A stretch of DNA of 64,000 nucleotides, taken from positions 28,596 through 92,595 of the IMG/VR virus record IMGVR_UViG_3300049139_000233. One strand, 5' to 3'. This document shows positions 1-64,000 of this stretch, one piece after another. The first letter of the stretch is position 1. Every line of letters begins with the position of its first letter. The translations under genes were made by a program, and so were the position numbers. The notes beneath the pieces are model-generated. The model saw only the letters and a list, made by a program, of their open reading frames with translations. It made no database searches and was not told the origin of the DNA. This DNA is from a virus.

Positions 1-1833
1 GCCGCCGTCCTCGCGCCAGATCTTGTCGATCCGGCCCACGTTGACGGCGATGGTGCGGGGCTCGCCGCCGTGGCTGTCCTCCTTGTTCCAGCGCAGCGGC
101 AGCGGCAGGTCTGCCCACGTCAGGGCCTCGGGCTTGAACTCGCGGCCGTCGCCGGTCTCGATGCCCTCCACGGTGAGCGGGCCGCGCCACGGCGCGGTCT
201 CGCCGTCGGCGCCGATCTCCGCAGCCGGCCGCCCCTCCACCTCCAGAGCATCGGCCGCCGCACCGTGGGCCAGGGTCTCGGCCTGTCCGGCCGCCTTGGC
301 CTCACCCGTCTTGACGCATTCGCCGTCGGGGCCCGGTTCCATGCCGGGAGGGCACTGCGCCCCCTCGTCCTGGTTCTCCTTCAGCCGCTTGTCCGCCGGC
401 GTGCCGGGGTTCGGCTCGCCCTTGGCCAGGGCTTCGGTCGCTTCGGTCGTCATGACCTGCTCTCCTTCCGCCGCGTCCAGTGCGGCCGGTTCGGTGTCGG
501 CACTCGCCGTGGTCGCCGTGCTCCTGACCTCCTGCCAGACGGCGACGATGAAGCCCCGGCACGCGTTGCCGTAGCGGGCCCCGGTGCAGTCCCGGTAGCC
601 CATGACCGGGTACTCGGCCACGGCGGCGTCCAGGGTCGTGAATGTGCGGCCGTCGATCGCCTTGCAGGGGCCGCACGTCCGGCTGTCCAGGATCTCGGAG
701 GCGACGTAGCTGGACGCGGGCGGAGCGGCCGTCATCACCGCGTGCCGCCCCGCGTTCTGCGCGGCCGTCATCGCCTGGCCGACGGACGCGCGCACCGTGG
801 TGTCGTCCACCGTGGACAGCTCGCGGTCCACTTCGGCGGCCACCTGCTCCGACGGGGCGGACGTGCGCAGCAGCCCGGACAACTTCCGCTTGGCGGCCGT
901 CAGCAGCGCGCCGGACATCAGGTCGCTGGCCAGCTCGGCGACGGAGACCAGCAGGCGCCGGCCGGTGAGCGCCGCCGTGACCGCGTCCTCGTCGCCGTCG
1001 GGCAGCGACCAGTCCGGCACACGCACGCCCTGCGCCTCGGCCTCGCGCTGGCAGGCCCGGCCCGCCTTGACCGCGAACTCCTCCATCAGGCTGACCAAGG
1101 TGGCGGTCGCCGCCTGCCGGTCCAGGGACAGCTCCAGCAACGCGTCCAGGTCGTCGTCGGCCAGGTCCCGAGTGATCTGCTGCCGCAGGTCCAGGCGCCA
1201 CGCGGCCGTGACGGACCGCAGCGCGCGCAGGGCCCCGGCCGTCGCCGCCTCCCACTCCGCGTGCACCCCGGCGAAGTCGGCGCGGCTGGCCTCCTCCAGC
1301 TCGGTCGGCTCGCGGCGCAGCGGCCCGGCGGCGGCCGTGACCGGGTCGCCGGTCAGCGGGATGTCGTGGTCCTCGTCGCCGAAGGAGACGCGGATCCGGT
1401 CGAACGTCACCGGGCCCAGTCGCTGCTCCAGCTCGGGCAGGAACGCGGGGTCGTCGCTGTAGGCGGCGCAGACGTGGGCGACCCAGGGGGTGTGCTGCTC
1501 GGGGACGTTCGCGGCCGTGGCCCACACAGCTTCCTCGGCCATCTCGTGCGCGGCGCTCAGCGACACCCCGTCAGGGAGATTCCCGACGGACCACACCCAG
1601 GACGGCTCGTCGCCGTCACCGTTCCAATGCGCAGCGCCGAACACCTTGGCCGTGATGGGTGGCAGATCCCGGGACAGCATCCGCATCTCCTCCACCAGGG
1701 CCGTGCGCGCGTCGGCGTCGTGTGCGTCCGTTTTGCCCAAGTAGTAGAGCGTGCAGTGCAGTTCCTCGGCCGGCTCGCCGCCGGGTATCGCCAGACGCTC
1801 GGCGTCCTCGGGCGTCGGCATGAGGGCGATCAT
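1..1833 (-). CDS. MuF-like head morphogenesis + prohead (capsid maturation) protease fusion protein; C-terminus lies beyond the window edge
   Basis: Not in the ORF track because no stop occurs before position 1. My own translation from ATG 1833 gives MIALMPTPEDAERLAIPGG..., with 611 codons open. It has the MuF-type motif ILDSRTCGPCKAIDGRTF. An in-frame internal GGAGAG-N6-ATG at 453 is followed by a protease-like segment, PLTVEGIETGDGREFKPEALTWADLPLPLRWNKEDSHGG. The gene lies directly downstream of portal. Confidence 0.6.
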   Translation of the reverse strand, partial: MIALMPTPEDAERLAIPGGEPAEELHCTLYYLGKTDAHDADARTALVEEMRMLSRDLPPITAKVFGAAHWNGDGDEPSWVWSVGNLPDGVSLSAAHEMAEEAVWATAANVPEQHTPWVAHVCAAYSDDPAFLPELEQRLGPVTFDRIRVSFGDEDHDIPLTGDPVTAAAGPLRREPTELEEASRADFAGVHAEWEAATAGALRALRSVTAAWRLDLRQQITRDLADDDLDALLELSLDRQAATATLVSLMEEFAVKAGRACQREAEAQGVRVPDWSLPDGDEDAVTAALTGRRLLVSVAELASDLMSGALLTAAKRKLSGLLRTSAPSEQVAAEVDRELSTVDDTTVRASVGQAMTAAQNAGRHAVMTAAPPASSYVASEILDSRTCGPCKAIDGRTFTTLDAAVAEYPVMGYRDCTGARYGNACRGFIVAVWQEVRSTATTASADTEPAALDAAEGEQVMTTEATEALAKGEPNPGTPADKRLKENQDEGAQCPPGMEPGPDGECVKTGEAKAAGQAETLAHGAAADALEVEGRPAAEIGADGETAPWRGPLTVEGIETGDGREFKPEALTWADLPLPLRWNKEDSHGGEPRTIAVNVGRIDKIWREDGG

Positions 1834-1891
1834 GCAGCCCTGCGTGTGCGAGCCGTCGGCGGCGGCCGTCAGCGTCGGCGGGTGCGGGTGG

Positions 1892-3733
1892 TCACTGTGC
1901 GGGGGCACGGCCGGTCACCGCCCTCGGCCGCAGAGACGTGGAGATCATGGCGGTGGTGTCGGCGTAGGGGCTGCGGCCGTCGATGACCAGCCGGCCGAAG
2001 GCGTCCAGGTGGCACAGGTACGTGCCGCTGCTGCCCGGCCGGACCGACGGCGCCGCCGTGGCGACCGCGTGCGTGAACGGGCACGAGTACTCGTGCTCAC
2101 CGCAGATGCCCGGGTGGAGCAGGTCCCACCGGCCGGCCGCGCCGACGCGCAGCATGTGCTGCGTGCGGGCCTGCTGCACGAGACGCTGAGCCCGCTCGGC
2201 CGTCGCCTGCTGCGCCGGCGGGCCCGTCTCGTCCTGCGTCGGCGGCGGTTCGTCGCCCCGGGCCGGCCGCGCCGGTGCGGCCTCCTCGGACGACTGCTCG
2301 CCTCCGGGCGGCGGAGTGTTGCCCTGCTGCACGGCCTCGGCGGTGCCAGGGTCCTGCGGGGAGACGGGGACGATCTGCGGGACGTCCTCGCCGATGAGCT
2401 GTGCGAGGGCGGACGCGGCGCCCGACGGCAGGGTGTGGATGATGACCTTGAGAGCCTGCTCTTTCAGGTCGTCGTCCGTCGGCTTGTCCGCCTCGCTGAA
2501 CCCCAGCTCCCGGCGGTACGCCTCGCCGGATATCTCCAGCCGGTCGTACGCCAGCGTCGCGTTGCCGCTCCGGTCCGGCCGCAGGGCCAGCTCGGACATG
2601 TCGTACCAGACGACCCAGGCGGAGGGGTCCTCGCCGGACGCGTCCAGCCGGGGCTGGAGGTAGCCGCGTGTGAGGGCGTCGCAGATCAGCTCGACGGTGG
2701 GCGCGATGTGCGTCTTCAGCGCGCCCTCTTCCAACTGCCAGGCAGACCAGTGGTTGACGTCGCCCATGCCCAGCAGCACTTCGGCGGGCATGTCCAACTT
2801 GGTGGCCAGACGCTTGATCGCGCTGTCGCGCTTCTCGATGATCTTCTCATCGATCTTCAGGGTGAAGTCGACGTGCTTGACCTTGTCCAGCGCATCGGCC
2901 GGGCCGACCAGCGGAATCGGCACGACGGCGGACGCGGTGCCCGGGTTCTGGATCGCGGTGGCCGCCACCTCGATCCACTCCGCCATCAGCGGGTTGGGCT
3001 CGTCGGCGAACTCGTCGCGGACCGGGAACGACAGCTCATCGGGGAGCAGCACCAGGCCCGCCGACGCGAGCCGTGACAGGTACTCGGACGTGATCTTCCG
3101 GTTGACCAGCTCCAGCTCCCGCATGATCTCCCGGGCGCTGCGGGCCGGGGAGTCTGCCATGTGGTAGAAGCGGTCGTGCGGTCGCCAGATACGCACCACG
3201 TGGTGGTCGTCGGCCAGCTCCCGCCAGTCCTGGCCGGTGGTGACGCTGTCCTCGTCCATCACCTGGTACCGGCCGGACTGGACGCGGATCTCGTCCACGG
3301 AGCGAACCTGCCAGCGCTCCGTTTTCCCCACGGTCTCGCCGACCAGGTAGCCCTCACCGGGCAGGGAGAGCTGAACGGCGATGCGTTTCATGAGCTGCGC
3401 CTGGCCGGCGACGCCGCCGCCAAGGCGCATCATCAGCTCGGCGGCCGTTCCGGTCGACACGATCTCGGGCTCGTCAGAGTCCGGGGTGATGCGTCCGGCG
3501 CGCAGGCGCACCCGGCTGAGCATGTTGCTGAACCACCACACACCGTAGTTGAACTCGCCCAGGGTCTCGTGGAACTGCCAGACCTCGTCCTGCCACTTCT
3601 CGGTGCGCCGCAGGAACTTGGTTTCGGGGCCGCGCGGCTCAGATGCAGCAGCGGTCAGGGCCTCGGGCTCGACGGCGGGCAGGGGCGCGGGCGCGTGGAC
3701 ACCTCGCCCCCGGAAAACGTCGTACCACGGCAC
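1892..3733 (-). CDS. portal protein (613 aa) with a Cys/His-containing C-terminal extension
   Basis: GTG start at 3733 preceded by GGGGAGG-N6. Size and position (upstream of MuF/protease) fit portal, as do core segments FHETLGEFNYGVWWFSNMLSRVRLRAGR and DVNHWSAWQLEEGALKTHIAPTVELI. A Pro/Glu-rich linker leads to the tail ICGEHEYSCPFTH...YLCHLDAFGRLVIDG. Confidence 0.8.
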   Translation of the reverse strand: MPWYDVFRGRGVHAPAPLPAVEPEALTAAASEPRGPETKFLRRTEKWQDEVWQFHETLGEFNYGVWWFSNMLSRVRLRAGRITPDSDEPEIVSTGTAAELMMRLGGGVAGQAQLMKRIAVQLSLPGEGYLVGETVGKTERWQVRSVDEIRVQSGRYQVMDEDSVTTGQDWRELADDHHVVRIWRPHDRFYHMADSPARSAREIMRELELVNRKITSEYLSRLASAGLVLLPDELSFPVRDEFADEPNPLMAEWIEVAATAIQNPGTASAVVPIPLVGPADALDKVKHVDFTLKIDEKIIEKRDSAIKRLATKLDMPAEVLLGMGDVNHWSAWQLEEGALKTHIAPTVELICDALTRGYLQPRLDASGEDPSAWVVWYDMSELALRPDRSGNATLAYDRLEISGEAYRRELGFSEADKPTDDDLKEQALKVIIHTLPSGAASALAQLIGEDVPQIVPVSPQDPGTAEAVQQGNTPPPGGEQSSEEAAPARPARGDEPPPTQDETGPPAQQATAERAQRLVQQARTQHMLRVGAAGRWDLLHPGICGEHEYSCPFTHAVATAAPSVRPGSSGTYLCHLDAFGRLVIDGRSPYADTTAMISTSLRPRAVTGRAPAQ

Positions 3734-3793
3734 GGCATACCTCCCCGGGTCGGATCGTGGGGCATGGTAGCCGCGATCATCCGAATAGCCGTT

Positions 3794-4525
3794 TTACGGA
3801 CGCCCTGGGCGGTACTGCTTGCCCGGCCCCCGCCGGCGGTTGTCGCGCTGCTCCTGCAACTCTCCGAAGGTCGCCCTGCCTTGGAGCCGGCGCAGGTGGC
3901 GGATGTTGTTCGCCGGGATGCCGACCCTCGGCGGGCCGTAGACGGCCAACAGGTCGGACTCCTCCTGCGAGGCGTAACCGGCCGCAGCGATGGCGTCCTC
4001 ATCGGGGAAGACGTCTGCGTGCCGGTCCTGATCGCGGTCGATGAGGTGGTCCTGCGTGCCGCCCAGGGAGTAGCACCACCTGAAGTTCCCTGGCGGGTCC
4101 GGTTCCACGCGCTCACGGAACAGGGCCACTTCCTTGGTGTACGCGTAGAAGGCGGTCGCGGGGGTGGCGCGGATGATCCGCAGCCAGGCGTCCAGGTACT
4201 CCGGGCTCAGGAAGTCGCCGCTGTCGTGGATGCGGACGTGGCGGTCCCGGTAGCGCGGGTGGGTCAGCTCCTCCGCCATCCGCCGTTCCCAGCCGGGCAG
4301 GTCATCGAGGATCATCGCGAGGTTGCTTTCGTGCGCGGCGAGGACGTTCGGGAAGCGGTAGGTCCCTGACCTGGCGTAACAGAGTTTCGCGCAGGAGCCT
4401 GCCGACGGGCAGGTGTTGTACGTCCGGCCGTCGGGGAGCCGGCCGGCCCACGCCGGCAGACTCCAGTTGAAGATGCCTTCGCGGCGCAGCTCGCTGTTCT
4501 GGCGCAGCAACCAGTCCCGGGACAC
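3794..4525 (-). CDS. conserved phage protein with Cys cluster (GP88-like, function unknown)
   Basis: Track ORF is 3794..4624. I prefer the GTG start at 4525 (AGGAGG-N5). The motifs FNWSLPAW...TCPSAGSCAKLCYA...IHDSGDF resemble the phage 'gene product 88' family from memory; this is unverified. Confidence 0.5.
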   Translation of the reverse strand: MSRDWLLRQNSELRREGIFNWSLPAWAGRLPDGRTYNTCPSAGSCAKLCYARSGTYRFPNVLAAHESNLAMILDDLPGWERRMAEELTHPRYRDRHVRIHDSGDFLSPEYLDAWLRIIRATPATAFYAYTKEVALFRERVEPDPPGNFRWCYSLGGTQDHLIDRDQDRHADVFPDEDAIAAAGYASQEESDLLAVYGPPRVGIPANNIRHLRRLQGRATFGELQEQRDNRRRGPGKQYRPGRP

Positions 4526-4672
4526 GCTGCCTCCTGCTGCCGTTCGCACGGGAGTCCCGCCGACCACCACAGCGACGGGACTCCCGCACCCCTGTGCACC
4601 CAGACCCGAGGAAGTCGGGGTCAACGGGCGGCACCATACGCGTGACGGGCGATATCACCTACTCGCACAGGA

Positions 4673-4722
4673 AAGCCCCGGGACTGGATGTCCCGGGGCT
4701 CACGAGGCGCGGTGGTCAGGCG
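4673..4722. repeat. 50-bp direct repeat, copy 1 (terminator + gene end)
   Basis: AAGCCCCGGGACTGGATGTCCCGGGGCTCACGAGGCGCGGTGGTCAGGCG; 48/50 identical to 5051..5100. Confidence 0.8.
4674..4700 (-). terminator. hairpin terminator
   Basis: AGCCCCGGGA-ctggatg-TCCCGGGGCT, downstream of stop 4716. Identical to the hairpin at 5052..5078. Confidence 0.6.
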
Positions 4723-4952
4723 CGGGCGAGGGCGTCCATCGCTTCCTGCTCGTTGGTCCACAGCCCGTCCGCGTCGGCGGGGTTGGTGACCAGCGCGTTG
4801 CGGATGTCGCGTGCGACGAAGAAGCCCGGGGTCTTCATCGGGAGGACGGCGCCCTTGTATTCCGTGCCGGCGTAAACGGCCTTGGCGAACGGGGTGATGG
4901 AGACGCGGTAAGCGGGGGTGGTGTCCGTGGCGGTGACGAAGCGAGTGTTCAT
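4716..4952 (-). CDS. hypothetical protein (78 aa), single-gene cassette
   Basis: The internal ATG at 4952 follows a SAS-like leader (GACCAAGGAATGAGGAACCGACC-ATG). There is a P-box upstream and a hairpin terminator downstream. Composition is balanced. Confidence 0.6.
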   Translation of the reverse strand: MNTRFVTATDTTPAYRVSITPFAKAVYAGTEYKGAVLPMKTPGFFVARDIRNALVTNPADADGLWTNEQEAMDALARA

Positions 4953-4998
4953 GGTCGGTTCCTCATTCCTTGGTCTGTCGGTCCGGTAACCCCGCCCC

Positions 4999-5040
4999 GA
5001 TGACTTAATTAAACCATAGTTCTCGTACCTGGACAACCCC
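4999..5040 (-). promoter_or_regulatory. P-box promoter/operator
   Basis: Minus strand reads GGGGTTGTCC-N12-TATGGTTTAATTAAGTCATC, 47 nt upstream of ATG 4952. Confidence 0.6.
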
Positions 5041-5050
5041 GGACACAACG

Positions 5051-5100
5051 AAGCCCCGGGACTGGATGTCCCGGGGCTCACGCGGCGCGGCGGTCAGGCG
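5051..5100. repeat. 50-bp direct repeat, copy 2
   Basis: AAGCCCCGGGACTGGATGTCCCGGGGCTCACGCGGCGCGGCGGTCAGGCG. Confidence 0.8.
5052..5078 (-). terminator. hairpin terminator
   Basis: The same 27-nt hairpin, downstream of the ATP-grasp stop at 5094. Confidence 0.6.
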
Positions 5101-6101
5101 TCTGCACCCCCTCGCTGCCACGCAGCCCCGGATGATGCGCGGTGGCCACCACCAGGGACGTAGACGTGGGTCGCGAGAGCGGTCTGCACGAGGTGGTCGG
5201 AGATGGCCCGCGCGATGACCATGCCGGTGGCGGCCTCCACGAACCCCCACTGGCCGGCCGGGTTCGCCTCCAGGAACCACCACGTGCCGTCCCGGTCGAC
5301 CGCGAAGTCCAGGGCCGCGTACTCCAGGTGCAGCTCGCGCATCAACCGCATGACCTTGTGGGCCAGCGGCTGGCTGAGCCCCACGGCCTCGAACCTCAGA
5401 CCGTCCTCGGGCACGGCCCGCCAGTCGAGCGCGTTGCCCGCAGTGATCCGGCACGGGAACATCCGGTCGCCGACCACGGTCAGCCGGATGTCGTACGCCT
5501 TGTCCACCGGCTGCTGGAAGTAGCACATGGACTGGCGCACGCTGTCGGCGCCTTCCTTGATCTCCCCGGCGGTCACCATCCGCGCCTGGACGAACCGGTC
5601 GGGGTGGGCCGTGAGCGTCTTGCACACGACCCGTCCGCCCTGCTCGCGGGCGAACTCGGCGGCCTGGGCCGGGTCGTTGGTGTACAGCGCCGGCGGGGTG
5701 CGGAAGCCGAGCGATGCGGCCAGCCGCAACTGCCGGGGCCCCGGCCGGGCCTGGAGAGCCCGGACGGGGTGGTTGACCCAGAGCACGTTGTCGAGGCCGT
5801 ACAAGAAGTCGTCCAGGATGACCCGGGACTCCTGCTGCTCCCACGTGCCGGGCGGCTCCGGGTGCCACCAGAACACCGACACGACCGACTGGGAGAGCGT
5901 GGTGCGGTGCTCGTCCTCAACCCGGAACCGCAGCGGTTCCCCGTCCGAAAGGCCCGTCATCCGCAGGACCCCCGGACGTGCGAGGTCTGCGGGGTCGATG
6001 CGGTGCACGACGACCTCGCGCTCCTGGATCTGCCGTATCACCAGGTCGGCACCGAGGTCGTCGGGCGCGGTGACCACGAGCACAGTCGGCGGGAGTGGCA
6101 T
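5094..6101 (-). CDS. ATP-grasp RiPP maturase (microviridin MdnB/MdnC-type, graspetide synthetase)
   Basis: The N-terminal segment VLVVTAPDDLGADLVIRQIQEREVVVHRIDPADL...VSVFWWH fits a leader-binding pre-ATP-grasp domain. Also present are LWVNHP...RQLRLAASLGFRTPPALYTNDP...VVCKTL and LDFAVDRDGTWWFLEANPAGQWGF. The start overlaps the stop of the upstream small ORF as ATGA. Confidence 0.8.
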   Translation of the reverse strand: MPLPPTVLVVTAPDDLGADLVIRQIQEREVVVHRIDPADLARPGVLRMTGLSDGEPLRFRVEDEHRTTLSQSVVSVFWWHPEPPGTWEQQESRVILDDFLYGLDNVLWVNHPVRALQARPGPRQLRLAASLGFRTPPALYTNDPAQAAEFAREQGGRVVCKTLTAHPDRFVQARMVTAGEIKEGADSVRQSMCYFQQPVDKAYDIRLTVVGDRMFPCRITAGNALDWRAVPEDGLRFEAVGLSQPLAHKVMRLMRELHLEYAALDFAVDRDGTWWFLEANPAGQWGFVEAATGMVIARAISDHLVQTALATHVYVPGGGHRASSGAAWQRGGADA

Positions 6102-6358
6102 CAGTCGTCGTCCTTCTTCAGTCCGGTGGCGTTGTGGGTCATGGTCGGGCCGACCAGCATGTACGAGGTCGAGAAATCGTCGTCCTTGCGGAACCCCTGG
6201 TGGTTGTGCGTGTGCGTGGTGGCCCGGATGTCGGCGACGTCCACCACGGCGTCACCGGACGAGGTGACGTTGAGCTGGCGGAGCGGGTCGTAGGTGAACG
6301 CAGGCGTCCGGTCGGCGGGCGGCGCGGGGGTCTCGGCGAGAAGCGCGAAGGCAGTCAT
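6101..6358 (-). CDS. putative graspetide precursor peptide (85 aa)
   Basis: Internal ATG at 6358 in track ORF 6101..6442. Leader: MTAFALLAETPAPP...AFTYDPLRQLNV. The C-terminal core is rich in Thr/Ser/Lys and Asp: HQGFRKDDDFSTSYMLVGPTMTHNATGLKKDDD. It is translationally coupled (ATGA) to the ATP-grasp gene. Confidence 0.6.
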   Translation of the reverse strand: MTAFALLAETPAPPADRTPAFTYDPLRQLNVTSSGDAVVDVADIRATTHTHNHQGFRKDDDFSTSYMLVGPTMTHNATGLKKDDD

Positions 6359-6450
6359 GAAGTAACCCTTCGAGTGGGGCCGTTCGGGCACGGCCCGTTC
6401 CTGTGTTCCGTGTTCCGTGCGCGTCGCCGGGCGGGTCGACAATCCCGGCG

Positions 6451-6494
6451 ATCATGGATTAATTAAACCATGGTTGTGTGATGCACGCAACCCC
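6451..6494 (-). promoter_or_regulatory. P-box promoter/operator of the graspetide cassette
   Basis: Minus strand reads GGGGTTGCGT-N12-CATGGTTTAATTAATCCATGAT. Confidence 0.6.
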
Positions 6495-6506
6495 TGAACA
6501 CGCCAA

Positions 6507-6534
6507 AGCCCCGGTGCCTTTCCGGCCCGGGGCT
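6507..6534 (-). terminator. hairpin terminator
   Basis: AGCCCCGG-N12-CCGGGGCT, downstream of the XRE gene stop. Confidence 0.55.
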
Positions 6535-6554
6535 CAGGGTTGGGTGGCAGCCGG

Positions 6555-7835
6555 TCACAGCCGCGCGGCCACCTGCTCGCGCAGCTCGGCGGCGGCCGGC
6601 GAGTCGGGGACCGACGGCAGCCGTGCAGCCACCGTGGCCAGGCCGTCGGAGATCTTCGTGGACTGAACGCCGGCGGAGCACTCCAGGAAGTCGGACCACG
6701 TCGCCAGCGCCTCGCCCGTGTTCCCCCGCTTGAGCTGCACGTGACCGAGGTCCGCCAGCACGATGGCGCGGGTACGCCGGCGGTCCAGACCGTGGATGTC
6801 CAGGGAGAGGTGCAGGTGCTCCTCGGCGGCGGCCAGGTCGCCGAGCCGGGCGAGGATCATCCCCGATTCGTGAGCCCACCGGCCGTGGCTGTAGTGGCTC
6901 GCCCACGACTGCCCCGGCGCGGCCGGTGCGTGCTCCATGGCGCCCTGCGCGGCGGACAGCATCCGAGCCGCCGTGGCACGGTCGCCGTCGGCGGCCTTCG
7001 CGCGGGCGAGCGTGTTGCGGTAGTAGGCCAGGGCCTTCGGGTTGTCCAGTCGCCGCCCGCGCTCCTCGCACGCCTCCGCCAGACGCACGGCGGTGGGGAC
7101 GTGGCCGAGGTCGATGGCCTGGTCCGCGAGACCGCGCAGCGCCGTCGCTGCCAGCTCGTTCTCCCCGGCCTCGGTGGCCAACCGCACGCTGTGCACGAGG
7201 TAGCGCTGGCTCAGCCCCACACTGCCCTCGTCCCGGGCCATCCACCCGATGAGGTGCACCAGTTCCGCCGTCGCCGCGAACAACTCGCGGCCGACCTTCT
7301 CGGTGTACTTCCCGTCCAGCCAGCGGCGAACGTCCTCGGTCAGGTAGCGCACGGCGAGGTGCCGCGCGTGCCCGCCGCCCAGCTCCGACGCCGCGTCGCC
7401 CAGGGTGCCGGTCATCGTGCGCACGGCGGAGACCTCGCCCATGCCGACGGCCACCGGCCCCGGGCGCGCCACGCGCCGGGTGACCGCGTCGGTGTCCGGC
7501 AGGTCGAGCGCTGCGAGCCCGGCGGCGGCCGACGCGGTCAGGAAAGTGCGGCGGTCCACGTCGTCTCCCCCAAGGGTCATCACAGAGGTCACGGTGTCGT
7601 CCGGGGCCGGGCTGTCTCCGCCCCGTGAGAGGTCCAGGCCCAGGGCCTGCTCGATGTACGGCAGCCATTCCACCGGCACGCGCCGGCCGGTCTCCCACCG
7701 GTACACCTGCTGACGGTCGCAGAACCCCCGGCTGCCCCAACGCAGTTCCGATAACTGGTCCGCGAGGGCGGCCTGGCTGCACCGTGGCCGCCGGGCCTCT
7801 CGGGCGGCGCGGATGCGTTCGCCGATTGTCGACAT
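6555..7835 (-). CDS. XRE-family HTH transcriptional regulator with TPR-like C-terminal domain (candidate phage repressor)
   Basis: N-terminal HTH: IGERIRAAREARRPRCSQAALADQLSEL...VYRWETGRRVP. A long helical repeat region follows (LGDLAAAEEHLHLSLDI..., LKRGNTGEALATW). ATG at 7835 follows AGACCGAGGAAACGAC. Confidence 0.8.
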   Translation of the reverse strand: MSTIGERIRAAREARRPRCSQAALADQLSELRWGSRGFCDRQQVYRWETGRRVPVEWLPYIEQALGLDLSRGGDSPAPDDTVTSVMTLGGDDVDRRTFLTASAAAGLAALDLPDTDAVTRRVARPGPVAVGMGEVSAVRTMTGTLGDAASELGGGHARHLAVRYLTEDVRRWLDGKYTEKVGRELFAATAELVHLIGWMARDEGSVGLSQRYLVHSVRLATEAGENELAATALRGLADQAIDLGHVPTAVRLAEACEERGRRLDNPKALAYYRNTLARAKAADGDRATAARMLSAAQGAMEHAPAAPGQSWASHYSHGRWAHESGMILARLGDLAAAEEHLHLSLDIHGLDRRRTRAIVLADLGHVQLKRGNTGEALATWSDFLECSAGVQSTKISDGLATVAARLPSVPDSPAAAELREQVAARL

Positions 7836-7869
7836 GTCGTTTCCTCGGTCTCTGGTCTGTGGTCCACAT

Positions 7870-7889
7870 CTGGCCTACGCCTGGCCTAC
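7870..7889. repeat. direct repeat CTGGCCTAC x2 (11-bp period) in the XRE divergent promoter region
   Basis: Copies at 7870..7878 and 7881..7889; a partial third copy, CTGGCAGCTAC, follows. Confidence 0.6.
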
Positions 7890-7959
7890 AGTCTGGCAGC
7901 TACTCCCGGACCGGGGCAGGGCGTTGACTGGTCATCACACGACGACTACGGAGGACAGC

Positions 7960-8340
7960 ATGCCCGGCACCCTCGCCCTTCCCACCTTGACGAAGACCGC
8001 CCGCCGCGCGGCGGAGATCCACGGCGCCTGGGCGGCCGACCCTGCGATGCCGGACGTCGCCGGGTGCATGGCCGACGCCGTCCGGGTCCTCGCCATCCGG
8101 GCCGCCGTGCACGAGACGACCGGCGACGCCAGTGCGGCGGCCCTCCCGGCGCCGGCGGCCGTGGAGCTGTCCGGCCGGCTGCTGGAGCGCCAGTTCCCCG
8201 AGCTGTCCCAGGTCGCGGAGCGCAGCGGACACGCCCTCGTCCACGGGGCCGACGGCGGCCGGTGGGAGCCCGGCGACTTCCTGCACCGCGTCTACGCCGA
8301 GGCGTTCGGCCCGGTGACGGGGCGGCACTGGCCGGTGTGA
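7960..8340 (+). CDS. hypothetical protein (126 aa), divergent from the XRE regulator
   Basis: Internal ATG at 7960 preceded by GGAGGA. Composition is balanced after this start and junk-like before it. Confidence 0.55.
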   Translation: MPGTLALPTLTKTARRAAEIHGAWAADPAMPDVAGCMADAVRVLAIRAAVHETTGDASAAALPAPAAVELSGRLLERQFPELSQVAERSGHALVHGADGGRWEPGDFLHRVYAEAFGPVTGRHWPV

Positions 8341-8355
8341 CAGCGGCCGGACAAC

Positions 8356-8397
8356 GGCGAAGCCCCGGGACCTGTGGTGGAGTCCCGGGGCTTCGCC
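8356..8397. terminator. bidirectional hairpin terminator
   Basis: 15-bp arms GGCGAAGCCCCGGGA / TCCCGGGGCTTCGCC, between convergent genes. Confidence 0.65.
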
Positions 8398-8407
8398 GTG
8401 CCTGCGG

Positions 8408-8785
8408 TCAGGGGCGGGGGACTTCCTTCTCCACGCGGCCGACGGCGTCCAGGCCGGTCATCACCAGGTGGATGCTGTTGGCGATGTCCATGAGCAGGTC
8501 ACCGGCCCGGCCGCGCTCCTCACTCACCTCGCGAGTCTCGATGGTGCGGTGGTTGATGCGGCGGACACCGGCGAGGCGGGAGCCGGTGCGGCCAATGCGG
8601 GCGGCCAGGCCGGACAGCGGGTTGTTCTCGTCGTAGCGGTAGCCGTAGCCGTCGGCGGTGATGTAGTCGATGATGCCGGGGATGCCGTAGACCTTGTGCT
8701 CGGCCAGGGTGTCCGCGTAGTGGCTCAGGATGGCGCCGATGTAGAGCATGGCGGGGGCGGCGGCGCGGGTGGCGGTGGCGGTCAT
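8408..8785 (-). CDS. hypothetical protein (125 aa)
   Basis: ATG at 8785 follows a SAS-like leader, with a P-box at 8831..8873. Confidence 0.6.
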   Translation of the reverse strand: MTATATRAAAPAMLYIGAILSHYADTLAEHKVYGIPGIIDYITADGYGYRYDENNPLSGLAARIGRTGSRLAGVRRINHRTIETREVSEERGRAGDLLMDIANSIHLVMTGLDAVGRVEKEVPRP

Positions 8786-8830
8786 CTTCGGTTCCTCATT
8801 CCTTGGTCGGTCGGTGCGGTGTCCCCGTCC

Positions 8831-8873
8831 CGATGAATTAATTAAACCATGGGGTCTCGCAAAGAACAACCCG
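8831..8873 (-). promoter_or_regulatory. P-box promoter/operator
   Basis: Minus strand reads CCGGGTTGTTC-N12-CATGGTTTAATTAATTCATCG. Confidence 0.6.
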
Positions 8874-8953
8874 GAGGATGGCACGGAACCTGTCTGCCGC
8901 AGAATCGCTCCTGGCGAAGCGCAAAACGTGTGTTTTGAGCGCGCCCGGTTCTC

Positions 8954-8997
8954 GGGGTTGCGCGGCAGGGGTCGGCATGGTTTAATTAATCCATGGG
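8954..8997 (+). promoter_or_regulatory. P-box promoter/operator
   Basis: GGGGTTGCGC-N12-CATGGTTTAATTAATCCATGG. It is divergent from the 8831..8873 copy. Confidence 0.6.
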
Positions 8998-9023
8998 TTC
9001 ACCGACCAGGGAACGAGGACCGC

Positions 9024-9254
9024 ATGAGCGCTCAGACCACCACGTGCACGGAGAAGACGGCCAGCCGATGGCACTCGCCCGACCCGTTCGGGGTCTGGGG
9101 TGAGCGTGACCCGAACCCGGTGGACCCGGGCCCGTACCGCGACGGCGAGACCATCGAGTGCCGGACGTGCGGTGCCACCGTCGTCGTGACGCACCGGATC
9201 ACCAACAAGCGCGCGACCGGCACGCAGTACGTCGGCGACCTCGCCGCGCACTGA
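9024..9254 (+). CDS. hypothetical small protein (76 aa), CxxC-containing
   Basis: ATG at 9024 follows GACCAGGGAACGAGGACCGC. There is a P-box at 8954..8997 and a terminator at 9266..9300. Confidence 0.6.
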   Translation: MSAQTTTCTEKTASRWHSPDPFGVWGERDPNPVDPGPYRDGETIECRTCGATVVVTHRITNKRATGTQYVGDLAAH

Positions 9255-9265
9255 CCTCAGACGCG

Positions 9266-9300
9266 GAGAAGCCCCGCCGGACCGCCCGGCGGGGCTTCTC
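9266..9300 (+). terminator. hairpin terminator
   Basis: GAGAAGCCCCGCCGG / CCGGCGGGGCTTCTC. Confidence 0.65.
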
Positions 9301-9344
9301 CGCTTCCCAGGCAGCCCACAGGCTGGAAGGTAGGCTCATCGTAC

Positions 9345-10427
9345 GTGACCACCACGATCACGACCACCGGCGCCGGCAGTCCCCTCCTCGCCTCCGCGAT
9401 GCACGACCACCTCGCCTCCCTGCGCGAGCGGCTTGGCGTGGTCCGGCCGCGCGACCGCCGCACCCGCCGGCTCAGCCCGCCGGTGTACCGGCTGGACCTG
9501 CTGCACGAGCTGGTGGAGCGCGAGACGTTCGAGCACGTCGTCACCTGGCTGCGGTCGCGCCGCTCCGACGGCACCGCCCGGGAGTACGCGGATGACGTCC
9601 GGCACTGGGCCCTGGCCGGGCGGGAGTTGTGCGGCACCGAGCCGTGGTACCTCGGCTCCATCACCCCGGACGTCATTCCGGTGTGGCGCGGATGGGCGAC
9701 GGAGGATCTGGGGCTGCGCGGCCGGCGGGTCAACCGGCTCTGCTCCTCTCTCACCTCGCTGATCGAATGGGTGAAGTACCAGACCCGCCAGGAGCTGATC
9801 CACCCCATCACCCGGTACGACCGGTTCAAGGTCGACCCGGACGACGAGTCGTCCATGACCCCGATCCTGGAAGTCGCCGAGCTGCAAGCCGTGCTGAACG
9901 CGTGCGACACGGCCCGGCAGGCGTTCGCGGTCTCCCTGATCTACACCCTGGCAGGCCGCGTCTCGGAGTGCTGCGACGCCGGCGCGGATGACCTGTCCTC
10001 GGAGTCGGGGACGTGCGTGCTCACCTTGCGGCGCAAGGGCGGCAAGACGGTGCCGTTCCCGCTGCCGGCGGAGCTGTGCGAGCTGGGCGCGGCGGCCTGG
10101 CGGGGCAGCACGAGCACGGCGCTCCTGCTCGATGACGACGGCCGGCCGATGGACCGGCACGCGGTGGACCGGCTGCTCAACCGCCTCGGCCGGACGGCCG
10201 GTGTCCTGCCCGGCCGGGACCTCACCCCTCACGTCCTGCGCGCGAGCAAGCTGACCCACATGTACGACGAGGGCACGGCGCCGGACGACATCCGCCGGTT
10301 CGCCGACCACGCGAACGTCTCCACGACCATGCGGTACATCCGGCGCCGCACGAACGCGGGTCTGCGCGCGAAGCACACGCAAGCGGCCGTGAAGGTGTAC
10401 GAGGGCCTGGTGAACCGGTTCCTGTGA
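9345..10427 (+). CDS. int: tyrosine recombinase / integrase
   Basis: C-terminal catalytic region: ...LTPHVLRASKLTHMYDEGTAPDDIRRFADHANVSTTMRYIRRR (R...HxxR...Y pattern). The N-terminal SAM-like domain contains ...VIPVWRGW.... The GTG start at 9345 is uncertain; ATG 9399 is an alternative. Confidence 0.85.
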   Translation: MTTTITTTGAGSPLLASAMHDHLASLRERLGVVRPRDRRTRRLSPPVYRLDLLHELVERETFEHVVTWLRSRRSDGTAREYADDVRHWALAGRELCGTEPWYLGSITPDVIPVWRGWATEDLGLRGRRVNRLCSSLTSLIEWVKYQTRQELIHPITRYDRFKVDPDDESSMTPILEVAELQAVLNACDTARQAFAVSLIYTLAGRVSECCDAGADDLSSESGTCVLTLRRKGGKTVPFPLPAELCELGAAAWRGSTSTALLLDDDGRPMDRHAVDRLLNRLGRTAGVLPGRDLTPHVLRASKLTHMYDEGTAPDDIRRFADHANVSTTMRYIRRRTNAGLRAKHTQAAVKVYEGLVNRFL

Positions 10428-10435
10428 CACGACGA

Positions 10436-10463
10436 AGCCCCGGAGTCACGGGACTCCGGGGCT
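10436..10463. terminator. bidirectional hairpin terminator
   Basis: AGCCCCGGAGTC-acgg-GACTCCGGGGCT, between int and the convergent small gene. Confidence 0.65.
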
Positions 10464-10485
10464 GGTCTGCGGGCAGGGACCGTGG

Positions 10486-10767
10486 TCAGGCGCGGGAGAC
10501 GCGTACGTAGGTGCCGGTGACGGCGTCGCCGGCGACCCAGTTGCCCTCACGCTTCCAGCCGTTCGCGGTGAGGACGGAGTCCGCCTCGGCGTACGGGCCG
10601 TCGGGCTCCGCGCCCATGACGTAGTCCACGCTGTCGCCGGTCAGCCGGATCGTCTCCGACAGCACGGCGTCCTTGCCTTCCCGGCCGCCGTACATCGTGA
10701 CGCCCTCGAAGACCTCCACGCGGGCCGTGTCGTCGGATTCAGCGGTGAGGTACGCGCGAGTCTGCAT
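10486..10767 (-). CDS. hypothetical protein (93 aa), single-gene cassette
   Basis: Internal ATG at 10767. P-box at 10794..10834 and a shared hairpin at 10436..10463. Confidence 0.6.
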   Translation of the reverse strand: MQTRAYLTAESDDTARVEVFEGVTMYGGREGKDAVLSETIRLTGDSVDYVMGAEPDGPYAEADSVLTANGWKREGNWVAGDAVTGTYVRVSRA

Positions 10768-10793
10768 GGTCAGTTCCTCCGTGGTCCGTGTTC

Positions 10794-10834
10794 CTGATTT
10801 GATTAAATCATGCTTCGGCCGGGACGGCAACCCC
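10794..10834 (-). promoter_or_regulatory. P-box promoter/operator
   Basis: Minus strand reads GGGGTTGCCG-N12-CATGATTTAATCAAATCAG. It overlaps the 3' end of the exonuclease gene. Confidence 0.55.
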
Positions 10835-12079
10835 GGCCGCCATCTCCCGCAGCCGGTCCACGACCGCGCGGCAGTCCGACGCGGCCCGGTGGTCCCCGCC
10901 GTACAGCGGCTGCCAGCGGTAACCGCCGTGGTAGTCGGACCACTCCCCCACCCAGTCGGAGTAGGGCACCATCACGTCCTCGAACCGCAGCGTCTCCAGC
11001 CACGCGGCGGCCGAGGCGGCGGGGTCGTCGTGCCCGGCCTCGCGGTAGTGCAGCGTCAGCTCGTGCCGCAGCCGGCCGACGTCGAACCCCCGGTTGTAGA
11101 CCAGGCACCGCCGGTTGATCAGTGCGCCGGTGAGCTGCACCAGGACTTCTCCGAACCGGGGCTTCCCCCGCACGTCCGCGTCGGTGATGCCGTGGACGTC
11201 TGCCGCCTCGGCCGGAATCGGCTCGCCCGGGTCGAGCAGCGTGTCCACCAGGACCTCGCCGCCGACGGTCACCACGGCGATGTCCACGATGCGCGCCCCG
11301 TCGTGCAGCCCGGACGTCTCCGTGTCCAGGACGACCGTGCGCGGATCGGCGAGGGCGTCCCGCGCCCACGCCGACAGGTCCGCGACCTCACAGCGACGGG
11401 CTTCATCAACCCGGCGCGCGTTCTCCGCGTCCTCGCGGCGCCGGGTCTCCTGCCAGCGGCCGTACGCCTCGGCACACGGCGGGCACCGCCGTGGTTCCCG
11501 CCAGGTCCCGGCCGCCCGCGCAGCGTCGATCTCCTCGTCCGTCACCGTCTGCGCCGTGCACTCGTGGCCCGGGTATCCGGGGCAGGTACGGCGCCACGCG
11601 GCGGCCCGCTCGTCGGCGAGCTGCTTGCAGAGCGCATAGCGGATCCGGCACGGGTCGCACGACGGCCAGCCGTGCACGTCCCTCGGCAGCGCGGCCCCGG
11701 CCTCGCGCCGGCACCTCTCGCAGGTGCGTGCCCACCGGTCCTGCGCTTCCTGCTGCGCCCGTGTCTGGCAGTCGGTGCACCGGGTGTAGACGACGTACCC
11801 GCGCACCTCCTTGCACTCCGGGCAGGTGCGGCGGGACGTCATCGCGGTGCGCTGCTTCGCGGACAGCGGGCGCATCGCCGCTGCGCCGGCGGGGTCGTAC
11901 ATCGGGAACTCGCCCCAGCCGTGTCCGCGCCGGTACACCCGCAGCAGGGCCACCGGCTCCTGGCCGTCGGCCGGCTTGAGCCGGTCCGCCTTCAGCTCCG
12001 TCCGGGTGCGCAGATGCTGGTGGTGCTCGGGGATGTCCCGGCGCTCATAGACCGGGAGCGACGTGGTGGTGTCGGTCAT
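10808..12079 (-). CDS. DnaQ-like (DEDDh) 3'-5' exonuclease with Cys-rich N-terminal region
   Basis: Exonuclease motifs: VVLDTETSGL, HGITDADV, VYNRGFD, GGDHRAASDC. The N-terminal half has repeated CxxC pairs (CPECK, CTDCQ, CERCR, CDPCR, CPPCA). I prefer ATG 12079. Confidence 0.75.
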   Translation of the reverse strand: MTDTTTSLPVYERRDIPEHHQHLRTRTELKADRLKPADGQEPVALLRVYRRGHGWGEFPMYDPAGAAAMRPLSAKQRTAMTSRRTCPECKEVRGYVVYTRCTDCQTRAQQEAQDRWARTCERCRREAGAALPRDVHGWPSCDPCRIRYALCKQLADERAAAWRRTCPGYPGHECTAQTVTDEEIDAARAAGTWREPRRCPPCAEAYGRWQETRRREDAENARRVDEARRCEVADLSAWARDALADPRTVVLDTETSGLHDGARIVDIAVVTVGGEVLVDTLLDPGEPIPAEAADVHGITDADVRGKPRFGEVLVQLTGALINRRCLVYNRGFDVGRLRHELTLHYREAGHDDPAASAAAWLETLRFEDVMVPYSDWVGEWSDYHGGYRWQPLYGGDHRAASDCRAVVDRLREMAAGVAVPAEA

Positions 12080-12114
12080 ATCGGGAAGGTACCGCGAGGC
12101 ACTGACAACCGAGG

Positions 12115-12348
12115 TCAGTTCGGGGCGCGCAGTCGGTAGTCCGGGCACTTGCCGGGGTCACCCCACGGCGCCTTGTGAGGCTTGGTGCTTCCGCACCAGG
12201 GGCACGGGAGCACCGGGCGGGCCTGGCTTCCCTCGATCCCGCAGTACCCGGCGTCGCCGAACTCGGCGTTGCTGTAGACGACGATGGCCGGACGGCCGCA
12301 GGTGCACAGCTCGCCGGGTGCGGCGAGTCGCTCTGTCGAGTCGGTCAC
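12115..12348 (-). CDS. hypothetical Cys-rich small protein (77 aa)
   Basis: GTG start at 12348 overlaps the upstream stop (GTGA). Sequence includes CTCGRPA...CPWCGS. Confidence 0.55.
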   Translation of the reverse strand: MTDSTERLAAPGELCTCGRPAIVVYSNAEFGDAGYCGIEGSQARPVLPCPWCGSTKPHKAPWGDPGKCPDYRLRAPN

Positions 12349-12596
12349 CGCCCGGCCTCTCGAACGCCGGCGACGACCCCGTCCAGGAACGCGTACACGC
12401 TCGCTCGGTCCATTGGGCTCTGGCCACTGCCGCCCACGTGCACCGAGTACCTGTCGTCGTCCAGGTCGATGACGTGGATGCGCAACCCGGTCTCACAGGC
12501 CGCGACGCCAGCGGTCCACTGAACCTCCAGATGAGGGGGCCAGTTCGGGTCATACGGCGGGTTGTGGCTGCCATCGGGGTTCCGCGTCACGTCCAT
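12345..12596 (-). CDS. hypothetical protein (83 aa)
   Basis: Internal ATG at 12596. Composition is balanced from MDVTRNPDG onward. Confidence 0.5.
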   Translation of the reverse strand: MDVTRNPDGSHNPPYDPNWPPHLEVQWTAGVAACETGLRIHVIDLDDDRYSVHVGGSGQSPMDRASVYAFLDGVVAGVREAGR

Positions 12597-12627
12597 GGCC
12601 TGCAGACTACCGGCCGCCGACGGCCCG

Positions 12628-13059
12628 TCAGGCCCATTCCCGCGAGGCGAGCAGGGCCGCGCCGGCCCACACTGCGCCCCACACGAGGGCAGGGGCTGGG
12701 ACACCGACGGTGAGGGCGACGGCGGCGGTGACGGCGGCGGACAGCCAGCCGGACACGCACCACGGGCAGGTGATCAGCTCGGCCAGCCAGTACGGGGACC
12801 AACGGACCCGGCGCACGTACCGGTTCGTCTGGCCGTCGATGAGCGTCAGCGTGCCGAGCTGAGGGTGCCGGACGAACGGCTCGTCGTCCGTCGGACGGGC
12901 CGGGGCCCACTTCTCCTGCTCCGGTTCCGTCAGCGGGCGCCAGCCGCCGGCGAGGCGGTCGCGCAGCCAGAGCACCGGCGGGAAGGTGTCGCGGGCGGCG
13001 AGGCGGGAGGCGCGGTACGAGGCGAGGATCATGCAGGCGATGAGCAGCCAGGTGGGCAC
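12628..13059 (-). CDS. membrane protein, DUF1360-like
   Basis: TM helices plus ELITCPWCVSGWL, the signature I associate with DUF1360. GTG at 13059 follows GACCACGGAGCC. Confidence 0.6.
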   Translation of the reverse strand: MPTWLLIACMILASYRASRLAARDTFPPVLWLRDRLAGGWRPLTEPEQEKWAPARPTDDEPFVRHPQLGTLTLIDGQTNRYVRRVRWSPYWLAELITCPWCVSGWLSAAVTAAVALTVGVPAPALVWGAVWAGAALLASREWA

Positions 13060-13174
13060 TGTCGTGGCTCCGTGGTCCGTGGACGGGACGCCCTGTCGGG
13101 CGACGTGTTGGAGGTGGTCACCAGGCCGAGCGCCCCGCCGTAGGAGAGACGTTCCGCCTGGTGTGCCGGTTGCG

Positions 13175-13540
13175 TCAAGCGACGAGACGTCCGGGCGGGG
13201 AGACCTGTGCCGGCTGCGGCGCGGTGACGTTCGGCCGGGTGACGAACCACGCGACGATCAGCATCGCGGCGCCGACGACCTTCGCCTGCGTCTCGGAGTC
13301 CCACCCGAACCCGAAGTACGCAACGAGCGACACCCCGGCGACCACGAGGCCGTTCAGGGCGGCGATGATGCCGTCCCCCACCTGTACGGCGACGATGACG
13401 CCGAGAACGGCCGCGACGATGGCGGTGATGATGGACTGGAGCTGCGGGTCGAACCCGAGACCGAACGCGCTCAGGATCTGCCACACCGCGCCGACGGCCG
13501 CCATCCACACGGCCGGCTCCCGGCCGTAGACCTTGCCCAT
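13175..13540 (-). CDS. multi-pass membrane protein (holin candidate)
   Basis: 121 aa with 3-4 hydrophobic helices. It lies in a membrane-protein cluster downstream of terminase. Confidence 0.45.
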   Translation of the reverse strand: MGKVYGREPAVWMAAVGAVWQILSAFGLGFDPQLQSIITAIVAAVLGVIVAVQVGDGIIAALNGLVVAGVSLVAYFGFGWDSETQAKVVGAAMLIVAWFVTRPNVTAPQPAQVSPPGRLVA

Positions 13541-13555
13541 GATTCCTCCGTTGAC

Positions 13556-13837
13556 TCAGTGGTCGGGCCGGGCCAGGGCGCGGTCCAGCTTGTCCTCGAT
13601 GCGTTCCAGGTCCCGGGCGTCGGCCGCGAACAGCCAGTGCTTCGCACCCATCAGCAGGACCGCCTGGAAAACAAGCTGGAACCACTCGCTCTGCCAGTTC
13701 TCGAACGTCGCCGACCAGAATTCCGACCAGCCCTCTTGCCGGATCTTGGGCTGCATGGCGATGAGCTGGCCGGCCCACGACCCGGCGAACAGCAGGACGA
13801 GGATGTAGACCGCGCCCCAACGGCGGAAGTGACGCAC
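13556..13837 (-). CDS. membrane protein (93 aa)
   Basis: GTG at 13837 follows GGGAGGG-N4. One TM helix, then WSEFWSATFENWQSEWFQLVFQAVLLMG. Confidence 0.5.
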   Translation of the reverse strand: MRHFRRWGAVYILVLLFAGSWAGQLIAMQPKIRQEGWSEFWSATFENWQSEWFQLVFQAVLLMGAKHWLFAADARDLERIEDKLDRALARPDH

Positions 13838-13895
13838 CGACCCTCCCGAGGTAGACCCGGGCAGGGTAGGGCAGATCCGTCGATTCACCGACTCG

Positions 13896-14159
13896 TCACA
13901 GCAGCCCGCCGGTCGGCACGGTGACCGTGCTGGGCTTCCGCGCCGGCGGTGGGGCTGCGGCGGCCTTCGCGCACCAGGGGCACCGGTCCACCGGGGTGTG
14001 GTGGTGCTGCACGTGAACGGCCTGGCGGCAGATGCACCGGTCGCGGCCGAGGACGCGCACCGCCGCATCAGCGGCGGAGAGGACGGCCCGGGGGTCGGTG
14101 ATGCCGTGCTCGCGCAGGGCCTGGGCTATGGAGGTGAGCAGGGGGTCGTCGTTCACCAT
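13896..14159 (-). CDS. hypothetical protein (87 aa)
   Basis: ATG at 14159 overlaps the upstream stop (ATGA). Contains CICRQ...CPWC. Confidence 0.55.
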   Translation of the reverse strand: MVNDDPLLTSIAQALREHGITDPRAVLSAADAAVRVLGRDRCICRQAVHVQHHHTPVDRCPWCAKAAAAPPPARKPSTVTVPTGGLL

Positions 14160-14413
14160 CACGCTCGCTCCTTCCACTCCCGGAAGTACGTGTCGGCGGC
14201 GTCCTCTTCACCGCTGTCCCGGTCCGGGTCCAGTCCGAGAGCAAGGGCGAGGGCGCGGCGCAGGCCGCTGACTTCCCCGGCGATTGTCAGCTTGACGTGG
14301 AGGTCAGCCCCGGCAGCGGAGCCGAATACAGATGACCTTTCGTACCGGTCCTGAACCTCGGCGATGTGCCTGCACAAGGCGTCGATGTACTCCGGGGGTG
14401 CGGCGTACGTCAT
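14159..14413 (-). CDS. hypothetical protein (84 aa)
   Basis: Internal ATG at 14413 follows GACCAAGGAATGAGGAGACC. Confidence 0.6.
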   Translation of the reverse strand: MTYAAPPEYIDALCRHIAEVQDRYERSSVFGSAAGADLHVKLTIAGEVSGLRRALALALGLDPDRDSGEEDAADTYFREWKERA

Positions 14414-14435
14414 GGTCTCCTCATTCCTTGGTCCG

Positions 14436-14460
14436 AGTGATTTGGTTAAGCCGTACCCGG
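14436..14460 (-). promoter_or_regulatory. degenerate P-box
   Basis: Minus strand reads GTACGGCTTAACCAAATCACTCGG, between the terminase stop and ATG 14413. Confidence 0.3.
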
Positions 14461-14472
14461 TAAAACACTGTG

Positions 14473-15843
14473 TCACCCGATCGTCCGCGTAGCAGAGGCG
14501 AGGCCCCTGGACGACACCGTGCCGGTCACCGTCGGCTTCACGATCCGCTGGTGCCAGGCCGGCCAGACCATCGCGTCCAGCCGGTCCGGTGACCAGTCCA
14601 GCTCGTCGTACCAGGTGCAGAGCTGGTCTTCCAGTTCTTCGTACGTCCCGGCCATGTGCCAACGGCCCTGCTCGGTCAGGGCGCTCACCGGTTCCGCGCG
14701 GACCTTCTTGCCCCTGGTTGCGCGCACCACCTTGATGGGGATGTTGATGCCCATGGCGTCGGCGGCGGCCCGGATGGTGTTGACTGCCATGTCTCCGCCG
14801 AAGTTGACCTCCACGCAGATGTCGTCAGCCTCGTAGTCGATGGCCGCCTGCACCGCGCGCCGGCCCCAGCCGTCCGGCGACAGGCGGCAGGTGCGGTCGG
14901 CGAGCACGTAGCCGTGGGCGAGGTTCACCTTCCGGCCGTCGGTCCGGACGTGCTCCAGCATCGCTTTGCCGTCCACGATGATGCCCTGTTCGCCCCGGCC
15001 GCCCGAGGGGTCCACGCCCACGGACTTGCGCACCATGTGCGGCAGGTCGCTGGGGCGCACACGCGTGGTGTCGAGCATCGCGCGGGTCCACAGCGCGTTC
15101 TCGTCCTGGTCGATGACCTCCGCGTACAGCTCCTGACGGCCGATCTGCGTACCGCCGTACGCGTCCTCCAGCGCAGTCCGGATGTCCTCGGGCAGGTGGG
15201 GGTTGTCGTACGTCGTCGCCCGGGTGACGACCGTGTTCGGTATCTCACCGGCCGTCAGCCGCTTGATGAGGGCACGCGGCTTGGGGGTGGTGGAGGCGAC
15301 CCAGTGCGGGCGGGTCCCGGCGCGCAGACCGAAGCGCATCTGGTCCCACGTCTGGTCCAGGTACCTCCACGCCGCCAGCTCCTCGGCCCACACAACGCAC
15401 CGGTTACCGCCGGACCGCAGGCGTTCGACGTCCTCGGGTGAGTGCGACCCGAATACCTTCGCCTCGCTCCCGTTCGGCCAGCGGATGACTGTGCCGCCCT
15501 GCGCCGTGGTCATCCGCGCCTCGGGGCTGTGCACCCGAAGCCCGGAGGGCCCCGCGTAGCAGGACGTGACCGCGTCGCCGAGGGTCGGGGCGATGATGCC
15601 GACCCAGTGCGGGACGGGACCGGGCAGGCACGGCGGGCCCGTGACGTGCTCGTGGATGTACCGCGCGCAGGCGTCGGTCTTTCCGGCGCCGCGTCCGGCC
15701 ATCAGCAGCCAGCCGTACCAGTCACCGGGCGGCGGGACCTGGTGGGGCAGCGGGGTCCATCGCGGCTCGGTCAGGGTGCGCGCGTGCATGAGCAGCTTCT
15801 CCGCCGCGCGGGTCCTCAGCCTCGCATCCACCATGCCGGTCAT
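14473..15843 (-). CDS. terL: terminase large subunit
   Basis: Walker A LLMAGRGAGKTD and Walker B-like VVWAEELAAW. Nuclease half: VGVDPSGG, VEVNFGGD, SPDRLDAMVW. I prefer ATG 15843 (MTGMVDARL...). Confidence 0.9.
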   Translation of the reverse strand: MTGMVDARLRTRAAEKLLMHARTLTEPRWTPLPHQVPPPGDWYGWLLMAGRGAGKTDACARYIHEHVTGPPCLPGPVPHWVGIIAPTLGDAVTSCYAGPSGLRVHSPEARMTTAQGGTVIRWPNGSEAKVFGSHSPEDVERLRSGGNRCVVWAEELAAWRYLDQTWDQMRFGLRAGTRPHWVASTTPKPRALIKRLTAGEIPNTVVTRATTYDNPHLPEDIRTALEDAYGGTQIGRQELYAEVIDQDENALWTRAMLDTTRVRPSDLPHMVRKSVGVDPSGGRGEQGIIVDGKAMLEHVRTDGRKVNLAHGYVLADRTCRLSPDGWGRRAVQAAIDYEADDICVEVNFGGDMAVNTIRAAADAMGINIPIKVVRATRGKKVRAEPVSALTEQGRWHMAGTYEELEDQLCTWYDELDWSPDRLDAMVWPAWHQRIVKPTVTGTVSSRGLASATRTIG

Positions 15844-15961
15844 TGTCGGACGTCCCGGGCAGCGCGGTTTCCGGAGACGTGACGAGGCCCGCACAGGACG
15901 GGGGTGCCTGGCGGGCCTCGGTCTGCCGGTTGGAGTCAGCAGTGGTTCCGAGTGTACGCGG

Positions 15962-15998
15962 GAGAGCCCGTGCCGGGTCGTGGTCGGCACGGGCTCTC
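15962..15998 (-). terminator. hairpin terminator
   Basis: GAGAGCCCGTGCCG / CGGCACGGGCTCTC, downstream of the lysin. Confidence 0.6.
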
Positions 15999-16075
15999 TG
16001 CGGCGGGCTACGGGGTGAGGCGGCCCCCGCTCCGGTCCTTGGCGCCGGCCCGCGCGGCCGTCTGCGGCGCCCTGC

Positions 16076-17131
<1,056 letters not shown>

Positions 17132-17947
17132 TCAGACGGTGGCCGGCTCGGGCAGCAGGCCGTGCTCGCGCGCCTTGCGCAGGGCGGCGGGCAGGCGTGA
17201 GCCCTTCTCCATCCACGCCACATCCAGGCGCCGGTACGCCTCGGACAGCCGGGTGGAGCAGGTGCCCCGGGCGAGGCCGAGGCGCTGCGCCGTCTCGGCG
17301 AGGGTGGCTCCGGACTCCATCTCCAGCAGCACCCTGGCCTGCGTGTCCGACAGCCGGACCTCGCTCTGCGGGCTGCGGGGGCGCGGCGGCGGCTCGCTGC
17401 GCAGGAGGCCGCGCATCCGGGCCTCACGCAGGGCCACCTCGCGGCGGACCGCAGGCGGGAGCTGGGAGACACCGAGTGCGGCGTAGGCCTCGGCGGTGAG
17501 GGTCTTCACGGTCCGGTGGCTGACGTTCCACGCCTGGCACACCTGCGCCTGTGTGCGCCCCGCGTCGAACGCGCGCAAGAGGCGTACGTGCGGCTCCGTG
17601 AGCCGGACCGGGCGGCGGGTGGCGGCGTCGGCTTCCATGCGTTCTCGGTTGCCTCGCTTGCAGGCGGCGCACACGGGCTCGTCTCGTTTGATGTGGCGCC
17701 GGTAGGCGGCGAGGAGCCCGCAGTCCTCGTACGGGCCGATGTGCCCGGCCAGCAGGCCGTCCCGGACGGCCTGCGCGGCGGTGGTCACACCCATCACCTC
17801 ATAGATCCGGGCGCAGGTTTTCCGTATGACGCTGGGCGCCCGGTTCGTCTTGCGGGCGATGTCCGCACAGGTGTGCCCGGTGGACAGCAGCCACAGGATG
17901 CGTCGTTGACCTTCCGTCAGGATGACGACCGGTGACGCGGAGTCCAT
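17132..17947 (-). CDS. DNA-binding protein with three tandem LuxR/GerE-type HTH modules
   Basis: Three repeats: LTEGQRRILWLLSTGHTCADIARKTNRAPSVIRKTCARIYEVMGV; LTEPHVRLLRAFDAGRTQAQVCQAWNVSHRTVKTLTAEAYAALGV; LSDTQARVLLEMESGATLAETAQRLGLARGTCSTRLSEAYRRLDV. ATG at 17947 follows GGAAAGGGG. Confidence 0.7.
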   Translation of the reverse strand: MDSASPVVILTEGQRRILWLLSTGHTCADIARKTNRAPSVIRKTCARIYEVMGVTTAAQAVRDGLLAGHIGPYEDCGLLAAYRRHIKRDEPVCAACKRGNRERMEADAATRRPVRLTEPHVRLLRAFDAGRTQAQVCQAWNVSHRTVKTLTAEAYAALGVSQLPPAVRREVALREARMRGLLRSEPPPRPRSPQSEVRLSDTQARVLLEMESGATLAETAQRLGLARGTCSTRLSEAYRRLDVAWMEKGSRLPAALRKAREHGLLPEPATV

Positions 17948-18059
17948 GCGGACCACCCCTTTCCGTAGATTGGAGTGGACCCCGGGTCACGTCCACTGAC
18001 CCGGGGTCCTGTCGACCGGCACCGGCCCGGGGTCTCTCCTCCGGGTCCACCGGGACACT

Positions 18060-18100
18060 CATTTAGTTAAATCCCCGATCGGTGGTTTTGTTAAACCATC
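18060..18100 (-). promoter_or_regulatory. two degenerate P-box cores
   Basis: Minus strand reads GATGGTTTAACAAAACC-N10-GGGGATTTAACTAAATG, upstream of the triple-LuxR gene. Confidence 0.35.
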
Positions 18101-19181
18101 ACAGGCCCAGCCACAGCGGATGGTCCAGGGACCAGCGCACCGTGCGCTCCAGCGACTCCTCCAGCGGAACCGGAGGCTTCCAGCCGAGGGCGGCGAGCCG
18201 CGAGCCGTCCAGGGCGTAGCGCAGGTCGTGGCCGGGCCGCGAGGAGTGGAAGGACACCGGCTCGATGAGGTCGTCCACGATGGCCGGGTCCAGGCCCATC
18301 ACGCGGCCGACCAGGTGCACCAGCTCCACGTTGTCGACTTCGCGCTCACCGACGATGTGGTACCGCTCGGGCCGGGTGAACGCCCCGTCGCTGTACCGCG
18401 CCGGGCCGGCGGCAATGCGGTACGTCTCCCCGCTCAGCGTCTGCACGTCGGGCGACCCCTCGGTGTACCGGCGCGTCAGGTGCAGCCAGGCGTCGGCGAG
18501 GTTGCGCGCGTGCAGGTAGAACCGGGAGCCCGGGGTGCCGTCGGGAGCGGTGTGCACCGTGACCGGCCGGCGATCGCGCAGCCGGCTGACGATCATGGGG
18601 AGGAACTTCTCCCGGTCCTGCATCTCCCCGATGATGTTCATGGTGTTGGTGATGACGACCGGCACGTCGTAGGTCCGCCAGTAGCTGACCGCGATGGCCT
18701 CTTGGGCGGCCTTGGACGCGCTGTACGGGTTGGACGGCACGACCGGCTCCCACTCCGTGTGCCGGTGGTCGCCGTAGGCCGGGCCGTACACCTCGTCGGT
18801 GGACATCTGGAGGAACACCCTCGGCCGGACGGACCGCGCGACCTCCAGGATGTTGAGCATCAGGGCGACGTTGTTCTGAACGAACGCTGCCGGGTCGGAT
18901 ATCGACCGGTCGACGTGCGACTCGGAGGCGACGTTCATGATGACGTCGCAGCCCTCGAACTGGTGCAGGGTCAGCGGGTCGGCCGGCGCCCGCATGTCCC
19001 AGTGGACGACGTGCACGCGTTCGGACCAGTCGGTGTCGCACACCGCCGACGCGATGCGCGCGGGGAGCCCCTTGTGCCGGAAGGACACCGGGCAGGTGAT
19101 CTCCCAGTCCGTGTTCGCCAGCAGGTGGCGCAGGACGTGGCTACCGACGAAACCCGACGCGCCCGTGAGCAGGACGTGCAT
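18099..19181 (-). CDS. NDP-sugar 4,6-dehydratase (RmlB-like extended SDR)
   Basis: Motifs: MHVLLTGASGFVGSH (GxxGxxG), MSTDEVYG, PYSASKAAQE (YxxxK). Internal ATG at 19181 follows GACCACGGAACGAGGAG. Confidence 0.8.
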   Translation of the reverse strand: MHVLLTGASGFVGSHVLRHLLANTDWEITCPVSFRHKGLPARIASAVCDTDWSERVHVVHWDMRAPADPLTLHQFEGCDVIMNVASESHVDRSISDPAAFVQNNVALMLNILEVARSVRPRVFLQMSTDEVYGPAYGDHRHTEWEPVVPSNPYSASKAAQEAIAVSYWRTYDVPVVITNTMNIIGEMQDREKFLPMIVSRLRDRRPVTVHTAPDGTPGSRFYLHARNLADAWLHLTRRYTEGSPDVQTLSGETYRIAAGPARYSDGAFTRPERYHIVGEREVDNVELVHLVGRVMGLDPAIVDDLIEPVSFHSSRPGHDLRYALDGSRLAALGWKPPVPLEESLERTVRWSLDHPLWLGL

Positions 19182-19252
19182 GGCCACTCCTCGTTCCGTG
19201 GTCTGTGAGCGTGGCCGGATGGTAGCCAGGGACTCCGAAATCACCGAACGTG

Positions 19253-19287
19253 CAGAACCCGCCCGGTGCGGCGCCGGGCGGGTTCTG
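19253..19287 (-). terminator. hairpin terminator
   Basis: CAGAACCCGCCCGG / CCGGGCGGGTTCTG, at the end of the Dpd/Que operon. Confidence 0.6.
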
Positions 19288-19378
19288 AAGCGAGGCCGTG
19301 CGCACGGGACAGATGAGCCGCGCGCCGCAGCGTCTGCCGCGTTGGTACCCGGTGCGGCGTCCGGCTACTCCCCGGCCG

Positions 19379-19855
19379 TCACCACGGGTGGATACACAGC
19401 TTGAACTGCGCGTAAAGGATCTTGCGGGGCACCTTGTCGTTGTGGCGGACCATCACCCCGAGCGGCACCCCGCGCTTGACGCCGATCTCGTGGTGCTTGG
19501 TGAACCACTGGTAGCCGCCGGTCGGGTACCGGTCGTCCCGCGCGGTGTCGTTGCGCGGGTCGGCAGTCAGCCCGAGCGGGTCCCGGATGAAGTGGTCCCT
19601 GATCTCGTTGTAGGTCCCGGCCTCCCACTGGAACTCCGCCGTCAGGTGCCCCCAGCCGTCGCACGACGGCCAGATGAGCCCGGACCGATCGTCGCCGCTG
19701 GCGGCCGTGATCCCGTCCGGCTGGAGGGGTTCGTGCATCCCGTACGGGTCGAACTGGTCCTCATCGAACGGGAACCTCAGCAGCGTGTCGGTGAGCGGCG
19801 GTATCTCCTGATCCGGCGATGCGGACAGCGAGCACACTTGCACGGTCACGGTCAC
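19379..19855 (-). CDS. hypothetical protein (158 aa)
   Basis: Only the last 158 codons of track ORF 19379..20332 look coding. GTG at 19855 follows GGGAGGA-N6. Confidence 0.55.
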   Translation of the reverse strand: MTVTVQVCSLSASPDQEIPPLTDTLLRFPFDEDQFDPYGMHEPLQPDGITAASGDDRSGLIWPSCDGWGHLTAEFQWEAGTYNEIRDHFIRDPLGLTADPRNDTARDDRYPTGGYQWFTKHHEIGVKRGVPLGVMVRHNDKVPRKILYAQFKLCIHPW

Positions 19856-19857
19856 GG

Positions 19858-20502
19858 TCAGTCCTCCCGGGGTTCGTCGTCGGTCGTCTCGGACACCACT
19901 TCGCCCTCCAGCGTCCGCAGGTGCGCGCCGGCGGCCTCCAGCATCCGCTGCCGCTGCGCGGGCTCCAGCTCGACGGCGTTCGCACCGGCCAGGATCGCCT
20001 CCACCACCACGGTGGTCTCCTCGTCCACCCGGCGGTCGAGCGCGATGGTCAGCCGCTCCGAGGAATCGGTGCCGTCGATCTTGGCCTGGCGTTCCTCGAT
20101 GCGCAGCAGCCGGTCCACGGCCGCCAGCACCGGCGCGTCGTCCCGCAGGGGGTTGCCGTCGTCGTCGCGCACGATCTGGCCCGCGTGCAGCACGTAGTGC
20201 GGCCGGGCGAGGACCGCGTGGACCTGGCGGCGCAGGCCGTCCAGCCGCATCCGCGCCGCCTCGCGGTACTCCTCCAGCCCCATGGCCAGCTCGCGGTTCG
20301 CCTGCTTCAGCGCGCGAGAGACGTCCACGCACGCAGCGGCGGCCGACGGGTTGCCGTCGGAGTCCAGATAGTGCGGCGCCATCTGCTCGGCGACCTGCTG
20401 CCAGGACAGGCCCCGGTTCTTCAGCTCGATGGCACGCGCCCGGCGCTGCGCCACCATCGCCCGGTGGCTCGGCTGGTGGCTGGGCGGATCACCCTTCGCC
20501 AT
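19858..20502 (-). CDS. HTH DNA-binding protein (possible small terminase subunit; uncertain)
   Basis: N-terminal segment QRRARAIELKNRGLSWQQVAEQM, then a coiled-coil-like middle and an acidic tail. GGGAGG RBS. It is the last-but-one gene of the Que/Dpd operon. Confidence 0.4.
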   Translation of the reverse strand: MAKGDPPSHQPSHRAMVAQRRARAIELKNRGLSWQQVAEQMAPHYLDSDGNPSAAAACVDVSRALKQANRELAMGLEEYREAARMRLDGLRRQVHAVLARPHYVLHAGQIVRDDDGNPLRDDAPVLAAVDRLLRIEERQAKIDGTDSSERLTIALDRRVDEETTVVVEAILAGANAVELEPAQRQRMLEAAGAHLRTLEGEVVSETTDDEPRED

Positions 20503-20533
20503 AGTCCTTAGCCTCCCTAACAGTTAACGATGC

Positions 20534-21136
20534 TCACCAGCCCCGCCGGGCGCCGCGCGACGGAGTGCCGATGAGATCGAACAGGTCCGCGCGCTGCTGC
20601 GGGTCGTCCAGGAACACCCCGGTGTACGAAGCGGTGACCATCACCGCCCCCGGCTTCCGCGCACCCCGGTGGGCCAGGCACCCGTGCTCCGAGCGGATCA
20701 CGCAGGCGGAGCCGAGGGTGTCCAGATGCTTGTCGAGTGCGTCGGTGACCTGCTTGGTGAGCTGTTCCTGCGTCTGGAGGCGCCGGGCGTAGACGTCCAG
20801 GACCCGGGGCAGCTTGGACAGACCTGCCACCCGCGCGCCCGGGGTGGGCAGGTAGGCGATGTCCGCCGTGCCCGTGAACGGCAGCAGGTGGTGCTCACAG
20901 ACGGACGTGAACTCCACCCCGGTCACCGCGATGGGCTGCCCGCCGCGCTCCACGTCGAAAGTGCGCTCCAGCAGCTCGCCGGCGTCCAGGGCGTAGCCGG
21001 CCGTGAACTCCTCCAGTGCCCGGAGCATACGGGCCGGCGTTCCGGCCAGGGCCTCGGAGTCGGGGTCCAGGCCCCGCCCGGCGAACCAGGTCCGCAGGCC
21101 GCTGACGAACAGGTTGTGCGCGGTCGTCTCGCTCAT
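20534..21136 (-). CDS. folE: GTP cyclohydrolase I
   Basis: Motifs: FTSVCEHHLLPF, IAYLP, LSKLPRV, QERLT-like QEQLT, CLAHRG. Confidence 0.9.
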   Translation of the reverse strand: MSETTAHNLFVSGLRTWFAGRGLDPDSEALAGTPARMLRALEEFTAGYALDAGELLERTFDVERGGQPIAVTGVEFTSVCEHHLLPFTGTADIAYLPTPGARVAGLSKLPRVLDVYARRLQTQEQLTKQVTDALDKHLDTLGSACVIRSEHGCLAHRGARKPGAVMVTASYTGVFLDDPQQRADLFDLIGTPSRGARRGW

Positions 21137-21849
21137 CGGCCTCTCTCATCTCCCCACGCGTGGACGTGCAGGCGCGTGGTCACGTTGAATCCGGCTCGGA
21201 TCGCGGGCTCCGCGATCTCGGACAGGTGGCGGGACAAGGTGGCGGAGTCCGTGCCCTCGGGCATGACCCACACCCGGCGGGCGGGGATCCCGTGTGCGGC
21301 CGTCAGCTCCACCGTTCCGGCGACGTCGCCGGCGTCGCGGCACACGACCTTGAACGCCGCCTTCCCCGTGGCGGCCAGGGCCTTGAGCGCCGTGCCGTTG
21401 ACGCGCCGGTCCCCGGCGACCCCGGAGTGCGCCAGCTTGGGCGAGACGACGAACCGGGTCAGCAGCCGAGCCGTCTCCTCGCTCGGTTCCACCGTGCCGT
21501 TCGTCTCCGCCTCCACCCGGATCCCGGCGCCGGTCAGGCCGCGCAGAACAGCTCCCCAGCCCGGGTAGCCCTGCTGGAGCAGGGGTTCGCCCCCGGAGAC
21601 GATGACGAACCGGACTCCGGTGGCCAGCAGCCGGTCCACGATCATGTCCGCGTCCATGCGCCGCAGCTCAGCGCGCAGGTCGTGCCGCGAGGCGTCCCAC
21701 GTCCACGGGGTGTCACACCACGAGCAAGTGAGGTTGCAGCCGCCGAGCCGCAGGAACGCACACCGCTGGCCCAGCGTCGGGCCCTCGCCGGACACCGTCG
21801 GCCCGAAGATCTCCGAGACGACCAGGGACGGCCGCGCCGGCGCGGTCAC
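21133..21849 (-). CDS. queE: 7-carboxy-7-deazaguanine synthase (radical SAM)
   Basis: Motifs: IFGPTVSGEGPTLGQRCAFLRLGGCNLTCSWCDTPWTW. Coupled to the neighbouring genes by 4-nt overlaps. Confidence 0.9.
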   Translation of the reverse strand: MTAPARPSLVVSEIFGPTVSGEGPTLGQRCAFLRLGGCNLTCSWCDTPWTWDASRHDLRAELRRMDADMIVDRLLATGVRFVIVSGGEPLLQQGYPGWGAVLRGLTGAGIRVEAETNGTVEPSEETARLLTRFVVSPKLAHSGVAGDRRVNGTALKALAATGKAAFKVVCRDAGDVAGTVELTAAHGIPARRVWVMPEGTDSATLSRHLSEIAEPAIRAGFNVTTRLHVHAWGDERGR

Positions 21850-22283
21850 GGTGACTCACCCGTCCAAGACGCCTCGTTGACGGCCGTCTCCCGCACGTCT
21901 ACGTTCACCACGCGGGCGCCGTTGGCGTGGTCCACTGTGGCGAGGATCCCCGAGGCGACGGACGCCAGCAGCTCTGCTGTCGCCTCCACCGTCGGCCACG
22001 AGTCCTCGAACTCGAACACCTTGGAGCCCATCGAGCACAGCACGGGCAGCAGCGGGTCGGCAGTACCGAGCATCGCGCCGTGGTCCAGGTGGTGATCGAT
22101 CCACTCGCGAACGGCGCGCTTGAACGCGCCGAACTCCACGACGATGCCGTCCGCGTTCAGGGCCGGGGCCGCCACGGTGATCTCCACCCACCAGGAGTGG
22201 CCGTGCAGGTTGAAGCACTTGCCGCCCAGCTCGGGCAGCCGGTGGGCGGTCTCGAAGTTGTGCCGGACCGTGACGCTGTTCAT
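21846..22283 (-). CDS. queD: 6-carboxy-5,6,7,8-tetrahydropterin synthase
   Basis: Internal ATG at 22283 (ATGA overlap with queC). Sequence: NFETAHRLPELGGKCFNLHGHSWWVEI. Confidence 0.9.
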   Translation of the reverse strand: MNSVTVRHNFETAHRLPELGGKCFNLHGHSWWVEITVAAPALNADGIVVEFGAFKRAVREWIDHHLDHGAMLGTADPLLPVLCSMGSKVFEFEDSWPTVEATAELLASVASGILATVDHANGARVVNVDVRETAVNEASWTGESP

Positions 22284-22954
22284 GCCGCGTACTCCGTGGG
22301 GTCGGTGAGCCCGGCGTCGGCAAACGCCTCCTTGCGCTCGGTGCACGTCCCGCAGGTGCCGCAGTGCACGGCGCCACCCTTGTAGCAGGACCAGGACATG
22401 CCCACCGGGGCGCCGATGCGCTCCGCGTAGGCGGCTATCTCCGTCTTCGTCATGCCGACGAACGGAGTGACGATCTGTGGGACGTGCAGACCCTTGAGCG
22501 CGACAGCCGCCAGCTCCCGCAGCGCGTCCACGAACTCGGGGCGGCAGTCCGGGTACACGGCGCGGTCGCCGGCGTGAATACCGAGGCCGATCAGCTCCGC
22601 GCCCCGGGCCGAGGCGACCCCCAGCGCGATGGACGCCATGATGGCGTTGCGGTTGGGCACTACGGTGGACTTCATCGACTCGTCCTCGTAGTGACCGTCC
22701 GGGACGTCCACGGTCTCGTCGGTGAGGGAAGAGCCGGGCAGCAGCGGGGCGAGGGAGGACAGGTCCACCGTGCAATGCTCCGCGCCGAGGTAGCCGGCGA
22801 TCCCGGCCGCCGCCTCCAGCTCCCGGGCTCGGTGCCGCTGGCCGTAGTTGAAGGACAGCAGCAGCAGGTCGTACTCCTTGCGCACGTAGTGTGCCGCCAG
22901 AGTCGTTGAGTCCATGCCCCCGGAGAACGAGAGCACGGCGAGCGGTTTGGTCAC
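22280..22954 (-). CDS. queC: 7-cyano-7-deazaguanine (preQ0) synthase
   Basis: PP-loop LSFSGGMDSTTL and C-terminal Zn cluster CYKGGAVHCGTCGTCTERKEAF. Confidence 0.9.
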   Translation of the reverse strand: MTKPLAVLSFSGGMDSTTLAAHYVRKEYDLLLLSFNYGQRHRARELEAAAGIAGYLGAEHCTVDLSSLAPLLPGSSLTDETVDVPDGHYEDESMKSTVVPNRNAIMASIALGVASARGAELIGLGIHAGDRAVYPDCRPEFVDALRELAAVALKGLHVPQIVTPFVGMTKTEIAAYAERIGAPVGMSWSCYKGGAVHCGTCGTCTERKEAFADAGLTDPTEYAA

Positions 22955-23859
22955 GGAGTTTCCTTCCGTAGGTCAGCGGCGATGGCCTGGGCCGCCGGGG
23001 TGAAGTTGCTGATGGTCGTGTCGGCGAGGAACAGACAGGTGCCGCGCGAGGTCCAGCCGGGCGGCGGTGCGACGTCGTGGCGTTGCTGAAGCCATCGCCC
23101 GAGCCGGTGGTACGCGACGGCCGGGGTGCCGCGCATCATCCGGTCCTCGCGGCGGAACTGTTCAGGTGCCTTACCGGTCTTGAGGCCGAAACCGGGACGG
23201 CCGACAACAGCAGGGTCGGCGCCGTGCGCGCGGATAAGCCGTGCCTGCCGGCGCACCCTCTCCGGATTGCCTGCCGACACCTGAACGATGCGCCCCGCAC
23301 GGCCGTCAAAGAGCTTGAACAGGCCGAACTTGGCTCCATGACTCCAGGTGGACGAGTCCACGCTGTAGAACGGCAGCGAGGACATGACCGTGATGTTGGT
23401 CTGGCCGAAGCCGTGGAAGACGGTTCCGTGCGCGGCTCCGATGCGGAAGCAACGCACCAGCCAGCGCATGACCTCGCCGTACATCCGCGTGTACGGCACC
23501 ATGCCGCCCAGAGCGACGTACCGGTACTGCGCACACAGCTTCTCCAGCCGCTCCCACGGAGACCCGACGTGGAAGACGGGGAGTACCTTCAGGCCCATGT
23601 CCTCCAGCGCGAGGGTGTTGCGCTGAGTCGCGTCCGGGTCGCCGATGACGTCCAGGGTCGCCGCCGTGGTGACGAGGTGCTGCCAGTCCTTCAGCCAGGC
23701 CGCGTAGTCGGCAAGGCGAATGGTCGAGCCGAGCGTGGCGGCAGAGAAGGCTCCCGAATCGGCGAACACCTCCACGGGGGCTCCGCCGGCGGCGTCCGCG
23801 ATGGCCTGGAGATCCTTGCCCCGGCCGTAGTGGAACGACATCAGGAAGCGGAACGTCAC
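22951..23859 (-). CDS. dpdA: DpdA-like DNA/tRNA-guanine transglycosylase paralog 1
   Basis: GTG at 23859 overlaps the upstream stop (GTGA). TGT-like motifs VFADSGAFS (compare TGT DSGGF) and YVALGGMVPY. It aligns along its length with the neighbouring paralog. Confidence 0.75.
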   Translation of the reverse strand: MTFRFLMSFHYGRGKDLQAIADAAGGAPVEVFADSGAFSAATLGSTIRLADYAAWLKDWQHLVTTAATLDVIGDPDATQRNTLALEDMGLKVLPVFHVGSPWERLEKLCAQYRYVALGGMVPYTRMYGEVMRWLVRCFRIGAAHGTVFHGFGQTNITVMSSLPFYSVDSSTWSHGAKFGLFKLFDGRAGRIVQVSAGNPERVRRQARLIRAHGADPAVVGRPGFGLKTGKAPEQFRREDRMMRGTPAVAYHRLGRWLQQRHDVAPPPGWTSRGTCLFLADTTISNFTPAAQAIAADLRKETP

Positions 23860-24785
23860 ACCACACCCCCTGGGGCGTTGTCCCGCTCGATCCTCAACGC
23901 ACGTGCAGCCTGCTTGAACCGGGCCGGGTTGGCGTCCGCGAGGAAGAGGACCGTCCCCGGGTGCTCCCAGCCGAGGGGCGCGGGTACCTGGTGGCGTTTC
24001 GCCAGCCACTGCCCAAGACGGTAGAAGGCCACGGCCGGAGCCCCGCGCATCATCTGCGTCTCGACTGCGTGCTGCTTTGGAGTCCTGTGGGGGGACTGGG
24101 CGAAGCCCGGCCGGCCGACCAGAGCCGGGTCCGCCCCGTGAGAGCGCATCAGCGTCGCGTACCTGCGCGCCTGCGCCGGGTGGGAGACCTGCACCTGCAC
24201 GATCCGGGCCTTGCGCTCGTCCCACAAAGGGAGCTGGCCGAAGCGTGAGCCCGCGCCCCAGGCGGAGGAGTCGACACTGTAGAACGGCAACGCGGCGAGG
24301 GTGGCAACCTTGGTTTGTCCGAACCCGTGGAACACGGTCCCTTGCTCCGCTCCGATGCGGAAGCACCGGATGAGCCACCGCAACACCTCATCGGAGTACT
24401 TGGCGTACGGCACCATGCCGCCAAGCGCGAGATACGGGTACGCCTTGCACAGCCTCTCCAGCTCGGACCAGGGCGAACCGACGTGGAAGGTGGGCAGGAC
24501 GGTAAGGCCGGCCGACAGTAGAGCCTCAGTGTTGCGGTGCGTGGCGTCTGGGTCGCCGATGACGTCCAGGGTCGCCGCCGTGGTGATGACCTGGGACCAC
24601 TCCTCCAGCCAGGCCGCGTAGTCCTTCAGGTGCACAGTGGCGCCGACGTTGGCGACGGAGAAGGCGCCCGAGTCGGCGAAGACCTCCACCGGTCCGCCGT
24701 AGAGCGCACGCAGCTCCATCACCAGCTCCGCCAGATCGACGTTGCGGAAGAAGGCGTAGGAGAGCAGGCAGCGCAGCGGGGTCAC
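23856..24785 (-). CDS. dpdA: DpdA-like DNA/tRNA-guanine transglycosylase paralog 2
   Basis: GTG at 24785 overlaps the ParB-like stop (GTGA). Motifs: VFADSGAFS, YLALGGMVPY, FHGFGQT, PFYSVDSS. Confidence 0.75.
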   Translation of the reverse strand: MTPLRCLLSYAFFRNVDLAELVMELRALYGGPVEVFADSGAFSVANVGATVHLKDYAAWLEEWSQVITTAATLDVIGDPDATHRNTEALLSAGLTVLPTFHVGSPWSELERLCKAYPYLALGGMVPYAKYSDEVLRWLIRCFRIGAEQGTVFHGFGQTKVATLAALPFYSVDSSAWGAGSRFGQLPLWDERKARIVQVQVSHPAQARRYATLMRSHGADPALVGRPGFAQSPHRTPKQHAVETQMMRGAPAVAFYRLGQWLAKRHQVPAPLGWEHPGTVLFLADANPARFKQAARALRIERDNAPGGVV

Positions 24786-25468
24786 TCGGCCGCCTTCACC
24801 CGCTGCACCAGGAACATGAAGCGCACCGAGTCGTCGGACGGGTCCTCGCAGTCCTTCGTCAGCTCCATGAAGTCGTCCCGGACGGCCGGCGGAACGCGCA
24901 CCCGGATGACGGGCCACAGGTCGGTCTCCTGGGGCTCGCCGTACTCCTCGGCGAGGTCGTCCAAAGACGGAGGGGGTTCGACGGCCGGAGGCAGTGAGGT
25001 GAACAGGTCCGCGTCGGACGGCTCGTACCCGGTGCCCACCAGGTCGTCCTCCAGCGAGGCGAGCAGGGCCGCCAGGGACGCGTCGTCGTAGGTGCCGTCG
25101 TCGGCGGCCTTGTTGTCCACCAGGTTGATGCGCGTGGCGGTCGCGTCGTCGCACTCGATGAGGTGCGCGAGCGCCGTCGGGTCGTCGGCGTCCACGTCCA
25201 CGCAGAGCTGGCACGGCCGGTCGTTGGACAGCTCCCAGTCCTGGCACGCCTCGCGGCCGGACTCCTCGTGCCGCAGCAGCGCGAGGTACGTGTGGTTCCC
25301 GGCGAGGATGCTCAGGGTCTCGCCGTGCCGGCGCACCGTGAGCGGCTTGTACTGGCCGTTCGCGCGCAGGGAGTCGAGGATCACGTCCACGTTGCCCCGG
25401 CGTGCGTTGCCCTCGAACGGCGTGAGGTCTTCCAGGGGGACCCGCTCGGTCCCGATGGTCGTGGTCAT
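24782..25468 (-). CDS. ParB/Srx-like N-terminal-domain protein (possible DpdB-like accessory factor)
   Basis: ATG at 25468 follows GGAGGA-N7. ParB box: LEDLTPFEGNARRGNVDVILDSLRANGQYKPLTVRRHGETLSILAGNHTYLAL. Confidence 0.7.
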   Translation of the reverse strand: MTTTIGTERVPLEDLTPFEGNARRGNVDVILDSLRANGQYKPLTVRRHGETLSILAGNHTYLALLRHEESGREACQDWELSNDRPCQLCVDVDADDPTALAHLIECDDATATRINLVDNKAADDGTYDDASLAALLASLEDDLVGTGYEPSDADLFTSLPPAVEPPPSLDDLAEEYGEPQETDLWPVIRVRVPPAVRDDFMELTKDCEDPSDDSVRFMFLVQRVKAAE

Positions 25469-25543
25469 CGTTGCGTCCTCCACCTGGTCGACGGACGCGG
25501 CGATGTTAAGACCGCACAGGGTCATGATCGTTCCGGAGCACGG

Positions 25544-25577
25544 CGAAGCCCCGGGCCGCGAGGGCTCCGGGGCTTCG
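25544..25577 (-). terminator. hairpin terminator
   Basis: CGAAGCCCCGG / CCGGGGCTTCG. Confidence 0.6.
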
Positions 25578-25592
25578 TGGTCTGCCGGACAG

Positions 25593-25784
25593 TCAGTCCG
25601 GCGGGGCTTCCGTCACAGTGACGCAGGGCGAGTCGTCGCGGTCGTAGAACGCGTCCTCAATCCAGCCGGCCGCGACGCGGGGCAGCTCGCGGTCTTCGTA
25701 GTAGTACTCCTCGCGCGCCATCCGTCCGGAGTCCGGACCGTTCCAGACGATGTCCACGACCAGCCGCGTACGCCGCTCAGCCAT
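25593..25784 (-). CDS. hypothetical protein (63 aa)
   Basis: Balanced acidic composition; terminator at 25544..25577 immediately downstream. Confidence 0.55.
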   Translation of the reverse strand: MAERRTRLVVDIVWNGPDSGRMAREEYYYEDRELPRVAAGWIEDAFYDRDDSPCVTVTEAPPD

Positions 25785-26163
25785 CGATCCTCAGCTCCTT
25801 CATGCGCTCACGGGAGGTCAGTTCCTTGCAGCCGCACGGCCCGACCCCGGGGACGTGGTCCGGGCACGGATCGCTGTGCCGCAGGTGGCCGCAACCAGGG
25901 CACACCTGTTCCCCCGCTGACTGAACCGTACGGCCCGGGATGGCCACGCCGCGCATGAACGCGAACAGGTCCCCCTTGCAGCCGGGACACAGCTCCCGGT
26001 CCCGCAGCTCACCGTCCTCGGTCGGCAGGCGGGGCCGGGTCCAGCCGTCCGGCAGCTCGGGCCGCGCCGTCGGGATACCGGGGCCGGTGAGTCCGGCGAA
26101 CAGCATCACGCTGCCGGTCTGCTCCTGGAATCCGCAGCGGTCGCACTCCAAGTGGACGCTCAC
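25777..26163 (-). CDS. hypothetical Zn-ribbon protein (128 aa)
   Basis: GTG at 26163 follows GAGGTGG-N6. Contains CDRCG...CPGCK...CPGCGH...CGC. Confidence 0.55.
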   Translation of the reverse strand: MSVHLECDRCGFQEQTGSVMLFAGLTGPGIPTARPELPDGWTRPRLPTEDGELRDRELCPGCKGDLFAFMRGVAIPGRTVQSAGEQVCPGCGHLRHSDPCPDHVPGVGPCGCKELTSRERMKELRIDG

Positions 26164-26164
26164 T

Positions 26165-26464
26165 TCAGACCACCTCGCCGTTGACCGTGGGTTCCGGAGC
26201 GTGGTCTCCCTCGCACCGGGTGCCGCACTTCTGGCACTCGGCGGCCACTTCCTCACAGGCCGCGACGATGACGTGCGCCGGGACAGCAGTGTCGAACTTA
26301 AGGGTGTAGGCCTCTCCCGGGGCCGTAACCCGAGAGTCGGTCATCGTGACGGACCACCGCGCGCCGTTCTTGTGCCAGGCCAGATAGTCGCCGTCCGGAG
26401 TCCAGCCGTGGAACTCCTCCAGCTCCTCCGACACGTCCTCACGGGCACTCCAGTCACCGCTCAC
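26165..26464 (-). CDS. hypothetical protein (99 aa)
   Basis: GTG at 26464 overlaps the upstream stop (GTGA). Acidic, balanced composition. Confidence 0.6.
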   Translation of the reverse strand: MSGDWSAREDVSEELEEFHGWTPDGDYLAWHKNGARWSVTMTDSRVTAPGEAYTLKFDTAVPAHVIVAACEEVAAECQKCGTRCEGDHAPEPTVNGEVV

Positions 26465-27075
26465 GCTTCAGCCCTCGTTTCCTTGATCCTCCGGCCGGCC
26501 GCGTGGTCGGCGTCGCGCCGGGCGTGCTCCGAGCCGTCGTAGTCGACGCGCAGGCCGTCGTCGCCGACCGTGGTCCGGCTGCCGAGGCACAGGGCGACGT
26601 CGTCCGGCGTCAGCCGGGTGCGGGTGACGGACGTGATCTCCAGCGCCTTGGCCACCTCGTCGCCATACAGCACGACGAACTTACCGCCACGATTCATCGC
26701 CTTGTCGTAGTACGCGGCCGGCTTGCGCCCCAGCGCCCTCTCCAGCCGCTCGCGCGCCCGGTGCGAGTTGACCGCCAGGACGGTGCCTTTCGGCTCCACC
26801 ATGAGGACATGCGCCCGCTCGGGGATCTCCTGCGTCTCCACGCGACCGTCGTGGCCCCGACAGGTGATGACGTCGCCGTCCCGGGCCGTCACGGTCCACG
26901 CGGTGCCGCCGGGCGGCTCGCACCCCATGAGGGGCCGCACCTGGCCGTCCCGGCCCACGGTGTACGCCGTGAACGCCCCGAGGCCCGACACGAACACGTC
27001 CCCGACGGCCAAGTCCCGGGCGGGCCGGTCGCGCAGGTCGCTCCAGTCGTAGCCGTGTCCCCCGGTCTCGCTCAT
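26461..27075 (-). CDS. hypothetical protein (204 aa)
   Basis: Internal ATG at 27075 follows GACCAAGGAAGCGAGGAACGAGGA; ATGA overlap with the upstream gene. Confidence 0.6.
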   Translation of the reverse strand: MSETGGHGYDWSDLRDRPARDLAVGDVFVSGLGAFTAYTVGRDGQVRPLMGCEPPGGTAWTVTARDGDVITCRGHDGRVETQEIPERAHVLMVEPKGTVLAVNSHRARERLERALGRKPAAYYDKAMNRGGKFVVLYGDEVAKALEITSVTRTRLTPDDVALCLGSRTTVGDDGLRVDYDGSEHARRDADHAAGRRIKETRAEA

Positions 27076-27305
27076 TCCTCGTTCCTCGCTTCCTTGGTCG
27101 TGGCGCAGGGGCACAGGCCCCAGCGCGTCTCGCGCACCGTCCACCGCTTGTCCCCGCACCGCCAGCAGGCGGGCAGTCCGCGCACCGTGCGGCACGGACC
27201 GCAGAACGCCCGTGCCTGGTCCAGGGCCGCACAAGATACGCAGGTGGTCGGTAGGGGTGCGATGCGTGTGTGCGCCAGTCGTCGCCCGCCGATGATTGCG
27301 CTCAC
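27072..27305 (-). CDS. hypothetical Cys-rich protein (77 aa)
   Basis: GTG at 27305 (GTGA overlap) follows GATCAAGGAAGCGAGGG. Contains CVSC...CGPC...CWRC. Confidence 0.5.
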   Translation of the reverse strand: MSAIIGGRRLAHTRIAPLPTTCVSCAALDQARAFCGPCRTVRGLPACWRCGDKRWTVRETRWGLCPCATTKEARNEE

Positions 27306-27667
27306 GCCCCGGCCCTCGCTTCCTTGATCGGCAGTTGCAGGGGCGGCCGGGTGCAGTGCTCCCACCGCGCCGGTGCGCACCTGGCCTTCCCACGGTCCAG
27401 GGGCCAGGGCTTCGCCTCCCGGCCGCACCGGCCGCAGACGTACAGCCACGTCCCGTCCTCGTTCAGGTGCGCGTGGCGGCCGGCGTCCCGGTTGGCGCGC
27501 AGCCGCCGGGCGACCTCGAACCGGGCGCCCGAGGCGCGGCACTCCAGGCGCCGCGCGCTGGCAAGGGCCGTCTGGTTGCCCTTGTGCCGGTACAGCTTGC
27601 CCGTGGTGGTGAAGGAGACGGGATTGCCGCACAGGGGGCACGTCCCGCCGTGGCTGGCGTATCCCAT
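27302..27667 (-). CDS. hypothetical Zn-ribbon protein (121 aa)
   Basis: Contains CPLCG...CGRCG; composition is balanced. Confidence 0.55.
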   Translation of the reverse strand: MGYASHGGTCPLCGNPVSFTTTGKLYRHKGNQTALASARRLECRASGARFEVARRLRANRDAGRHAHLNEDGTWLYVCGRCGREAKPWPLDRGKARCAPARWEHCTRPPLQLPIKEARAGA

Positions 27668-27670
27668 CGC

Positions 27671-28330
27671 TCAGCCCTCCACCGGGTTGGCCGCGATGAC
27701 GGCGCGGATCGCCTTGAGCGACGGGGTGTCGTGCGGGGACCGGCGGTCCGGCGTGACGGACAGGCCGAACGAGGTCCGACGGGCGACGCCCGGGGCGACG
27801 AAGTACGACAGGTCGTACTGCCAGCGGCGTCCCTCGTCGGCCGCCCGGCTCACCCGGACGTTCAGGACGAACCCGTCCTCACGCGGCACCCACGCCTGCT
27901 GCGCGGTCCAGCCGTTGGCCTCGGCGAGCGTGAACAGTTCCGCGACCGGCTTCGGCAGGGCGTATCCGTCCGGAGCCGTGTTCACGACGCCGGCCTTCAG
28001 CCGTCGCAGCGTGACGTCCTGGACGTGCTGCTCGGCCGGGGTCAGGGCGTTGTCGCGCTCCAGCGCGGCGGCCAGGGTGACGGTCCGGTCCGTGTAGCGG
28101 CAGGTCCACCCGGTGCCGAAGGCGTCCTGGATCACTGGGTGCCTCTTGCCGTCCAGGCCCCAGGTCGACTTCGGCTCGTGCGTGCCGAGGCGGCCGTCCC
28201 GGACCGGAGCCGTACTGCCGCACGGGCACAGGGCCTCCACGCGACGGATCAGGTCGTACCACGTGTTCGGGACCAGGATCTCCGGGTCGTATGTCTCCCC
28301 GGCTGACAGGGTCTCCAGCAACGTCGTCAT
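27671..28330 (-). CDS. hypothetical protein (219 aa)
   Basis: Internal ATG at 28330 follows GACCAAGGAACTGAGGAAGGCATC. Confidence 0.6.
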   Translation of the reverse strand: MTTLLETLSAGETYDPEILVPNTWYDLIRRVEALCPCGSTAPVRDGRLGTHEPKSTWGLDGKRHPVIQDAFGTGWTCRYTDRTVTLAAALERDNALTPAEQHVQDVTLRRLKAGVVNTAPDGYALPKPVAELFTLAEANGWTAQQAWVPREDGFVLNVRVSRAADEGRRWQYDLSYFVAPGVARRTSFGLSVTPDRRSPHDTPSLKAIRAVIAANPVEG

Positions 28331-28551
28331 GATGCCTTCCTCAGTTCCTTGGTCTCGATGGCCTGGAGTATCGCCGCGTAGTCGTCGGCGCGCTGCTGCA
28401 CGTCGCGTATCTGCCGGCCCAGTGCGAGGAACCGGGGACTGGTGGCCACGCACCCGCGCTGGGCCGCGCGCAGCGTCTCGGCCTTGTCGGTGAGCTGTGC
28501 GTGCTTCAGCCGCAGCTCGCTCAACGTCTTGGGGCTCAGGGTCTTCACCAT
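28327..28551 (-). CDS. hypothetical coiled-coil protein (74 aa)
   Basis: Internal ATG at 28551 overlaps the upstream stop (ATGA). Confidence 0.55.
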   Translation of the reverse strand: MVKTLSPKTLSELRLKHAQLTDKAETLRAAQRGCVATSPRFLALGRQIRDVQQRADDYAAILQAIETKELRKAS

Positions 28552-29075
28552 CAGCCGGCCTCGCTCTCCGGGATCGGTTTGACGTGGGTGAGGGCGATGC
28601 ACGCACCGTGCCCGGTGACCCAGACGACTGCGGTGTGTCCGCCGAGGACGGACGCCGCGCTGCGGGTGCGTCCCTTCTGCCCGGCGCCCTCACGCACCCC
28701 GGTCCAGTAGCGCACCGCCCGGCCCTCCGGATACGTCAGGTTCCACGCGGCGACGTGTTCCGCCGGCGTCGGGCCGTCGTTGGCGACGCGGGTACCGTTG
28801 CGCAGGGCCGCGTCCAGGGACGCAAACTCTTTGCGGTACAGGTGGTGTCCGTCGTGGGTGTAGCCGTTCACCTGGTAGCGGGCGCCGTCGTCGCTGTAGT
28901 CGAGTACGGCCTGGCCGTACGTTCCGACGACCTTCGGATGTGCGTCCCCCGCCCCACCGGGCCGCCAGTCGTGGCCAGCCTTGTCGGTGTACTGCCGGCG
29001 GTCGATGGTCTTCCGGGCCCGCTCGATGCGGTCGATGCCGTTGGCGAGGGCGCCCAGATCGTAGGTGTCCTGCAT
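28551..29075 (-). CDS. hypothetical protein (174 aa), first gene of a nine-gene operon
   Basis: Internal ATG at 29075 follows GACCAAGGAAGGCAGGACC; P-box at 29122..29160. Confidence 0.6.
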   Translation of the reverse strand: MQDTYDLGALANGIDRIERARKTIDRRQYTDKAGHDWRPGGAGDAHPKVVGTYGQAVLDYSDDGARYQVNGYTHDGHHLYRKEFASLDAALRNGTRVANDGPTPAEHVAAWNLTYPEGRAVRYWTGVREGAGQKGRTRSAASVLGGHTAVVWVTGHGACIALTHVKPIPESEAG

Positions 29076-29121
29076 GGTCCTGCCTTCCTTGGTCGTGGCC
29101 GGTCCGCAGACCCAGGCCATT

Positions 29122-29160
29122 CGATTTAATTAAACCATGGCAGGGGTGCGGGGACAACCC
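29122..29160 (-). promoter_or_regulatory. P-box promoter/operator
   Basis: Minus strand reads GGGTTGTCC-N12-CATGGTTTAATTAAATCG, at the head of the 29075-25593 operon. Confidence 0.6.
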
Positions 29161-29186
29161 TCTTACGGAGTCGCCCCCGCACCAAC

Positions 29187-29393
29187 TCACGGGTGGGCGG
29201 CCAGGCGCAGCCGTTCCCCGCCCTCCGCCCGCAGGACGGCTATGGCCAGGGCCTCATCGACGGCCAGGCCGGACGCCTCACACAACCGCCACCCGCCCGG
29301 ACCGTGCCCCGGGACGTACCCCCGGAGCGAGTCGGCCGTCCGGCGCGTGTCCACCAGGTCCCCGCACAGCGGGCACTCGATCGCGTCGTTCAT
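29187..29393 (-). CDS. hypothetical Zn-ribbon protein (68 aa)
   Basis: Tail of track ORF 29187..29768. ATG at 29393. Begins MNDAIECPLCGD. Confidence 0.5.
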   Translation of the reverse strand: MNDAIECPLCGDLVDTRRTADSLRGYVPGHGPGGWRLCEASGLAVDEALAIAVLRAEGGERLRLAAHP

Positions 29394-29398
29394 GGCCG

Positions 29399-32300
29399 TC
29401 AGTCCTTCGCGTAGCAGTCGGCCCACGACCGGGCGGCCTTGGAGGCGCCGGCGGTGATGGGAACGCCTTTGAATTCGAACGTGAACGCCTCCAGCACGGC
29501 CTCCCGGACGCCGTCGACCAGGTGCTCGGGGACGCACAGCACGACCTCGTCGTGCACGACGCAGCGCAGCCACTCCAGGGCCTCGGGCAGCATGTCCGTC
29601 AGCCTCAACAGGCCTTCGCACATGATGTCGCGGGCGCCGCCCTGGCCCATGAGCGCCGGGGCCTGCGTCCAGGCGCGGTCCGGGTTGGCACGCATGAGAC
29701 GGCCGAAGCCGTTGTCCAGCAGCTCGCCGGCCGCTGCCCGGTCGCGCACCTCCTGGCGCCAGGCGCACAGCCCGGGGTACTGCGCGTTCATCTGGTCATC
29801 GAACTTCTGCGCCAGCTCCAGCTCCACGCCCGAGTTGGCGATGCCCTTGACGGACATGCCGTAGTTCCAGCCGTGGCCGATGCGCTTGGTGTAGTCGCGC
29901 CACTCGCAGGTGTGCTTCGGCCCGATGCACTCACACCGGGAGCGGCCGAACACAGCGTCGGTGACCATGCTGTGCGCGTCGACCCCGGGCGCGAAGTTCT
30001 GCATGTACGCCGGGTCCTGGCAGTGGCCGGCGATGGCGCGCATGTCGACCTGGTCCATGTCGAAGCAGATCAACAGGTGGCCGTCGTCGGCGATGAGCGG
30101 GCGCCGCTGGTGCACCTTCCCGCCGCGCTTGCCGATGTTGGTCACCGACGGGCGTACGTAGGCCCACCGGCCGGACCCCTGAAGGTCGCCGACCTGCGGG
30201 TGGACCCGGTCGCCGATCAGGTGGTCCATGATCTCCTGATACTTCTGCACCGAGGACGTCACGGTGACGATGTGGCCGCACATCTCGCGCAGCGCGTCCA
30301 CGTCGGCGCCACGCTCGGCGAACACCCTCAGCACGTTCGGGTTGAGCATGGCGGGTACCTGCCGGGCGCCGGCGCCCTTGCCGAGCATGTAGGACGCCTC
30401 GCCCAGCGCGTCCTTGTTCAGCGCGATGTCCCCGGACGGCGTCTTGGGGTAGTGCTGCACACCGCGCTCGGCGAGGGCCCTGATGACCGCCTCCTTGCCC
30501 ACGGTGGTGGACAGCGGAGACTTGACGGGCACCTCGGTGAACACCCGGTTCTTGCCCCGGCCCTTGCCCTCGGTCTTGGTCAGCGGGATGCCGCAGTTGT
30601 CGTGCAGCCACTCCAGCGACGCCTGCCGCTTAGCGGCCTCCTCCTCGACCATCTCGCGCAGCACGGGGACGTCGACCTTCCAGCCGGTCAGGGTCGGCCG
30701 GTGCTGGATGTGGGCCACGCGCATCTCGCGCCGCACGTAGTCCGACGGCTCGCCCAGGGCGCGCCGCACGCCCCGGGTGGCCTGGAGGTCGCCGCTGAAG
30801 TAGGTGCTCAGCTCGTTGACCGGGATGCGCCCGTATCCGAGGTCGGTGCGCTCCTCCTTGGTCAGCGACTTGCCGCCAGCCTCGGCCGGGCCGTACTTGA
30901 AGGCGAGCGCGGCCAGGTCGTCCGTCTTGCCGTTGACCCCGTACCGCAGAGCCGTCTTGTCCAGGCCGTAATAGCCCTTCTCGGCCCACGGCTTCTCGTG
31001 CGCGGCGCCGGGCGGGTTGATGGTCTGCTCCCAGCGCAGGGTGTCCACCGCCTTGGCAGCCAGCTTGTCGTAGTCGGCGCCGTGGTGGATGGCGAGGGCC
31101 ATCAGGTCGAACCCGAGCAGGTTGTGACCGTACAGCTCGTCGGCGTCCTCCAGTCGCTTGATCAGCTCGTCCACGGAGTTGACGACGACCTCGGTGCCGT
31201 CCTCGGTGACGTAGCCGGCCAGCCGGACGTACGGGTCGCCGCCGAGATCCTTGTGCGTGAACAAGTGCTTGGCGGAGTGGGTCTCCAGGTCGAACCCGAC
31301 GCAGCCCCCGGCGCGCGGGACGGCCTCGGCCTCGGGCGGCGGGGACGGGGCGGGGACGGTGGCCACGGGCGCGCTCACGGGTTCCGCTTCCGCGAACGGA
31401 TCACCGTTGAACGGGTCCGCATCGGGGGCGGCCCCGGACCGTGTACCGCCTGTACCGTCTCCTCCGTATGACCCTATAGGAGAGCCATTTTCTGTGTTAT
31501 ACCCCGAAGGCGGTACAGGGGGTACACCGTTGTCGCCACCCTCGTTGACCTCGTCGTTTTCGTACGGGTCCTGGAAGCGCACACCCAGCCAGGCGTAGTA
31601 GTTGACGCCCGTCGTGCTGCCCGGGGACAGCGTTGACCGCCCGTCCCGCGCCCGGATCTTCTTCCGCGTGACGCCGTTCCGCGAGCACTCGTCGTGGCTT
31701 CCGAATCGGCTGACGAACGTGCGGTCCGTCCACTCCCGGTGGCCCTTGTCCTCCAGGTACTTGTTGAAGACCTCGTGCAGCTCCTTGGCGAGGATGTGGC
31801 TGTTCCAGTCGAACGTCAGGACGTCTCCGATGAACGACAGCACCAGGTCCGACTCGCGGCGCCAGTCCAGCGTGTCGTCCTCCACCCGCTTCGGCGGCGG
31901 CGGCATGATCTGCCCGGCCGCGTACCACCGGCGCGCCCCGGCCACGGCCCACGCCAGGACGGCCTCGGGCACCCTCTCGTCCGTTGCGAGGCGCTGCCGC
32001 AGCGTCCCGTCACCCGGCTTGTCGTTCGGGCCCGTGCACGGCTCTCCCGGCTTCCTGAACGTGTACGGGAAGGACAGCAGGGCGAGGCGCCGCCACGTGC
32101 CGTGGTCGGTCTCGTCCACCAGCGGCCGGTGGTTGGTGTTGATGACCAGCGTGTGCGACGTCGTGAACGTCACCGGGTCCTGCCGCATCCGGCGCGCCTT
32201 GATGGCCTTCGTGCCGGCGAGCTGTTTGGCGCGGTTGACGTCCAGCCGCTTGGCCTCCGGGGTCTCCTCCAGCACCGCGAGGCGGGCCCCCATGAAGTCC

Positions 32301-33772
32301 ATCATCTCGGTCGGGTGGTTGTCGGACGCGTTGCCGAGCAGGGCCCGGTGCGAGACGACGGTGTGATAGCCGCCCTTCTCGCCGAACGCGCGGGCGATCG
32401 CGTCCATGACCGTCGACTTGCCGTTGGAGCCGCCGCCCTGGAGCAGCATGATGATGTCGTCCGGCGGGATGTGGCCGGTGGCCGCCTGGCCGATGCGGAG
32501 CTGGAACCAGTCCATCACGTCCTCGGGGACGGCCTCCAGTGCCTTCTCCCAGTCGGGGTGGCGGGCGCCGGGGACGTAGTCCGCCGCCGTGATCTTCGTC
32601 ATCAGCCGGTCGGGGTCGTGCGGGGTGAGCACGCCGGTCTTGAGGTCCAGGATGCCGTTCTGGCAGTTGAGGGCGTCGGGGTCGTAGTCGAAATCCGAGG
32701 CCGCCGACTCCAGGATGCCCCGGCTCAGCTTGAGCAGGTTGCCCAGCTTGGATGCGGCGAGCGCACCGCGCCAGCCGTCCATCTGGCTGCGCAGGTCCTT
32801 GTTCGGCTCGTTGCGCTGCTGGTCGAGCACCCGCTGGAAGCCGGCGAGTGCCCACTGCCGGATGTCCTCCATGACGGCGGCGTCCGTGCACTCGGTCCAC
32901 ACCTTGCCGTCCCAGCGCATCCACCCGAGCCCGGCGGCCCAGCGGTAGCGGCCCTCCAGCGCTTCGGAGCACACCGTGTCGGCGAGAACGGCGTCGCTGA
33001 ATGCGGCGTCGCGGGTGTTGTCGCTCGGCATCTCGGCGGTGGCCGCGTCGCGCAGGCCCTCCAGCGTGCCGCCGGCGTGGAAGTAGTCGTCCACGCCCTT
33101 GACCTGCGCCCCGTTCACTTCCTCGGGGACGATCAGGTAGCGGATGTCGGTGGCGCCCTTGGACTCCAGCCACATGCCGAGCCGGCGCATGGCCATGAGC
33201 ACCATGCGGTTGTGCCGGGCGTCGGAGTCGAAACAGATGACGACGGTGCGGCCCTTGAGAGGGATGTCCTCCCAGTCCCCGAGGGTGCCCAGGCGGGAAC
33301 GCCAGTTGAAGACGCCGGACAGGCTCACGACCGGCAGTCCCTTGGAGGCGAGGGAGTCCGCCTTCTTCACGCCCTCGGTGATCCACAACGGGGCCGACGC
33401 CATGCGCACGGCGTTCGCCATGAGCGGCGGGACGTCCAGGCGCGGCTTCGTGCCGACGGGGGACGCGTATTTCATCATCTTGTCGCCGCTGCCGCTGCTG
33501 TGCGGCTGCGGCTGGCCGGGCTTGAACTGAGCGCCGATGCGCTCACCGGTCACCCGGTACAGCGGGATGAGCAGGCCGGGGAACGCGGTGTCCTCGCGCC
33601 AGGCCCACACCGGGATGGACTCCTCGCGCAGCCGCGCGCGGTCCTCGTCGCTGCCGTACAGGGTTTCGTAGCCGCGTGCGTCGCGGTGCTCCGGGGCGAT
33701 CTCGCTGGCGTCCAGCTCCGCCAGGTGGTGGTCCGACAACTGCCCCGCGTTCGTGTCCACGTACGTGGTCAT
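29399..33772 (-). CDS. replicase polyprotein-like fusion: Toprim/DUF3854-like + D5/P4-type primase-helicase (SF3) + family A DNA polymerase
   Basis: ATG at 33772 follows two tandem GACCAAGGAA motifs. Toprim-like: PLWITEGVKKADSL...VVICFDSDARHN. D5_N/P4: NCQNGILDLKTGVLTPHDPDRLMTKITAADYVP and Walker A LLQGGGSNGKST. PolA: exo GFDLETHS, motif A DMDQVDMRAIAGH, motif B RDYTKRIGHGWNYGMS, motif C VVHDEVVL. Confidence 0.85.
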   Translation of the reverse strand: MTTYVDTNAGQLSDHHLAELDASEIAPEHRDARGYETLYGSDEDRARLREESIPVWAWREDTAFPGLLIPLYRVTGERIGAQFKPGQPQPHSSGSGDKMMKYASPVGTKPRLDVPPLMANAVRMASAPLWITEGVKKADSLASKGLPVVSLSGVFNWRSRLGTLGDWEDIPLKGRTVVICFDSDARHNRMVLMAMRRLGMWLESKGATDIRYLIVPEEVNGAQVKGVDDYFHAGGTLEGLRDAATAEMPSDNTRDAAFSDAVLADTVCSEALEGRYRWAAGLGWMRWDGKVWTECTDAAVMEDIRQWALAGFQRVLDQQRNEPNKDLRSQMDGWRGALAASKLGNLLKLSRGILESAASDFDYDPDALNCQNGILDLKTGVLTPHDPDRLMTKITAADYVPGARHPDWEKALEAVPEDVMDWFQLRIGQAATGHIPPDDIIMLLQGGGSNGKSTVMDAIARAFGEKGGYHTVVSHRALLGNASDNHPTEMMDFMGARLAVLEETPEAKRLDVNRAKQLAGTKAIKARRMRQDPVTFTTSHTLVINTNHRPLVDETDHGTWRRLALLSFPYTFRKPGEPCTGPNDKPGDGTLRQRLATDERVPEAVLAWAVAGARRWYAAGQIMPPPPKRVEDDTLDWRRESDLVLSFIGDVLTFDWNSHILAKELHEVFNKYLEDKGHREWTDRTFVSRFGSHDECSRNGVTRKKIRARDGRSTLSPGSTTGVNYYAWLGVRFQDPYENDEVNEGGDNGVPPVPPSGYNTENGSPIGSYGGDGTGGTRSGAAPDADPFNGDPFAEAEPVSAPVATVPAPSPPPEAEAVPRAGGCVGFDLETHSAKHLFTHKDLGGDPYVRLAGYVTEDGTEVVVNSVDELIKRLEDADELYGHNLLGFDLMALAIHHGADYDKLAAKAVDTLRWEQTINPPGAAHEKPWAEKGYYGLDKTALRYGVNGKTDDLAALAFKYGPAEAGGKSLTKEERTDLGYGRIPVNELSTYFSGDLQATRGVRRALGEPSDYVRREMRVAHIQHRPTLTGWKVDVPVLREMVEEEAAKRQASLEWLHDNCGIPLTKTEGKGRGKNRVFTEVPVKSPLSTTVGKEAVIRALAERGVQHYPKTPSGDIALNKDALGEASYMLGKGAGARQVPAMLNPNVLRVFAERGADVDALREMCGHIVTVTSSVQKYQEIMDHLIGDRVHPQVGDLQGSGRWAYVRPSVTNIGKRGGKVHQRRPLIADDGHLLICFDMDQVDMRAIAGHCQDPAYMQNFAPGVDAHSMVTDAVFGRSRCECIGPKHTCEWRDYTKRIGHGWNYGMSVKGIANSGVELELAQKFDDQMNAQYPGLCAWRQEVRDRAAAGELLDNGFGRLMRANPDRAWTQAPALMGQGGARDIMCEGLLRLTDMLPEALEWLRCVVHDEVVLCVPEHLVDGVREAVLEAFTFEFKGVPITAGASKAARSWADCYAKD

Positions 33773-33828
33773 CGGTGTTTCCTCGATTCCTTGGTCCGTG
33801 CTTCCTTGGTCTGCTGGGGCGTGGGCAC

Positions 33829-34311
33829 TTACGTTCTCCTCCCCTTCCGGCCGGCCGGGCGCCGACTGTCGAACCGGGCCGCTGAAGCGGCGTCCCACGC
33901 CGGCCGGAACTCGGGGCCGGTCCACATGCGGTGGACGTCGGCGACCATGCCGCTCGGGTGCCAGACGCGGACGGTGTGATCCCGCCCGCAGACGTCACCC
34001 TGGCGGTGCAGGCCGCGCACCGTGAACAGCATCAGACCGGTCTTGGTGACGAGACCCTTCCAGCGTGGGTCGTCAAAGGTATCCGCGAGCGGCTTTATCT
34101 CCATCCACGCCTGGTCAGCGCCCTGATGGGGCCTGATGCGGAAGTCCGGCAGGTACCCGCGCGAGCCGACGCGGTACGCCTGCGGCTCGTACTCCCACGG
34201 GATGCCCGCGTGCTCGAAGAACACGATCCACCGGGCCTCCAGCCGGGAGCGTGTGACGACCCCGTGCACGGCGGTGGGTATCGGCCGGACGACCTGGTAC
34301 AGGCTGTTCAT
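33829..34311 (-). CDS. PD-(D/E)xK nuclease-like protein
   Basis: Internal ATG at 34311 (ATGA overlap). SRLEARWIVFFEHAGIPWEYEPQAY...GYLPDFRI...EIKP fits a restriction-endonuclease-like core. Confidence 0.5.
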   Translation of the reverse strand: MNSLYQVVRPIPTAVHGVVTRSRLEARWIVFFEHAGIPWEYEPQAYRVGSRGYLPDFRIRPHQGADQAWMEIKPLADTFDDPRWKGLVTKTGLMLFTVRGLHRQGDVCGRDHTVRVWHPSGMVADVHRMWTGPEFRPAWDAASAARFDSRRPAGRKGRRT

Positions 34312-34538
34312 GACGGTGAGCCCGTGGGCGCCTGTGAGGTCGTCGGGGCGGGCACGGCCACGGGTGTGTTGCGGGCGATCCGCCACGCCTCGGACTCCTC
34401 CTCGGAGATCCACACCCGGCCGTTGCCGCTCTTGTGCTTGGTCAGCGGGATGTCCGGGTCGTCCAGCCAGCGGTACACCGACCCGGTGTGCACGCCGTGC
34501 CGGTCTGCCACCTGCGCGACGGTCAGAAAGCCTTCCAC
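34308..34538 (-). CDS. excisionase/MerR-like HTH DNA-binding protein
   Basis: GTG at 34538 follows AAGGAGGAA. FLTVAQVADRHGVHTGSVYRWL is the typical Xis-family HTH. It is the first gene of the minus-strand arm. Confidence 0.7.
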   Translation of the reverse strand: MEGFLTVAQVADRHGVHTGSVYRWLDDPDIPLTKHKSGNGRVWISEEESEAWRIARNTPVAVPAPTTSQAPTGSPS

Positions 34539-34555
34539 TGTTCCTCCTTGACGAT

Positions 34556-34602
34556 GTGTAAGTGCGCGTCACGATGATACCCGCGTTTACACACGCTTAC
34601 AC
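34556..34602. repeat. GTGTAAG / TTACAC repeats in the central divergent control region
   Basis: GTGTAAG at 34556..34562; TTACAC at 34587..34592 and 34597..34602 (10-bp spacing). Confidence 0.55.
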
Positions 34603-34766
34603 GAGGGGTACCATATCGGACGTGGGGCCCGACGGAGCCCCGCCGACCACTGACCAAGGAATCCCGGGACGCCGGGCACAGATGAGGTGCCGCCACCGGC
34701 GCCCGCGCATCCCCTGTGAGGTGCGGGTTCGGTGATTGTGCACCCCGCTGGGAGGATCACGGACCC

Positions 34767-35090
34767 ATGACCAAGGAACAGGCCGCCTACGCGGCGGCGC
34801 TCAACGCGATCGGCTCGGACATCCTGGACTCTGAGGGCGAGGACGCGTACCTGGCGGACCACCTCGGTGAGATGCGCCGGCGGGCCGCCCACTCCACCGG
34901 CCCGCACGCCGACTGCCCGCGCTGCTGGTGGACCGTCCCCTGCGGCGGACCGGCGGACGGCGAGCACTTCGCCGACCTGTGGGAGCACCTGATCGTCCGT
35001 CACGGCGCCGACCCCCGTTACGCCGACGAGCCCGCGCGCACGGCCTGGCGCCACGCGGAGGCGGAGTACAGGGCAACGGTGACCGCATGA
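34767..35090 (+). CDS. hypothetical protein (107 aa), first gene of the plus-strand arm
   Basis: Internal ATG at 34767 follows GGGAGGA. Confidence 0.55.
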   Translation: MTKEQAAYAAALNAIGSDILDSEGEDAYLADHLGEMRRRAAHSTGPHADCPRCWWTVPCGGPADGEHFADLWEHLIVRHGADPRYADEPARTAWRHAEAEYRATVTA

Positions 35091-35185
35091 GCGACGAGAC
35101 GATGTACCGGGGCTTCCGGATCCCCGACGCGCAGGCCCGGGAGCTGCTGGAGGCGGTACGGAAGGACGAGGAGGAGAACCGGTGA
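35087..35185 (+). CDS. very small ORF (32 aa) coupled on both sides
   Basis: ATGA overlap at 35087-35090 and GTGA overlap at 35182-35185. Sequence: MSDETMYRGFRIPDAQARELLEAVRKDEEENR. Confidence 0.4.
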   Translation: MSDETMYRGFRIPDAQARELLEAVRKDEEENR

Positions 35186-36840
35186 GTCCCGCGAGCGAGA
35201 CCCTGCAACTCCGCCCGTATCAGCGCGAGTGCATCGACGCGATCCGGGCCGCGTGGGCCGACGGGATGCAGCGGCCGGCCGTCGTGCTGGCCACCGGCAT
35301 GGGCAAGACGGTCATCTTCTCCCGCATGGCGGCCGAGCACGTCGCGGCCGAGGGGACGCGGGTCGTCATCCTCGTGCACCGCGACGAGCTGGCCGACCAG
35401 ACCCTGTCCAAGCTGAAGCAGACCGAGCCGGGCCTGTTCACCGGCAAGGTGAAGGCCGAGGCCGACAACGTCGCGGCCGACGTCATGGTTTGCTCGGTGC
35501 AGACCCTCGCCCGGGAGGCCCGGTTCAACCGGCTGGTGGATTCGCAGGAGAAGTGCGGACGGATCGGCCTGGTCATCGTGGACGAGTGCCACCACGCGGC
35601 GGCCGTCAGCTACCGCAACATCCTCGCCGGGCTCGGCTGCTACAGCGGGATGCCCGGCACCCGGGCGGTCGGCTTCACCGCGACGCTGGCGCGGGGCGAC
35701 GGCCAGGGCCTCGGCGGGGTGTGGGAGGACGCGGTCTTCACCCGCTCCCCGTTGTGGGCCATGTCCCGGGGCTACCTGACCGACGTCCGGTCCAAGTTGA
35801 TTGACGTGGACACGTTGCACCTTGGGGACGTGAAGAAGTCCCGGGGCGACTACACCGCCAGCTCCCTCGGCGACGCGATGATGGAGGCCGGCGGCCCGCA
35901 GATCATCGCCAAGGTTCTGGAGGAGCACGCGGCCGACCGCCGGTCCCCGATCGTCTTCACCCCGACGGTGGAGGTCGCGCGGGCGACGGCCGAGGCCCTG
36001 CCGAGCGCGGCGTACGTGCACGGCGGGACCCCGCGCGAGGAGCGGCTGAACATCTACCGCAAGTTCCGCACCGGCGAGGTCCGCACGCTGGTCAACTGCA
36101 TGGTGCTCACCGAGGGCGCCGACTTTCCGTTCGCCGACTGCGCTGTCGTTGCCCGGCCGACGAAGTCCGAGCCGCTGTTCATCCAGATGGTCGGCCGTGT
36201 GCTGCGGCCGTCGCCGGCGACCGGCAAGACGGACGCGCTGGTGCTCATCCTCGCCGGTGAGGGTGGATCGCTGTGCACGCTGGTCGACCTGGAGCCGGGC
36301 GCGCAGATACGGGAGGTCGCCGACGGCGAGACGCTGGCCGAGGCGTACGAGCGTGAGGAGGCACGCAAGGAGTCCAAGGTCCCGGCCGGCTCGCTGCGGT
36401 TCGAGCTGAAGCACCGGGACGTCGACCTGTTCAAGGCGTCGACCGCCTACGCGTGGCTGCGCACGGCGGGCGGTGTCCAGTTCATTCCGCTCGGCGGCAA
36501 CGGCGAGATCCTGCTGTGGCCGTCGCGGGACGGGGATGAGAAGTGGGATGTCGCCTACGCCCCGCCGCGCGGGACGTGGGAGCGGCTGCACGAGGGCCTG
36601 GACCTCGGCATGGCGATGGCCTGGGCGGAGACGGAGGCCACCGACCGTTCCAACCTGAACATGACCAAGAGCGCGTCGTGGCGGAAGAAGCCGGCGTCGG
36701 AGAAGCAGCTCCGGGTGGCCGCGTACCTGGGGTTCCAGATTCCCGAGGGTGCTCGCGCGGGCCTGGTGTCGGAGCTGATCGACCGCGCGGTTGCCTCGCG
36801 CAAGTTGGACCGTTTCCTCCCGAGCACCGAACGGGTATGA
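35182..36840 (+). CDS. SF2 DEAD/DEAH-box DNA helicase
   Basis: Motifs: LRPYQRECI, motif I LATGMGKTV, motif II VIVDECHH, FTATLARGD, CMVLTEGADFP, QMVGRVLR. Confidence 0.85.
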   Translation: MSPASETLQLRPYQRECIDAIRAAWADGMQRPAVVLATGMGKTVIFSRMAAEHVAAEGTRVVILVHRDELADQTLSKLKQTEPGLFTGKVKAEADNVAADVMVCSVQTLAREARFNRLVDSQEKCGRIGLVIVDECHHAAAVSYRNILAGLGCYSGMPGTRAVGFTATLARGDGQGLGGVWEDAVFTRSPLWAMSRGYLTDVRSKLIDVDTLHLGDVKKSRGDYTASSLGDAMMEAGGPQIIAKVLEEHAADRRSPIVFTPTVEVARATAEALPSAAYVHGGTPREERLNIYRKFRTGEVRTLVNCMVLTEGADFPFADCAVVARPTKSEPLFIQMVGRVLRPSPATGKTDALVLILAGEGGSLCTLVDLEPGAQIREVADGETLAEAYEREEARKESKVPAGSLRFELKHRDVDLFKASTAYAWLRTAGGVQFIPLGGNGEILLWPSRDGDEKWDVAYAPPRGTWERLHEGLDLGMAMAWAETEATDRSNLNMTKSASWRKKPASEKQLRVAAYLGFQIPEGARAGLVSELIDRAVASRKLDRFLPSTERV

Positions 36841-36855
36841 TTTAGTTAAACCGAC
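36836..36855 (+). promoter_or_regulatory. P-box core only
   Basis: TATGATTTAGTTAAACCGAC overlaps the helicase stop codon. There is no GGGTTG block. Confidence 0.4.
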
Positions 36856-36873
36856 AGGAGTGAGGAACACGGA

Positions 36874-37152
36874 ATGGACGAGACGGAGATCCCTCTCCGC
36901 AGCAAGGACGCAGACCCCGACGATCGCGTGGATGCCGTCCGCGAGGAACTGAGCGAATTCCACACGGACATCGTCATGCAGCGCGAGGACACGGCGCTCC
37001 GAGCGGGGCGCATCGTCGCCTCGGTGGAGCTGTCCACCTACCGCGAGGTGGCGGACCACCTGCGCAGCCAGGGCCTGGTGGACCTTGCCGACCACTACGC
37101 GGCCAAGGCCGACCGGGCCGAGGTGCAGTGCTCGCTGAAGGGACACGAATGA
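36874..37152 (+). CDS. hypothetical protein (92 aa)
   Basis: ATG follows AGGAGTGAGGAACACGGA; a P-box-like element overlaps the helicase stop. Confidence 0.6.
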   Translation: MDETEIPLRSKDADPDDRVDAVREELSEFHTDIVMQREDTALRAGRIVASVELSTYREVADHLRSQGLVDLADHYAAKADRAEVQCSLKGHE

Positions 37153-37535
37153 TGGACGGGACACGGCTGCGGGCGATCGTCCGTGAGGAGATCCACCTGG
37201 CGGTGAAGACGCTGGCCGACCAGATGGATTCCAGCGACCGGGACAGCGAAGGCTACAGCTTCGAGCAGGCCGCGTCCTGGTTCGACAGCTTCGCGTACGC
37301 GGGTGCCTGCGAGGCAGCCGACGAGGCTCGGACCCGGGAGACCAACCCGTTCGAGGAAACGGCGCCTGGCGAAGCCGTGGAAGAGGCCACCAAGACGTTC
37401 GTCCACAACGAGGTTCAGAACGTCCTACGTGAACTGCGTGACGCGTTCTACATGTCCGGCCTGTCCGAGGACTACCGCATCGCCGAGCGACTGGACGGCC
37501 TCATCACGGCCCGGGAGCAGAACGCCGACGAGTGA
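37149..37535 (+). CDS. hypothetical acidic protein (128 aa)
   Basis: ATG at 37149 overlaps the upstream stop (ATGA). Confidence 0.6.
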   Translation: MMDGTRLRAIVREEIHLAVKTLADQMDSSDRDSEGYSFEQAASWFDSFAYAGACEAADEARTRETNPFEETAPGEAVEEATKTFVHNEVQNVLRELRDAFYMSGLSEDYRIAERLDGLITAREQNADE

Positions 37536-37540
37536 CACCC

Positions 37541-37565
37541 GGGCGGGGCTGCGGCGGCCCCGTCC
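37541..37565 (+). terminator. hairpin terminator
   Basis: GGGCGGGGC-tgcggcg-GCCCCGTCC. Confidence 0.5.
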
Positions 37566-37612
37566 TGACCAGGCCGTTAGGCCATTGACCAAGGAAGCAG
37601 GAAGGTACCGCA

Positions 37613-40600
37613 ATGCAGTCGACCCATGAGCGCAAGCCGTGCGGGACGTGCGGCAAGGAGTGCAGCGTCAACGCGGACGGAACGGTCCGTCACCACCTCA
37701 CCGACAACCCCGAGTTCCGGGCCGGGCCCGACAGCCGCAAGTGCAAGGGGGCCGGGCAGCCGCCCGCGACGGCCGCCGGCGTCGCCCTCGCCGAGGACAT
37801 GGAGGACGAGCAGCCCCAGTGCCGCCTGTGCAAGCACCCGGTGCAGCTCACCAGCAACGGCCGCGTGCGCAGCCACCTCACCCCGGAGGCGACGCCCCGG
37901 CCCTGCCCCGGCGGCAGCGACTTCCCGCTCGGGACGTACCCGGACATGGTCGGCACGACGGACGGCCTCGTCGCCTCCCTCGCGTTCGACTGCGAGCACC
38001 GGGAGATCGGCGCCTGCCACGACTGCCACGCGGCACGGAGCGGGGCCCCGGACGACATCAGCCAGGGGCGGCCGGCCGACGCGGACCACGACCACGTGCC
38101 CGGCACGGACGACTACGGGGCGACCGCGTGCATCGTCTGCGGGCTCGTCCTCGCGGAACGGCCTACCGCGCCGTGGGGTGTGGACCCGGGCGCCGCGCAG
38201 CAGCCGACGATGGCCGACCAGTTCAAGGCGTCCCCGCTCGCGGCGGTGCTGGAGCGGGAGACCGCCGGCGCCGGGACCGTGCTGGACGCGATGGACGGCG
38301 ACACCCGCAGCGAAGCCGAGCGGTTCGCGGGCGCGGCCGTCCCAACGCAGCCGACTGCGCAAGCGACGTGCACGCACGACCGATACGAGAACTTCGGCCC
38401 CAAGGCGGGAGTGCGCTGCGTCTCCTGCAACGCCAAGCACCCCGACCCGCACGCCTACGAGGCCGCCGTGGCCATCGCCACCGTGGAAGCGGAGAAGGCG
38501 CAGCGGCAGGCCGCCGCACTGCCTGTCGGCGAGACCGAGGACGGCCGCCCGTGCGACCACTCCGACGGCCTGTTCGGCATGGAGGACGGGAAGACCGTGT
38601 GCGTCGCCTGCGGGACGCCGTGCACCCACCCGGACGGGTTCACCGAGAACGACCCGGCGGAGGACGACGGGGAGGGGCTGATCTACACCTGCGCCATCTG
38701 CGGCAGCGTGGAGCCGTCTGGCCCGGACCCCGAACTGCCCAACTGCCCGCACCCGGAGACGCACCGCGCGGGCTGCGGCTGCCCGGACGACGACGACAGC
38801 GCCGGGCAGTTCGGCCCCGACGAGGATCCGCAGGTGCGTCTCGGCGAGCTGGACGAGGGCGACTACTTCCTTCGGCAGGGCACGCTCATGCGCCTGGCCG
38901 AGCGGGAGTCGAGCAGTTCGGTGCTGGCCGAGGTGATGGACGGCCCGCACAAGGGCCGCACTGGCGAACTGAAAAACCTCAACGAGGTGGTGCAGCGGGC
39001 GCCCGCTCCCGAGGACGGCGGGAAGCACGCCGTGGCCGACGACAGTGATGACCCGGAACACGCGGACGACTGCCCCGGGTGCCCGAACGACACCGGCCCG
39101 GTGCTGCTCGGGGACCTGGAGGTCGGCGAGCACTTCGTCCGGCGCGGCACGGTCATGCGCGTCACCGACACACTCAGCGGCGACGTCCACGCCGTCGTCG
39201 TGGAAGGGCCGCACAAAGGCCGCGAAGGCGTGCTGCCCAACAACCACGAGACGGTGGAGCGCACGCACTGCCGCCACCGCTTCACCTGGGCCGACGACGG
39301 CCATTGGGGCCACAGCGGAACGTTCTGCGACTACTGCGGCAAGGAACAGGAGACCAAGGAATGCACGGACGACAGGAAGCCGCAGCAGCGGCCCGCTTCC
39401 TCGGCGGAATCGACGCCGGCAACGACCAGCCCGACCACGGCCCCTGGTTCCCCGCAGCGTACGAAGGGGAGTGCTCCGGCTGTTTCGCCGAAATCGCAAT
39501 CGGTGACACCATCCGCGCCGACGGCGAGGGCGGCTGGGAACGGCGGGAGTGCTGCGGTGACGAATGACCAGCAGGCGGCAGCGGCAGCGGCGTTCCTCGG
39601 CAGCGGCCAGCCGGCGGCCCCGGTGGCAGCGGGCCCGGCGGACCAGGCGAGCGCGGCGGCGCAGTTCCTCGCCGGTGCCGGCGGGACCCGGGGCGAGGAC
39701 GAGACCAAGCGCGACCGGTACGGCCGCTACCTCATCCCGCACCCGGACACCGGCAAGGAGCAGGCGTGGACCCGGGCGACGACGTTCGCCAAGTCGATCA
39801 GCGACACGTACGCCCTGTCGCAGTGGGGTCTGCGTATGGCGCTGCTCGGGGCGACGCAGCGGCCGGACATCGTGCGGCGGGCGCACGGCAAGCACGTCAA
39901 GGCGGACAAGAAGCTGCTGGACGAGCTGACTGCGGAACTGAAGGACGCGGCTGGCGCCAAGGTCGCGGCCAATGACGGCACGGCGATGCACTCCTTCACG
40001 GAGCTGGCCGACCGCGCCTGGCACTCGCCGGGCGGACCCCGCAGCGTGCTCGGCCAGGTCCCGGAGGACTGCCGGGAGATGGTGGAGACGTACATCCGCC
40101 TGCTGGAGGAGACGGGCCTGGAGCCCGTGTCGGGACTCATCGAGTTCACGACGGTCGTCAAGCAGTACGGCGTGGCCGGGACGTCGGACAACTGCTACCG
40201 GGTGACGAGGCCGCTGAAGCTGAAGATCGGCCGGGCCGAGGTGCACCTGTCTCCCGGTGAGTACGTGATCGGCGACAAGAAGACCGGCAAGGATCTCGAT
40301 TACGGGTGGCAGGAGATCGTCATTCAGCTCGCCACCTACGCGCAGGGCCTCAACACGGCCGGGGTGTGGGACCGCAGGAACGAGGTGTGGATTCCGGACC
40401 CGTTGAACGGCGGGAAGGTCCGGCTGGATGCCGGGGTCGTCGTGCACCTGCCGGTGGACAAGGAGTCGGAGAAGACGCCGACGGTGTACGGCATCGACCT
40501 GGAGTCCGGCTGGAACGCGGCGGTGCTGTGCGAGCGCGTGAGGGCCTGGCGCAAGGTGCGCACCCTCGCCTCCCCGGTGATGGTCTCCGAGGCGGAGACG

Positions 40601-40858
40601 TTCGCCCCGTCCCGGCCGGCGGCCGTGGTCAAGGCGGCCCCGATGGCCGGTGACTACGACCCGGACACCGGCGTCACCTCGCGGACGACGGTCCGGCCGC
40701 CGACCCTTGCGGACCGGGCTCAGGCGGTCACGTCCAAGACCGAGGCGTCGGCGGTGTGGACGGACGCACGGGCCGCCGGACTGCCGGACGCGGAGGTGGA
40801 CCGGCTGGTCGCCGTCATGCAGAGCCGGCTGAAGAAACTGGCCGAACCCGGGGGCTGA
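37613..40858 (+). CDS. 1081-aa ORF as read: Cys-rich Zn-ribbon repeat protein (about 37613-39364) joined to a PD-(D/E)xK RecB/Cas4-like exonuclease (about 39557-40858); probably an artefactual or recent fusion
   Basis: The N-terminal part has many CxxC pairs and repeats of ...G.VR.HLT. The C-terminal part has GTSDNCY...VIGDKKTGK...QLATYA (D...DxK...QxxxY). The connecting 64 codons are Ser/Pro/Thr/Ala junk, while a different frame looks coding there. See findings. Confidence 0.55.
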   Translation: MQSTHERKPCGTCGKECSVNADGTVRHHLTDNPEFRAGPDSRKCKGAGQPPATAAGVALAEDMEDEQPQCRLCKHPVQLTSNGRVRSHLTPEATPRPCPGGSDFPLGTYPDMVGTTDGLVASLAFDCEHREIGACHDCHAARSGAPDDISQGRPADADHDHVPGTDDYGATACIVCGLVLAERPTAPWGVDPGAAQQPTMADQFKASPLAAVLERETAGAGTVLDAMDGDTRSEAERFAGAAVPTQPTAQATCTHDRYENFGPKAGVRCVSCNAKHPDPHAYEAAVAIATVEAEKAQRQAAALPVGETEDGRPCDHSDGLFGMEDGKTVCVACGTPCTHPDGFTENDPAEDDGEGLIYTCAICGSVEPSGPDPELPNCPHPETHRAGCGCPDDDDSAGQFGPDEDPQVRLGELDEGDYFLRQGTLMRLAERESSSSVLAEVMDGPHKGRTGELKNLNEVVQRAPAPEDGGKHAVADDSDDPEHADDCPGCPNDTGPVLLGDLEVGEHFVRRGTVMRVTDTLSGDVHAVVVEGPHKGREGVLPNNHETVERTHCRHRFTWADDGHWGHSGTFCDYCGKEQETKECTDDRKPQQRPASSAESTPATTSPTTAPGSPQRTKGSAPAVSPKSQSVTPSAPTARAAGNGGSAAVTNDQQAAAAAAFLGSGQPAAPVAAGPADQASAAAQFLAGAGGTRGEDETKRDRYGRYLIPHPDTGKEQAWTRATTFAKSISDTYALSQWGLRMALLGATQRPDIVRRAHGKHVKADKKLLDELTAELKDAAGAKVAANDGTAMHSFTELADRAWHSPGGPRSVLGQVPEDCREMVETYIRLLEETGLEPVSGLIEFTTVVKQYGVAGTSDNCYRVTRPLKLKIGRAEVHLSPGEYVIGDKKTGKDLDYGWQEIVIQLATYAQGLNTAGVWDRRNEVWIPDPLNGGKVRLDAGVVVHLPVDKESEKTPTVYGIDLESGWNAAVLCERVRAWRKVRTLASPVMVSEAETFAPSRPAAVVKAAPMAGDYDPDTGVTSRTTVRPPTLADRAQAVTSKTEASAVWTDARAAGLPDAEVDRLVAVMQSRLKKLAEPGG
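39361..39567 (+). CDS. embedded small gene (68 aa) in the -1 frame of the 1081-aa ORF
   Basis: ATG follows CAAGGAACAGGAGACCAAGGA. Sequence: MHGRQEAAAAARFLGGIDAGNDQPDHGPWFPAAYEGECSGCFAEIAIGDTIRADGEGGWERRECCGDE. The AAAAxFLGG peptide motif recurs twice in the downstream exonuclease frame. Confidence 0.45.
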   Translation: MHGRQEAAAAARFLGGIDAGNDQPDHGPWFPAAYEGECSGCFAEIAIGDTIRADGEGGWERRECCGDE

Positions 40859-40861
40859 AGA

Positions 40862-40877
40862 GGGTTTAACTAAATCC
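40862..40877 (+). promoter_or_regulatory. P-box core only
   Basis: GGGTTTAACTAAATCC, 4 nt after the exonuclease stop, at the head of the 418-bp non-coding region. Confidence 0.4.
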
Positions 40878-41246
40878 TCCGAGCGGGTATCATAAAAGCA
40901 CACGGAACAGCCCAACTCCGGGTGATCCAAGCATTAGTGACATTCCGTCACAGACTCACCCGAAGCCAACTCCACAGAGACCGCCCCGGCCGGATCACCG
41001 ATCTCACGCCAGCCGGCCGGGGCCCACGGAAGACCCGACGACGCACCAGCCGTGCGGCAAGTAGCCCGAGGGCGAAACACCTACAGCGGCGGTCGGCTCG
41101 GGGTCTGGCGGCGGCCGTAAAACGCTGGCAGCGCGGGACGTCAGGGAAGAGGGCCAAGGCCCTCGCTATACCGGGGTGCAAGTCCCCGGCCGCGCACCGG
41201 AGCCACGCACCACCGGCTCCCCTCCCCGCCGTCGGCGACGGAGGAC
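40878..41246 (+). ncRNA. candidate structured RNA / long 5' leader upstream of the SSB-like gene
   Basis: There is no credible ORF. GC is visibly lower in 40880-40980. Hairpins: 40937..40951 (GTGAC-attcc-GTCAC), 40984..41022 (10-bp stem CCCCGGCCGG/CCGGCCGGGG) and 41172..41188 (CGGGG-TGCAAGT-CCCCG, T-arm-like). Confidence 0.3.
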
Positions 41247-41275
41247 ACAGGATCACAGGCAGACAGGATCACAGG
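41247..41275 (+). repeat. two direct copies of ACAGGATCACAGG abutting the start codon at 41277
   Basis: Copies at 41247..41259 and 41263..41275. Confidence 0.8.
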
Positions 41276-41276
41276 A

Positions 41277-41858
41277 ATGACCACTGCAACGCAGACCGAC
41301 CCGTTCGCCCCCGGACAGGCGTTCACCCCGGGCCGGGCCAAGACGGCCACCGACTTCCTGATGGGCGGCGGGACCCTGTCCTGCCAGTTCCCGACGAAGG
41401 GCACGGAGTACGCCGGCACCATCACGGAGATGTCCGTGGAGGTCCAGCGCGACTACGACGACCCGTCCAAGGTGCTCACCTGGAACGACGGCACCGCCCG
41501 TCAGCAGCTCCGGGTCGTCCTGGAGGGCACCGGCTACACGAAGAAGTACGACGGTGACACCGAGGAGTGGGTGGACACCGACGACACCGACGACGGCTCG
41601 CGCGCCCTGTACGTCAAGGGCCAGATGGCCAAGGCGTTCCGCGACGCCGTCCGCAAGTCGGGCGCCAAGGAGCCCGAGGTCGGCGGGTACCTGAAGGTCA
41701 CGTACGTCACCAACGGCCAGCGCAAGGAGGGCAGCCGGGGCAAGCCGCCGAAGAACTACGCGGTCGAGTACCTGCCCCCGTCCAAGAACCCGAAGGCGGC
41801 CGGCGACTTCCTCGCCGGCGGGGAGGGTGGTGGCGCGCCGAACCCGTTCGGCGACTGA
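41277..41858 (+). CDS. putative ssDNA-binding protein (SSB-like); function uncertain
   Basis: 193 aa. Position between recombination nuclease and resolvase. Gly-rich C-terminus ending in NPFGD (SSB-like tail). Confidence 0.4.
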   Translation: MTTATQTDPFAPGQAFTPGRAKTATDFLMGGGTLSCQFPTKGTEYAGTITEMSVEVQRDYDDPSKVLTWNDGTARQQLRVVLEGTGYTKKYDGDTEEWVDTDDTDDGSRALYVKGQMAKAFRDAVRKSGAKEPEVGGYLKVTYVTNGQRKEGSRGKPPKNYAVEYLPPSKNPKAAGDFLAGGEGGGAPNPFGD

Positions 41859-41883
41859 CCCGATCCACGGCACAATGCACAGA

Positions 41884-41918
41884 GGAAACCCCCGGGCAGG
41901 GCGCGCCCGGGGGTTTCC
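41884..41918. terminator. bidirectional hairpin terminator
   Basis: GGAAACCCCCGGG / CCCGGGGGTTTCC, between the SSB-like gene and ruvC. Confidence 0.65.
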
Positions 41919-41935
41919 CCTTGCCCGGCATCATG

Positions 41936-42502
41936 TCAGGCCGCCACGCGCCGGCGCCGCTTGGGCCGCGCCGGGAGCGGAGCGAGGACGGCGGCGGAGT
42001 CCGCGACGCGCGGCCAGGCGACCTTCCGCAGGGCCTCGGTGTGCGCCTTCGGCAGCTCCACCACCGGCGCTCCGTATGCGGCGTGACCTGCGGCCCGGAG
42101 CCAGGCCGCGTCGCATTCGTTGTCGTCGGTGAACTCCCGGCCCATCCGCTTGAGCGCGGCCACGACCATGGCCGTCTTGTCGGCGGTGTGCCGGCCGGTG
42201 GCGAAAGTCTTCAGCGTCGAGGCGTTCACCAGGGCGTACGGAACGCCGGCGTGCATGAGGGTGAGGCGGACGACGGCGTGCACCATCGGGATGGCCTTGG
42301 CGGCGGCGCCCCGGAACATCCCCGGGTCGTCCTCCACGACGGCGAGGTCAGGGCGGCCCGCGCGCAGGGCCGCGCCGATGCGTTCCTCGATGCTCAGCAG
42401 CCGGGCGTCGCCTTCGCCCCGGGGTTTGATGACGGCGGTCGAGCCGTCGGGGAAGGCCACTCCGGTGGCCGTCATCGACAGGTCCAGTCCCATGATCCGC
42501 AT
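41936..42502 (-). CDS. ruvC: RuvC-like Holliday junction resolvase
   Basis: MRIMGLDLSMTATG (first catalytic Asp), AVVEDD, DDNECDAAWLR. Confidence 0.8.
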   Translation of the reverse strand: MRIMGLDLSMTATGVAFPDGSTAVIKPRGEGDARLLSIEERIGAALRAGRPDLAVVEDDPGMFRGAAAKAIPMVHAVVRLTLMHAGVPYALVNASTLKTFATGRHTADKTAMVVAALKRMGREFTDDNECDAAWLRAAGHAAYGAPVVELPKAHTEALRKVAWPRVADSAAVLAPLPARPKRRRRVAA

Positions 42503-42523
42503 TCCTTGGTCCTCCGTCCGCAG

Positions 42524-42548
42524 GTCATTTCACTAAATCAGACATACC
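42524..42548 (-). promoter_or_regulatory. P-box variant
   Basis: Minus strand reads GGTATGTCTGATTTAGTGAAATGAC, upstream of ruvC. Confidence 0.4.
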
Positions 42549-42668
42549 CGATACGCTGTGCCGTCACGCCCGCCCGGACCTGCGCCGAAGACGGCCAAAC
42601 CCTGGCGGTGGCCAAAGCATCCCGACGGGTACGCTCGGGACAGGACCACGGACTGAGGAGACGAGACC

Positions 42669-43139
42669 ATGACGAGCCCTGCACCCCTGCCCGGACTGGA
42701 GTCCGTCGGCAAGAGCGGCACCTGGACGATCGCGGACCAGCACGGAAAGAAGATCACCATCACCGGGGAGCTGCTGGGGCTCGGGTCCAGCCAGCGGCCC
42801 CGGCACCAGAACCACCCCGACACCGACTACGCGCCGCGCCGCGTCCACTGCTCCACCTGCCGCTGGACCGAGATCCGCATCTTCGCCGTGGACTCCCAGG
42901 AGGACAACCCGTCGCCGCTGCCGTACCTGGTGGTCAAGCGCGGTGCGTCCGCCGTCCCCGGGGAGAAGGACTTCATCGAGTGGGAGGGCCTGATCACAGG
43001 CGACGAGGTGCTGGAGCTGCTGACCACGCGCCGGGGCACCGACGCGTTCCTGACCGCGCCGGCGTCCCGCGCCTGCTCGCAGGCCGCCGCGTTCGACCCG
43101 GGCATGCGCGACGCCTGGCAGAACCGTGCGGTGAAGTGA
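42669..43139 (+). CDS. hypothetical protein (156 aa)
   Basis: Balanced composition; GAGGAGACGAGACC precedes the ATG. Confidence 0.6.
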   Translation: MTSPAPLPGLESVGKSGTWTIADQHGKKITITGELLGLGSSQRPRHQNHPDTDYAPRRVHCSTCRWTEIRIFAVDSQEDNPSPLPYLVVKRGASAVPGEKDFIEWEGLITGDEVLELLTTRRGTDAFLTAPASRACSQAAAFDPGMRDAWQNRAVK

Positions 43140-43218
43140 CGCCCGTCCCGTTCGGTGCCGGCGCGGGTCGCTGGTACCGTCCCCGGCCGCAATGCAGCCG
43201 GACGAAGGGGCGGGTGAG

Positions 43219-43506
43219 ATGGGCAAGCACAGCGCGCAGCGCATCCCGGTCAGGGACCTGCGCCGGGCGTACGTGAGTCTGCGCGAGGCGTACGAACGAC
43301 TGCTGCGGGACCACCTGGAACTGAAGAACGGCACTCCCGGCCTGCTGGACTCCACGTCCGGCGGGCCGTTGTCGTCCGGGGCGGAGGTGGTCCTGTGGCA
43401 GCCGCCGCAGCATCTGGCCGTGGACCGGGAGCCGATGGACGTGGACGCGGCGTGCGACCTGGTGCGGTCCTGCGGCCTGCTGACGTCGCCGGGGGTTGAG
43501 GCATGA
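43219..43506 (+). CDS. hypothetical protein (95 aa)
   Basis: Internal ATG at 43219 follows GAAGGGG. Confidence 0.5.
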   Translation: MGKHSAQRIPVRDLRRAYVSLREAYERLLRDHLELKNGTPGLLDSTSGGPLSSGAEVVLWQPPQHLAVDREPMDVDAACDLVRSCGLLTSPGVEA

Positions 43507-43519
43507 CAGCAGCGGGAAT

Positions 43520-43539
43520 ATCGATTAAGGTAAATCATC
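43520..43539 (+). promoter_or_regulatory. P-box variant
   Basis: ATCGATTAAGGTAAATCATC, upstream of the wHTH gene. Confidence 0.4.
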
Positions 43540-43569
43540 AGACCCTGTGCGAACACCGAGGAAGGAATC

Positions 43570-43836
43570 ATGACCGTGACCGCGCCGCAGCGTCCCCAGC
43601 GAGGGCGCCCGAGGCCCGCCGAGACCATCGAACGCGACCGGAAGATCCTGTCCCTGCTCCGGGACAACCCCGATGGCCTGGCCCGCAACGACATCGCCGA
43701 GATGATGGGCCTGAACAAGTCCGTCACCTACCTGTCACTGGACCGCCTGCGCCGGGACGGCCTGGCGAAGAAGGTCAGCCCCGAGGGGTCGCAGGCCGAC
43801 AAGGACACCCTGTGGGTGGCCACCCGGGAGGGCTGA
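43570..43836 (+). CDS. winged-helix (MarR/ArsR-like) DNA-binding protein
   Basis: ERDRKILSLLRDNPDGLARNDIAEMMGLNKSVTYLSLDRLRRDGLAKKV. Confidence 0.65.
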   Translation: MTVTAPQRPQRGRPRPAETIERDRKILSLLRDNPDGLARNDIAEMMGLNKSVTYLSLDRLRRDGLAKKVSPEGSQADKDTLWVATREG

Positions 43837-44183
43837 TGCCATCGGAGCGCACGGCCTGTGACCAGGAGCCCGCACACGGCGCAGACGCCGAAGGTGCGGG
43901 CTCCGTGGTTGTCGGGGCCGACCCTTCCGCCCCGGGCGGCCCCGCCGTTCACCCGGTGGACGCCGAGGCGGCAATGCTTCAGGCCCGGGAAGTCGGCGAG
44001 GCGTTCCAGATCTTCCGCCAGAACCTGGAGCGGGTGATCCCGGCCCTCCACGAGTCGCTGCGCGACTTCGCCGAGACGGTGGGGCGGGTGGCCGGTGAGC
44101 CGCTGTCCGAGTACGACACCGGGGACGCCATGCACTGGAGCCCGCCGGCCGACGGAGAGGAGACCCACCCATGCCCCGCCTGA
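43836..44183 (+). CDS. hypothetical protein (115 aa)
   Basis: ATG overlaps the upstream stop (TGATG). Confidence 0.5.
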   Translation: MPSERTACDQEPAHGADAEGAGSVVVGADPSAPGGPAVHPVDAEAAMLQAREVGEAFQIFRQNLERVIPALHESLRDFAETVGRVAGEPLSEYDTGDAMHWSPPADGEETHPCPA

Positions 44184-44815
44184 CCGTAGCCGTCGTCATA
44201 CCGACCATCCCCGGCCGCGAGGAGTCGCTGGAGCGCGCACTGGAGTCCGTCCGTGCGCAGCGGCGCCGGCCGGACCAGGTCGTCGTGGAGCGCGACTCCC
44301 TGCGCACCGGGGCCGACCAGGCCCGCAACCGCGCGCTGGAGCGGGTCACCACGGACGTCGTGGCCTGGCTCGATGACGACGACGAGCTGAAGCCGAACCA
44401 CCTCATGGCCTGCATGCGCGTGATGGAACAGTCCCGTGAGGCGCCGGATCTCGTCTACCCGGCCCCGCAGATGCGCGGCGGCCAGGACAGGACGGCGGTG
44501 TCCGTGCAAGGCCAGTGGGTGTCCCCGTGGGGCGTCCGGTTCGGCCCTGAGCAGGCTGCGCACCTGCGCCGGTTCGGCTCGTTCATCCCCATCACGCACG
44601 TCGTGCGGACGGAGCTGGTCCGGTCCATCGGCGGGTTCCGCCCTGGCCAGGAAGTGACGACAGAGGGTGTCGGTCGCCGCTACCGTGGCGAAGACGAGGA
44701 TTACCTGGTGCGCCTGCTGGACGCAGGCGCCCGGTTCGAGCACCTGGACGCGCGCACGTGGGTCTGGAACCTCCACGGGGGCAGCACGGCCGGCCGGGGG
44801 CTCGCACACATCTGA
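44171..44815 (+). CDS. family 2 (GT-A) glycosyltransferase
   Basis: VAVVIPTIPGREESLERALESV...ARNRALE...VAWLDDDDEL (DxD). Confidence 0.75.
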   Translation: MPRLTVAVVIPTIPGREESLERALESVRAQRRRPDQVVVERDSLRTGADQARNRALERVTTDVVAWLDDDDELKPNHLMACMRVMEQSREAPDLVYPAPQMRGGQDRTAVSVQGQWVSPWGVRFGPEQAAHLRRFGSFIPITHVVRTELVRSIGGFRPGQEVTTEGVGRRYRGEDEDYLVRLLDAGARFEHLDARTWVWNLHGGSTAGRGLAHI

Positions 44816-44834
44816 ACACGGAAACGGAGGAGTC

Positions 44835-45095
44835 GTGCCGACCACCACAGTCACGACCGGACCACCCCCCAACCTCGCGGACGCGGTACGAGGACGCGTC
44901 CGCGAACTGACATCCCGTGGCGTACGGACGTTCACCGCCTCGGACTTCACCGGCGTCGCCCGCAGCGCCGGCCGGCCGGACACCTGGCTGGCGGACCATC
45001 TGCTCGTGCTGGAGGGCATCGGGGTCCTGCGGCCGGTGCCCGGCCGGGGACCGCGCACCTGGTCCCTCAACGCCGCGTCGGAGTACCTGCGGTGA
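44835..45095 (+). CDS. hypothetical protein (86 aa), winged-helix-like
   Basis: GTG at 44835 follows GGAGGAG-N2. Confidence 0.5.
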   Translation: MPTTTVTTGPPPNLADAVRGRVRELTSRGVRTFTASDFTGVARSAGRPDTWLADHLLVLEGIGVLRPVPGRGPRTWSLNAASEYLR

Positions 45096-45421
45096 CGGGG
45101 CGCATGAGGTACGGCTACGTCTACGGAGGGACAGCCGTCATCCGGGGTGAGGCCCGGATCGTGGACGGGACGGCTTGGTCCCTCGGTCCGTGCGACGAGG
45201 TGCGGCTGCGCGCGGCAGCCGTACGGGACTTGTCCCGGAGCGAGGGTGTCCCGCTCGCCGCGATAGCGATCAACGACTTCTGGTTCAGCGAGATCGTCAC
45301 GGAGGACGGCGCCGTCGGGGACATGGACGCGGCGGCCGGGCCGGACCCGTTCCGCACGCACCCGGCGGCCGGGCCGGACCCGTTCCGTCCCTGTGATGTC
45401 CCGGACGGCGGGGACACCTGA
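45092..45421 (+). CDS. hypothetical protein (109 aa) with AAGPDPFR tandem repeat
   Basis: GTG at 45092 overlaps the upstream stop (GTGA). Confidence 0.5.
   Translation: MTGRMRYGYVYGGTAVIRGEARIVDGTAWSLGPCDEVRLRAAAVRDLSRSEGVPLAAIAINDFWFSEIVTEDGAVGDMDAAAGPDPFRTHPAAGPDPFRPCDVPDGGDT
45331..45387 (+). repeat. 33-bp-period tandem repeat (two copies of GGCGGCCGGGCCGGACCCGTTCCG)
   Basis: Copies at 45331..45354 and 45364..45387; they encode AAGPDPFR twice. Confidence 0.8.
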
Positions 45422-45626
45422 CGGAGCGGGACACCGGGACAACGAGCCCCTGCGGGACAACCCCGTGGGGGCTTCGTCATGTCCCGGGGACACGGCCGTG
45501 TCCCCCGCTGCCGGGACACCGGGACATGTCCCCCTGGGGGACACCGGGACATCCGGCTTGTCCCGGGGACACGGTACGGGGACATGTCCCGGACAAAGGT
45601 TTGCCGGGACAGGGGACACGGGGACA
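45396..45626. repeat. dense array of GGGACA / TGTCCC hexamers (about 19 copies, both orientations) including 12-bp palindromes GGGACATGTCCC
   Basis: Copies read directly, for example at 45428, 45436, 45454, 45480(rev), 45487, 45499(rev), 45513, 45521, 45527(rev), 45538, 45546, 45559(rev), 45566, 45579, 45585(rev), 45606, 45613, 45621. Confidence 0.85.
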
Positions 45627-45658
45627 GATAGCGTGTACGATGATTTAGGAAAATCAGC
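45621..45658 (+). promoter_or_regulatory. P-box variant whose -35 position is a GGGACA repeat
   Basis: GGGACA-N12-GATGATTTAGGAAAATCAGC, with the same 12-bp spacing as the consensus copies. Confidence 0.45.
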
Positions 45659-45698
45659 ACCGACCAAGGAATCAGGACCAAGGAAGAGAGGACAGACG

Positions 45699-46937
45699 AT
45701 GTCCCGCATGTCCCGTCAGACGGCCGCCACCGCCGGGCTGCTTGTCCCGGCAGCCCTGGCCATGGCCATGTCCGCCGACACCTCGTACCGCTTCCTGGAG
45801 ACGGCCCTCCAGATCACACACCCTGCGGAGCGGGCCGTCCTGTGCGGGGTCGCCGAGGCGGCCATCGTGGCGCTCACGGTGTACGCGTGGGCCACCCGCA
45901 CCAAGGGGCCCGCGTACCTGGCCTACGCGGCCGTTCTCGTACAGGCCATCCCCGCCTTCGAGGTGTCCGGCGGGGTCGGGGGCCCGGTCCGCGTCATCCT
46001 CGGCCCCGTCCTGCTGGCCGTGCTCCTGCACCTGCTGCTCGGGCTCGAACTGCGCATGTCCGGCGGGAAGCCGGACAGCCTGGTCAGGGCCGCCCTGCGG
46101 GAGCTGCGGGAGCGCCTGACGGCCTTCCTGGGCATCGGCCGGCGCGGTGCGGACTCCGCCGCCATCGCACGCAGCCGCGCCGCCGACCGCGCCGTAGACC
46201 TCGCGGACCGCGTGGAGGCCGCCCGGGACGGCAGCCGCAGGCACTCCCGGCTCAAGGCGAAGCTCGCCGCGCAGATCGACGCCGCACGGCACGGCCTGAC
46301 CCCGGCCGAGGCCGTGAAGGCCGAGGCCGACATCGTCGCCCGTGTGGTCCGCCGCAAGTCGGTCACGTCGCTCGCCGGCATCCAGGCCCGCCACGACTGG
46401 GCCGTGTCCCTCGTGTCCCCCGCCAAGGCTGTCCCCGGGGACAACGGGACAGAGCCTGTCCCCGCCGCCGCGTCCCCCGCTCCGGGACATGTCCCCGGGG
46501 ACAAGGGACAGGACGGTGTCCCGGGGGACATGTCCCCCGCCGTGTCCCGGGACACGGAGACGGAGCCTGTCCCCGCTCCCGTGTCCCCCGCGCCGGCTGT
46601 CCCCCAGCCTGTCCCCGAGGTCGTGTCCCGCACCCGCGCCTCTGTCCCGGCCCTGTCCCCCGCGCGCCCCACCGTCCACGTCGCGGTGGACAAGACGCCC
46701 GAAGAGATCCCGGCCGAGCGGGACACGGTGTCCCCCGCGCGGGACAGCGAGGTCGATGTCCCCGAGGAGCTGATGGACAACCTGTCCGCCGTCGTCCGCT
46801 ATCTGATGGAGACGGCCCACAGCCGGGACGAGATCCGGCGGATCGTCCCCACCCTGCCGGGACACGAGGACGTCAAGTCGGACAGCCTGAAGAAGGCGAT
46901 CCAGCGGGCCGCGAAGGCACTTGCGGACGCGAGCTGA
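45699..46937 (+). CDS. membrane protein (DUF2637/SpdB-like N-terminus) with Pro/Val/Ser/Asp low-complexity region encoded by TGTCCC/GGGACA repeats
   Basis: Internal ATG at 45699 follows GACCAAGGAATCAGGACCAAGGAAGAGAGG. About 4 TM helices in the first 120 aa. Positioned like the Spd proteins of Streptomyces conjugative elements, upstream of a TraB-like gene. Confidence 0.6.
   Translation: MSRMSRQTAATAGLLVPAALAMAMSADTSYRFLETALQITHPAERAVLCGVAEAAIVALTVYAWATRTKGPAYLAYAAVLVQAIPAFEVSGGVGGPVRVILGPVLLAVLLHLLLGLELRMSGGKPDSLVRAALRELRERLTAFLGIGRRGADSAAIARSRAADRAVDLADRVEAARDGSRRHSRLKAKLAAQIDAARHGLTPAEAVKAEADIVARVVRRKSVTSLAGIQARHDWAVSLVSPAKAVPGDNGTEPVPAAASPAPGHVPGDKGQDGVPGDMSPAVSRDTETEPVPAPVSPAPAVPQPVPEVVSRTRASVPALSPARPTVHVAVDKTPEEIPAERDTVSPARDSEVDVPEELMDNLSAVVRYLMETAHSRDEIRRIVPTLPGHEDVKSDSLKKAIQRAAKALADAS
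46405..46770. repeat. second GGGACA / TGTCCC array (about 26 copies by eye) embedded in the coding sequence of 45699..46937
   Basis: Examples: GTGTCCCTCGTGTCCCCCGCC...CTGTCCCCGGGGACAACGGGACAGAGCCTGTCCCC...GGGACATGTCCCCGGGGACAAGGGACAGG... Confidence 0.85.
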
Positions 46938-46947
46938 CAAGCGCACT

Positions 46948-46966
46948 CTTGATTTAGGTAAAGCCC
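46948..46966 (+). promoter_or_regulatory. P-box variant
   Basis: CTTGATTTAGGTAAAGCCC, overlapping the left arm of the hairpin at 46960..46993. Confidence 0.3.
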
Positions 46967-46993
46967 TGCCGGGGACAACCCTGGTAGGGCTTT
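46960..46993 (+). terminator. hairpin terminator
   Basis: AAAGCCCT...AGGGCTTT, with an inner stem around GGGGACAACCC. Confidence 0.5.
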
Positions 46994-47038
46994 CGCCTTT
47001 CGGACTCAGGAACCAGGAACCAGGAAGAGGTACGCGGC

Positions 47039-47614
47039 ATGAGCCGTATCGGTCAGAACCACCCGGACAACCCCTTCAGCGCGCGGGGCCGCGTCAACGG
47101 ACAGTCGGACGAACAGCTCCGCAGCCGGGGTCTGGACTCCCAGGGGCACCCGGCGCCGGCGGAGGACAAGGTGGGCAAGAGCAGCAGGTCAAACGGGTTT
47201 TCCCGGCCCGGCGGCACGCGCGGCCAGAACATCGCCCAGCTCGCGCAGTCGATCGGCTCCATGGAGCTGGGCAACCAGGACGACCTGCACGCCTTCTGTG
47301 AGGCATACCGGGCGATCCTCAACTACCTCGCCGTGTCCGCCAAGATGGCGGAAGGCCAGCTCAAGGCCTCCGCGAGGGCCAACGCGAGGCAGGCCAAGGA
47401 CGGCTGGATGGGCCCCATGCAGGCCGCCAAACTGGCGAGCACGCTGCGCCAGGTCGGCAAGGACCTCGACCACATCGCCAACTCCTGCGTCGGCGGGGCC
47501 GCGAGCGCCGTCAAGGCGTGGCGGCGGTTCGAAGCACTGCTGGACGAGCTGGAGAACGACAACGGGCGGCCGAACCGCCCCGGGGGCCGCCGTGGCGGCT
47601 TCTCCGTGGTGTAA
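47039..47614 (+). CDS. hypothetical protein (191 aa)
   Basis: ATG follows AGGAACCAGGAACCAGGAAGAGG. Confidence 0.6.
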   Translation: MSRIGQNHPDNPFSARGRVNGQSDEQLRSRGLDSQGHPAPAEDKVGKSSRSNGFSRPGGTRGQNIAQLAQSIGSMELGNQDDLHAFCEAYRAILNYLAVSAKMAEGQLKASARANARQAKDGWMGPMQAAKLASTLRQVGKDLDHIANSCVGGAASAVKAWRRFEALLDELENDNGRPNRPGGRRGGFSVV

Positions 47615-47628
47615 GGGCGGTGGACGGC

Positions 47629-49605
47629 ATGAGCAAGCACACCGCGCCCCGCGTGAGGGGATACGCCCTGTTCAACGTGCCTGAGCGGGTCGTCTCGTAC
47701 GTCCTGCCGTGGGCCGTCACCGTGGCCGTCTGGCCGCTCGCCCTGGTGCTGCACCTCGTCATCGGCGACAGCCCGCTGTGGATGGCGTTCCTCGCCGTCG
47801 GGTTCACGTACCTCGCGTACGTCACATGGACGACCTGGGCGGTGCGCCGCCAGGAGACCCGGGTCATGGTCTCCGTGTTCGTCACGGCTGTCCTGACCTG
47901 GGCAGTCTTCGCCGTCGCGGTCCGGCCGTGGCAGGCGGACATCGTCAAGGCGTGGGCACTCGGCGGCCTCGTGCTGAGCGTCGCCTGGTGCGTGCGCCAC
48001 GCCGCCCTGTCCGGCGTCCGGGACACCGACAAGTCGCAGGTGGAGGGCGGTAACGACGGCCTGCTGGCCAAGGTCCGGGCGTTCAGGGACGCCCGGGTCG
48101 GCAAGACCACCGAGTCCGCCGACGAGCTGCGCGCCCGGGTCCACCTGGACGCCCCGACCACGGCGAAGGAGGCGCAGGACGCCCGGGACCAGATCGCGGC
48201 CGTCGCCGGCGTCGGCGCCGACCAGGTCAAGGTGCTCAAAGTCCCTGGTCACGAAGGTCAGGTCGACGTGGTGTTCAACCGCGCCGCCGACGTCTCCGAA
48301 CCGGTCATCTGGAAGGGCCCGATGCACCTCGGCAAGTCCATCGCGGACGCGCCGATCTGGCTCGGCCGGCGCACCGACGGATCCGACATCAACTGGTGGA
48401 TCGTCGGCGACCCGAACCCGAAAAACCCCAGGCCACTGGCCCACACCAAGTGCACCGGCGTCACCGGCGCGGGCAAGACGGAGACGATCTGCTCGGCGAT
48501 CCTCGCCATGCGGGAGCGCATCGACGTCGTCCCCGTCGTCGGCGACCCGGCCAAGTTCCAGCAGTCGTTCGGCGACATTGAGGACGTGCTGGGCCTGGCC
48601 GCCAAGACGCAGGAGGAAGTCGAGCGGCTGGTCGAGAACCTGAAGCCGCTGGTGGAGTACCGCAGCGGCCTGTTCGGCTCGCTGACCAGGGCAGACGGCG
48701 GCGTCGGCTACAAGCAGTGGGTGCCCGAGCTGTACACCCTGCACGGCATTCCGGCGGTGTTCATCGACATCGAGGAAGCGGCCGACATCGCCGCCCAGGT
48801 GGAGGACGAACTGGACGAGGCCGTGCGCAAGCTGCGGTCCCTGGGCGTCCACCTGTGCCTGTCGATGCAGACGATGCCGCACGACAACATCAGCCGGAAG
48901 ACTCGCGGCCAGTTCGCGCAGTCCCTGGCCCACGGCCAGATGGAGATGCAGGACGCCAAGTACGCCTTGCACGCCGACACGCTGGAGGCCGGGGCCGACC
49001 CGACGAAGTGGCGCAACGACGCCCCCGGCAGCCTGTATGCCGAGGTCGTGGGCACGGACCGCTCGCACTGGCCGATCGACGGCCGGGCGGTCTACCTGCC
49101 CGAAGAGGACAAGCAGCGCAGCAAGGACGCCTCCCGCCAGTACTGGGCGGAGCTGGACGAGGGTACGTACCGGATCCTCGCCCGGGGCATCGCGGACGTG
49201 GCCGCGCCGACGGCCGTGGAGCAGCCTCTGGAGGGCACCGTGGACGACGACTTCACCGAGGTCAGCCTGGACGTGACCAGCGGAGACATCGACGCCGGCG
49301 AGCCGCTGGCTCCGCCGCGCGGCGGGGTGGGCGTCACCCTGTGCGAGCCGGCAGGGGTGCGGATGTCCGAGGACGCCGCGCGGGCGGAGCTGCTGAACAG
49401 GCTGGAGATCCTGCGCCAGTCCGGCCAGCGGCGAGTCGGTGCCGAGGACATGGCCGACCTGCCCGACCTGACCGGCCGTCCGCGCGGCTGGGTGTACGCG
49501 GAGTTCGAGAACCTGGCCGACGAGGGGCTGCTGAAGCGGGTCACTCCGCCCAACATGGCGGCCGTGTACGAGATCGATCTGGGTGATCTCGCGGCCGTCG
49601 GCTGA
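47629..49605 (+). CDS. FtsK/SpoIIIE/TraB-like membrane-anchored DNA translocase
   Basis: Internal ATG at 47629. N-terminal TM helices, Walker A CTGVTGAGKTE, Walker B AVFIDIEEA. C-terminal winged helix: GRPRGWVYAEFENLADEGLLKRV. Confidence 0.85.
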   Translation: MSKHTAPRVRGYALFNVPERVVSYVLPWAVTVAVWPLALVLHLVIGDSPLWMAFLAVGFTYLAYVTWTTWAVRRQETRVMVSVFVTAVLTWAVFAVAVRPWQADIVKAWALGGLVLSVAWCVRHAALSGVRDTDKSQVEGGNDGLLAKVRAFRDARVGKTTESADELRARVHLDAPTTAKEAQDARDQIAAVAGVGADQVKVLKVPGHEGQVDVVFNRAADVSEPVIWKGPMHLGKSIADAPIWLGRRTDGSDINWWIVGDPNPKNPRPLAHTKCTGVTGAGKTETICSAILAMRERIDVVPVVGDPAKFQQSFGDIEDVLGLAAKTQEEVERLVENLKPLVEYRSGLFGSLTRADGGVGYKQWVPELYTLHGIPAVFIDIEEAADIAAQVEDELDEAVRKLRSLGVHLCLSMQTMPHDNISRKTRGQFAQSLAHGQMEMQDAKYALHADTLEAGADPTKWRNDAPGSLYAEVVGTDRSHWPIDGRAVYLPEEDKQRSKDASRQYWAELDEGTYRILARGIADVAAPTAVEQPLEGTVDDDFTEVSLDVTSGDIDAGEPLAPPRGGVGVTLCEPAGVRMSEDAARAELLNRLEILRQSGQRRVGAEDMADLPDLTGRPRGWVYAEFENLADEGLLKRVTPPNMAAVYEIDLGDLAAVG

Positions 49606-49621
49606 GCCGGTTGACGTTCTC

Positions 49622-49659
49622 TCAGGGCGGGCACCCCTATGTCAGGGGGCCCGCCCTGA
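49622..49659 (+). terminator. hairpin terminator
   Basis: TCAGGGCGGGC / GCCCGCCCTGA, downstream of the translocase gene. Confidence 0.55.
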
Positions 49660-49762
49660 CGCATTGCTGACGGGCCTCTGTGACGCCTCTGACACGTCAG
49701 CGGACACGCCCCGACTGTCCGGTGACCCGGGTGCTTACGCGGGCCTGACAGGGGCACTGACG
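49640..49762. repeat. CTGAC(A/G) repeat cluster with 12-bp palindrome CTGACACGTCAG (49689..49700)
   Basis: Copies at 49640(rev), 49656, 49667, 49680 (GTGACG), 49689, 49695(rev), 49745 and 49757, plus 49842. Confidence 0.7.
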
Positions 49763-49848
49763 AGGCCCGCAGCGGCGCGGCCTTGAGTTCTCTCCCGTTC
49801 GGCCCGGCCGGCGCGGACAACCGCTCATGACACGAGGAAGACTGACAG

Positions 49849-50241
49849 ATGACCACGGAACAGAACTGCACCAACTGCGGCGTCCCCGCAGCCTTCGCGA
49901 AGACCCTGCCGCTGTGCGCGCGGTGCGGCCTGGCGGTCGCCGAGGAGGCGCTGGGCTTCGTCTTCGGCGGACTGCGCGGCGAAGCCGGGGTGATCGAACT
50001 GCCCGCCGCCCCGGCGCCCCGGATGAGCCCGAAGGTCGCCGACGACGTGGCCCACCAGCGGCTGGCGGCCCTGCGGCGAAAGGGGGTGAAGCGGGTGACC
50101 TACGCGGATCTCAAGGACCTGACCGAGATCACCGGCCGGTCCCGGCCGTGGGTGTACCAGTGGCTGGAAGCCCGGGTGAAGGACGGCGACCTGATCAAGG
50201 ACACGTCGCAGGAGACGGTGGGGTACGTCTTCGCGTACTGA
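49849..50241 (+). CDS. Zn-ribbon + winged-helix DNA-binding protein
   Basis: CTNCG...CARCG, then TGRSRPWVYQWLEARVKDGDLIKD, which resembles the C-terminal wHTH of the translocase. Confidence 0.6.
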   Translation: MTTEQNCTNCGVPAAFAKTLPLCARCGLAVAEEALGFVFGGLRGEAGVIELPAAPAPRMSPKVADDVAHQRLAALRRKGVKRVTYADLKDLTEITGRSRPWVYQWLEARVKDGDLIKDTSQETVGYVFAY

Positions 50242-50251
50242 CCGCCGGGCT

Positions 50252-50293
50252 GGGTTGTGCGGTCGTCCCAGCTATGATTTAATTAAGTCATCG
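50252..50293 (+). promoter_or_regulatory. P-box promoter/operator
   Basis: GGGTTGTGC-N12-TATGATTTAATTAAGTCATCG. Confidence 0.65.
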
Positions 50294-50330
50294 GGCAGGA
50301 AGCTCGATAGGTAACTCCCTGGAGGAAAAG

Positions 50331-50525
50331 ATGGACGCTCGCATCGGCCACGTGACGGACGCCCGTGACACCCGCCCCGCATTCGGGATCACGTACCGCC
50401 GGTACCAGGACACCCGGAGCAGCCACGTACGGATCCAGGCGGACAACGTCGACCACGCGGTACAGGAGCTGACGAAGCACATCGGGAACACGCAGTACGC
50501 AGTGACGTCGATCCGCCCCGAGTGA
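50331..50525 (+). CDS. hypothetical protein (64 aa)
   Basis: P-box at 50252..50293; GGAGGAAAAG precedes the ATG. Confidence 0.6.
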   Translation: MDARIGHVTDARDTRPAFGITYRRYQDTRSSHVRIQADNVDHAVQELTKHIGNTQYAVTSIRPE

Positions 50526-50543
50526 CCAAGGAAGGGGCCGAAT

Positions 50544-50744
50544 ATGACCGCTCAGACCCTCCGCGCGAGCGAACTCCTCCCCGGCGATGTGGCCCGTCTC
50601 GCCATGAACCCCGAAACCGTGGAACGCATCACCAAGTCCGACGACGGCGACTGGCTCTACGTCTACACCGAAGAAGTCGGTGACGAAGCCGCTCACGTCG
50701 TCCGCCCGCACCACCTCGTGGAAGTGGAGTCCCGCGAAGGATGA
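50544..50744 (+). CDS. hypothetical protein (66 aa)
   Basis: GACCAAGGAAGGGGCC leader. Confidence 0.6.
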   Translation: MTAQTLRASELLPGDVARLAMNPETVERITKSDDGDWLYVYTEEVGDEAAHVVRPHHLVEVESREG

Positions 50745-50761
50745 CCCCGCCCGACCCCGAC

Positions 50762-50790
50762 AGCCCCGGCGCCGACCACGGCCCGGGGCT
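50762..50790 (+). terminator. hairpin terminator (GCCCCGGCGCC family)
   Basis: AGCCCCGG-cgccgaccacggc-CCGGGGCT. Confidence 0.6.
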
Positions 50791-50818
50791 TCGTCGTTCA
50801 CATACTGACCCGGCGGGC

Positions 50819-50861
50819 GGGGTTGTGCAGCCGACCGGACTATGATTTAGTTAAATCAGTC
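50819..50861 (+). promoter_or_regulatory. P-box promoter/operator
   Basis: GGGGTTGTGC-N12-TATGATTTAGTTAAATCAGTC. Confidence 0.6.
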
Positions 50862-50883
50862 GAACCGGCCGTTGGAGGAACTG

Positions 50884-51075
50884 ATGCAGTGGACTGTTGA
50901 GTCAAATCGTGCGGGGGTCAAACTGGAGGTCGCGTCCGACGACCTCGGAGAGATGGGTGCCCCGGGTACGTGGCACCGGGTCCGTCAGGGTGACTGTGTC
51001 TCGAACCCCACCCGTAACCGGGGCGACGCGCTCCGCCTCTTCCAGCGCAAGGCGTTCCGGGCCTCCGGAGCCTGA
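50884..51075 (+). CDS. hypothetical protein (63 aa)
   Basis: ATG at 50884 follows GGAGGAA; P-box at 50819..50861. Confidence 0.55.
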   Translation: MQWTVESNRAGVKLEVASDDLGEMGAPGTWHRVRQGDCVSNPTRNRGDALRLFQRKAFRASGA

Positions 51076-51090
51076 CTCCTCTCCAACCCC

Positions 51091-51123
51091 GAAGCCCCGG
51101 CGCCGACTACGGCCCGGGGCTTC
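51091..51123 (+). terminator. hairpin terminator (GCCCCGGCGCC family)
   Basis: GAAGCCCCGG-cgccgactacggc-CCGGGGCTTC. Confidence 0.65.
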
Positions 51124-51221
51124 GTCGTTCCCGCAGGTGGTTGGTCCCGCCGCCGAGGTGGTACAACTAATTCGGGGCCGCCGTCGCGGTCCCGTCGACC
51201 AAGGAACCGAGGAAGCTGACC

Positions 51222-51629
51222 ATGGAGATAGAACGGAGGCACGCCCCCGTCCCCGGCGAGCTGCTGGAGTACCTGAAGGCCAATCCGACGGCAGCGGCGC
51301 AGGCGGCCGACGGCGGGGTCCACGTCCACGTGCACCACCACTACGCACCCCCGGCCCCCGCGCCGGCCGGTCCGGTCCACCAGGGTCCGGGGCCGACGAC
51401 TGCGGAGAAGGTCATCCCGTGGCTGTGGACGGCGCTGCTCGCCTGCATCGTCCTGACCCTGTGCGCGCTGGTCTTCGCCATGGTGGTTGTCGTCGTGGTG
51501 GCCGTCCTGGCGGCCCTGGTGCTGCTCGGCCTGGTGGCCGCGCACGTCATCAACTCCCACGCCGGCGCCGTCGAGGCCAAGGCGAAGGCCGAGGCGATGC
51601 GGGACAAGGGCAAGCACAAGAGGCGGTGA
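51222..51629 (+). CDS. membrane protein (135 aa)
   Basis: GACCAAGGAACCGAGGAAGC leader, a His-rich patch, a long hydrophobic segment and a basic tail. Confidence 0.6.
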   Translation: MEIERRHAPVPGELLEYLKANPTAAAQAADGGVHVHVHHHYAPPAPAPAGPVHQGPGPTTAEKVIPWLWTALLACIVLTLCALVFAMVVVVVVAVLAALVLLGLVAAHVINSHAGAVEAKAKAEAMRDKGKHKRR

Positions 51630-51653
51630 GCACCATGGCGCCGCCGCACCTGA

Positions 51654-51684
51654 GAACCCCGGAGACGACAGGTCTCCGGGGTTC
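51654..51684 (+). terminator. hairpin terminator
   Basis: GAACCCCGGAGAC / GTCTCCGGGGTTC. Confidence 0.65.
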
Positions 51685-51698
51685 TTCGCGTTGAGGCC

Positions 51699-51738
51699 TT
51701 GCGCGGACACCCCGCCCATGGTTTAGTTAATTCATCGG
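51699..51738 (+). promoter_or_regulatory. P-box promoter/operator
   Basis: TTGCGC-N12-CATGGTTTAGTTAATTCATCGG. Confidence 0.55.
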
Positions 51739-51766
51739 AACCGACTGACCACGGAACGAGGAAGCG

Positions 51767-52372
51767 ATGACCAGCGTGGAGCTGAGCCTGCGGGCCCCTG
51801 CCGCGACTTGGCGCGAGAACAGCGACGGCGTCTGGACGTGGTACCCGCAGCCGGACGGCGTGCGGTGCGCCACCGATCCGCTGAGCCCCGGCATGTTCCG
51901 CCCGTTCGGGGCCTTCCACGAAGCCGGCCACGCGGTGATCGCCTTGGCCCAGGGAATCGGCGTGGACGGCGTGCACCTGCTCCCGGCCGAGGACAATGTG
52001 TTCCACACCGTCGTCAGCGGCAAGATTCTTCAGGACGACGGGTACCTGACGATGCTTGCGGCCGGCGAGCGCGCGTCCGACCGATGGCTCCGAGAGACCG
52101 GGGTATGGACACCCGAGCGGGGCTGGACCGCAGAGCGCTGCGCCGAAGGCGACCGCGAGGAGGCCGCTGGCTTCGCCGCCCGGCGTGGCTTGCCGTTCGA
52201 CCTCACCGCACACCCGTGGGACGGCTGGACTCAAGTGTGCAGTTGGGCCGACGGGAGTCTGAACCACCACTGGGACCGCGTCGTCGCCGTCGCCAGGGCC
52301 CTGTTGGAGGGCACGTCGCTGGACGCGGTCGACGTCGCACGTATCGCCGGACTGCCCAACCCCTCCGCCTGA
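51767..52372 (+). CDS. HExxH zinc metallopeptidase-like protein (FtsH/M41-like active-site motif), paralog 1
   Basis: GAFHEAGHAVIAL. Shares GERASDRWLRETGVWT and HWDRVVAVARALL...AGLPN with the next gene. Confidence 0.7.
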   Translation: MTSVELSLRAPAATWRENSDGVWTWYPQPDGVRCATDPLSPGMFRPFGAFHEAGHAVIALAQGIGVDGVHLLPAEDNVFHTVVSGKILQDDGYLTMLAAGERASDRWLRETGVWTPERGWTAERCAEGDREEAAGFAARRGLPFDLTAHPWDGWTQVCSWADGSLNHHWDRVVAVARALLEGTSLDAVDVARIAGLPNPSA

Positions 52373-52402
52373 TCGCACCACCGACCAAGGAATGAGGAAG
52401 CG

Positions 52403-53077
52403 ATGACCAGCACCATCGACCTGAGCGCCGTCACCTGGACGCCTCCGGCCGAGATCACCTGGCACGACGACGTCCTGGTCAACGGGGAGCCGTACCCCAC
52501 GCGGAACTACGCGCCCGACTACGGCTCGAACAGCGACGCGTACCTGGGCACCCTGACCTACGAACAGCAGGACGTGCTGCGGGCCGTCCACGAAGCCGCC
52601 CACGCGGTTGCCGTCCTGGCTGGCGGCGGGCATGTCCACGATGCGTGGATCAAGACCACCGCCGAACTCCGCACCCTTGAGCCCTCCGACACGGGGATCA
52701 AGAGTGGGGCGGTCAAGGCATGCAACCTGATCGACCCTACGGCCGTCGCGGTCTTCCTCGGGGCAGGCGAACGCGCGGAGGACCGGTGGCTGCGCGAGAA
52801 CGAGCTGTGGACGTCCGCGCTCGCGGCCGGGATTGAGCTGGGTGCCTGCGGCGACCGGAAGGTCCTCTTGCAGAGCAACCCGCACGTGGGCTTCGGCACC
52901 GGGCAGGACTACGTCATCGTCCACGACCTCGCCGACCACCTCCTGAGCGAGCACTGGGACCGCGTCCTCACCGTCGCCGGTTCACTGGCGTTCCGGCTCC
53001 ACCTGGACGGTGACGAGGTGGCCGTACTCGCCGGGCTGCCGAACGGCACGCACGCCGACACCTGCGACTTCACCTGA
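52403..53077 (+). CDS. HExxH zinc metallopeptidase-like protein, paralog 2
   Basis: RAVHEAAHAVAVL, GERAEDRWLRENELWT, HWDRVLTVAGSL...AGLPN. Confidence 0.7.
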   Translation: MTSTIDLSAVTWTPPAEITWHDDVLVNGEPYPTRNYAPDYGSNSDAYLGTLTYEQQDVLRAVHEAAHAVAVLAGGGHVHDAWIKTTAELRTLEPSDTGIKSGAVKACNLIDPTAVAVFLGAGERAEDRWLRENELWTSALAAGIELGACGDRKVLLQSNPHVGFGTGQDYVIVHDLADHLLSEHWDRVLTVAGSLAFRLHLDGDEVAVLAGLPNGTHADTCDFT

Positions 53078-53113
53078 CAGACACCGCACCACCGACCAAG
53101 GAACGAGGAACAC

Positions 53114-53509
53114 ATGACCGCAGCGAACCCTGTCCCCGTCCGCGTCGTCTCCTTCGGCTACGGCCACGGCGACGCCCCGGAAGCCCACATCACACTGGAT
53201 CTCCAGAAGCACTTCAAGGACCCTCACGTCCGCCCGGAGCTGCGGAAGCTGACCGGCGCCGACCGCCGGGTCCGCCGGACCGTCCTCGGCACGCCGGGCA
53301 TCAAGGCCCTGCTGACCGCCACGGTCCGCGTCGTCCAGGCGTACAACGCCGGCCCGCGCGCTCAGGCCACCGTCGTGGCGGTCGGCTGTGTCGGCGGCCG
53401 GCACCGTTCCGTCGTCGCGGCCCACGTCCTCGCGCGCCGGCTGCGCCGCCGGGGCCACGTGGTCACCGTCGAGCACCGCGACCTGCACCGCCCCGTCATC
53501 GCCCGCTGA
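53114..53509 (+). CDS. stand-alone homolog of the RapZ (YhbJ/YvcJ) C-terminal domain
   Basis: VRVVSFGYGHGDAPEAHITLDLQKHFKDPH and VVAVGCVGGRHRSVVAAHVLARRL...VEHRDL. Compare E. coli RapZ ...AIGCTGGKHRSV...RHRTL (from memory). No P-loop domain is present. Confidence 0.65.
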   Translation: MTAANPVPVRVVSFGYGHGDAPEAHITLDLQKHFKDPHVRPELRKLTGADRRVRRTVLGTPGIKALLTATVRVVQAYNAGPRAQATVVAVGCVGGRHRSVVAAHVLARRLRRRGHVVTVEHRDLHRPVIAR

Positions 53510-53522
53510 CCGTACGGCCGCT

Positions 53523-53553
53523 GAAGCCCCGCACCGTGGCGGTGCGGGGCTTC
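53523..53553 (+). terminator. hairpin terminator
   Basis: GAAGCCCCGCACC / GGTGCGGGGCTTC. Confidence 0.65.
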
Positions 53554-53580
53554 GCCCATTCCGAGACGAGGAGCCAGCCC

Positions 53581-54054
53581 ATGACCGACCCCGCAACCTT
53601 CGCCGCCGTCTTCGCCGCGCTGTTCGTCGCGCACTCCGTCGGGGACCACTGGGTCCAGACGTCGTGGCAGGCCGACCGCAAGGGCGACCGCAGCCGTACC
53701 GGGCACGTCGCCTGTGGGCGGCACGTCCTCGGCCTGACCCTCACCAAGGCTCTGCTGCTGTTCGTCGCCGTGGCCGTGCTCGGCCTGGAGGTGAGCGTGC
53801 CCGGCGTGGTCCTCGGCCTCGGCGTGGACGCGGCGACGCACTACTGGGCCGACCGGCGGCACACGCTCACCGGCCTCGCCCGGGTCTGCCGGAAGACGGA
53901 GTTCCACACGCTCGGTACCCCGGCCCACGAGCACCACCCGGTGGACGCCGGAGGCAACTACGCGCCGACGCTCGGCACCGGTGCCTACGCGCTCGACCAG
54001 TCGTTCCACCACCTGTGGCTGTTCGTCGCGGCGCTCATCATCGCGGCCGTCTGA
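53581..54054 (+). CDS. membrane protein, DUF3307-like
   Basis: Internal ATG at 53581 follows GAGGAG. Contains HSVGDHWVQT and DAATHYWAD. Confidence 0.55.
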   Translation: MTDPATFAAVFAALFVAHSVGDHWVQTSWQADRKGDRSRTGHVACGRHVLGLTLTKALLLFVAVAVLGLEVSVPGVVLGLGVDAATHYWADRRHTLTGLARVCRKTEFHTLGTPAHEHHPVDAGGNYAPTLGTGAYALDQSFHHLWLFVAALIIAAV

Positions 54055-54065
54055 GCCGGTTGGAG

Positions 54066-54101
54066 CGAAGGCCCCGGAGCCGTATGGTTCCGGGGCCTTC
54101 G
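54066..54101 (+). terminator. hairpin terminator
   Basis: CGAAGGCCCCGGA / TCCGGGGCCTTCG. Confidence 0.65.
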
Positions 54102-54109
54102 TCGTGTCC

Positions 54110-54152
54110 GGGGTTGTCTCGCCGGCCACCGTGTGATTTAATTAAGTCATCG
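54110..54152 (+). promoter_or_regulatory. P-box promoter/operator
   Basis: GGGGTTGTCT-N12-TGTGATTTAATTAAGTCATCG. Confidence 0.65.
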
Positions 54153-54177
54153 CACCGATCAAGGAATCGAGGAACAC

Positions 54178-54903
54178 ATGGACCGCAGCAACGTCGCCGG
54201 CCACGACGGCACCGTCCACCAGGCCCTGCTCAACTCCCGCACCGCCAAGTTCATCGACGTCGCGTGTGACGCCGGCCGCTACGCCGTCGTCCGGCCCTAC
54301 GAAAAGCTGGACCAGGCCCGCCTCACCAACGACGCGCTGACCTGCCCCGGCTGCACGGCCGCCGTCGCCGGCGACGTGGACCACCCGGCGGACGTCGCCC
54401 GCCGGTGCGCGGACGCGGTGCTCGCCGACGCCGACCGGCGCGGCTACCCCGCCTCCCCGGACGACGAGGCGCTGCGCCAGGCGTTCGTACGACTCGCCCC
54501 GACCGGCGAGGAGCTGCGCCCGGTGTTCGAGCGTCTCGCCCGGGGCGTGTACGACCCGGAGAACGACTTCCGCACCGAGCCGCTGTACGCGCTGATCCGG
54601 GAACACCTCGCCGACGCACTCACCGCGCGGGCGCTGGACGTGGCGGATCCGATCCCCGGAGCAACGGCCCGGTACACCGCCTTCACCGGCGGAGACGTCG
54701 TCGCACCGCTCGCCGTCGGCGACCGGGTGATGCGCACCGCCTACGCCTCCGGACTGTGGTGGTTCGGAACCATCACCGGGACCGACGGCGGGACCGTCCT
54801 CGTCTGCGAGAGCGGGCACGCGACTCCGTTCCGGTACCAGGTGAGCGAGATGAACGGACTGTTCGCCAAGCTGGACCGCGCGCCGGTCCCGGCCGCCGTC
54901 TGA
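54178..54903 (+). CDS. hypothetical protein (241 aa)
   Basis: P-box at 54110..54152; GATCAAGGAATCGAGGAACAC leader. Confidence 0.6.
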   Translation: MDRSNVAGHDGTVHQALLNSRTAKFIDVACDAGRYAVVRPYEKLDQARLTNDALTCPGCTAAVAGDVDHPADVARRCADAVLADADRRGYPASPDDEALRQAFVRLAPTGEELRPVFERLARGVYDPENDFRTEPLYALIREHLADALTARALDVADPIPGATARYTAFTGGDVVAPLAVGDRVMRTAYASGLWWFGTITGTDGGTVLVCESGHATPFRYQVSEMNGLFAKLDRAPVPAAV

Positions 54904-54914
54904 CGATCCGCCAC

Positions 54915-54948
54915 CGAAGCCCCGGCGCCCTCGTGGCCCGGGGCTTCG
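54915..54948 (+). terminator. hairpin terminator (GCCCCGGCGCC family)
   Basis: CGAAGCCCCGG-cgccctcgtggc-CCGGGGCTTCG. Confidence 0.65.
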
Positions 54949-54988
54949 TCATGCGGTGATTCGGCGGATCGCCGCTACCTTCCCGCGC

Positions 54989-55711
54989 ATGACGCAGACC
55001 ACCCCGCCCCTGGCGGTCCTCGTCCCCACACGCGGCCGGCCGCACAACGCCGTCCGGCTCCAGCAGGCGTTCGCCGACACCGAGTCGCTGAACGCGGAGC
55101 TGGTCTTCGTGGCCGACGCCGACGACCCGGAACTGCCCGCCTACTGGACAGCCGCCGGGGACCGGCTGATCCGGCATCTCACGGTCCACGACGGCGAGAC
55201 CGGCACCGGCATGGCCGCCGCGCTGAACCACGCGGCCGGCCGGTTCGCCGGCGAGTACGCCGCGCTGGGGTTCATGGGCGACGATCACCTGCCGCGCACG
55301 CCCCGGTGGGACGCGCACGTCCTCGGAGCACTGAACACCGCCGAGCCGGCCGTCGTCTACGGCAACGACCTGTTCCAGGGGGCGGCGCTGCCGACGGCAG
55401 TGTTCATGCCGTCCCGGCTCGTGCAGGCCCTCGGCTTCATGGCGCCCCCGGTACTGCGGCACCTGTACGCGGATGACTTCTGGCTGGAGCTGGGGTGGCA
55501 TCTCGGGACGCTGCGGTATCTGCCGGACGTCGTCATCGAGCACCTGCACCCGGCAGCGGGCAAGACCGCCATGGACGACCGGTACGCGGCCGTCAACGCT
55601 CCCGGGGCCGATGCGGCGGACCGGCGCGCCTGGCAGACGTTCCGGGACGGCGGCGGCTTCACCGCCGCGCTGAGCCGCGTGCTGGACGCCTACGGGGAGG
55701 CGGCGGCATGA
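54989..55711 (+). CDS. putative GT-A fold glycosyltransferase
   Basis: LAVLVPTRGRPHNAVRL...FVADADDPEL...FMGDDHLP. ATG 54989 has no SD or P-box; a TACCTT lies 7 nt upstream, so the mRNA may be leaderless. Confidence 0.5.
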   Translation: MTQTTPPLAVLVPTRGRPHNAVRLQQAFADTESLNAELVFVADADDPELPAYWTAAGDRLIRHLTVHDGETGTGMAAALNHAAGRFAGEYAALGFMGDDHLPRTPRWDAHVLGALNTAEPAVVYGNDLFQGAALPTAVFMPSRLVQALGFMAPPVLRHLYADDFWLELGWHLGTLRYLPDVVIEHLHPAAGKTAMDDRYAAVNAPGADAADRRAWQTFRDGGGFTAALSRVLDAYGEAAA

Positions 55712-56646
55712 CCCGGCCCCGGGCTCTGGTGACCGGCGACCGGGGGTTCCTCGGCCGGCACTTCACGGCGGAGCTGAAGCGGCGGGGCTACGACGTCGTG
55801 GGCTGCGACGTGAAGGTGACCCGCAGTCAGGACTGCCGCCGGCTGTTCGCCGAGGACGTCCGGCTGCGGACGATGCCGCACTGGGACCTCGTCGTGCACT
55901 GCGCGGCGGTGGTCGGCGGCCGGGAGACCATCGACGGCGACCCGCTCGCCACGGCGGAGTCGCTGAGCATCGACGCGGAGATGTTCCGGTGGGCGGCCGT
56001 CGCGCGGCCCGGCCGCGTGCTGTACTTCTCCAGCTCGGCCGCGTACCCGGTCAACCTTCAGCACGGCACCCCGCCGTACCGGCTGCATGAGGACGACGTC
56101 TGGGACACCGCCCGGGATGACGACGGTCCGGTACCCGGCACGTTCTGGGACGTGTCCGAGCCGGACCAGGTGTACGGCTGGTCCAAGGTGACCGGCGAAC
56201 TCCTCGCGGCCCGGCTGCGCGAGACCGGCGTCCCGGTGACTGTGGTGCGGCCGTTCTCCGGGTACGGCGAGGACCAGGACGTCACGTACCCGTTCCGCGC
56301 GATCCTGGAGCGCGTCCGGCGCCGCGAGGACCCGCTGGAGGTCTGGGGGTCCGGCGAGCAGGTGCGCGACTGGATCCATGTGGACGACGTCGTGGCCGGG
56401 GCGCTGGCCGTCGCCGACGCGGGCACGACCGAACCGGTGAACCTGTGCACCGGCCTGGCGACGTCGTTCCTGGACCTGGCGCGGATGATGGCGGCGGTTG
56501 CGGAGTACCGGCCCAAGGTGCGGCCCCTGCCCGGCCGTCCGGCCGGCGTGGCGTACCGCGTCGGGGACCCGGCCCGGATGCACCGCTACTACCGGCCCCG
56601 GGTGCGGCTGGAAGACGGGATCCGGCGCGCACTGGAAGCGGTCTGA
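55708..56646 (+). CDS. NAD-dependent NDP-sugar epimerase/reductase (extended SDR)
   Basis: ATG at 55708 overlaps the upstream stop (ATGA). Motifs: ALVTGDRGFLGRH and YGWSKVTGE (YxxxK). Confidence 0.8.
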   Translation: MTRPRALVTGDRGFLGRHFTAELKRRGYDVVGCDVKVTRSQDCRRLFAEDVRLRTMPHWDLVVHCAAVVGGRETIDGDPLATAESLSIDAEMFRWAAVARPGRVLYFSSSAAYPVNLQHGTPPYRLHEDDVWDTARDDDGPVPGTFWDVSEPDQVYGWSKVTGELLAARLRETGVPVTVVRPFSGYGEDQDVTYPFRAILERVRRREDPLEVWGSGEQVRDWIHVDDVVAGALAVADAGTTEPVNLCTGLATSFLDLARMMAAVAEYRPKVRPLPGRPAGVAYRVGDPARMHRYYRPRVRLEDGIRRALEAV

Positions 56647-56651
56647 CATCC

Positions 56652-56694
56652 GGGGTTGCCCCGTCGGCTGACCTATGATTTAATTAAGTCATCG
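56652..56694 (+). promoter_or_regulatory. P-box promoter/operator
   Basis: GGGGTTGCCC-N12-TATGATTTAATTAAGTCATCG. Confidence 0.65.
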
Positions 56695-56724
56695 AGAGGG
56701 ACCGACCAAGGAAAGCAGGACGAC

Positions 56725-57150
56725 ATGAGCGAGCAGGTCTACGAGCGGACCGAGAACGGCACCGTCACCCACGTCTCCACCCGCGAGGGCCTGGCCGAGA
56801 TCAACCACGCGATGATGGACGGAAAGCGCGAGGTCGAGACCATGTCGTCCATCTCCCGCACGGACTACGCGATCGAGTACAAGGACGGCCGCAAGGTCCG
56901 TCTGGTCCGCGTGGACGCCCCGGCAGCCGAGGACCCCAAGGAGTGGACCGGTACGGCCTCCAACTTCAGCCACCTGCACCGGTTCGACGCCGAGCTGAAG
57001 GCCCTGTGCAACCGGCGTATCCGCTCCCGGGGTGCCGCCCGTCGCGCCGGCGTCCTGATCGGGCACGACGAGCTGCGGTCCCGGAGTGAGGTCGAGTCCT
57101 CCGAGTACGCGCACCTCTACACCTTCTGCCCCCGATGCGAGGCCAAGTAG
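56725..57150 (+). CDS. hypothetical protein (141 aa)
   Basis: P-box at 56652..56694; GACCAAGGAAAGCAGGACGAC leader. Confidence 0.6.
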   Translation: MSEQVYERTENGTVTHVSTREGLAEINHAMMDGKREVETMSSISRTDYAIEYKDGRKVRLVRVDAPAAEDPKEWTGTASNFSHLHRFDAELKALCNRRIRSRGAARRAGVLIGHDELRSRSEVESSEYAHLYTFCPRCEAK

Positions 57151-57212
57151 GACCCGCCGGCCCGGGAGCCCCACCGGCTCCCGGGCTCCGACCAAGGAAC
57201 GAGGAGCACCGA

Positions 57213-57425
57213 ATGGCAGTCAGGAACGAGACTCGGTTCGTCAGCCCCATCGGCCAGCGCGTGAAGGCGTGGACCGGACCGAGGGCCGGACGCACCGGGG
57301 AGATCAAGCGCGTGGACGGACTGCACTACGTGTACGTCCTGTTCGACGGCGACACCACCGAGGTGCACTACCCGTGCAAGGACGTCAGCCGGCTGGACCT
57401 GCTCAAGCAGTGGGGCCGGGCATGA
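57213..57425 (+). CDS. hypothetical protein (70 aa)
   Basis: GACCAAGGAACGAGGAGCACCGA leader. Confidence 0.6.
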   Translation: MAVRNETRFVSPIGQRVKAWTGPRAGRTGEIKRVDGLHYVYVLFDGDTTEVHYPCKDVSRLDLLKQWGRA

Positions 57426-57619
57426 GCGGCTTCAGGTGCATCGCCACCACATCGCGCGGCTACGGCTGCATCAACAAGGCACAGCCCGGCCAGCTCATGT
57501 GCCCGGCGCACGACCCCTCCCGCCAGTGCGGCGCCCCCACACGGGCCGGAGGGCAGTGCAGGCGGATGAAGATGCAGGGGCATCCCCGCTGCTCGAAGCA
57601 CCTCCCGAAAGATGCCTGA
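57422..57619 (+). CDS. hypothetical Cys/His-rich protein (65 aa) with an internal duplicated C..C..C..H motif
   Basis: ATGA overlap. RCIATTSRGYGCINKAQPGQLMCPAH and QCGAPTRAGGQCRRMKMQGHPRCSKH. Confidence 0.55.
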   Translation: MSGFRCIATTSRGYGCINKAQPGQLMCPAHDPSRQCGAPTRAGGQCRRMKMQGHPRCSKHLPKDA

Positions 57620-57626
57620 CAGTTGG

Positions 57627-57666
57627 ACAGAAAGCCTCGGAGCCGTACGGTTCCGAGGCTTTCTGT
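57627..57666 (+). terminator. hairpin terminator
   Basis: ACAGAAAGCCTCGGA / TCCGAGGCTTTCTGT. Confidence 0.7.
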
Positions 57667-57668
57667 AT

Positions 57669-57712
57669 GGGGGTTGTCCAGCCTCCGGAGTGATGGTTTA
57701 ATTAAGTCATTG
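57669..57712 (+). promoter_or_regulatory. P-box promoter/operator
   Basis: GGGGGTTGTCC-N12-GATGGTTTAATTAAGTCATTG. Confidence 0.65.
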
Positions 57713-57804
57713 CACGGCCGACCAAGGAACCCGGCTGAGCCACGGACCCCGGCCCCGGAGGCACTGCGCCTCCGGGGCCTCCCCGATCAAGGAAACGAGG
57801 AATC

Positions 57805-58137
57805 ATGGCGACGCAGTTCGACCCTCCGCGCTACACCTGGCACGCGCAGACGGTACGTGAGGCGCTGACCGTCTTGGGCGCCGTCCAAGACCTGGTCGAC
57901 GCTCACCTGAAGTCCCTTGAGCCCGGCGACGGGGTCAGTCGCTCGGACGTCTCCAGGGCGACGCCGATCTCCCTGACCGTCGCCCTGGACCTGTCCGGCC
58001 TCGTCCAGGCCGTCAACGACAAGACGGAGGTGGAGCACCTGGAGACCGTGCTGGAGCTGCCCGCCGACATCTGCTGGTGTGGCCGGGAGAAGCAGCCCGG
58101 CGAGAACCACTCGATGTGCTACCCCGGGATGGAGTGA
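57805..58137 (+). CDS. hypothetical protein (110 aa)
   Basis: GATCAAGGAAACGAGGAATC leader. Confidence 0.6.
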   Translation: MATQFDPPRYTWHAQTVREALTVLGAVQDLVDAHLKSLEPGDGVSRSDVSRATPISLTVALDLSGLVQAVNDKTEVEHLETVLELPADICWCGREKQPGENHSMCYPGME

Positions 58138-58143
58138 GACGCC

Positions 58144-58347
58144 GTGAAGCGGCCCGCCTTCGCCTGGGACCCCGAGGTGGATCCGTTCGGTCCGTGGGAG
58201 TACGTGGAGGTTGACGACCGGTGCCGGGGCCACGGGGACGCGTGCATGTTCAATCGTTGCACCGGCCGGGAGTCCACCTGTCGGTGCTGCTGTCCGGTCT
58301 GCCTCGGCGAGACGCCGGAGGACTACGGTTTCGACCCGTACGACTGA
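58144..58347 (+). CDS. hypothetical Cys-rich protein (67 aa)
   Basis: GTG start. Contains CRGHGDAC...CTGRESTCRCCCPVC. Confidence 0.55.
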   Translation: MKRPAFAWDPEVDPFGPWEYVEVDDRCRGHGDACMFNRCTGRESTCRCCCPVCLGETPEDYGFDPYD

Positions 58348-58369
58348 CCAAGGAAACGAGGAACGCGCG

Positions 58370-58600
58370 ATGGCGTACATCCTGACCCGCACGCTGCCTG
58401 ACGGCACCGAGAAGACGAACCCGACCGAGCTGAAGACGCTGCGCGAAGTGGAGTTCGCCGTCGCGTACTGCTTGATGGACAACTCCCGCGTGCCGCGCGG
58501 CGAGGCCCGCCGGTTCGCCGCCGGCTTCATCGGCCGGCCGATCGGCGAGACGCTGAAGCACGAGACGTCCGGCTACGCCTTCCGCGTCGACCGCGTGTAG
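58370..58600 (+). CDS. hypothetical protein (76 aa)
   Basis: GACCAAGGAAACGAGGAACGCGCG leader. Confidence 0.6.
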   Translation: MAYILTRTLPDGTEKTNPTELKTLREVEFAVAYCLMDNSRVPRGEARRFAAGFIGRPIGETLKHETSGYAFRVDRV

Positions 58601-58617
58601 AAAATTTTCGACACAGG

Positions 58618-58645
58618 AGCCCCGGCGCCCTCGCGGCCCGGGGCT
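58618..58645 (+). terminator. hairpin terminator (GCCCCGGCGCC family)
   Basis: AGCCCCGG-cgccctcgcggc-CCGGGGCT. Confidence 0.6.
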
Positions 58646-58656
58646 TCATCGCGTCC

Positions 58657-58700
58657 GGGGGTTGTCCCGTCGGCTGACCTATGATTTAATTAAGTCATCG
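58657..58700 (+). promoter_or_regulatory. P-box promoter/operator
   Basis: GGGGGTTGTCC-N12-TATGATTTAATTAAGTCATCG. Confidence 0.65.
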
Positions 58701-58731
58701 GAACAAGGAACCCCGACAGAAGGAGCCGACC

Positions 58732-58893
58732 GTGGCCGCCAAGAAGACCGCCCCCTCCACCCGCTACCAGGTCCGCAAGGGCGCGGGCGGCTCGTACGTC
58801 GTGGACACCCGTACCGGCGGGACCGTCATGACGGGGATGGTCGCCGCCGGCGCCCGCCAGGTGGCGGACCACCTGAACCGCCGGGCGTTCTGA
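58732..58893 (+). CDS. small basic protein (53 aa), absent from the ORF track
   Basis: GTG at 58732 follows AGAAGGAG-N6. P-box at 58657..58700 and terminator at 58902..58932. Sequence: VAAKKTAPSTRYQVRKGAGGSYVVDTRTGGTVMTGMVAAGARQVADHLNRRAF. Confidence 0.5.
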   Translation: MAAKKTAPSTRYQVRKGAGGSYVVDTRTGGTVMTGMVAAGARQVADHLNRRAF

Positions 58894-58901
58894 CAGCCCG
58901 T

Positions 58902-58932
58902 GGCCCCGGAACCGGTTGGTGATTCCGGGGCC
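58902..58932 (+). terminator. hairpin terminator
   Basis: GGCCCCGGAA / TTCCGGGGCC. Confidence 0.6.
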
Positions 58933-58972
58933 TTGCACCACCCTGACCGAGGAACTGAGGAAGCGAGGAGCC

Positions 58973-59572
58973 GTGGACCGGATATGGCGGGACTCCCGCA
59001 GCATCGATGAGCTGGGCGCGGCGATGGCCGGCTGGCTGGAGGGCCGCATCGGCTCCCGGCCCGGATACGTCCCGCACTGCGGACCGGACGAGGAGACCAC
59101 ACACCTGGTGCCGGTCCTTGCCCGGCTGAACCGGCGCGGCTGGCTCACCACCGACTCCCAGCCCGGCACGGAAGGGCCCGCGTTCGACGGCCGGCCGTGG
59201 GATCAGCGCGCCGCCGTGCAGGGCTGGATCTCCCGCCGGAACCCCTTGCTGGAGACGGTCGTCCGCCGGGCGAGGGCCGCCGGGCTCATCGTCACGGCCT
59301 ACGGCTCCGGACGCGCTGTGGGTCCCGCTCGCGGCCTGCTGGCGACCCGCTGGGGCGGTGAGCCGCACACCGGCTTCGGGGGCCGTACACGGCGCCTCCA
59401 GGCCCGCGCAGACCTGTCCGGCGCCGGACGCCACGCTCGACGCGAACTGACCCGCGACGGCGTCCTGCTCGCCGTCATCGACCCCGTCTGGGGCCGGGAC
59501 ACCGCACTCTGGGCCGCCCTGGACCGAGCAATCGGCTTCACGTACGACGACCAAGGAGCGAGGACCGCATGA
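58973..59572 (+). CDS. hypothetical protein (199 aa)
   Basis: GTG at 58973 follows GAGGAACTGAGGAAGCGAGGAGCC. Confidence 0.6.
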   Translation: MDRIWRDSRSIDELGAAMAGWLEGRIGSRPGYVPHCGPDEETTHLVPVLARLNRRGWLTTDSQPGTEGPAFDGRPWDQRAAVQGWISRRNPLLETVVRRARAAGLIVTAYGSGRAVGPARGLLATRWGGEPHTGFGGRTRRLQARADLSGAGRHARRELTRDGVLLAVIDPVWGRDTALWAALDRAIGFTYDDQGARTA

Positions 59573-59991
59573 CCGAGACCGTGATCGACACACAGCAGCT
59601 TCCTGTCTCTGCCGTTCCGGCGGCGCTGGACCGGGGCCACCTCTACAGCCCCACCCTGGACTTGACCCGGTACGCCCTGGACCCCGGGGTGGCCTACGAC
59701 TACCGCCCCGGCGACCTGTTCGAACCGATGCCCGAGGCGCCGCGCGGGGACGGCGAGGCGTTCGCCCTGTGGTGGAGGGGCACGGCGCTGGTCGAGTCGC
59801 CCGACTTCCTCGGCCTGCGCGCCGGCGACACGATCACCCTGCACAGTCTCCAAGGGGATCACTTCCCGGCGGAGGTAACGGCCACGTACCGGCACCATGC
59901 CTCCGTCCGCTACCCGTCCCCGAAGTGGACCGAGGAGCCGTACGTGCAGACGTACGTGACCCGCCGCAACTCCGACGGTCACTGGTACTGA
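59569..59991 (+). CDS. hypothetical protein (140 aa)
   Basis: ATGA overlap; GACCAAGGAGCGAGGACCGC leader lies inside the upstream gene. Confidence 0.6.
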   Translation: MTETVIDTQQLPVSAVPAALDRGHLYSPTLDLTRYALDPGVAYDYRPGDLFEPMPEAPRGDGEAFALWWRGTALVESPDFLGLRAGDTITLHSLQGDHFPAEVTATYRHHASVRYPSPKWTEEPYVQTYVTRRNSDGHWY

Positions 59992-60015
59992 GCCGGCCTA
60001 CCTGCCGGCTCACGG

Positions 60016-60042
60016 AGCCCCGACCCCTGCCGGGTCGGGGCT
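60016..60042 (+). terminator. hairpin terminator
   Basis: AGCCCCGACCC / GGGTCGGGGCT. Confidence 0.6.
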
Positions 60043-60053
60043 TCTTCGCGTCC

Positions 60054-60097
60054 GGGGTTGTCCCCTCGCAGAGCCTATGATTTAATTAAGTCATCGG
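60054..60097 (+). promoter_or_regulatory. P-box promoter/operator
   Basis: GGGGTTGTCC-N12-TATGATTTAATTAAGTCATCGG. Confidence 0.65.
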
Positions 60098-60145
60098 AAC
60101 GGCCGGCCGGCCGGAACGACGGACCAAGGAATCGAGGAACCGACC

Positions 60146-60562
60146 ATGACGAAGACCTCCCGCCTCCGCCGCCGGATCGTCCGCGAGCGCGCCGCCGCCA
60201 CCCGGTTCACCGCGTCGCTGAAGCGGGGCCGCTCGCTGGCGACGCACGCGGTCGCCGCCGGCGTGGACGCCGAGACGGCCGCCGGTGTCGCGAACGGCCT
60301 GCGCTCGGTCGCCAAGCGGATCGGCATGGAGCCCGTCAAAGTCGCCCGCACGCACCGCACGACGGAGGGCAAGGCGAGCCGGCTGCGCAAGGTGCACCAC
60401 TACAGCGCGGCCCAGGTCGCCGAGCTGCTGCGCAACTACAAGCCCCGCAAGGCGGAGTTCAAGGCGGCCGTCGTGCTGATGGTCCTGGCGCACGGCGCCC
60501 CGGTGACCGTCCGCCAGACCGTCCGCGTCCCGGCGAAGTCCCGCGAACTGGTCAACGCCTGA
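60146..60562 (+). CDS. hypothetical basic protein (138 aa)
   Basis: P-box at 60054..60097; GACCAAGGAATCGAGGAACCGACC leader. Confidence 0.6.
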   Translation: MTKTSRLRRRIVRERAAATRFTASLKRGRSLATHAVAAGVDAETAAGVANGLRSVAKRIGMEPVKVARTHRTTEGKASRLRKVHHYSAAQVAELLRNYKPRKAEFKAAVVLMVLAHGAPVTVRQTVRVPAKSRELVNA

Positions 60563-60576
60563 CCTACCGTCCCACC

Positions 60577-60600
60577 CGGGGCCGTCGACCGGCGGCCCCG
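60577..60600 (+). terminator. hairpin (weak terminator candidate)
   Basis: CGGGGCCG-tcgaccgg-CGGCCCCG. Confidence 0.35.
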
Positions 60601-60625
60601 GCCCGAACAGAGAGGAACCGACACG

Positions 60626-60865
60626 ATGGCGACCGGACCCGAGCACTACACCGAGGCCGAACGGCTGCTGAAGGGGTGCAAGAACAGCCACGGCGCCCTG
60701 GTGATCGAGGACGGGACGGCCGAAGTCCTCGCCGCTGCCACGGTCCACGCGCTGCTCGCCAACGCAGCGGCCACGGCGCTGAGCGACACGCACCCGAACG
60801 GCGAGGGCATGCCGGAACGCGACTTCAAGGAGTGGAAGAAAGCGGCGGGCACTCCCGAGTCCTGA
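60626..60865 (+). CDS. hypothetical protein (79 aa)
   Basis: AGAGAGGAACCGACACG precedes the ATG. Confidence 0.6.
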   Translation: MATGPEHYTEAERLLKGCKNSHGALVIEDGTAEVLAAATVHALLANAAATALSDTHPNGEGMPERDFKEWKKAAGTPES

Positions 60866-60950
60866 GCCCCACGTGGACGTCATCGGCTCGCAGGCCGGTG
60901 GCGCCCCCGAGGCGGCTCAGCCTCAACGACCAAGGAATGAGGAACCGATC

Positions 60951-61103
60951 ATGGCAGTGGTGTTCACAGCCCCGGCCGGCGGACCGCGCGGGTCCTGGCC
61001 TGCCGACGAGAAGGCGGCCGAGATCCGGGCTGCTGGCGGCGAAGCCGAGGTGAAGATGGACATGTCCACCGACAGCTTCCGGGTGCACGTCCCGCAGCGC
61101 TGA
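60951..61103 (+). CDS. hypothetical small protein (50 aa)
   Basis: Internal ATG at 60951 follows GACCAAGGAATGAGGAACCGATC. Confidence 0.5.
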   Translation: MAVVFTAPAGGPRGSWPADEKAAEIRAAGGEAEVKMDMSTDSFRVHVPQR

Positions 61104-61123
61104 CACGCGGACAGCAACGCATC

Positions 61124-61156
61124 TGTGCCCCGGGGTTGTCCGAGCCCTGGGGCACA
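61124..61156 (+). terminator. hairpin terminator enclosing a -35 block
   Basis: TGTGCCCC...GGGGCACA. Confidence 0.45.
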
Positions 61157-61178
61157 GGTATGATTTAGCTAAATCGAC
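61132..61178 (+). promoter_or_regulatory. P-box variant with 17-bp gap
   Basis: GGGGTTGTCC-N17-TATGATTTAGCTAAATCGAC. The -35 block sits in the loop of the hairpin at 61124..61156. Confidence 0.5.
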
Positions 61179-61222
61179 TGGCCGTTAGGCCAGAGACCAA
61201 GGAACCAGGAAAGTAGGGCCCC

Positions 61223-61687
61223 ATGACCAGCTACTCCGTGGAGAGGCCGGTACGCCGGCCCGCCGCACGGCCGTCCCGCGTCCGTCCCGGACTGGTCCAC
61301 CTGCGCCCCGGCCAGGTGACCCCGGGCACGCCGGTGACGATCCGCACTCTGGACACCGACGGCAACGAGGTGGAGTTCCCGGCCGTCTACGTCCGCCGGG
61401 ACAGCAACGGCACACACCTGCGCTGCGCCGCCGTGGACGAGAACGAAGCCCGGCGCTACCGGCCGAGCCAGGTCTTCCCGCGCCGGGAGATCTACCGCCG
61501 GTGGACCGTGACGCTCAGGCACAAGGCGATGACCCCCGACGGCGACGGCGACGAGCTGCTGCCGGTGTTCGTCTCCGCCCGCACCGAGCTGGAGGCGCGG
61601 TACGAAGCGCTGAAGCAGGTGCGCGCCCGGTTCGGCGAGCGGGCGAACCTGCGGTTCCTGCTCCACTCCGTCAAGCGGGAGGGCTGA
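61223..61687 (+). CDS. hypothetical protein (154 aa)
   Basis: P-box at 61132..61178; GACCAAGGAACCAGGAAAG leader. Confidence 0.6.
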   Translation: MTSYSVERPVRRPAARPSRVRPGLVHLRPGQVTPGTPVTIRTLDTDGNEVEFPAVYVRRDSNGTHLRCAAVDENEARRYRPSQVFPRREIYRRWTVTLRHKAMTPDGDGDELLPVFVSARTELEARYEALKQVRARFGERANLRFLLHSVKREG

Positions 61688-61689
61688 TC

Positions 61690-62196
61690 ATGGCCGTCGA
61701 CACGCTGTCACGCCGGGCGCTGCTGGAGGCGAAGAAGAACGCCGGTTACGCGCCCCGCACCAAGGTCTGGCCGCCGGACGGCTACGTCGCACCGACGGCC
61801 GAGGAGTTCGCCGGGCTGCTGCGCGTGGCCCGCAGCCACAGCAGCGGCGCGACGTACCGGAGCACCTGGGAGCGGATGGACGACGCCACGGTGCTGCGCC
61901 GGATGCAGCTCGCCGAACTGGCCCGGTTCCACGGCCGGGAGAAGACGTGGGTCTACGACTACACCCACGCGCTGCGCCAGGAGGCGAGCCGGCGCGGCCT
62001 GGTCCACCGGTCCATCGCCATCCTGCGGTGCGAGTCGTGCCACCACGCCACGGAGCGGCTGTTCGAGGCGACGCAGGAGACACACTCCGGACTGTCGAAC
62101 CGCTCGGACAACCCGGTGGACTCCGCCTGGTTCTGCGCGCGCTGCTGGAGCGGCGACGACGTGGCCGGCGAGGACGAGACGGAGGACGAGGGATGA
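61690..62196 (+). CDS. hypothetical protein (168 aa)
   Basis: Internal ATG at 61690, 2 nt after the upstream stop. Contains CESCHH...CARCW. Confidence 0.6.
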   Translation: MAVDTLSRRALLEAKKNAGYAPRTKVWPPDGYVAPTAEEFAGLLRVARSHSSGATYRSTWERMDDATVLRRMQLAELARFHGREKTWVYDYTHALRQEASRRGLVHRSIAILRCESCHHATERLFEATQETHSGLSNRSDNPVDSAWFCARCWSGDDVAGEDETEDEG

Positions 62197-63191
62197 ACAG
62201 TGCCGCCCAGGTCACCGAGATCTTCGCCGGTATCGGCTTCAGCGAGGTGCTGCGCACCCTGGGTCTGCGGAGCTGTGGCCTGGAGATGGACGCGGCCACG
62301 TGCGCGACCAGGCGGGCCGCGAAGCACCTGACGACCGAGTGCGACGTCACGCAGCACCCTACGGCTCCGTTCGCCGGAACGGAGGGGCTGATCGGCGGGC
62401 CCCCGTGCCCGCCCTTCGGCAAGTCCGGGCGGAAGCTGGGGCTCACCGACCTGCCGCTGGTCCACGAGGCGGTGGACGACCTCGCGCGGGGTGTCGACTC
62501 CCGGGCACGGCTCGGCGCCGGGTGCCTGGACCCCCGGTCCATCCTGACCGCCGAACCGGTGCGGTGGCTGTACGGCCTGCGCCCGCAGTGGGTGGTCCTG
62601 GAGCAGGTCGACAGCGTGCTGCCGGTGTGGGGGCACGTTGCGGAGATCCTGGAGCGCTGGGGCTACAGCACGGCGGCCGGCGTGCTGCACGCCGAACGGT
62701 ACGGCGCCGGGCAGTCGCGGCCACGGGCGATCCTGCTGGCGTCCCGGGTCCGCGAAGTAGCCTTGCCCGCGCCGACGCACGGCGGCCCCGGACAGCCGCC
62801 GCTGGTCGCCATGGCGGACGTCATCGGGTGGGGGTACACCCGGCGTCCCTCCCCGGCGGTGACCGGCGGCGGGGTCTACACCGGCGGAGCCGAGCCGTTC
62901 GGCAACGGCTCCCGGCAGGCCATGCGGAAGGTCATCGGCACGGACGCCTGGCAGGACCGCAGGCCGCTGTGCGGCCGGGAGCACGGCGAGCCGGACGAGC
63001 CGTGCGGGCACCTGCGGCCGTCGCTTGCGGAGTGCGCGGCTCTCCAGGGGTTCCGGCCGGACCTGGTCTTCCACGGCAAGTCCGGGCAGCAACACCTCCA
63101 GGTCGGAAACGCGGTCCCCCGCGCCCTGGCTCGCGCGGCGGTTCTCGCAGCGTCCGGGGCCGGGGAGCGGGTGCTGGAGGCGGCGGCGTGA
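62193..63191 (+). CDS. dcm: DNA (cytosine-5) methyltransferase
   Basis: ATGA overlap. Motif I EIFAGIGF, motif IV GGPPCPPFG, motif VI VLEQV, motif VIII QSRPRAILLA, motif X VGNAVP. Confidence 0.85.
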   Translation: MNSAAQVTEIFAGIGFSEVLRTLGLRSCGLEMDAATCATRRAAKHLTTECDVTQHPTAPFAGTEGLIGGPPCPPFGKSGRKLGLTDLPLVHEAVDDLARGVDSRARLGAGCLDPRSILTAEPVRWLYGLRPQWVVLEQVDSVLPVWGHVAEILERWGYSTAAGVLHAERYGAGQSRPRAILLASRVREVALPAPTHGGPGQPPLVAMADVIGWGYTRRPSPAVTGGGVYTGGAEPFGNGSRQAMRKVIGTDAWQDRRPLCGREHGEPDEPCGHLRPSLAECAALQGFRPDLVFHGKSGQQHLQVGNAVPRALARAAVLAASGAGERVLEAAA

Positions 63192-63370
63192 GCGCCGTCA
63201 CCTACCCGGCCGTCCGGTGCGACGGGCGGCCGGGCTGTTCCGCAGAGACGAACCATCCGATGGCGGCCACTGTCTCCGAGGTACGCCGGTACCGCCGGGA
63301 CGAGGGCTGGCACACTCGACCCGGCGGCCGGGACATCTGCCCCGACTGCTGGGCGGCCGGCCGCCGCTGA
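63188..63370 (+). CDS. hypothetical small Cys-containing protein (60 aa)
   Basis: GTGA overlap with the methyltransferase stop. Confidence 0.5.
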   Translation: MSAVTYPAVRCDGRPGCSAETNHPMAATVSEVRRYRRDEGWHTRPGGRDICPDCWAAGRR

Positions 63371-63395
63371 CGACGAACACGGAAGTGAGGAACCG

Positions 63396-63731
63396 ATGCC
63401 GCATCACCACCAGACGACCGAGAACTTCGACCCGGGTTGTCCACACTGCCGCGAGGAGACGGCGCGGTACTGGGCCGACGTGGAGTCCTGGAAGCTGCGC
63501 ACGGCCGCCGAGATGGCCACCGACGGCACCGGACGCATCTCCCCGTCGGCGTTGATGCGCCGGCTGAGCCAGGACCACGGCGTCCGGGTCACGTTCGAGG
63601 AGTCGCAGACCCTGCTCGGAAAGCTGGAGACCGCTGGCGTGGTCGGCCCTGTCGACCCGCGTAAGCACGCGCACCTGGTTCTGATGGATCGGGTGCAGGC
63701 TCTGTCCGCGCTGGGCCTGCCGGTCGTCTGA
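63396..63731 (+). CDS. FtsK-gamma-like winged-helix DNA-binding protein
   Basis: CPHC near the N-terminus. ISPSALMRRLSQDHGVRVTFEESQTLLGKLETAGVVGPVD resembles the FtsK gamma domain. Confidence 0.5.
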   Translation: MPHHHQTTENFDPGCPHCREETARYWADVESWKLRTAAEMATDGTGRISPSALMRRLSQDHGVRVTFEESQTLLGKLETAGVVGPVDPRKHAHLVLMDRVQALSALGLPVV

Positions 63732-63747
63732 GCGACTGAACAGCACG

Positions 63748-63789
63748 ACGACGAAGCCCCGGCGCCTGCGCGGCCCGGGGCTTCGTCGT
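63748..63789 (+). terminator. hairpin terminator (GCCCCGGCGCC family)
   Basis: ACGACGAAGCCCCGG-cgcctgcgcggc-CCGGGGCTTCGTCGT. Confidence 0.7.
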
Positions 63790-63793
63790 GCCC

Positions 63794-63840
63794 GGGGTCT
63801 TGCGCTGCACCGCCGTGAAGTGCTTTAGTTAAATCACTGC
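63794..63840 (+). promoter_or_regulatory. P-box promoter/operator
   Basis: GGGGTCTTGCGC-N12-AAGTGCTTTAGTTAAATCACTGC. Confidence 0.55.
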
Positions 63841-63866
63841 ACGACAGACCAAGGAAGCGAGGAACC

Positions 63867-64000
63867 ATGGACGCGACGACGAACCTGCCGGCCGACTTCT
63901 CCCCGGTGGCCGAGGCGGAGCGCATCACCCGGCTGCACGCGGCGGCCCGCCTGCTGGAGGACCCCCGGTGGAGCCGGCAGCGCGCAGCGCTGCTCCGGGC
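63867..64000 (+). CDS. hypothetical protein, 5' part only (runs off window)
   Basis: P-box at 63794..63840; GACCAAGGAAGCGAGGAACC-ATG. Confidence 0.5.
   Translation, partial: MDATTNLPADFSPVAEAERITRLHAAARLLEDPRWSRQRAALLR

Follow-up and report, generated by a model that had tools for sequence, protein, structure and literature searches.

Why does a phage operon for 7-deazaguanine DNA modification carry two tandem genes for the transglycosylase DpdA, and what might the ParB-like gene coupled to them do? The question is raised by a 64,000-nt stretch of viral DNA (IMGVR_UViG_3300049139_000233:28596-92595; the window in what follows), whose strand translation gives seven uninterrupted minus-strand genes at positions 20534-25468.

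The operon and its expected product

The gene order proposed in the first-pass annotation, with neighbouring genes joined by 4-nt overlaps, holds in translation: the overlap is ATGA or GTGA at all six junctions. The features, listed along the minus strand, are as follows.

25532-25589, minus strand: strong RNA hairpin, separating the ParB-like start from the upstream ORF, whose stop is at 25593
24782-25468, minus strand: ParB-like protein, 228 aa; phrog_723 'ParB-like', 7e-40
23856-24785, minus strand: upstream DpdA copy (A2-type), 309 aa; phrog_887, 3e-41
22951-23859, minus strand: DpdA copy adjoining QueC (A1-type), 302 aa; phrog_887, 1e-50
22280-22954, minus strand: QueC (preQ0 synthase), 224 aa; PF06508, 1.4e-59, residues 6-214
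21846-22283, minus strand: QueD (CPH4 synthase), 145 aa; PF01242, 1.2e-24; phrog_2389
21133-21849, minus strand: QueE (CDG synthase, radical SAM), 238 aa; PF04055, 2e-10; phrog_2076, 6e-58
20534-21136, minus strand: FolE (GTP cyclohydrolase I), 200 aa, CEHH motif; PF01227, 1.1e-53
19858-20502, minus strand: downstream gene 31 nt past FolE, 214 aa; phrog_645, 'RNase E' in phage records

The hairpin folds with a minimum free energy of -40.3 kcal/mol (z = -4.79; none of 200 shuffles folds as well) and is a probable transcription-unit boundary, which would make the ParB-like gene the first of the operon. We prefer its start at 25468 over a longer ORF beginning at 25525 because the orthologs share the start MTTT(V/I)GTERV, a GGAGGA lies 6 nt upstream and the hairpin directly follows the stop codon of the preceding gene. 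At the other end the operon is followed, in the same orientation, by packaging genes. The phrog_645 gene probably belongs to this packaging block and not to the modification pathway; its position is unchanged in three relatives, and in phage Nadezda an 'RNaseE'-annotated gene lies between FolE and the terminase.

FolE, QueD, QueE and QueC together make preQ0 from GTP, and this pathway is often missing in actinobacterial hosts, so that a phage growing in them would need to bring its own genes. In the window the pathway is complete, all four proteins being matched by Pfam or PHROG models. Diagnostic motifs can be read in the translations: the PP-loop SGGMDS and a C-terminal Cys cluster in QueC, the metal/catalytic HGH in QueD and CNLTCSWC (CxxxCxxC) in QueE. 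By Pfam, the 224-aa QueC carries no fused amidotransferase (Gat) domain, and ten ORFs near the operon give no QueF, GATase, ArcS-type or DpdC/L/M/N match; within this set, QueC and the ten nearby ORFs, no gene for a tailoring enzyme acting on preQ0 is seen, the window itself covering all but about 28 kb of a source contig of 92.6 kb.

Gene for gene, the cassette follows the order of gp1-gp6 of Mycobacterium phage Rosebush (Rosebushvirus, cluster B2), which encode ParB-like, DpdA, QueC, QueD, QueE and FolE proteins; there too each stop codon overlaps the next start, and packaging genes lie downstream. In Rosebush DNA, dPreQ0 was measured at about 28% of G, and this DNA is resistant to several restriction enzymes (PMC6884629). 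Since the modification was measured there and the cassettes are syntenic, dPreQ0 is very likely the product of the window operon as well, by analogy, and the earlier call of a 7-deazaguanine operon with dPreQ0 as the expected base is upheld. The two systems are not identical: their proteins share 31-49% identity, Rosebush infects Mycobacterium while the host group of the window is Streptomyces, and Rosebush has one DpdA of 385 aa where the window has two, of 302 and 309 aa. The bacterial Dpd system of Salmonella Montevideo is similar in that a TGT-like transglycosylase is coupled genetically to a ParB-fold protein, but its dpdC-K genes are absent from the window cassette. In bacterial Dpd systems the modified share of G is below 0.1%.

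On balance we lean towards a Rosebush-type operon in which dPreQ0 partly replaces G, two active DpdA paralogs differ in the contexts they prefer and the ParB-like protein acts as a helper. Under this reading FolE, QueD, QueE and QueC would convert GTP into preQ0 (7-cyano-7-deazaguanine), the DpdA transglycosylases would exchange it for G in duplex phage DNA after replication, and the modified DNA would resist restriction enzymes. Gene identities, synteny, conservation, purifying selection, fold class and co-occurrence are observed here, whereas the dPreQ0 product, the activity of both DpdA copies, their divergent specificity and the helper role of the ParB-like protein are the parts that we infer.

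Two DpdA paralogs

In PHROGs both copies fall in phrog_887, annotated as 'queuine tRNA-ribosyltransferase'. In tblastn searches the window DpdAs match 9g- (Nonagvirus), CAjan-, iggy- and Dp-1-type DpdA (E values of 1e-10 to 1e-21; residues 34-209 align with about 33% identity), and the A2 copy finds Bipper-, Rosebush-, 9g-, CAjan- and iggy-type enzymes. Both carry the conserved His (H97) that DpdA2 lacks. By these sequence matches both are DNA guanine transglycosylases of the phage DpdA1 subfamily. They are 58% identical across 294 aa and, as had been noted at first reading, have diverged outside the shared strings VFADSGAFS, LGGMVPY, FHGFGQT and PFYSVDSS. D34 (of DSGAF), D70, H97 and D168 (of DSS) are invariant in both copies, in the family alignment and in Rosebush; the catalytic Asp, whose loss from either copy had been set beforehand as grounds against the proposal, is thus retained in both. 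Judged by motif order and spacing, these residues would correspond to Asp95, Asp130, His181 and Asp256 of bacterial DpdA (bDpdA), with which the window enzymes appear to share catalytic logic: a pair of Asp residues together with a base-recognising Asp and His and, four positions past the first Asp, a stacking Phe.

Neither copy is a member of the bDpdA/TGT family proper. NCBIfam NF041059 gives 11.7 bits where its cutoff is 200, the PADLOC DpdA model responds to the A2-type copy only (E = 0.026), the E values of the window proteins against bacterial DpdA models (0.03-0.09) fall far short of cutoff, and the CxCxxC...H zinc cluster of TGT and bDpdA is absent from both. The AF2 model of the A1 copy (pLDDT 95.7) has strands and helices alternating as in a beta/alpha barrel and matches Sonali DpdA in BFVD (TM 0.85) as well as predicted structures of nt-1 DpdA2 (8e-4) and phiST DpdA3 (1.4e-2). 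Against the PDB, Foldseek returns weak, generic, mostly TIM-barrel-type matches, with TGT and 7UI4 outside the top 50, and a profile search against PDB sequences gives no match. In hhalign, E. coli TGT scores 3% probability; FADSGAFS is paired with TDSGGFQ of TGT, not significantly.

Could one paralog use a different substrate (CDG, ADG or RNA), so that the genome would bear two kinds of modification? Some phage DpdAs are promiscuous for preQ0, preQ1 and CDG, and the pocket can be retuned: its residues are systematically changed in DpdAs from cassettes without QueC. Yet in the window the pocket is of the Rosebush type in both copies (F38, D74, G119), and the search near the cassette found no tailoring enzyme gene, so we consider this account very unlikely. 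As their pocket residues match Rosebush, the two paralogs, which are old and most likely both active, would insert one and the same base.

The pair itself is conserved. It is kept as orthologous pairs in three relatives (one IMG/VR contig and two Streptomyces assemblies), with 69-81% identity and dN/dS of 0.18-0.43 for the A2 orthologs in L003-L005 and 80-84% identity and dN/dS of 0.17-0.27 for the A1 orthologs. Both copies are under purifying selection. Across the window and its relatives, paralogs are 56-59% identical as against 69-84% for orthologs. The window contains no further DpdA or ParB-like copies, but arrays of two or three DpdA genes are found elsewhere, in prophages of S. cattleya and S. 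canus and at 18 of 112 distinct loci, a count that takes in one locus (L044) with possibly a single frameshifted gene. Among close relatives the copy number is one in two loci (L063 and L067), two in most and three in S. cattleya. Streptomyces prophages have distinct paralog clades in common, duplications recur in other lineages, and a neighbour-joining tree suggests several independent events. We found no description of a tandem DpdA layout in the literature searched; relative to the known cassette the pair is a real variant, and two intact DpdA genes with a ParB-like partner recur in many related prophages.

These data bear on whether the duplication is simply redundant, either raising dosage or persisting as a neutral remnant, the two copies doing the same work on the same sites. 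The paralog types differ by only 12 clade-fixed substitutions, mostly conservative and with no visible specificity signature, their pocket residues are identical, and the S. cattleya paralogs share identical stretches that resemble gene conversion, all of which fits redundancy. On the other hand, the paralogs have diverged to 58% identity while their orthologs stay at 69-84% under purifying selection, and distinct clades are shared among Streptomyces prophages while duplications recur elsewhere. Phage genomes rarely keep redundant genes of 0.9 kb. We therefore think redundancy quite improbable.

An obligate heteromer, in which only the complex is active, has a precedent in the superfamily: in the eukaryotic TGT heterodimer QTRT1/QTRT2 (PMC10164549), a duplicated pair acts together and QTRT2 is non-catalytic. 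Tandem, translationally coupled genes would provide matched expression of two such subunits, and all four close genomes keep the orthologous pair intact. The window pair differs from QTRT1/QTRT2 in that every copy in two- and three-gene arrays keeps D34, D70, H97 and D168, with the single exception of H97T in copy 2 of L086. Moreover, DpdA copy number varies from one to three among close relatives, the Rosebush cassette modifies DNA with a single DpdA, bacterial DpdA is a monomer, and two-domain DpdA fusions are absent from the best 150 of 7,836 matched family representatives. An obligate heteromer is thus unlikely in our estimate; with neither a catalytically dead copy nor a fused form found, two independent enzymes are favoured.

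Two independent enzymes inserting the same base would probably favour different sequence contexts and so cover more of the G contexts in a genome of 70% G+C. CAjan (GA and GGC) and iggy (GA) provide the comparison: their DpdA1 enzymes share subfamily and predicted base with the window copies, but each phage has one dpdA gene, with no ParB-like partner reported, whereas the window lineage keeps two or three enzymes. It should be noted that in CAjan a single DpdA covers both motifs, and that modification is lost in the CAjan dpdA deletion.

The ParB-like partner

The pairing of a ParB-like protein with DpdA had been described in the first-pass annotation as an arrangement not established for phages. 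This does not hold. Rosebush, Sonali, Zemanar and Nadezda/Bipper all have the pair in translationally coupled form, Sonali gp86-91 having gene order and overlap coupling identical to those of the window cassette, and a dpdB-like role was already proposed for the ParB-like gene of mycobacteriophage CRB2 (PMC6392294). Among 100 evaluable related loci, 66 have a ParB-like homolog directly upstream of DpdA genes or between them. The association is also kept when the other cassette genes change, for example in groups without QueC and in Zemanar, which has the pair with no preQ0 genes. By these sequence comparisons, the ParB-like protein is a conserved partner of the window DpdA subfamily. The pair need not in itself imply modification, given that Zemanar lacks preQ0 genes and that the DNA of mycobacteriophage Orion, which has DpdA only, is unmodified.

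In Foldseek, the AF2 model of the ParB-like protein (pLDDT 88.8) matches best the N-domains of ParB CTPases and related proteins, among them M. xanthus ParB-CDP (3e-7), B. subtilis ParB (6sdk), PadC (6ryk), Noc, KorB and sulfiredoxin, which on the model places it in the ParB/Srx fold class; its PDB neighbours are of the types reported for DpdB (PadC, Noc, pNOB8 ParB, sulfiredoxin). Only about 70 residues follow the ParB domain. Further features are a Cys-rich insertion at residues ~74-89, absent from Rosebush gp1, and an acidic segment near the C-terminus, PPSLDDLAEEYGEP...LWPVIRVRVPP, which is conserved; dN/dS is 0.25-0.48.

The protein had also been suggested to be a DpdB-type helper, which survives in part: fold class and genetic linkage agree, whereas membership of the DpdB family does not. 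In bacteria, DpdB is the ParB-like ATPase that partners DpdA, and base exchange requires its ATPase activity. PADLOC and NCBIfam DpdB models are unmatched at E up to 0.1-1. Where DpdB has DGQQR/GxxRxxA, the window protein, its orthologs and Rosebush gp1 have AGNHTYLA, with Thr in place of Arg, so that GNHT stands where ParB has its GERRxR box; AGNHT, the commonest form, occurs in 54 ParB-like matches from related loci. The SspE-like alpha-helical C-terminal domain of DpdB is missing, and with 228 aa the protein has half the size of DpdB, whose homodimer, at 80-95 kDa, points to a far larger subunit. We suggest that it would be a functional analogue of DpdB from outside that family, possibly no NTPase, and that it most likely binds DNA and aids substrate engagement by DpdA.

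Alternatively, it may share the operon without any part in base exchange and serve in regulation, partition or anti-defence, or as a nuclease. The missing NTP-binding arginine and the unmatched DpdB models are compatible with this, as is the fact that DpdA of the Gram-negative phages 9g, nt-1 and VH7D is active in E. coli with no partner. Furthermore, ParB-like homologs occur in 304 phage records as against about 230 with detectable DpdA, and some adjoin methyltransferase genes instead. Against it speaks the position beside DpdA in two thirds of the evaluable loci, from diverse lineages and usually with a stop/start overlap, and its persistence in QueC-less groups and Zemanar. We take this explanation seriously while judging it somewhat less probable than not, and keep to a helper of DpdA.

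We put forward a broader and more tentative reading as possible although doubtful. Arrays of two or three intact DpdAs, invariably led by a GNHT ParB/Srx protein, may form a modular multi-specificity transglycosylase system, each paralog covering its own context, so that far more G, or G in more varied settings, would be modified than by a single DpdA, with the ParB-like protein as a shared DNA-loading or scanning subunit devoid of the canonical NTP-binding arginine. If true, the repeated, independent duplications would be traces of an arms race against restriction enzymes and 7-deazaguanine-directed defences.

The ParB-like domain also matches, over residues 6-174 (2e-16), the N-terminal part of phrog_498, a family annotated as DNA methyltransferases, and in Arthrobacter phage Shambre1 it lies inside the annotated methyltransferase gene gp1. 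The same domain family is thus attached to another DNA base-modifying enzyme, there within one gene, whereas in the window it forms a protein of its own whose gene is coupled to those of the transglycosylases; this recurrent association with two kinds of such enzymes suggests that the protein acts on DNA substrates.

Identity and setting of the cassette

Translation of the minus strand fully bears out the gene order and ATGA/GTGA coupling that the first-pass annotation had described at 20534-25468. Seven genes (ParB-like, DpdA, DpdA, QueC, QueD, QueE and FolE) form one unbroken series in a window of 70% G+C, with a 4-nt overlap (ATGA or GTGA) at all six junctions. QueC, QueD, QueE and FolE were all assigned by Pfam, with E-values from 2e-10 (QueE) to 1e-59 (QueC), and the other three genes match PHROGs families (E-values of 1e-50 and 3e-41 for the two DpdA copies):

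24782-25468, minus strand, ParB-like gene (PHROGs match, 7e-40)
23856-24785, minus strand, DpdA-like gene, upstream copy (PHROGs 'queuine tRNA-ribosyltransferase')
22951-23859, minus strand, DpdA-like gene, QueC-proximal copy (PHROGs 'queuine tRNA-ribosyltransferase')

Since a hairpin (-40.3 kcal/mol, z = -4.8) lies directly behind the preceding ORF's stop codon and GGAGGA is found upstream of the ParB-like ATG, the ParB-like gene looks like the first gene of the transcription unit; a sigma-70 scan of the region found no promoter.

The operon is of a known kind, a Rosebush-type dPreQ0 cassette with its ParB-like first gene included. In Mycobacterium phage Rosebush gp1 (ParB-like), gp2 (DpdA), gp3 (QueC), gp4 (QueD), gp5 (QueE) and gp6 (FolE) follow each other as in the window, also with overlapping junctions, and stand immediately upstream of the terminase; in Arthrobacter phage Sonali the gene order is identical to that of the window cassette. 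LC-MS/MS of Rosebush DNA found dPreQ0 at about 28% of G, the DNA resisted several restriction enzymes, and FolE, QueD, QueE and QueC with DpdA were concluded to be the minimal set for dPreQ0 (PMC6884629). The earlier observation that no QueF, Gat-QueC or ArcS-like gene is visible holds for what was covered here: according to Pfam, QueC has no fused amidotransferase domain, and no QueF, GATase or ArcS-type domain was detected in the ten neighbouring ORFs tested. Given this and the homology of the cassette, dPreQ0 is its expected product; like all function assigned to this phage, we infer this from homology and conservation.

Both window DpdAs match their counterparts in 9g-, CAjan-, iggy- and Dp-1-type phages directly, which assigns them to the 9g-type subfamily, for which the name DpdA1 was introduced later; both keep the histidine missing from DpdA2. 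Compared with PDB by Foldseek, the DpdA model found only weak matches to generic barrel folds (E > 2e-3), with TGT and bacterial DpdA both outside the top 50; a DpdA-family profile run against PDB sequences returned nothing relevant, a single-sequence search was likewise empty, and hhalign of the family profile with E. coli TGT aligned the DSG motifs at 3% probability. As these structure and profile searches returned no clear TGT match, the presumed link rests on PHROG annotation, BLAST links to validated phage DpdAs, published HHpred results and the similarity of predicted structures to those of other phage DpdA subfamilies.

Its gene content identifies the window as phage DNA, with genes for portal, large terminase, tail-lysin-like transglycosylase, integrase, primase-polymerase, helicase, exonuclease and DNA methyltransferase; no close DNA-level relative was found among sequenced phage isolates, and the DpdA protein has an exact match on record, from a 92.6-kb JGI metagenome contig. 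The same cassette occurs in three relatives (one IMG/VR contig and two Streptomyces assembly contigs) at 69-92% protein identity, and more distant versions lie in S. cattleya and S. canus prophages beside terminase and portal genes. A secondary-metabolite (toyocamycin-like) cluster was considered and rejected, since DpdA genes are present and the surroundings are those of a phage (portal, terminase, primase-polymerase). It should be noted for annotation purposes that such Streptomyces preQ0 gene sets are prophage DNA-modification modules and not 7-deazapurine secondary-metabolite clusters.

Two DpdA copies and the recurrence of DpdA arrays

The window paralogs are 58% identical in protein and 66% in DNA, and both contain the motifs quoted in the first-pass annotation (VFADSGAFS and others). 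In the three close relatives, the upstream copies group with the window's upstream copy (69-81% identity) and the QueC-proximal copies with its QueC-proximal copy (80-84%), while paralogs across the four genomes are 56-59% identical. Since orthologs are closer than paralogs, the duplication is older than these genomes and both copies have been retained. An assembly artefact or collapsed repeat was rejected on the 66% DNA identity together with orthologous pairs conserved in four genomes. By the Nei-Gojobori method, one copy has dN/dS values of 0.17-0.27 and the other of 0.18-0.43, compared with 0.14-0.20 for QueC. The only possible sign of gene conversion between the window paralogs, an identical run of 37 nt over the conserved TLDVIGDP motif, is uninformative.

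Both copies have equivalents, equated by motif order and spacing, of bacterial DpdA Asp95, Phe99, Asp130, His181 and Asp256 (PMC10164549), so the catalytic Asp is kept in each, and their pocket residues are those of Rosebush. The duplication had been proposed to give either two specificities or a heteromer, and several points of the comparison favour independent enzymes. Apart from H97T in copy 2 of L086, all copies retain their catalytic residues, in contrast to QTRT2, the non-catalytic subunit of eukaryotic TGT; copy number ranges from one to three among relatives; single-copy Rosebush is functional (PMC6884629), and bacterial DpdA is monomeric (PMC10164549). Two-domain DpdA fusions, sought as evidence for a heteromer, were absent from the best 150 of 7,836 matched family representatives. 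The case for independent enzymes does not extend to a clear specificity split, against which it counts that the 12 residues fixed differently between the two paralog clades are mostly conservative and give no interpretable specificity signal. Target motifs of phage DpdA are short (GA and GGC for CAjan, GA for iggy) and, to our knowledge, known for these two phages only. Differing context preferences would be the simplest reason for keeping two or three DpdAs.

Our survey took in 112 distinct related loci, drawn from GTDB genomes and from IMG/VR. DpdA is present once in 94 loci, twice in 17 (one of these, L044, may be a single frameshifted gene) and three times in 1. The prophage of S. cattleya DSM 46488 (CP003219.1, about 667.8-684.7 kb) has three tandem DpdAs and that of S. 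canus (CP107986.1, about 3.599-3.616 Mb) two. A neighbour-joining tree shows three paralog types in the Streptomyces group and sister-pair duplications in Kutzneria, in loci L077 and L131 and in a QueC-less group; as it has no support values, the number of independent duplications is approximate. A second DpdA match was seen in at most 3 of 230 phage records with a DpdA match. The literature searched, whose coverage was incomplete, makes no mention of duplicated phage dpdA genes, and as far as this search reaches, tandem DpdA arrays that arose by ancient duplication and recur in this way represent a variant not yet described. Natural arrays of close but distinct paralogs provide matched enzyme pairs for mapping determinants of phage DpdA sequence specificity, and such pairs are available in culturable material, the prophages of Streptomyces cattleya and S. 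canus. The arrays are natural material for the questions of DpdA specificity and partner use, and overturn nothing.

Several side observations concern other DpdAs. The three tandem paralogs of the S. cattleya prophage (positions 6192-8906 of locus L009) have all their catalytic motifs intact, and the second and third have long identical protein stretches in common, e.g. TGSTIKLADYAAWLHQWRHVITTAATLDVIGDP, which suggests gene conversion between them. For Microbacterium phage Megan, BFVD lists two distinct predicted 'queuine tRNA-ribosyltransferase' proteins (A0A649VKF2 and A0A649VLV5; 305 and 319 aa); Megan is possibly an example of a cultured phage that encodes a pair of DpdAs. In the DpdA homologs P0031, P0061 and P0066 (362-390 aa) a 'GT-x-(V/L)(Y/F)LA' strand and helix, the last structural unit of DpdA, is repeated 3-4 times at the C-terminus; extra copies are also found in Rosebush gp2. 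Typha/Bipper-type loci (L017, L018, L021, L023, L025, L028, L033, L124, L134, L135) have no QueC and follow the order ParB-like (1-3 copies), DpdA, short uncharacterised gene, QueD, QueE, FolE. Relative to the QueC-containing group, their DpdA pocket systematically changes F38 to H, D74 to A/G and G119 to K, and these enzymes may insert another base, e.g. 7-carboxy-7-deazaguanine.

The ParB-like protein

Bacterial DpdA uses DpdB as a partner, and the ParB-like protein had been proposed as a DpdB-type helper. Its ParB fold and linkage to DpdA stand. The AF2 model (pLDDT 88.8) matches ParB CTPase N-domains, PadC, Noc, KorB and sulfiredoxin, the same kinds of structures as those reported closest to DpdB (PMC10164549). 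Against the proposal, it has no match to PADLOC and NCBIfam DpdB models and, unlike bacterial DpdB, this 228-aa protein has just a short conserved acidic tail beyond the ParB domain. The nucleotide-binding arginine motif, GERRYRA in Spo0J and DGQQR in DpdB, is replaced by AGNHTYLA in the phage protein. The Arg-to-Thr change is a family trait, Rosebush gp1 included, and AGNHT is the most frequent form among ParB-like matches in the related loci (54 matches). Judged by these sequence features, the protein is not a DpdB. DpdA of 9g, nt-1 and VH7D is active alone in E. coli, which counts against a required helper role.

The ParB-like/DpdA arrangement, taken in the first-pass annotation as not established for phages, is not new to them. 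The two genes are coupled in Rosebush, Sonali, Zemanar and Nadezda, and of 100 loci that could be evaluated, some of them non-actinobacterial MAG contigs, 66 have a ParB-like homolog directly upstream of DpdA or between DpdA copies. These numbers, based on loci retrieved by DpdA motif patterns and on tblastn (E <= 1e-5), apply to this DpdA subfamily only and are lower bounds. That a mycobacteriophage gene 'could encode a dpdB homolog' was already proposed (PMC6392294). Members of the ParB-like domain family also adjoin methyltransferase genes, and the family shows similarity to the N-terminal region of phage proteins that PHROG groups as DNA methyltransferases. Its occurrence with methyltransferases as well as with DpdA is consistent with a general function of recruiting base-modifying enzymes to DNA. 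Since roughly two in three loci of this DpdA subfamily also carry the ParB-like gene, and Rosebush, whose DNA modification has been demonstrated experimentally, is one of them, the partner question is directly testable. The breadth of the pairing and the unusual GNHT motif are useful new context.

At 25202-25249 (ParB-like residues ~74-89) there is a Cys-rich insertion, CQDWELSNDRPCQLC, which may be a small metal-binding element; it is also present in close orthologs and missing from Rosebush gp1, Sonali gp86 and the second ParB-like gene of L004. Such a second, shorter gene lies 1.3-1.7 kb upstream of the cassette in three related loci (L004, 4708-5070; L005, 4693-5061; L010, 4777-5229); the window has a single ParB-like gene. 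In Streptomyces phage TurkishDelight (L007, 88490-93518) two ParB-like genes are followed by a methyltransferase, a glutamine amidotransferase-domain protein and a methyltransferase, a putative further ParB-led DNA-modification cassette.

Other genes of the window

The portal (1892-3733) and large terminase (14473-15990) genes are ~10.7 kb apart in the window and adjoin in the S. cattleya prophage. The region 3794-14177 is possibly a mobile or accessory module that was inserted there. It contains a 96-aa ORF with a weak, sub-threshold 'Strep_pep' match, beside a 335-aa ORF, and the following genes:

6555-7835, HTH/TPR regulator
9345-10427, opposite strand, tyrosine-type integrase
10808-12079, RNase T-like exonuclease
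within 3794-14177, GP88-family protein

A DNA methyltransferase gene is found elsewhere:

62193-63191, DNA methyltransferase (phrog_116, 1e-35)

From this gene, the phage may have a second kind of DNA modification. Two NDP-sugar epimerase/dehydratase-like genes and two glycosyltransferases (18099-19187, 55708-56646, 44171-44815 and 54956-55711) suggest virion-protein glycosylation or, possibly, DNA glycosylation. One epimerase/dehydratase-like gene is close to dTDP-glucose 4,6-dehydratase, and the one at 18099-19187 lies ~1.3 kb, three genes, downstream of FolE.

Follow-up and report, generated by a model that had tools for sequence, protein, structure and literature searches.

A clade-variable array of short words in front of and within a membrane-protein gene of a Streptomyces phage-plasmid: a putative protein-binding site distinct from those of replication and transfer

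Two word arrays at a membrane-protein gene beside traA and traB

The window analysed here, a stretch of 64,000 nucleotides, is part of a Streptomyces phage-plasmid. On its plus strand lies a membrane-protein gene of an unnamed family (45699..46937, 412 aa, alternative start at 45708), followed on the same strand by a traA-like gene (47039..47614), for which the match to the NCBIfam model plasmid_TraA is weak (E = 2e-4) and the position is that of traA in pWTY27, in locus L002 and in pJV1, and by a traB-like gene (47626..49605). The latter encodes an FtsK/SpoIIIE-type DNA translocase with a C-terminal winged-helix domain, which matches plasmid_TraB at model positions 4-624 of 639 (E = 2e-92) and aligns with TraB of pWTY27 over 97% of its length. 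Further along the plus strand come a candidate classical clt (49606..49848) and a gene for a 130-aa protein (49849..50241) that carries a copy of the TraB C-terminal winged-helix domain (positions 559-626 of the NCBIfam TraB model).

The intergenic DNA in front of the membrane-protein gene holds 20 exact copies of the hexamer GGGACA/TGTCCC (array A, 45397..45626), 12 on the plus strand and 8 on the minus strand, starting at positions 45397, 45411, 45428, 45436, 45454, 45480, 45487, 45499, 45513, 45521, 45527, 45538, 45546, 45559, 45566, 45579, 45585, 45606, 45613 and 45621. Twenty copies in 235 bp correspond to 85 per kb, against an expectation of 0.17 copies (Poisson p = 9e-35), and the array that the earlier note had read from the sequence, with a density far above chance, is therefore real. 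The hexamers cover 52% of the bases and their spacing is not fixed. Each copy is preceded by C or G (20/20) and 15 of the 20 are followed by C or T, in agreement with the unit (C/G)GGGACA(Y) proposed before; the palindromes GGGACATGTCCC (45521-45532 and 45579-45590) and the outward pairs TGTCCCGGGGACA (45480-45492 and 45559-45571) were likewise found as that note had described them. At its left edge array A overlaps the final codons of the ORF 45092-45421, and on the right it extends to the -35 position of the gene 45699 promoter. The promoter-proximal block (45579..45626, plus strand), which reads GGGGACATGTCCC-GGACAAAGGTTTGCC-GGGACA-GGGGACA-C-GGGGACAG, keeps its position in relatives; in an alignment it is near-invariant between the window and loci L003, L004 and L009, and the distal sites of array A turn over. 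An in-frame ORF that runs across array A (45393-46937) was rejected as coding sequence, given that the homologues all start with MSR... and that the stretch holds the promoter box and a ribosome-binding site.

The feature is larger than its intergenic part. A second array (array B, 46405..46762), missed in the earlier note, contains 26 copies (9 plus, 17 minus; Poisson p = 6e-43) within the part of gene 45699-46937 that codes for a disordered linker, and the 651 bp of N-terminal coding DNA separating the two arrays hold none. Together, about 46 copies of the word lie in front of and within one membrane-protein gene. A count of the hexamer, which had been proposed as a check, places the remainder of the window at the expectation from base composition: outside 45200-47000 there are 44 copies against about 43 expected, or 0.71 per kb. 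For the longer form SGGGACA the window has 87 occurrences where dinucleotide shuffles give 37.7 +/- 6.5, and no second k-mer array as strong as A or B was found in the 64 kb.

Two copies of the word fall in terminator-like hairpins. The first (45444..45474, plus strand; -29.1 kcal/mol, z = -5.25) belongs to the upstream gene and has one GGGACAAC copy in its stem-loop; the second (46956..46998, plus strand; -33.5 kcal/mol, z = -6.36) lies 3' of gene 45699-46937 and has GGGGACAACCC in its stem-loop. Both have a counterpart in L001, a relative whose array word differs, and the copies at 45454 and 46972 are thus not specific to the array. Rfam returned a single sub-threshold miRNA match, which is meaningless, and terminator prediction gave no useful call in the region.

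The N-terminal part of the 412-aa protein (residues 1-235) comprises hydrophobic helices together with a helical region of basic character; a Pro-rich, disordered linker follows (approximately residues 236-356), and residues 357-412 form a C-terminal domain of three helices. The hydrophobic helices span residues 46-64 and 99-117, with two weaker ones in addition. A model of the full-length protein has a mean pLDDT of 60, with values below 50 for residues 228-350 and of 92-95 in the C-terminal domain; at this low overall confidence, a Foldseek search with the full-length model is meaningless. When the C-terminal domain was modelled alone (67 aa), a pLDDT of 86 was obtained, with helices at 17-26, 31-40 and 49-66. 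This domain, which we call type I, is encoded at 46767..46934 (plus strand), includes IVPTLPGHEDVKSDSLKKAIQR and is the proposed reader of the word. It has no Pfam match, and its Foldseek matches all have E > 1, the only ones of HTH-like type being weak. The protein has 216 homologues in its family, and it is matched at 100% by a 409-aa protein from a contig of 92.6 kb. Searches of Pfam, PHROGs and NCBIfam gave no match for the protein or for 30 of its homologues, save spurious ones to TgpA_N and similar models.

Selection on the DNA and divergence of the word among relatives

The word GGGACA/TGTCCC is selected at the level of the DNA. In array B it occurs in five of the six combinations of frame and orientation, encoding VSP, PVP, GD, RDT, GT, PGH and KGQ. 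Codons that end in T make up 9.1% of the linker against 3.7% of the background, and in 9 of these 11 codons the T is that of TGTCCC. In an alignment of relatives the word is retained while single sites turn over, and their arrays reach into non-coding or frame-decayed DNA, the word persisting where the reading frame has been lost. The repetition could in principle be functionless as DNA, a by-product of a low-complexity peptide repeat or of replication slippage. Array B does encode a disordered linker rich in Pro, Val and Ser, Tandem Repeats Finder reports a few tandem patches of two to three copies, and in L007 the word partly overlaps an (AEVP)n peptide repeat. Against this stand the presence of one hexamer in nearly every frame and orientation and also in non-coding DNA, the recruitment of rare codons to form it, arrays that outlast their reading frame, variable spacers, sites that turn over under a constant word, and a Tandem Repeats Finder result in which no extended tandem array appears. 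The by-product reading is strongly disfavoured by these data and we hold it to be very improbable. The earlier note's view of the region as a multi-site platform for a DNA-binding protein, on the other hand, is well supported by the retention of the word, by its frames and rare codons in coding DNA and by its persistence in frame-decayed DNA.

The gene family was found on Streptomyces phage-plasmids and on small conjugative plasmids, beside traA-traB. All homologue loci analysed have an array in the linker and/or the flanks, except the most divergent ones (L010, L016, L017, L019, L041 and L043), and in none does it enter the conserved N-terminal coding part. Each clade with a detectable array has a word of its own: GGGACA, CGAGAGG, CGAAAGC, CGCGACA, GGAACC, TGGACA, CGTTGCA or CGTCTCA. 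The comparison with relatives suggested in the earlier note recovered the same GGGACA array A in L003, L004, L009, L032, L035 and L036. Relatives of the CGARAG clade have no upstream array, and an extra small gene takes the place of array A; this gene was rejected as a reader, having no obvious DNA-binding motif in its sequence and being absent from the GGGACA clade. In pS1D4-14.2 (complete, 98.8 kb), the sole close annotated relative retrieved by database search, the corresponding array stands alone at comparable strength, with 31 of 81 word copies in 1.5 kb. Annotated plasmids with a gene of the family number only three, and in INPHARED (GenBank phages) the region has no match at either the DNA or the protein level.

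The word co-varies with the type of C-terminal domain: type I goes with GGGACA (8 loci), type II with CGCGACA (6), type III with GGAACC (4), type IVa (GSIRSTRSA) with CGAGAGG and type IVb (DSIRAHRxA) with CGAAAGC, although the array and the coding sequence of the domain are no more than a few hundred bp apart, and word and domain would be inherited together whatever the reader. In a MerR-like pair, L040 and L042, both the helix and the word differ. The IVa helix is also present in L016, where the matching word has only 4 copies. At P0032/L028 the word goes with a C-terminal domain of type III, a case which is not a clean natural cassette swap, as the plasmid backbone differs as well.

Separate sites for transfer, replication and transcription

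Considering the vicinity of traB, the arrays could be the clt, that is, the TraB recognition sequences that would load the downstream FtsK-like translocase for conjugative transfer, one of the identities put forward in the earlier note. A short-word cluster 2-4 kb from a traB-like gene would suit such a role, the clt loci of Streptomyces being arrays of 7-9-bp repeats, and a GACA core is common to the array words and TGACAC. The place of a functional clt, however, is occupied by a different cluster. At 49606..49848 there are eight CTGAC(A/G) words (six on the plus strand; 0.21 expected, p = 8e-11) and a GGGCGGG...CCCGCCC inverted pair; the cluster follows traB in all 10 relatives examined and has the same words as the experimentally footprinted clt of pWTY27 (PMC3583192). 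The clt of pWTY27 and that of pJV1 both have this canonical position, at or directly after the 3' end of traB, whereas the arrays (45397-46762) lie 2.8-4.2 kb upstream of the traB stop (49605). Moreover, clt word and TraB helix change together in pJV1, where both differ (CCGCACA and GRDRSWVSKQM), while here the TraB recognition helix GRPRGWVYDELE is identical in L003, with GGGACA, and L025, with CGAGAG. Small plasmids have both kinds of array side by side, with different words. A clt function of the GGGACA arrays is thus quite unlikely.

A further identity named in the earlier note is an iteron-type replication origin; the dense two-orientation array of short repeats bears a superficial resemblance to the pWTY27 iteron (GTGGGAAC/TTCCCAC). 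Against this, the small plasmids that carry the family gene have separate Rep-type iteron arrays elsewhere in the locus (L002:494-800, whose words match the pWTY27 iteron, and L007:9719-10098). In the window more than half of the copies sit inside coding sequence with no rep gene adjacent, nothing resembling an AT-rich unwinding element is visible except the promoter box, and the genes for a primase-polymerase and a helicase, together with a point of divergent transcription, are found at about 29-37 kb. An origin is highly unlikely on these grounds. From the separate CTGAC(A/G) and CCCGCCC cluster after traB and the separate Rep iterons of the small plasmids it follows that the array is very probably neither clt nor origin.

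The arrays may nevertheless act as a centromere-like site. The right edge of array A coincides with the -35 position in the promoter of the operon for its presumed binder, and this arrangement is kept in L003 and L009, as would be the case for a centromere that overlaps such a promoter. No partition NTPase (ParA, ParM or TubZ) was found within 6 kb on either side, in the window or in eight syntenic relatives. pS1D4-14.2 has a separate ParA pair, with ParA encoded about 74 kb away next to its own partner gene, and a ParB-like gene at another place.

The promoter of gene 45699 is a variant P-box, with an AT-rich box at 45640..45657 (plus strand; ATGATTTAGGAAAATCAG) that is kept in L003 and L009, and with GGGACA in place of the usual GGGGTTG-type -35 block. 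No sigma-70-type promoter was found there. The final copy of array A (45621-45626) lies 13 nt upstream of ATGATTTAGG, the same place that TTGTCC takes in some P-boxes. The earlier note was therefore right about the position of this copy, but its orientation is the opposite one, GGGACA being the inverse of TTGTCC. From the same coincidence, and from P-boxes that read GGGGTTGTCCC, the array had been taken as a possible enhancer or sponge for a factor, such as a sigma factor or a regulator, that reads the -35 block of every P-box promoter. The consensus GGGGTTGTCCC turned out to be over-specified: the conserved part of the -35 block is GGGGTTG, within a consensus GGGGTTG(Y)NC whose variants include TTGCGC, TTGTGC, TTGTCT and TTGCCC among others, and TGTCC occurs in only about one third of the P-boxes. 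Relatives with CGAGAG or CGAAAG arrays, moreover, retain their GGGGTTG... P-boxes, and the small plasmids use other words still, so the word varies while the promoter code does not. A factor shared between array and P-boxes is barely credible under these circumstances.

Altogether, the arrays point to a putative and previously undescribed protein-binding site, distinct from the replication and transfer sites of the element.

The putative reader and known systems

We propose that arrays A and B form one cis-acting, multi-copy protein-binding site belonging to gene 45699-46937, and that the word is most probably read by the product of this gene through its C-terminal domain. Held in the membrane by its N-terminal helices, the protein has a disordered linker of about 120 aa and, beyond it, the small HTH-like three-helix domain. 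Each C-terminal domain would bind one copy of the word as a monomer, which would account for the occurrence of copies in either orientation and for their irregular spacing. With roughly 46 copies to bind, an oligomeric reader on a flexible tether would be able to keep the replicon at the membrane, beside the TraA-TraB DNA pump encoded downstream, in a spread-protein-like or anchoring role that we infer from gene position and architecture. As array A ends at the gene's own -35 position, occupancy of the array would also autoregulate gene 45699. Distant members of the family have a canonical HTH as the corresponding tail, for which Pfam gives sub-threshold matches to HTH_23, GerE and Sigma70_r4. 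L001 and L025 have domains of the same types joined to an Endonuclease_7 enzyme, a fusion consistent with the C-terminal domain being a DNA-targeting module. Judged from the sequence, the best reading, at about even odds, is that the array offers many binding sites to the C-terminal domain of the membrane protein itself and thereby tethers the replicon.

The same platform could instead be read by another DNA-binding protein, encoded by the element or by the host. The type I domain matches no DNA-binding domain by family or fold, linkage by itself could yield the covariation, and L001 offers an exception, in which a second ORF ends in a type I domain amid CGARAG words, with a 3-copy vestige of GGGACA upstream. 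At least 17 ORFs of the window lack an orthologue in pS1D4-14.2, which is of the CGARAG type, and about 28 kb of the element extend beyond the window, which covers 64 of approximately 92.6 kb. On the other side, no covariation with the word was seen for three winged-helix proteins encoded nearby: the helices of TraB, of its small paralogue and of the protein encoded at 43570-43836 are unchanged across word classes, and the paralogue (49849..50241) was rejected as reader with a helix identical in L003 (GGGACA) and L021 (CGAGAG). Two of the readers named in the earlier note, those at 43570-43836 and 49849-50241, are thereby set aside, and for the third (63396-63731) no Pfam domain was found. Of the ORFs that were scanned and lack a counterpart in pS1D4-14.2, only 6555-7835 (HTH_31 and TPR) encodes a recognisable DNA-binding domain. 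The close relatives retrieved for this ORF were all on IMG/VR contigs, none of them among the four GGGACA-clade contigs of about 95 kb, a distribution that is weak evidence because the search reaches close relatives only. A host factor, in turn, cannot account for at least eight different words within one genus. A reader other than the protein's own C-terminal domain is accordingly rather unlikely.

The movement and retention of plasmids and phage-plasmids in the compartmented mycelium of Streptomyces are poorly understood. Spd (spread) proteins are required for these processes, and no specific DNA target is known for them. If reading by the protein's own domain is correct, a private multi-copy address inside its own gene would provide such a target for a spread-type membrane protein, and the hypervariability of the linker would be explained by a constraint on the DNA and not on the protein. 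At least eight pairs of word and domain would then be available as simple, testable reagents, and orthogonal pairs could become tools to tether or track DNA in actinomycetes. The recognition of three separable classes of short-word array on these elements (Rep iterons, clt and the GGGACA type) aids their annotation.

Several known systems bear comparison with this arrangement. Some plasmid centromeres double as operators, such as parC of R1, where the ParR iterons flank the par promoter, and ParB/parS, where sites lie in or beside parB. The arrays resemble them in having multiple short sites beside and within the gene of the presumed binder, in overlapping a promoter and in a specificity that diverges among related replicons; they differ in the lack of an adjacent ParA- or ParM-type NTPase, in a putative reader that is an integral membrane protein and in their irregular spacing. 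RacA with ram, and Noc with NBS, are systems in which arrays of sites tether DNA to the pole or the membrane, and BldC is reportedly a monomeric HTH protein that binds repeat arrays. Similarly, we propose that many copies of a short site bring the DNA to the envelope through an anchored DNA-binding protein and, as in the BldC type, that small HTH units occupy variable numbers of repeats. The sites of RacA and Noc, however, are chromosomal and spread over tens to hundreds of kb, whereas here they occupy 1.4 kb of a mobile element, half of them in the gene of the putative reader.

The clt of pSVH1, pJV1 and pWTY27, with its TraB recognition sequences (TRS), is likewise a cluster of short words that varies between plasmids, and its reader is a small HTH-type domain of a membrane-anchored protein of the transfer module, as is the putative reader here. 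Its 4-12 copies, most of them direct repeats, are situated at the 3' end of traB or directly behind it, and the word changes together with helix alpha3 of TraB. The GGGACA array is four to five times larger, contains copies in either orientation and has a different gene at its centre, and its word shows no covariation with TraB. A closer parallel in layout is SpdA2 of pIJ101, which binds palindromes inside its own gene; these sps sites are situated within the coding sequence of the binder or a short way in front of it, and removal of the sites or of the gene affects segregational stability, not replication (PMC4170104). In both cases a protein of the transfer or spread region, its binding being putative here, has short sites within and just upstream of its own gene, written over its codons. 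Nevertheless, each of the 1-3 sps copies is a 12-bp palindrome (CGTCACGTGACG, in which a central T may be present or absent) that is highly conserved between plasmids, as opposed to about 46 copies of a clade-variable word of 6-8 bp; the published palindrome differs from GGGACA/TGTCCC, and identity with SpdA/sps was rejected. SpdA proteins are also soluble, have 117-163 aa and bind DNA through an N-terminal region, whereas the protein described here, a membrane-anchored one of 412 aa, carries the putative reader in its C-terminal part.

The SpdB2 (DUF2637) proteins of pSVH1, pWTY27 and pJV1, with 365-409 aa, are similar in size to the protein described here and share with it membrane helices and a gene in the traA-traB neighbourhood, where gene 45699-46937 likewise encodes an integral membrane protein. 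The gene order is family gene, traA, traB and clt in the window, and DUF2637 gene, orf, traA, traB and clt in pWTY27. Membership of DUF2637/SpdB2 by sequence was rejected, considering that a comparison with the pWTY27 DUF2637 protein gave a BLASTP E of 18 and an hhalign probability of 0.7% and that no Pfam DUF2637 match was obtained. SpdB2, itself a membrane protein, binds dsDNA and makes contact with the TraB C-terminus, and homologues are reported on actinophages (PMC4447253); the DNA binding published for it is non-specific. In the literature searched we found no description of word arrays in spdB2-type genes. The DUF2637/SpdB2 genes of pWTY27 and pJV1, however, do have private word arrays, and their products an HTH at the end; the pWTY27 protein, with the same gene slot and architecture as the one described here, has its own array of 11 CGCGAAC words in at least two frames. 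If the proposed reading holds, non-specific binding by SpdB2 would be an incomplete picture. Tentatively, and with somewhat more doubt than confidence, we suggest that private 'self-address' arrays of a 6-8-bp word could be a third class of cis site, beside origin and clt, on the conjugative plasmids and phage-plasmids of Streptomyces, read by the C-terminal HTH of a membrane spread-type protein and serving as a replicon-specific tether to membrane or septum with an incompatibility-like diversification of the word, and that the non-homologous DUF2637/SpdB2 genes of pWTY27 and pJV1 would follow the same principle.

Word arrays at gene 45699-46937 and the element that carries them

The intergenic array (array A) was found as the earlier note had described it, with 20 exact GGGACA/TGTCCC copies at 45397-45626, including the two GGGACATGTCCC palindromes, the outward pairs and the final copy at 45621-45626. 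The background of 0.71 copies/kb equals the base-composition prediction, and 0.17 copies are expected in the array A stretch (p = 9e-35); SSGGGACA is the extended word. A second array (array B), overlooked in that first reading, lies within the downstream gene at 46405-46762 and has 26 copies (p = 6e-43); the 651 bp of coding DNA separating both arrays contain no copy. Copies are irregularly spaced and lie in both orientations, about half of the array bases falling inside one. Tandem Repeats Finder returned only 2-3-copy patches on the arrays, an Rfam search of the array region gave no match, and the whole 64-kb window showed no second local k-mer array of comparable strength. Strong terminator-like hairpins with GGGACAAC(CC) in the stem-loop lie at 45444-45474 (z = -5.3) and 46956-46998 (z = -6.4); their counterparts in the relative L001 are at 4190-4215 and 6585-6620, the hairpins being kept whatever the array word, and similar words, GGGACAACCC, also occur at 29151 and 43661 of the window.

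The window, with a G+C of ~70%, carries phage genes (portal, large terminase, primase-polymerase, helicase, exonuclease) and a plasmid-type traA-traB pair, of which the traB product hits the NCBIfam TraB model over its full length (E = 2e-92). Gene 45699-46937 encodes a 412-aa protein with 100% identity to one of 409 aa from a 92.6-kb contig. The sole close annotated relative is pS1D4-14.2, a complete 98.8-kb 'plasmid' of Streptomyces sp. S1D4-14 whose record includes capsid, tape-measure, integrase and ParA genes, and IMG/VR files related 92-98 kb contigs as viruses. Considering the phage genes, the traA-traB pair, this 'plasmid' and these viral contigs, the window is part of a Streptomyces phage-plasmid with a conjugation module; 'plasmid-phages' of such type have been mentioned previously (PMC4170104). 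The minus strand at 20534-22954 encodes GTP cyclohydrolase I, a radical-SAM (QueE-like) enzyme and QueC, of the 7-deazaguanine (preQ0) pathway, a gene set that suggests DNA base modification by the phage-plasmid and that pS1D4-14.2 lacks. Sugar-nucleotide and glycosyl-transfer genes (two NAD-epimerase/GDP-mannose-dehydratase-like and one GT2), with a possible part in glycosylating DNA or the cell wall, occur together with a RapZ C-terminal-like protein at 18099-19244 (minus strand), 44171-44815, 54956-56646 and 53114-53509.

Private words and selection on the DNA

The family of the 412-aa protein comprises 216 homologues, nearly all annotated as 'hypothetical', on contigs of ~92-107 kb or ~12-18 kb. 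In these proteins a strongly conserved N-terminal part of 235 aa, made of hydrophobic helices and a basic helical stretch, is followed by a hypervariable linker and then by a short C-terminal domain, for which several unrelated-looking types exist. Around 30 homologue loci were analysed, and a 6-8-bp word array was present in the linker-coding DNA and/or flanks at every one except the most divergent (L010, L016, L017, L019, L041 and L043); none of these arrays lies in the N-terminal coding part. GGGACA is the word of the window, L003, L004, L009, L032, L035 and L036, with ~45-55 copies each and the same bipartite layout. Other loci use CGAGAG(G) (L021, L025), CGAAAGC and CGAGAGC (L001, L024), CGCGACA(C) (L002, L005, L012-15), GGAACC (L006, L007, L028, L029), TGGACA (L039), CGTTGC(A) (L040) or CGTCTC(A) (L042). 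The corresponding array of pS1D4-14.2 is by far the strongest in that complete 98.8-kb sequence, where GGGACA is not clustered. In the clade with CGAGAG or CGAAAG words (CGARAG clade), the slot held by array A in the GGGACA clade is filled by a small conserved gene (L021:5625-5849, L024:5607-5849, L025:5556-5858, L001:4294-4797; motif ...SFRDRALLIAWA.EL.RL...GQ.DYE.RER.AWR) with its own P-box-like promoter, and in L001 a 3-copy GGGACA vestige lies immediately upstream of it.

Selection on the arrays acts at the DNA level and not on the peptide. Inside gene 45699-46937 the word is seen in five of the six possible combinations of orientation and frame, writing VSP, PVP/AVP, GD, RDT, GT, PGH and KGQ, among other peptides. 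T-ending codons reach 9.1% in the array B stretch, compared with 3.7% in eight long ORFs and 2.6% in the N-terminal part of the same gene, and 9 of the 11 T's ending array B codons are the first base of TGTCCC (GCT, CCT, CAT, GGT, TCT or GAT before GTC-CC). The encoded peptide is predicted to be disordered (pLDDT <50, residues 228-350), so that little protein-level constraint is expected on this stretch. When four elements were aligned, the promoter-proximal ~50 bp of array A kept their site positions; farther upstream the sites shift and the spacers diverge while the word is kept. Arrays of L021 and L024 continue into DNA that has lost its open frame. This DNA-level selection is among the observations that support the general claim of the earlier note, that array A is a binding platform, for which there is now a putative reader.

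Transfer site, origin and promoter motif

More specific roles had been proposed for array A, namely a clt-like site recognised by the TraB translocase, an iteron origin, and a sponge for a factor acting at the P-boxes, the recurrent promoter-like motif of the element. The first is not supported, given that a distinct cluster sits directly after traB and that the TraB helix is the same across array words. This cluster, at 49606-49848 (p = 8e-11), comprises eight CTGAC(A/G) words, six of them on the plus strand, and a GGGCGGG...CCCGCCC inverted pair, and is present after traB in all 10 relatives examined, large and small. It is the likely clt of the element, because of this conservation and because its words match the clt of pWTY27, functionally mapped and footprinted in the same place after traB and built from TGACACC and CCCGCCC (PMC3583192). 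The pWTY27 translocase aligns with the window TraB over 97% of its length. The TraB segment GRPRGWVYDELE, which we take to be helix alpha3 from NCBIfam model positions and a statement on pSVH1 in the literature, is identical in L003 (GGGACA) and L025 (CGAGAG). In pJV1 the clt (CCGCACASS x9) lies directly 3' of traB, and both its word and the TraB recognition helix differ, which implies that TraB helices co-vary with the post-traB word. Adjoining the putative clt, a 130-aa ORF (49849-50241) conserved in all large relatives has a CxxC...CxxC motif at its N-terminus and, at its C-terminus, a further copy of the DNA-recognition winged helix of TraB (positions 559-626 of the NCBIfam TraB model).

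The iteron origin finds no support either, as the small plasmids of the family hold a separate iteron-word array elsewhere in the locus. This third array is built from pWTY27-type iteron words (GTGGGAAG/TTCCCAC), dense at L002:494-800 and the same as the RepA-bound pWTY27 iterons, or from GGGGGAAC, as at L007:9719-10098 (GGGGGAAC/GTTCCCC x19, with a long internal duplication).

The P-box motif, GGGGTTG(Y)NC-N12-13-TG(A/G)TTTA(A/G)TTAA.TCA, proved genuine and common; the window has ~19 matches, among them 5052, 6506, 8885 and 29173 on the minus strand and 8942, 50239, 50807, 51683, 54098, 56640, 57658, 58646, 60042 and 61125; its AT-rich part comes close to a palindrome. Near the array no sigma-70-type promoters were found, and the motif suggests a transcription factor or sigma factor of the element's own. 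At 45699 the promoter is a P-box variant where an inverted GGGACA takes the TTGTCC position, as in L003 and L009. A sponge for P-box factors is nevertheless not supported, since TGTCC occurs in only about one-third of the P-boxes and CGARAG-clade relatives share the boxes.

Candidate reader of the word and related systems

Across the large syntenic elements, TraB, the 49849-50241 protein and the wHTH protein 43570-43836 have recognition helices without a consistent difference between word classes. The C-terminal domain of the family protein does vary with word class: type I accompanies GGGACA, type II CGCGACA, type III GGAACC, subtype IVa (GSIRSTRSA) CGAGAGG and subtype IVb (DSIRAHRxA) CGAAAGC, and in the MerR-like pair L040/L042 helix and word both differ. 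Type I is confidently predicted as a three-helix bundle (pLDDT 86-95) ending a disordered tether, with no Pfam match and no significant Foldseek match; in distant members the tails read as canonical HTH sequences, and their Pfam HTH matches stay below threshold. We infer that the family protein's C-terminal domain reads the word. However, the tight linkage of array and domain confounds their covariation, and the second ORF of L001, with a type I tail amid CGARAG words, is an exception to the pairing. Less probably, the word may be read by another protein, encoded outside the window. Scanned window ORFs without an orthologue in the CGARAG-type relative pS1D4-14.2 contained no recognisable DNA-binding domain except 6555-7835. 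The C-terminal type is incongruent with a weak NJ tree of the N-terminal domain, which suggests that linker and tail are swapped as one cassette. L001 and L025 have these tail types in fusion with an Endonuclease_7 enzyme (PF02945; L025:7038-7670, L001:~5968-6558). Its ORF lies after the family gene or interrupts it in the CGARAG clade, and resembles a mobile nuclease cassette that entered the linker; further word-array-encoded linker joins it to another copy of a family C-terminal domain, IVb-like in L025 and type I in L001.

The biological role that we infer starts from a membrane-anchored, probably oligomeric family protein with long flexible linkers, each tipped by a monomeric word reader that could use sites of any orientation and spacing. 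The ~46 sites in 1.4 kb would provide high-avidity, replicon-specific membrane tethering beside the TraA-TraB pump, and gene 45699-46937 would come under feedback from its own product when the promoter-proximal block is occupied. The array words have diversified and the clt word has not, which suggests a function that suffers from cross-talk among co-resident relatives, be it positioning, maintenance or spreading, and not transfer initiation. Of the roles in the earlier note, a centromere-like one may still apply.

Judged from sequence, the arrays appear to be a new, anatomically unusual variety among the cis-acting protein-binding arrays of mobile replicons, and the literature searched contained no account of arrays of this kind. 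Their closest precedents are SpdA2/sps, TraB/clt and SpdB2. The sps sites lie within the gene of their binder, SpdA2, and affect stability (PMC4170104), and SpdB2 is a membrane spread protein with non-specific DNA binding that contacts TraB at its C-terminus and of which homologues occur on actinophages (PMC4447253). Homology of the family protein to DUF2637/SpdB2 was not demonstrable by sequence and profile comparison with the pWTY27 DUF2637 protein, although the latter occupies the same slot upstream of traA-traB and has the same architecture, with a canonical HTH end. Its gene harbors a word array in the 3' half (CGCGAAC x11, L030:1275-1670), read as R-E-Q and A-N-T, and the DUF2637/'SpdB2'-type gene of pJV1, also with a canonical HTH end, has a weaker equivalent in its 3' half (CGTGAGC/GCGCTCA, L031:1251-1742). 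These two plasmids hint that private word arrays are a general principle for spread-type membrane proteins.
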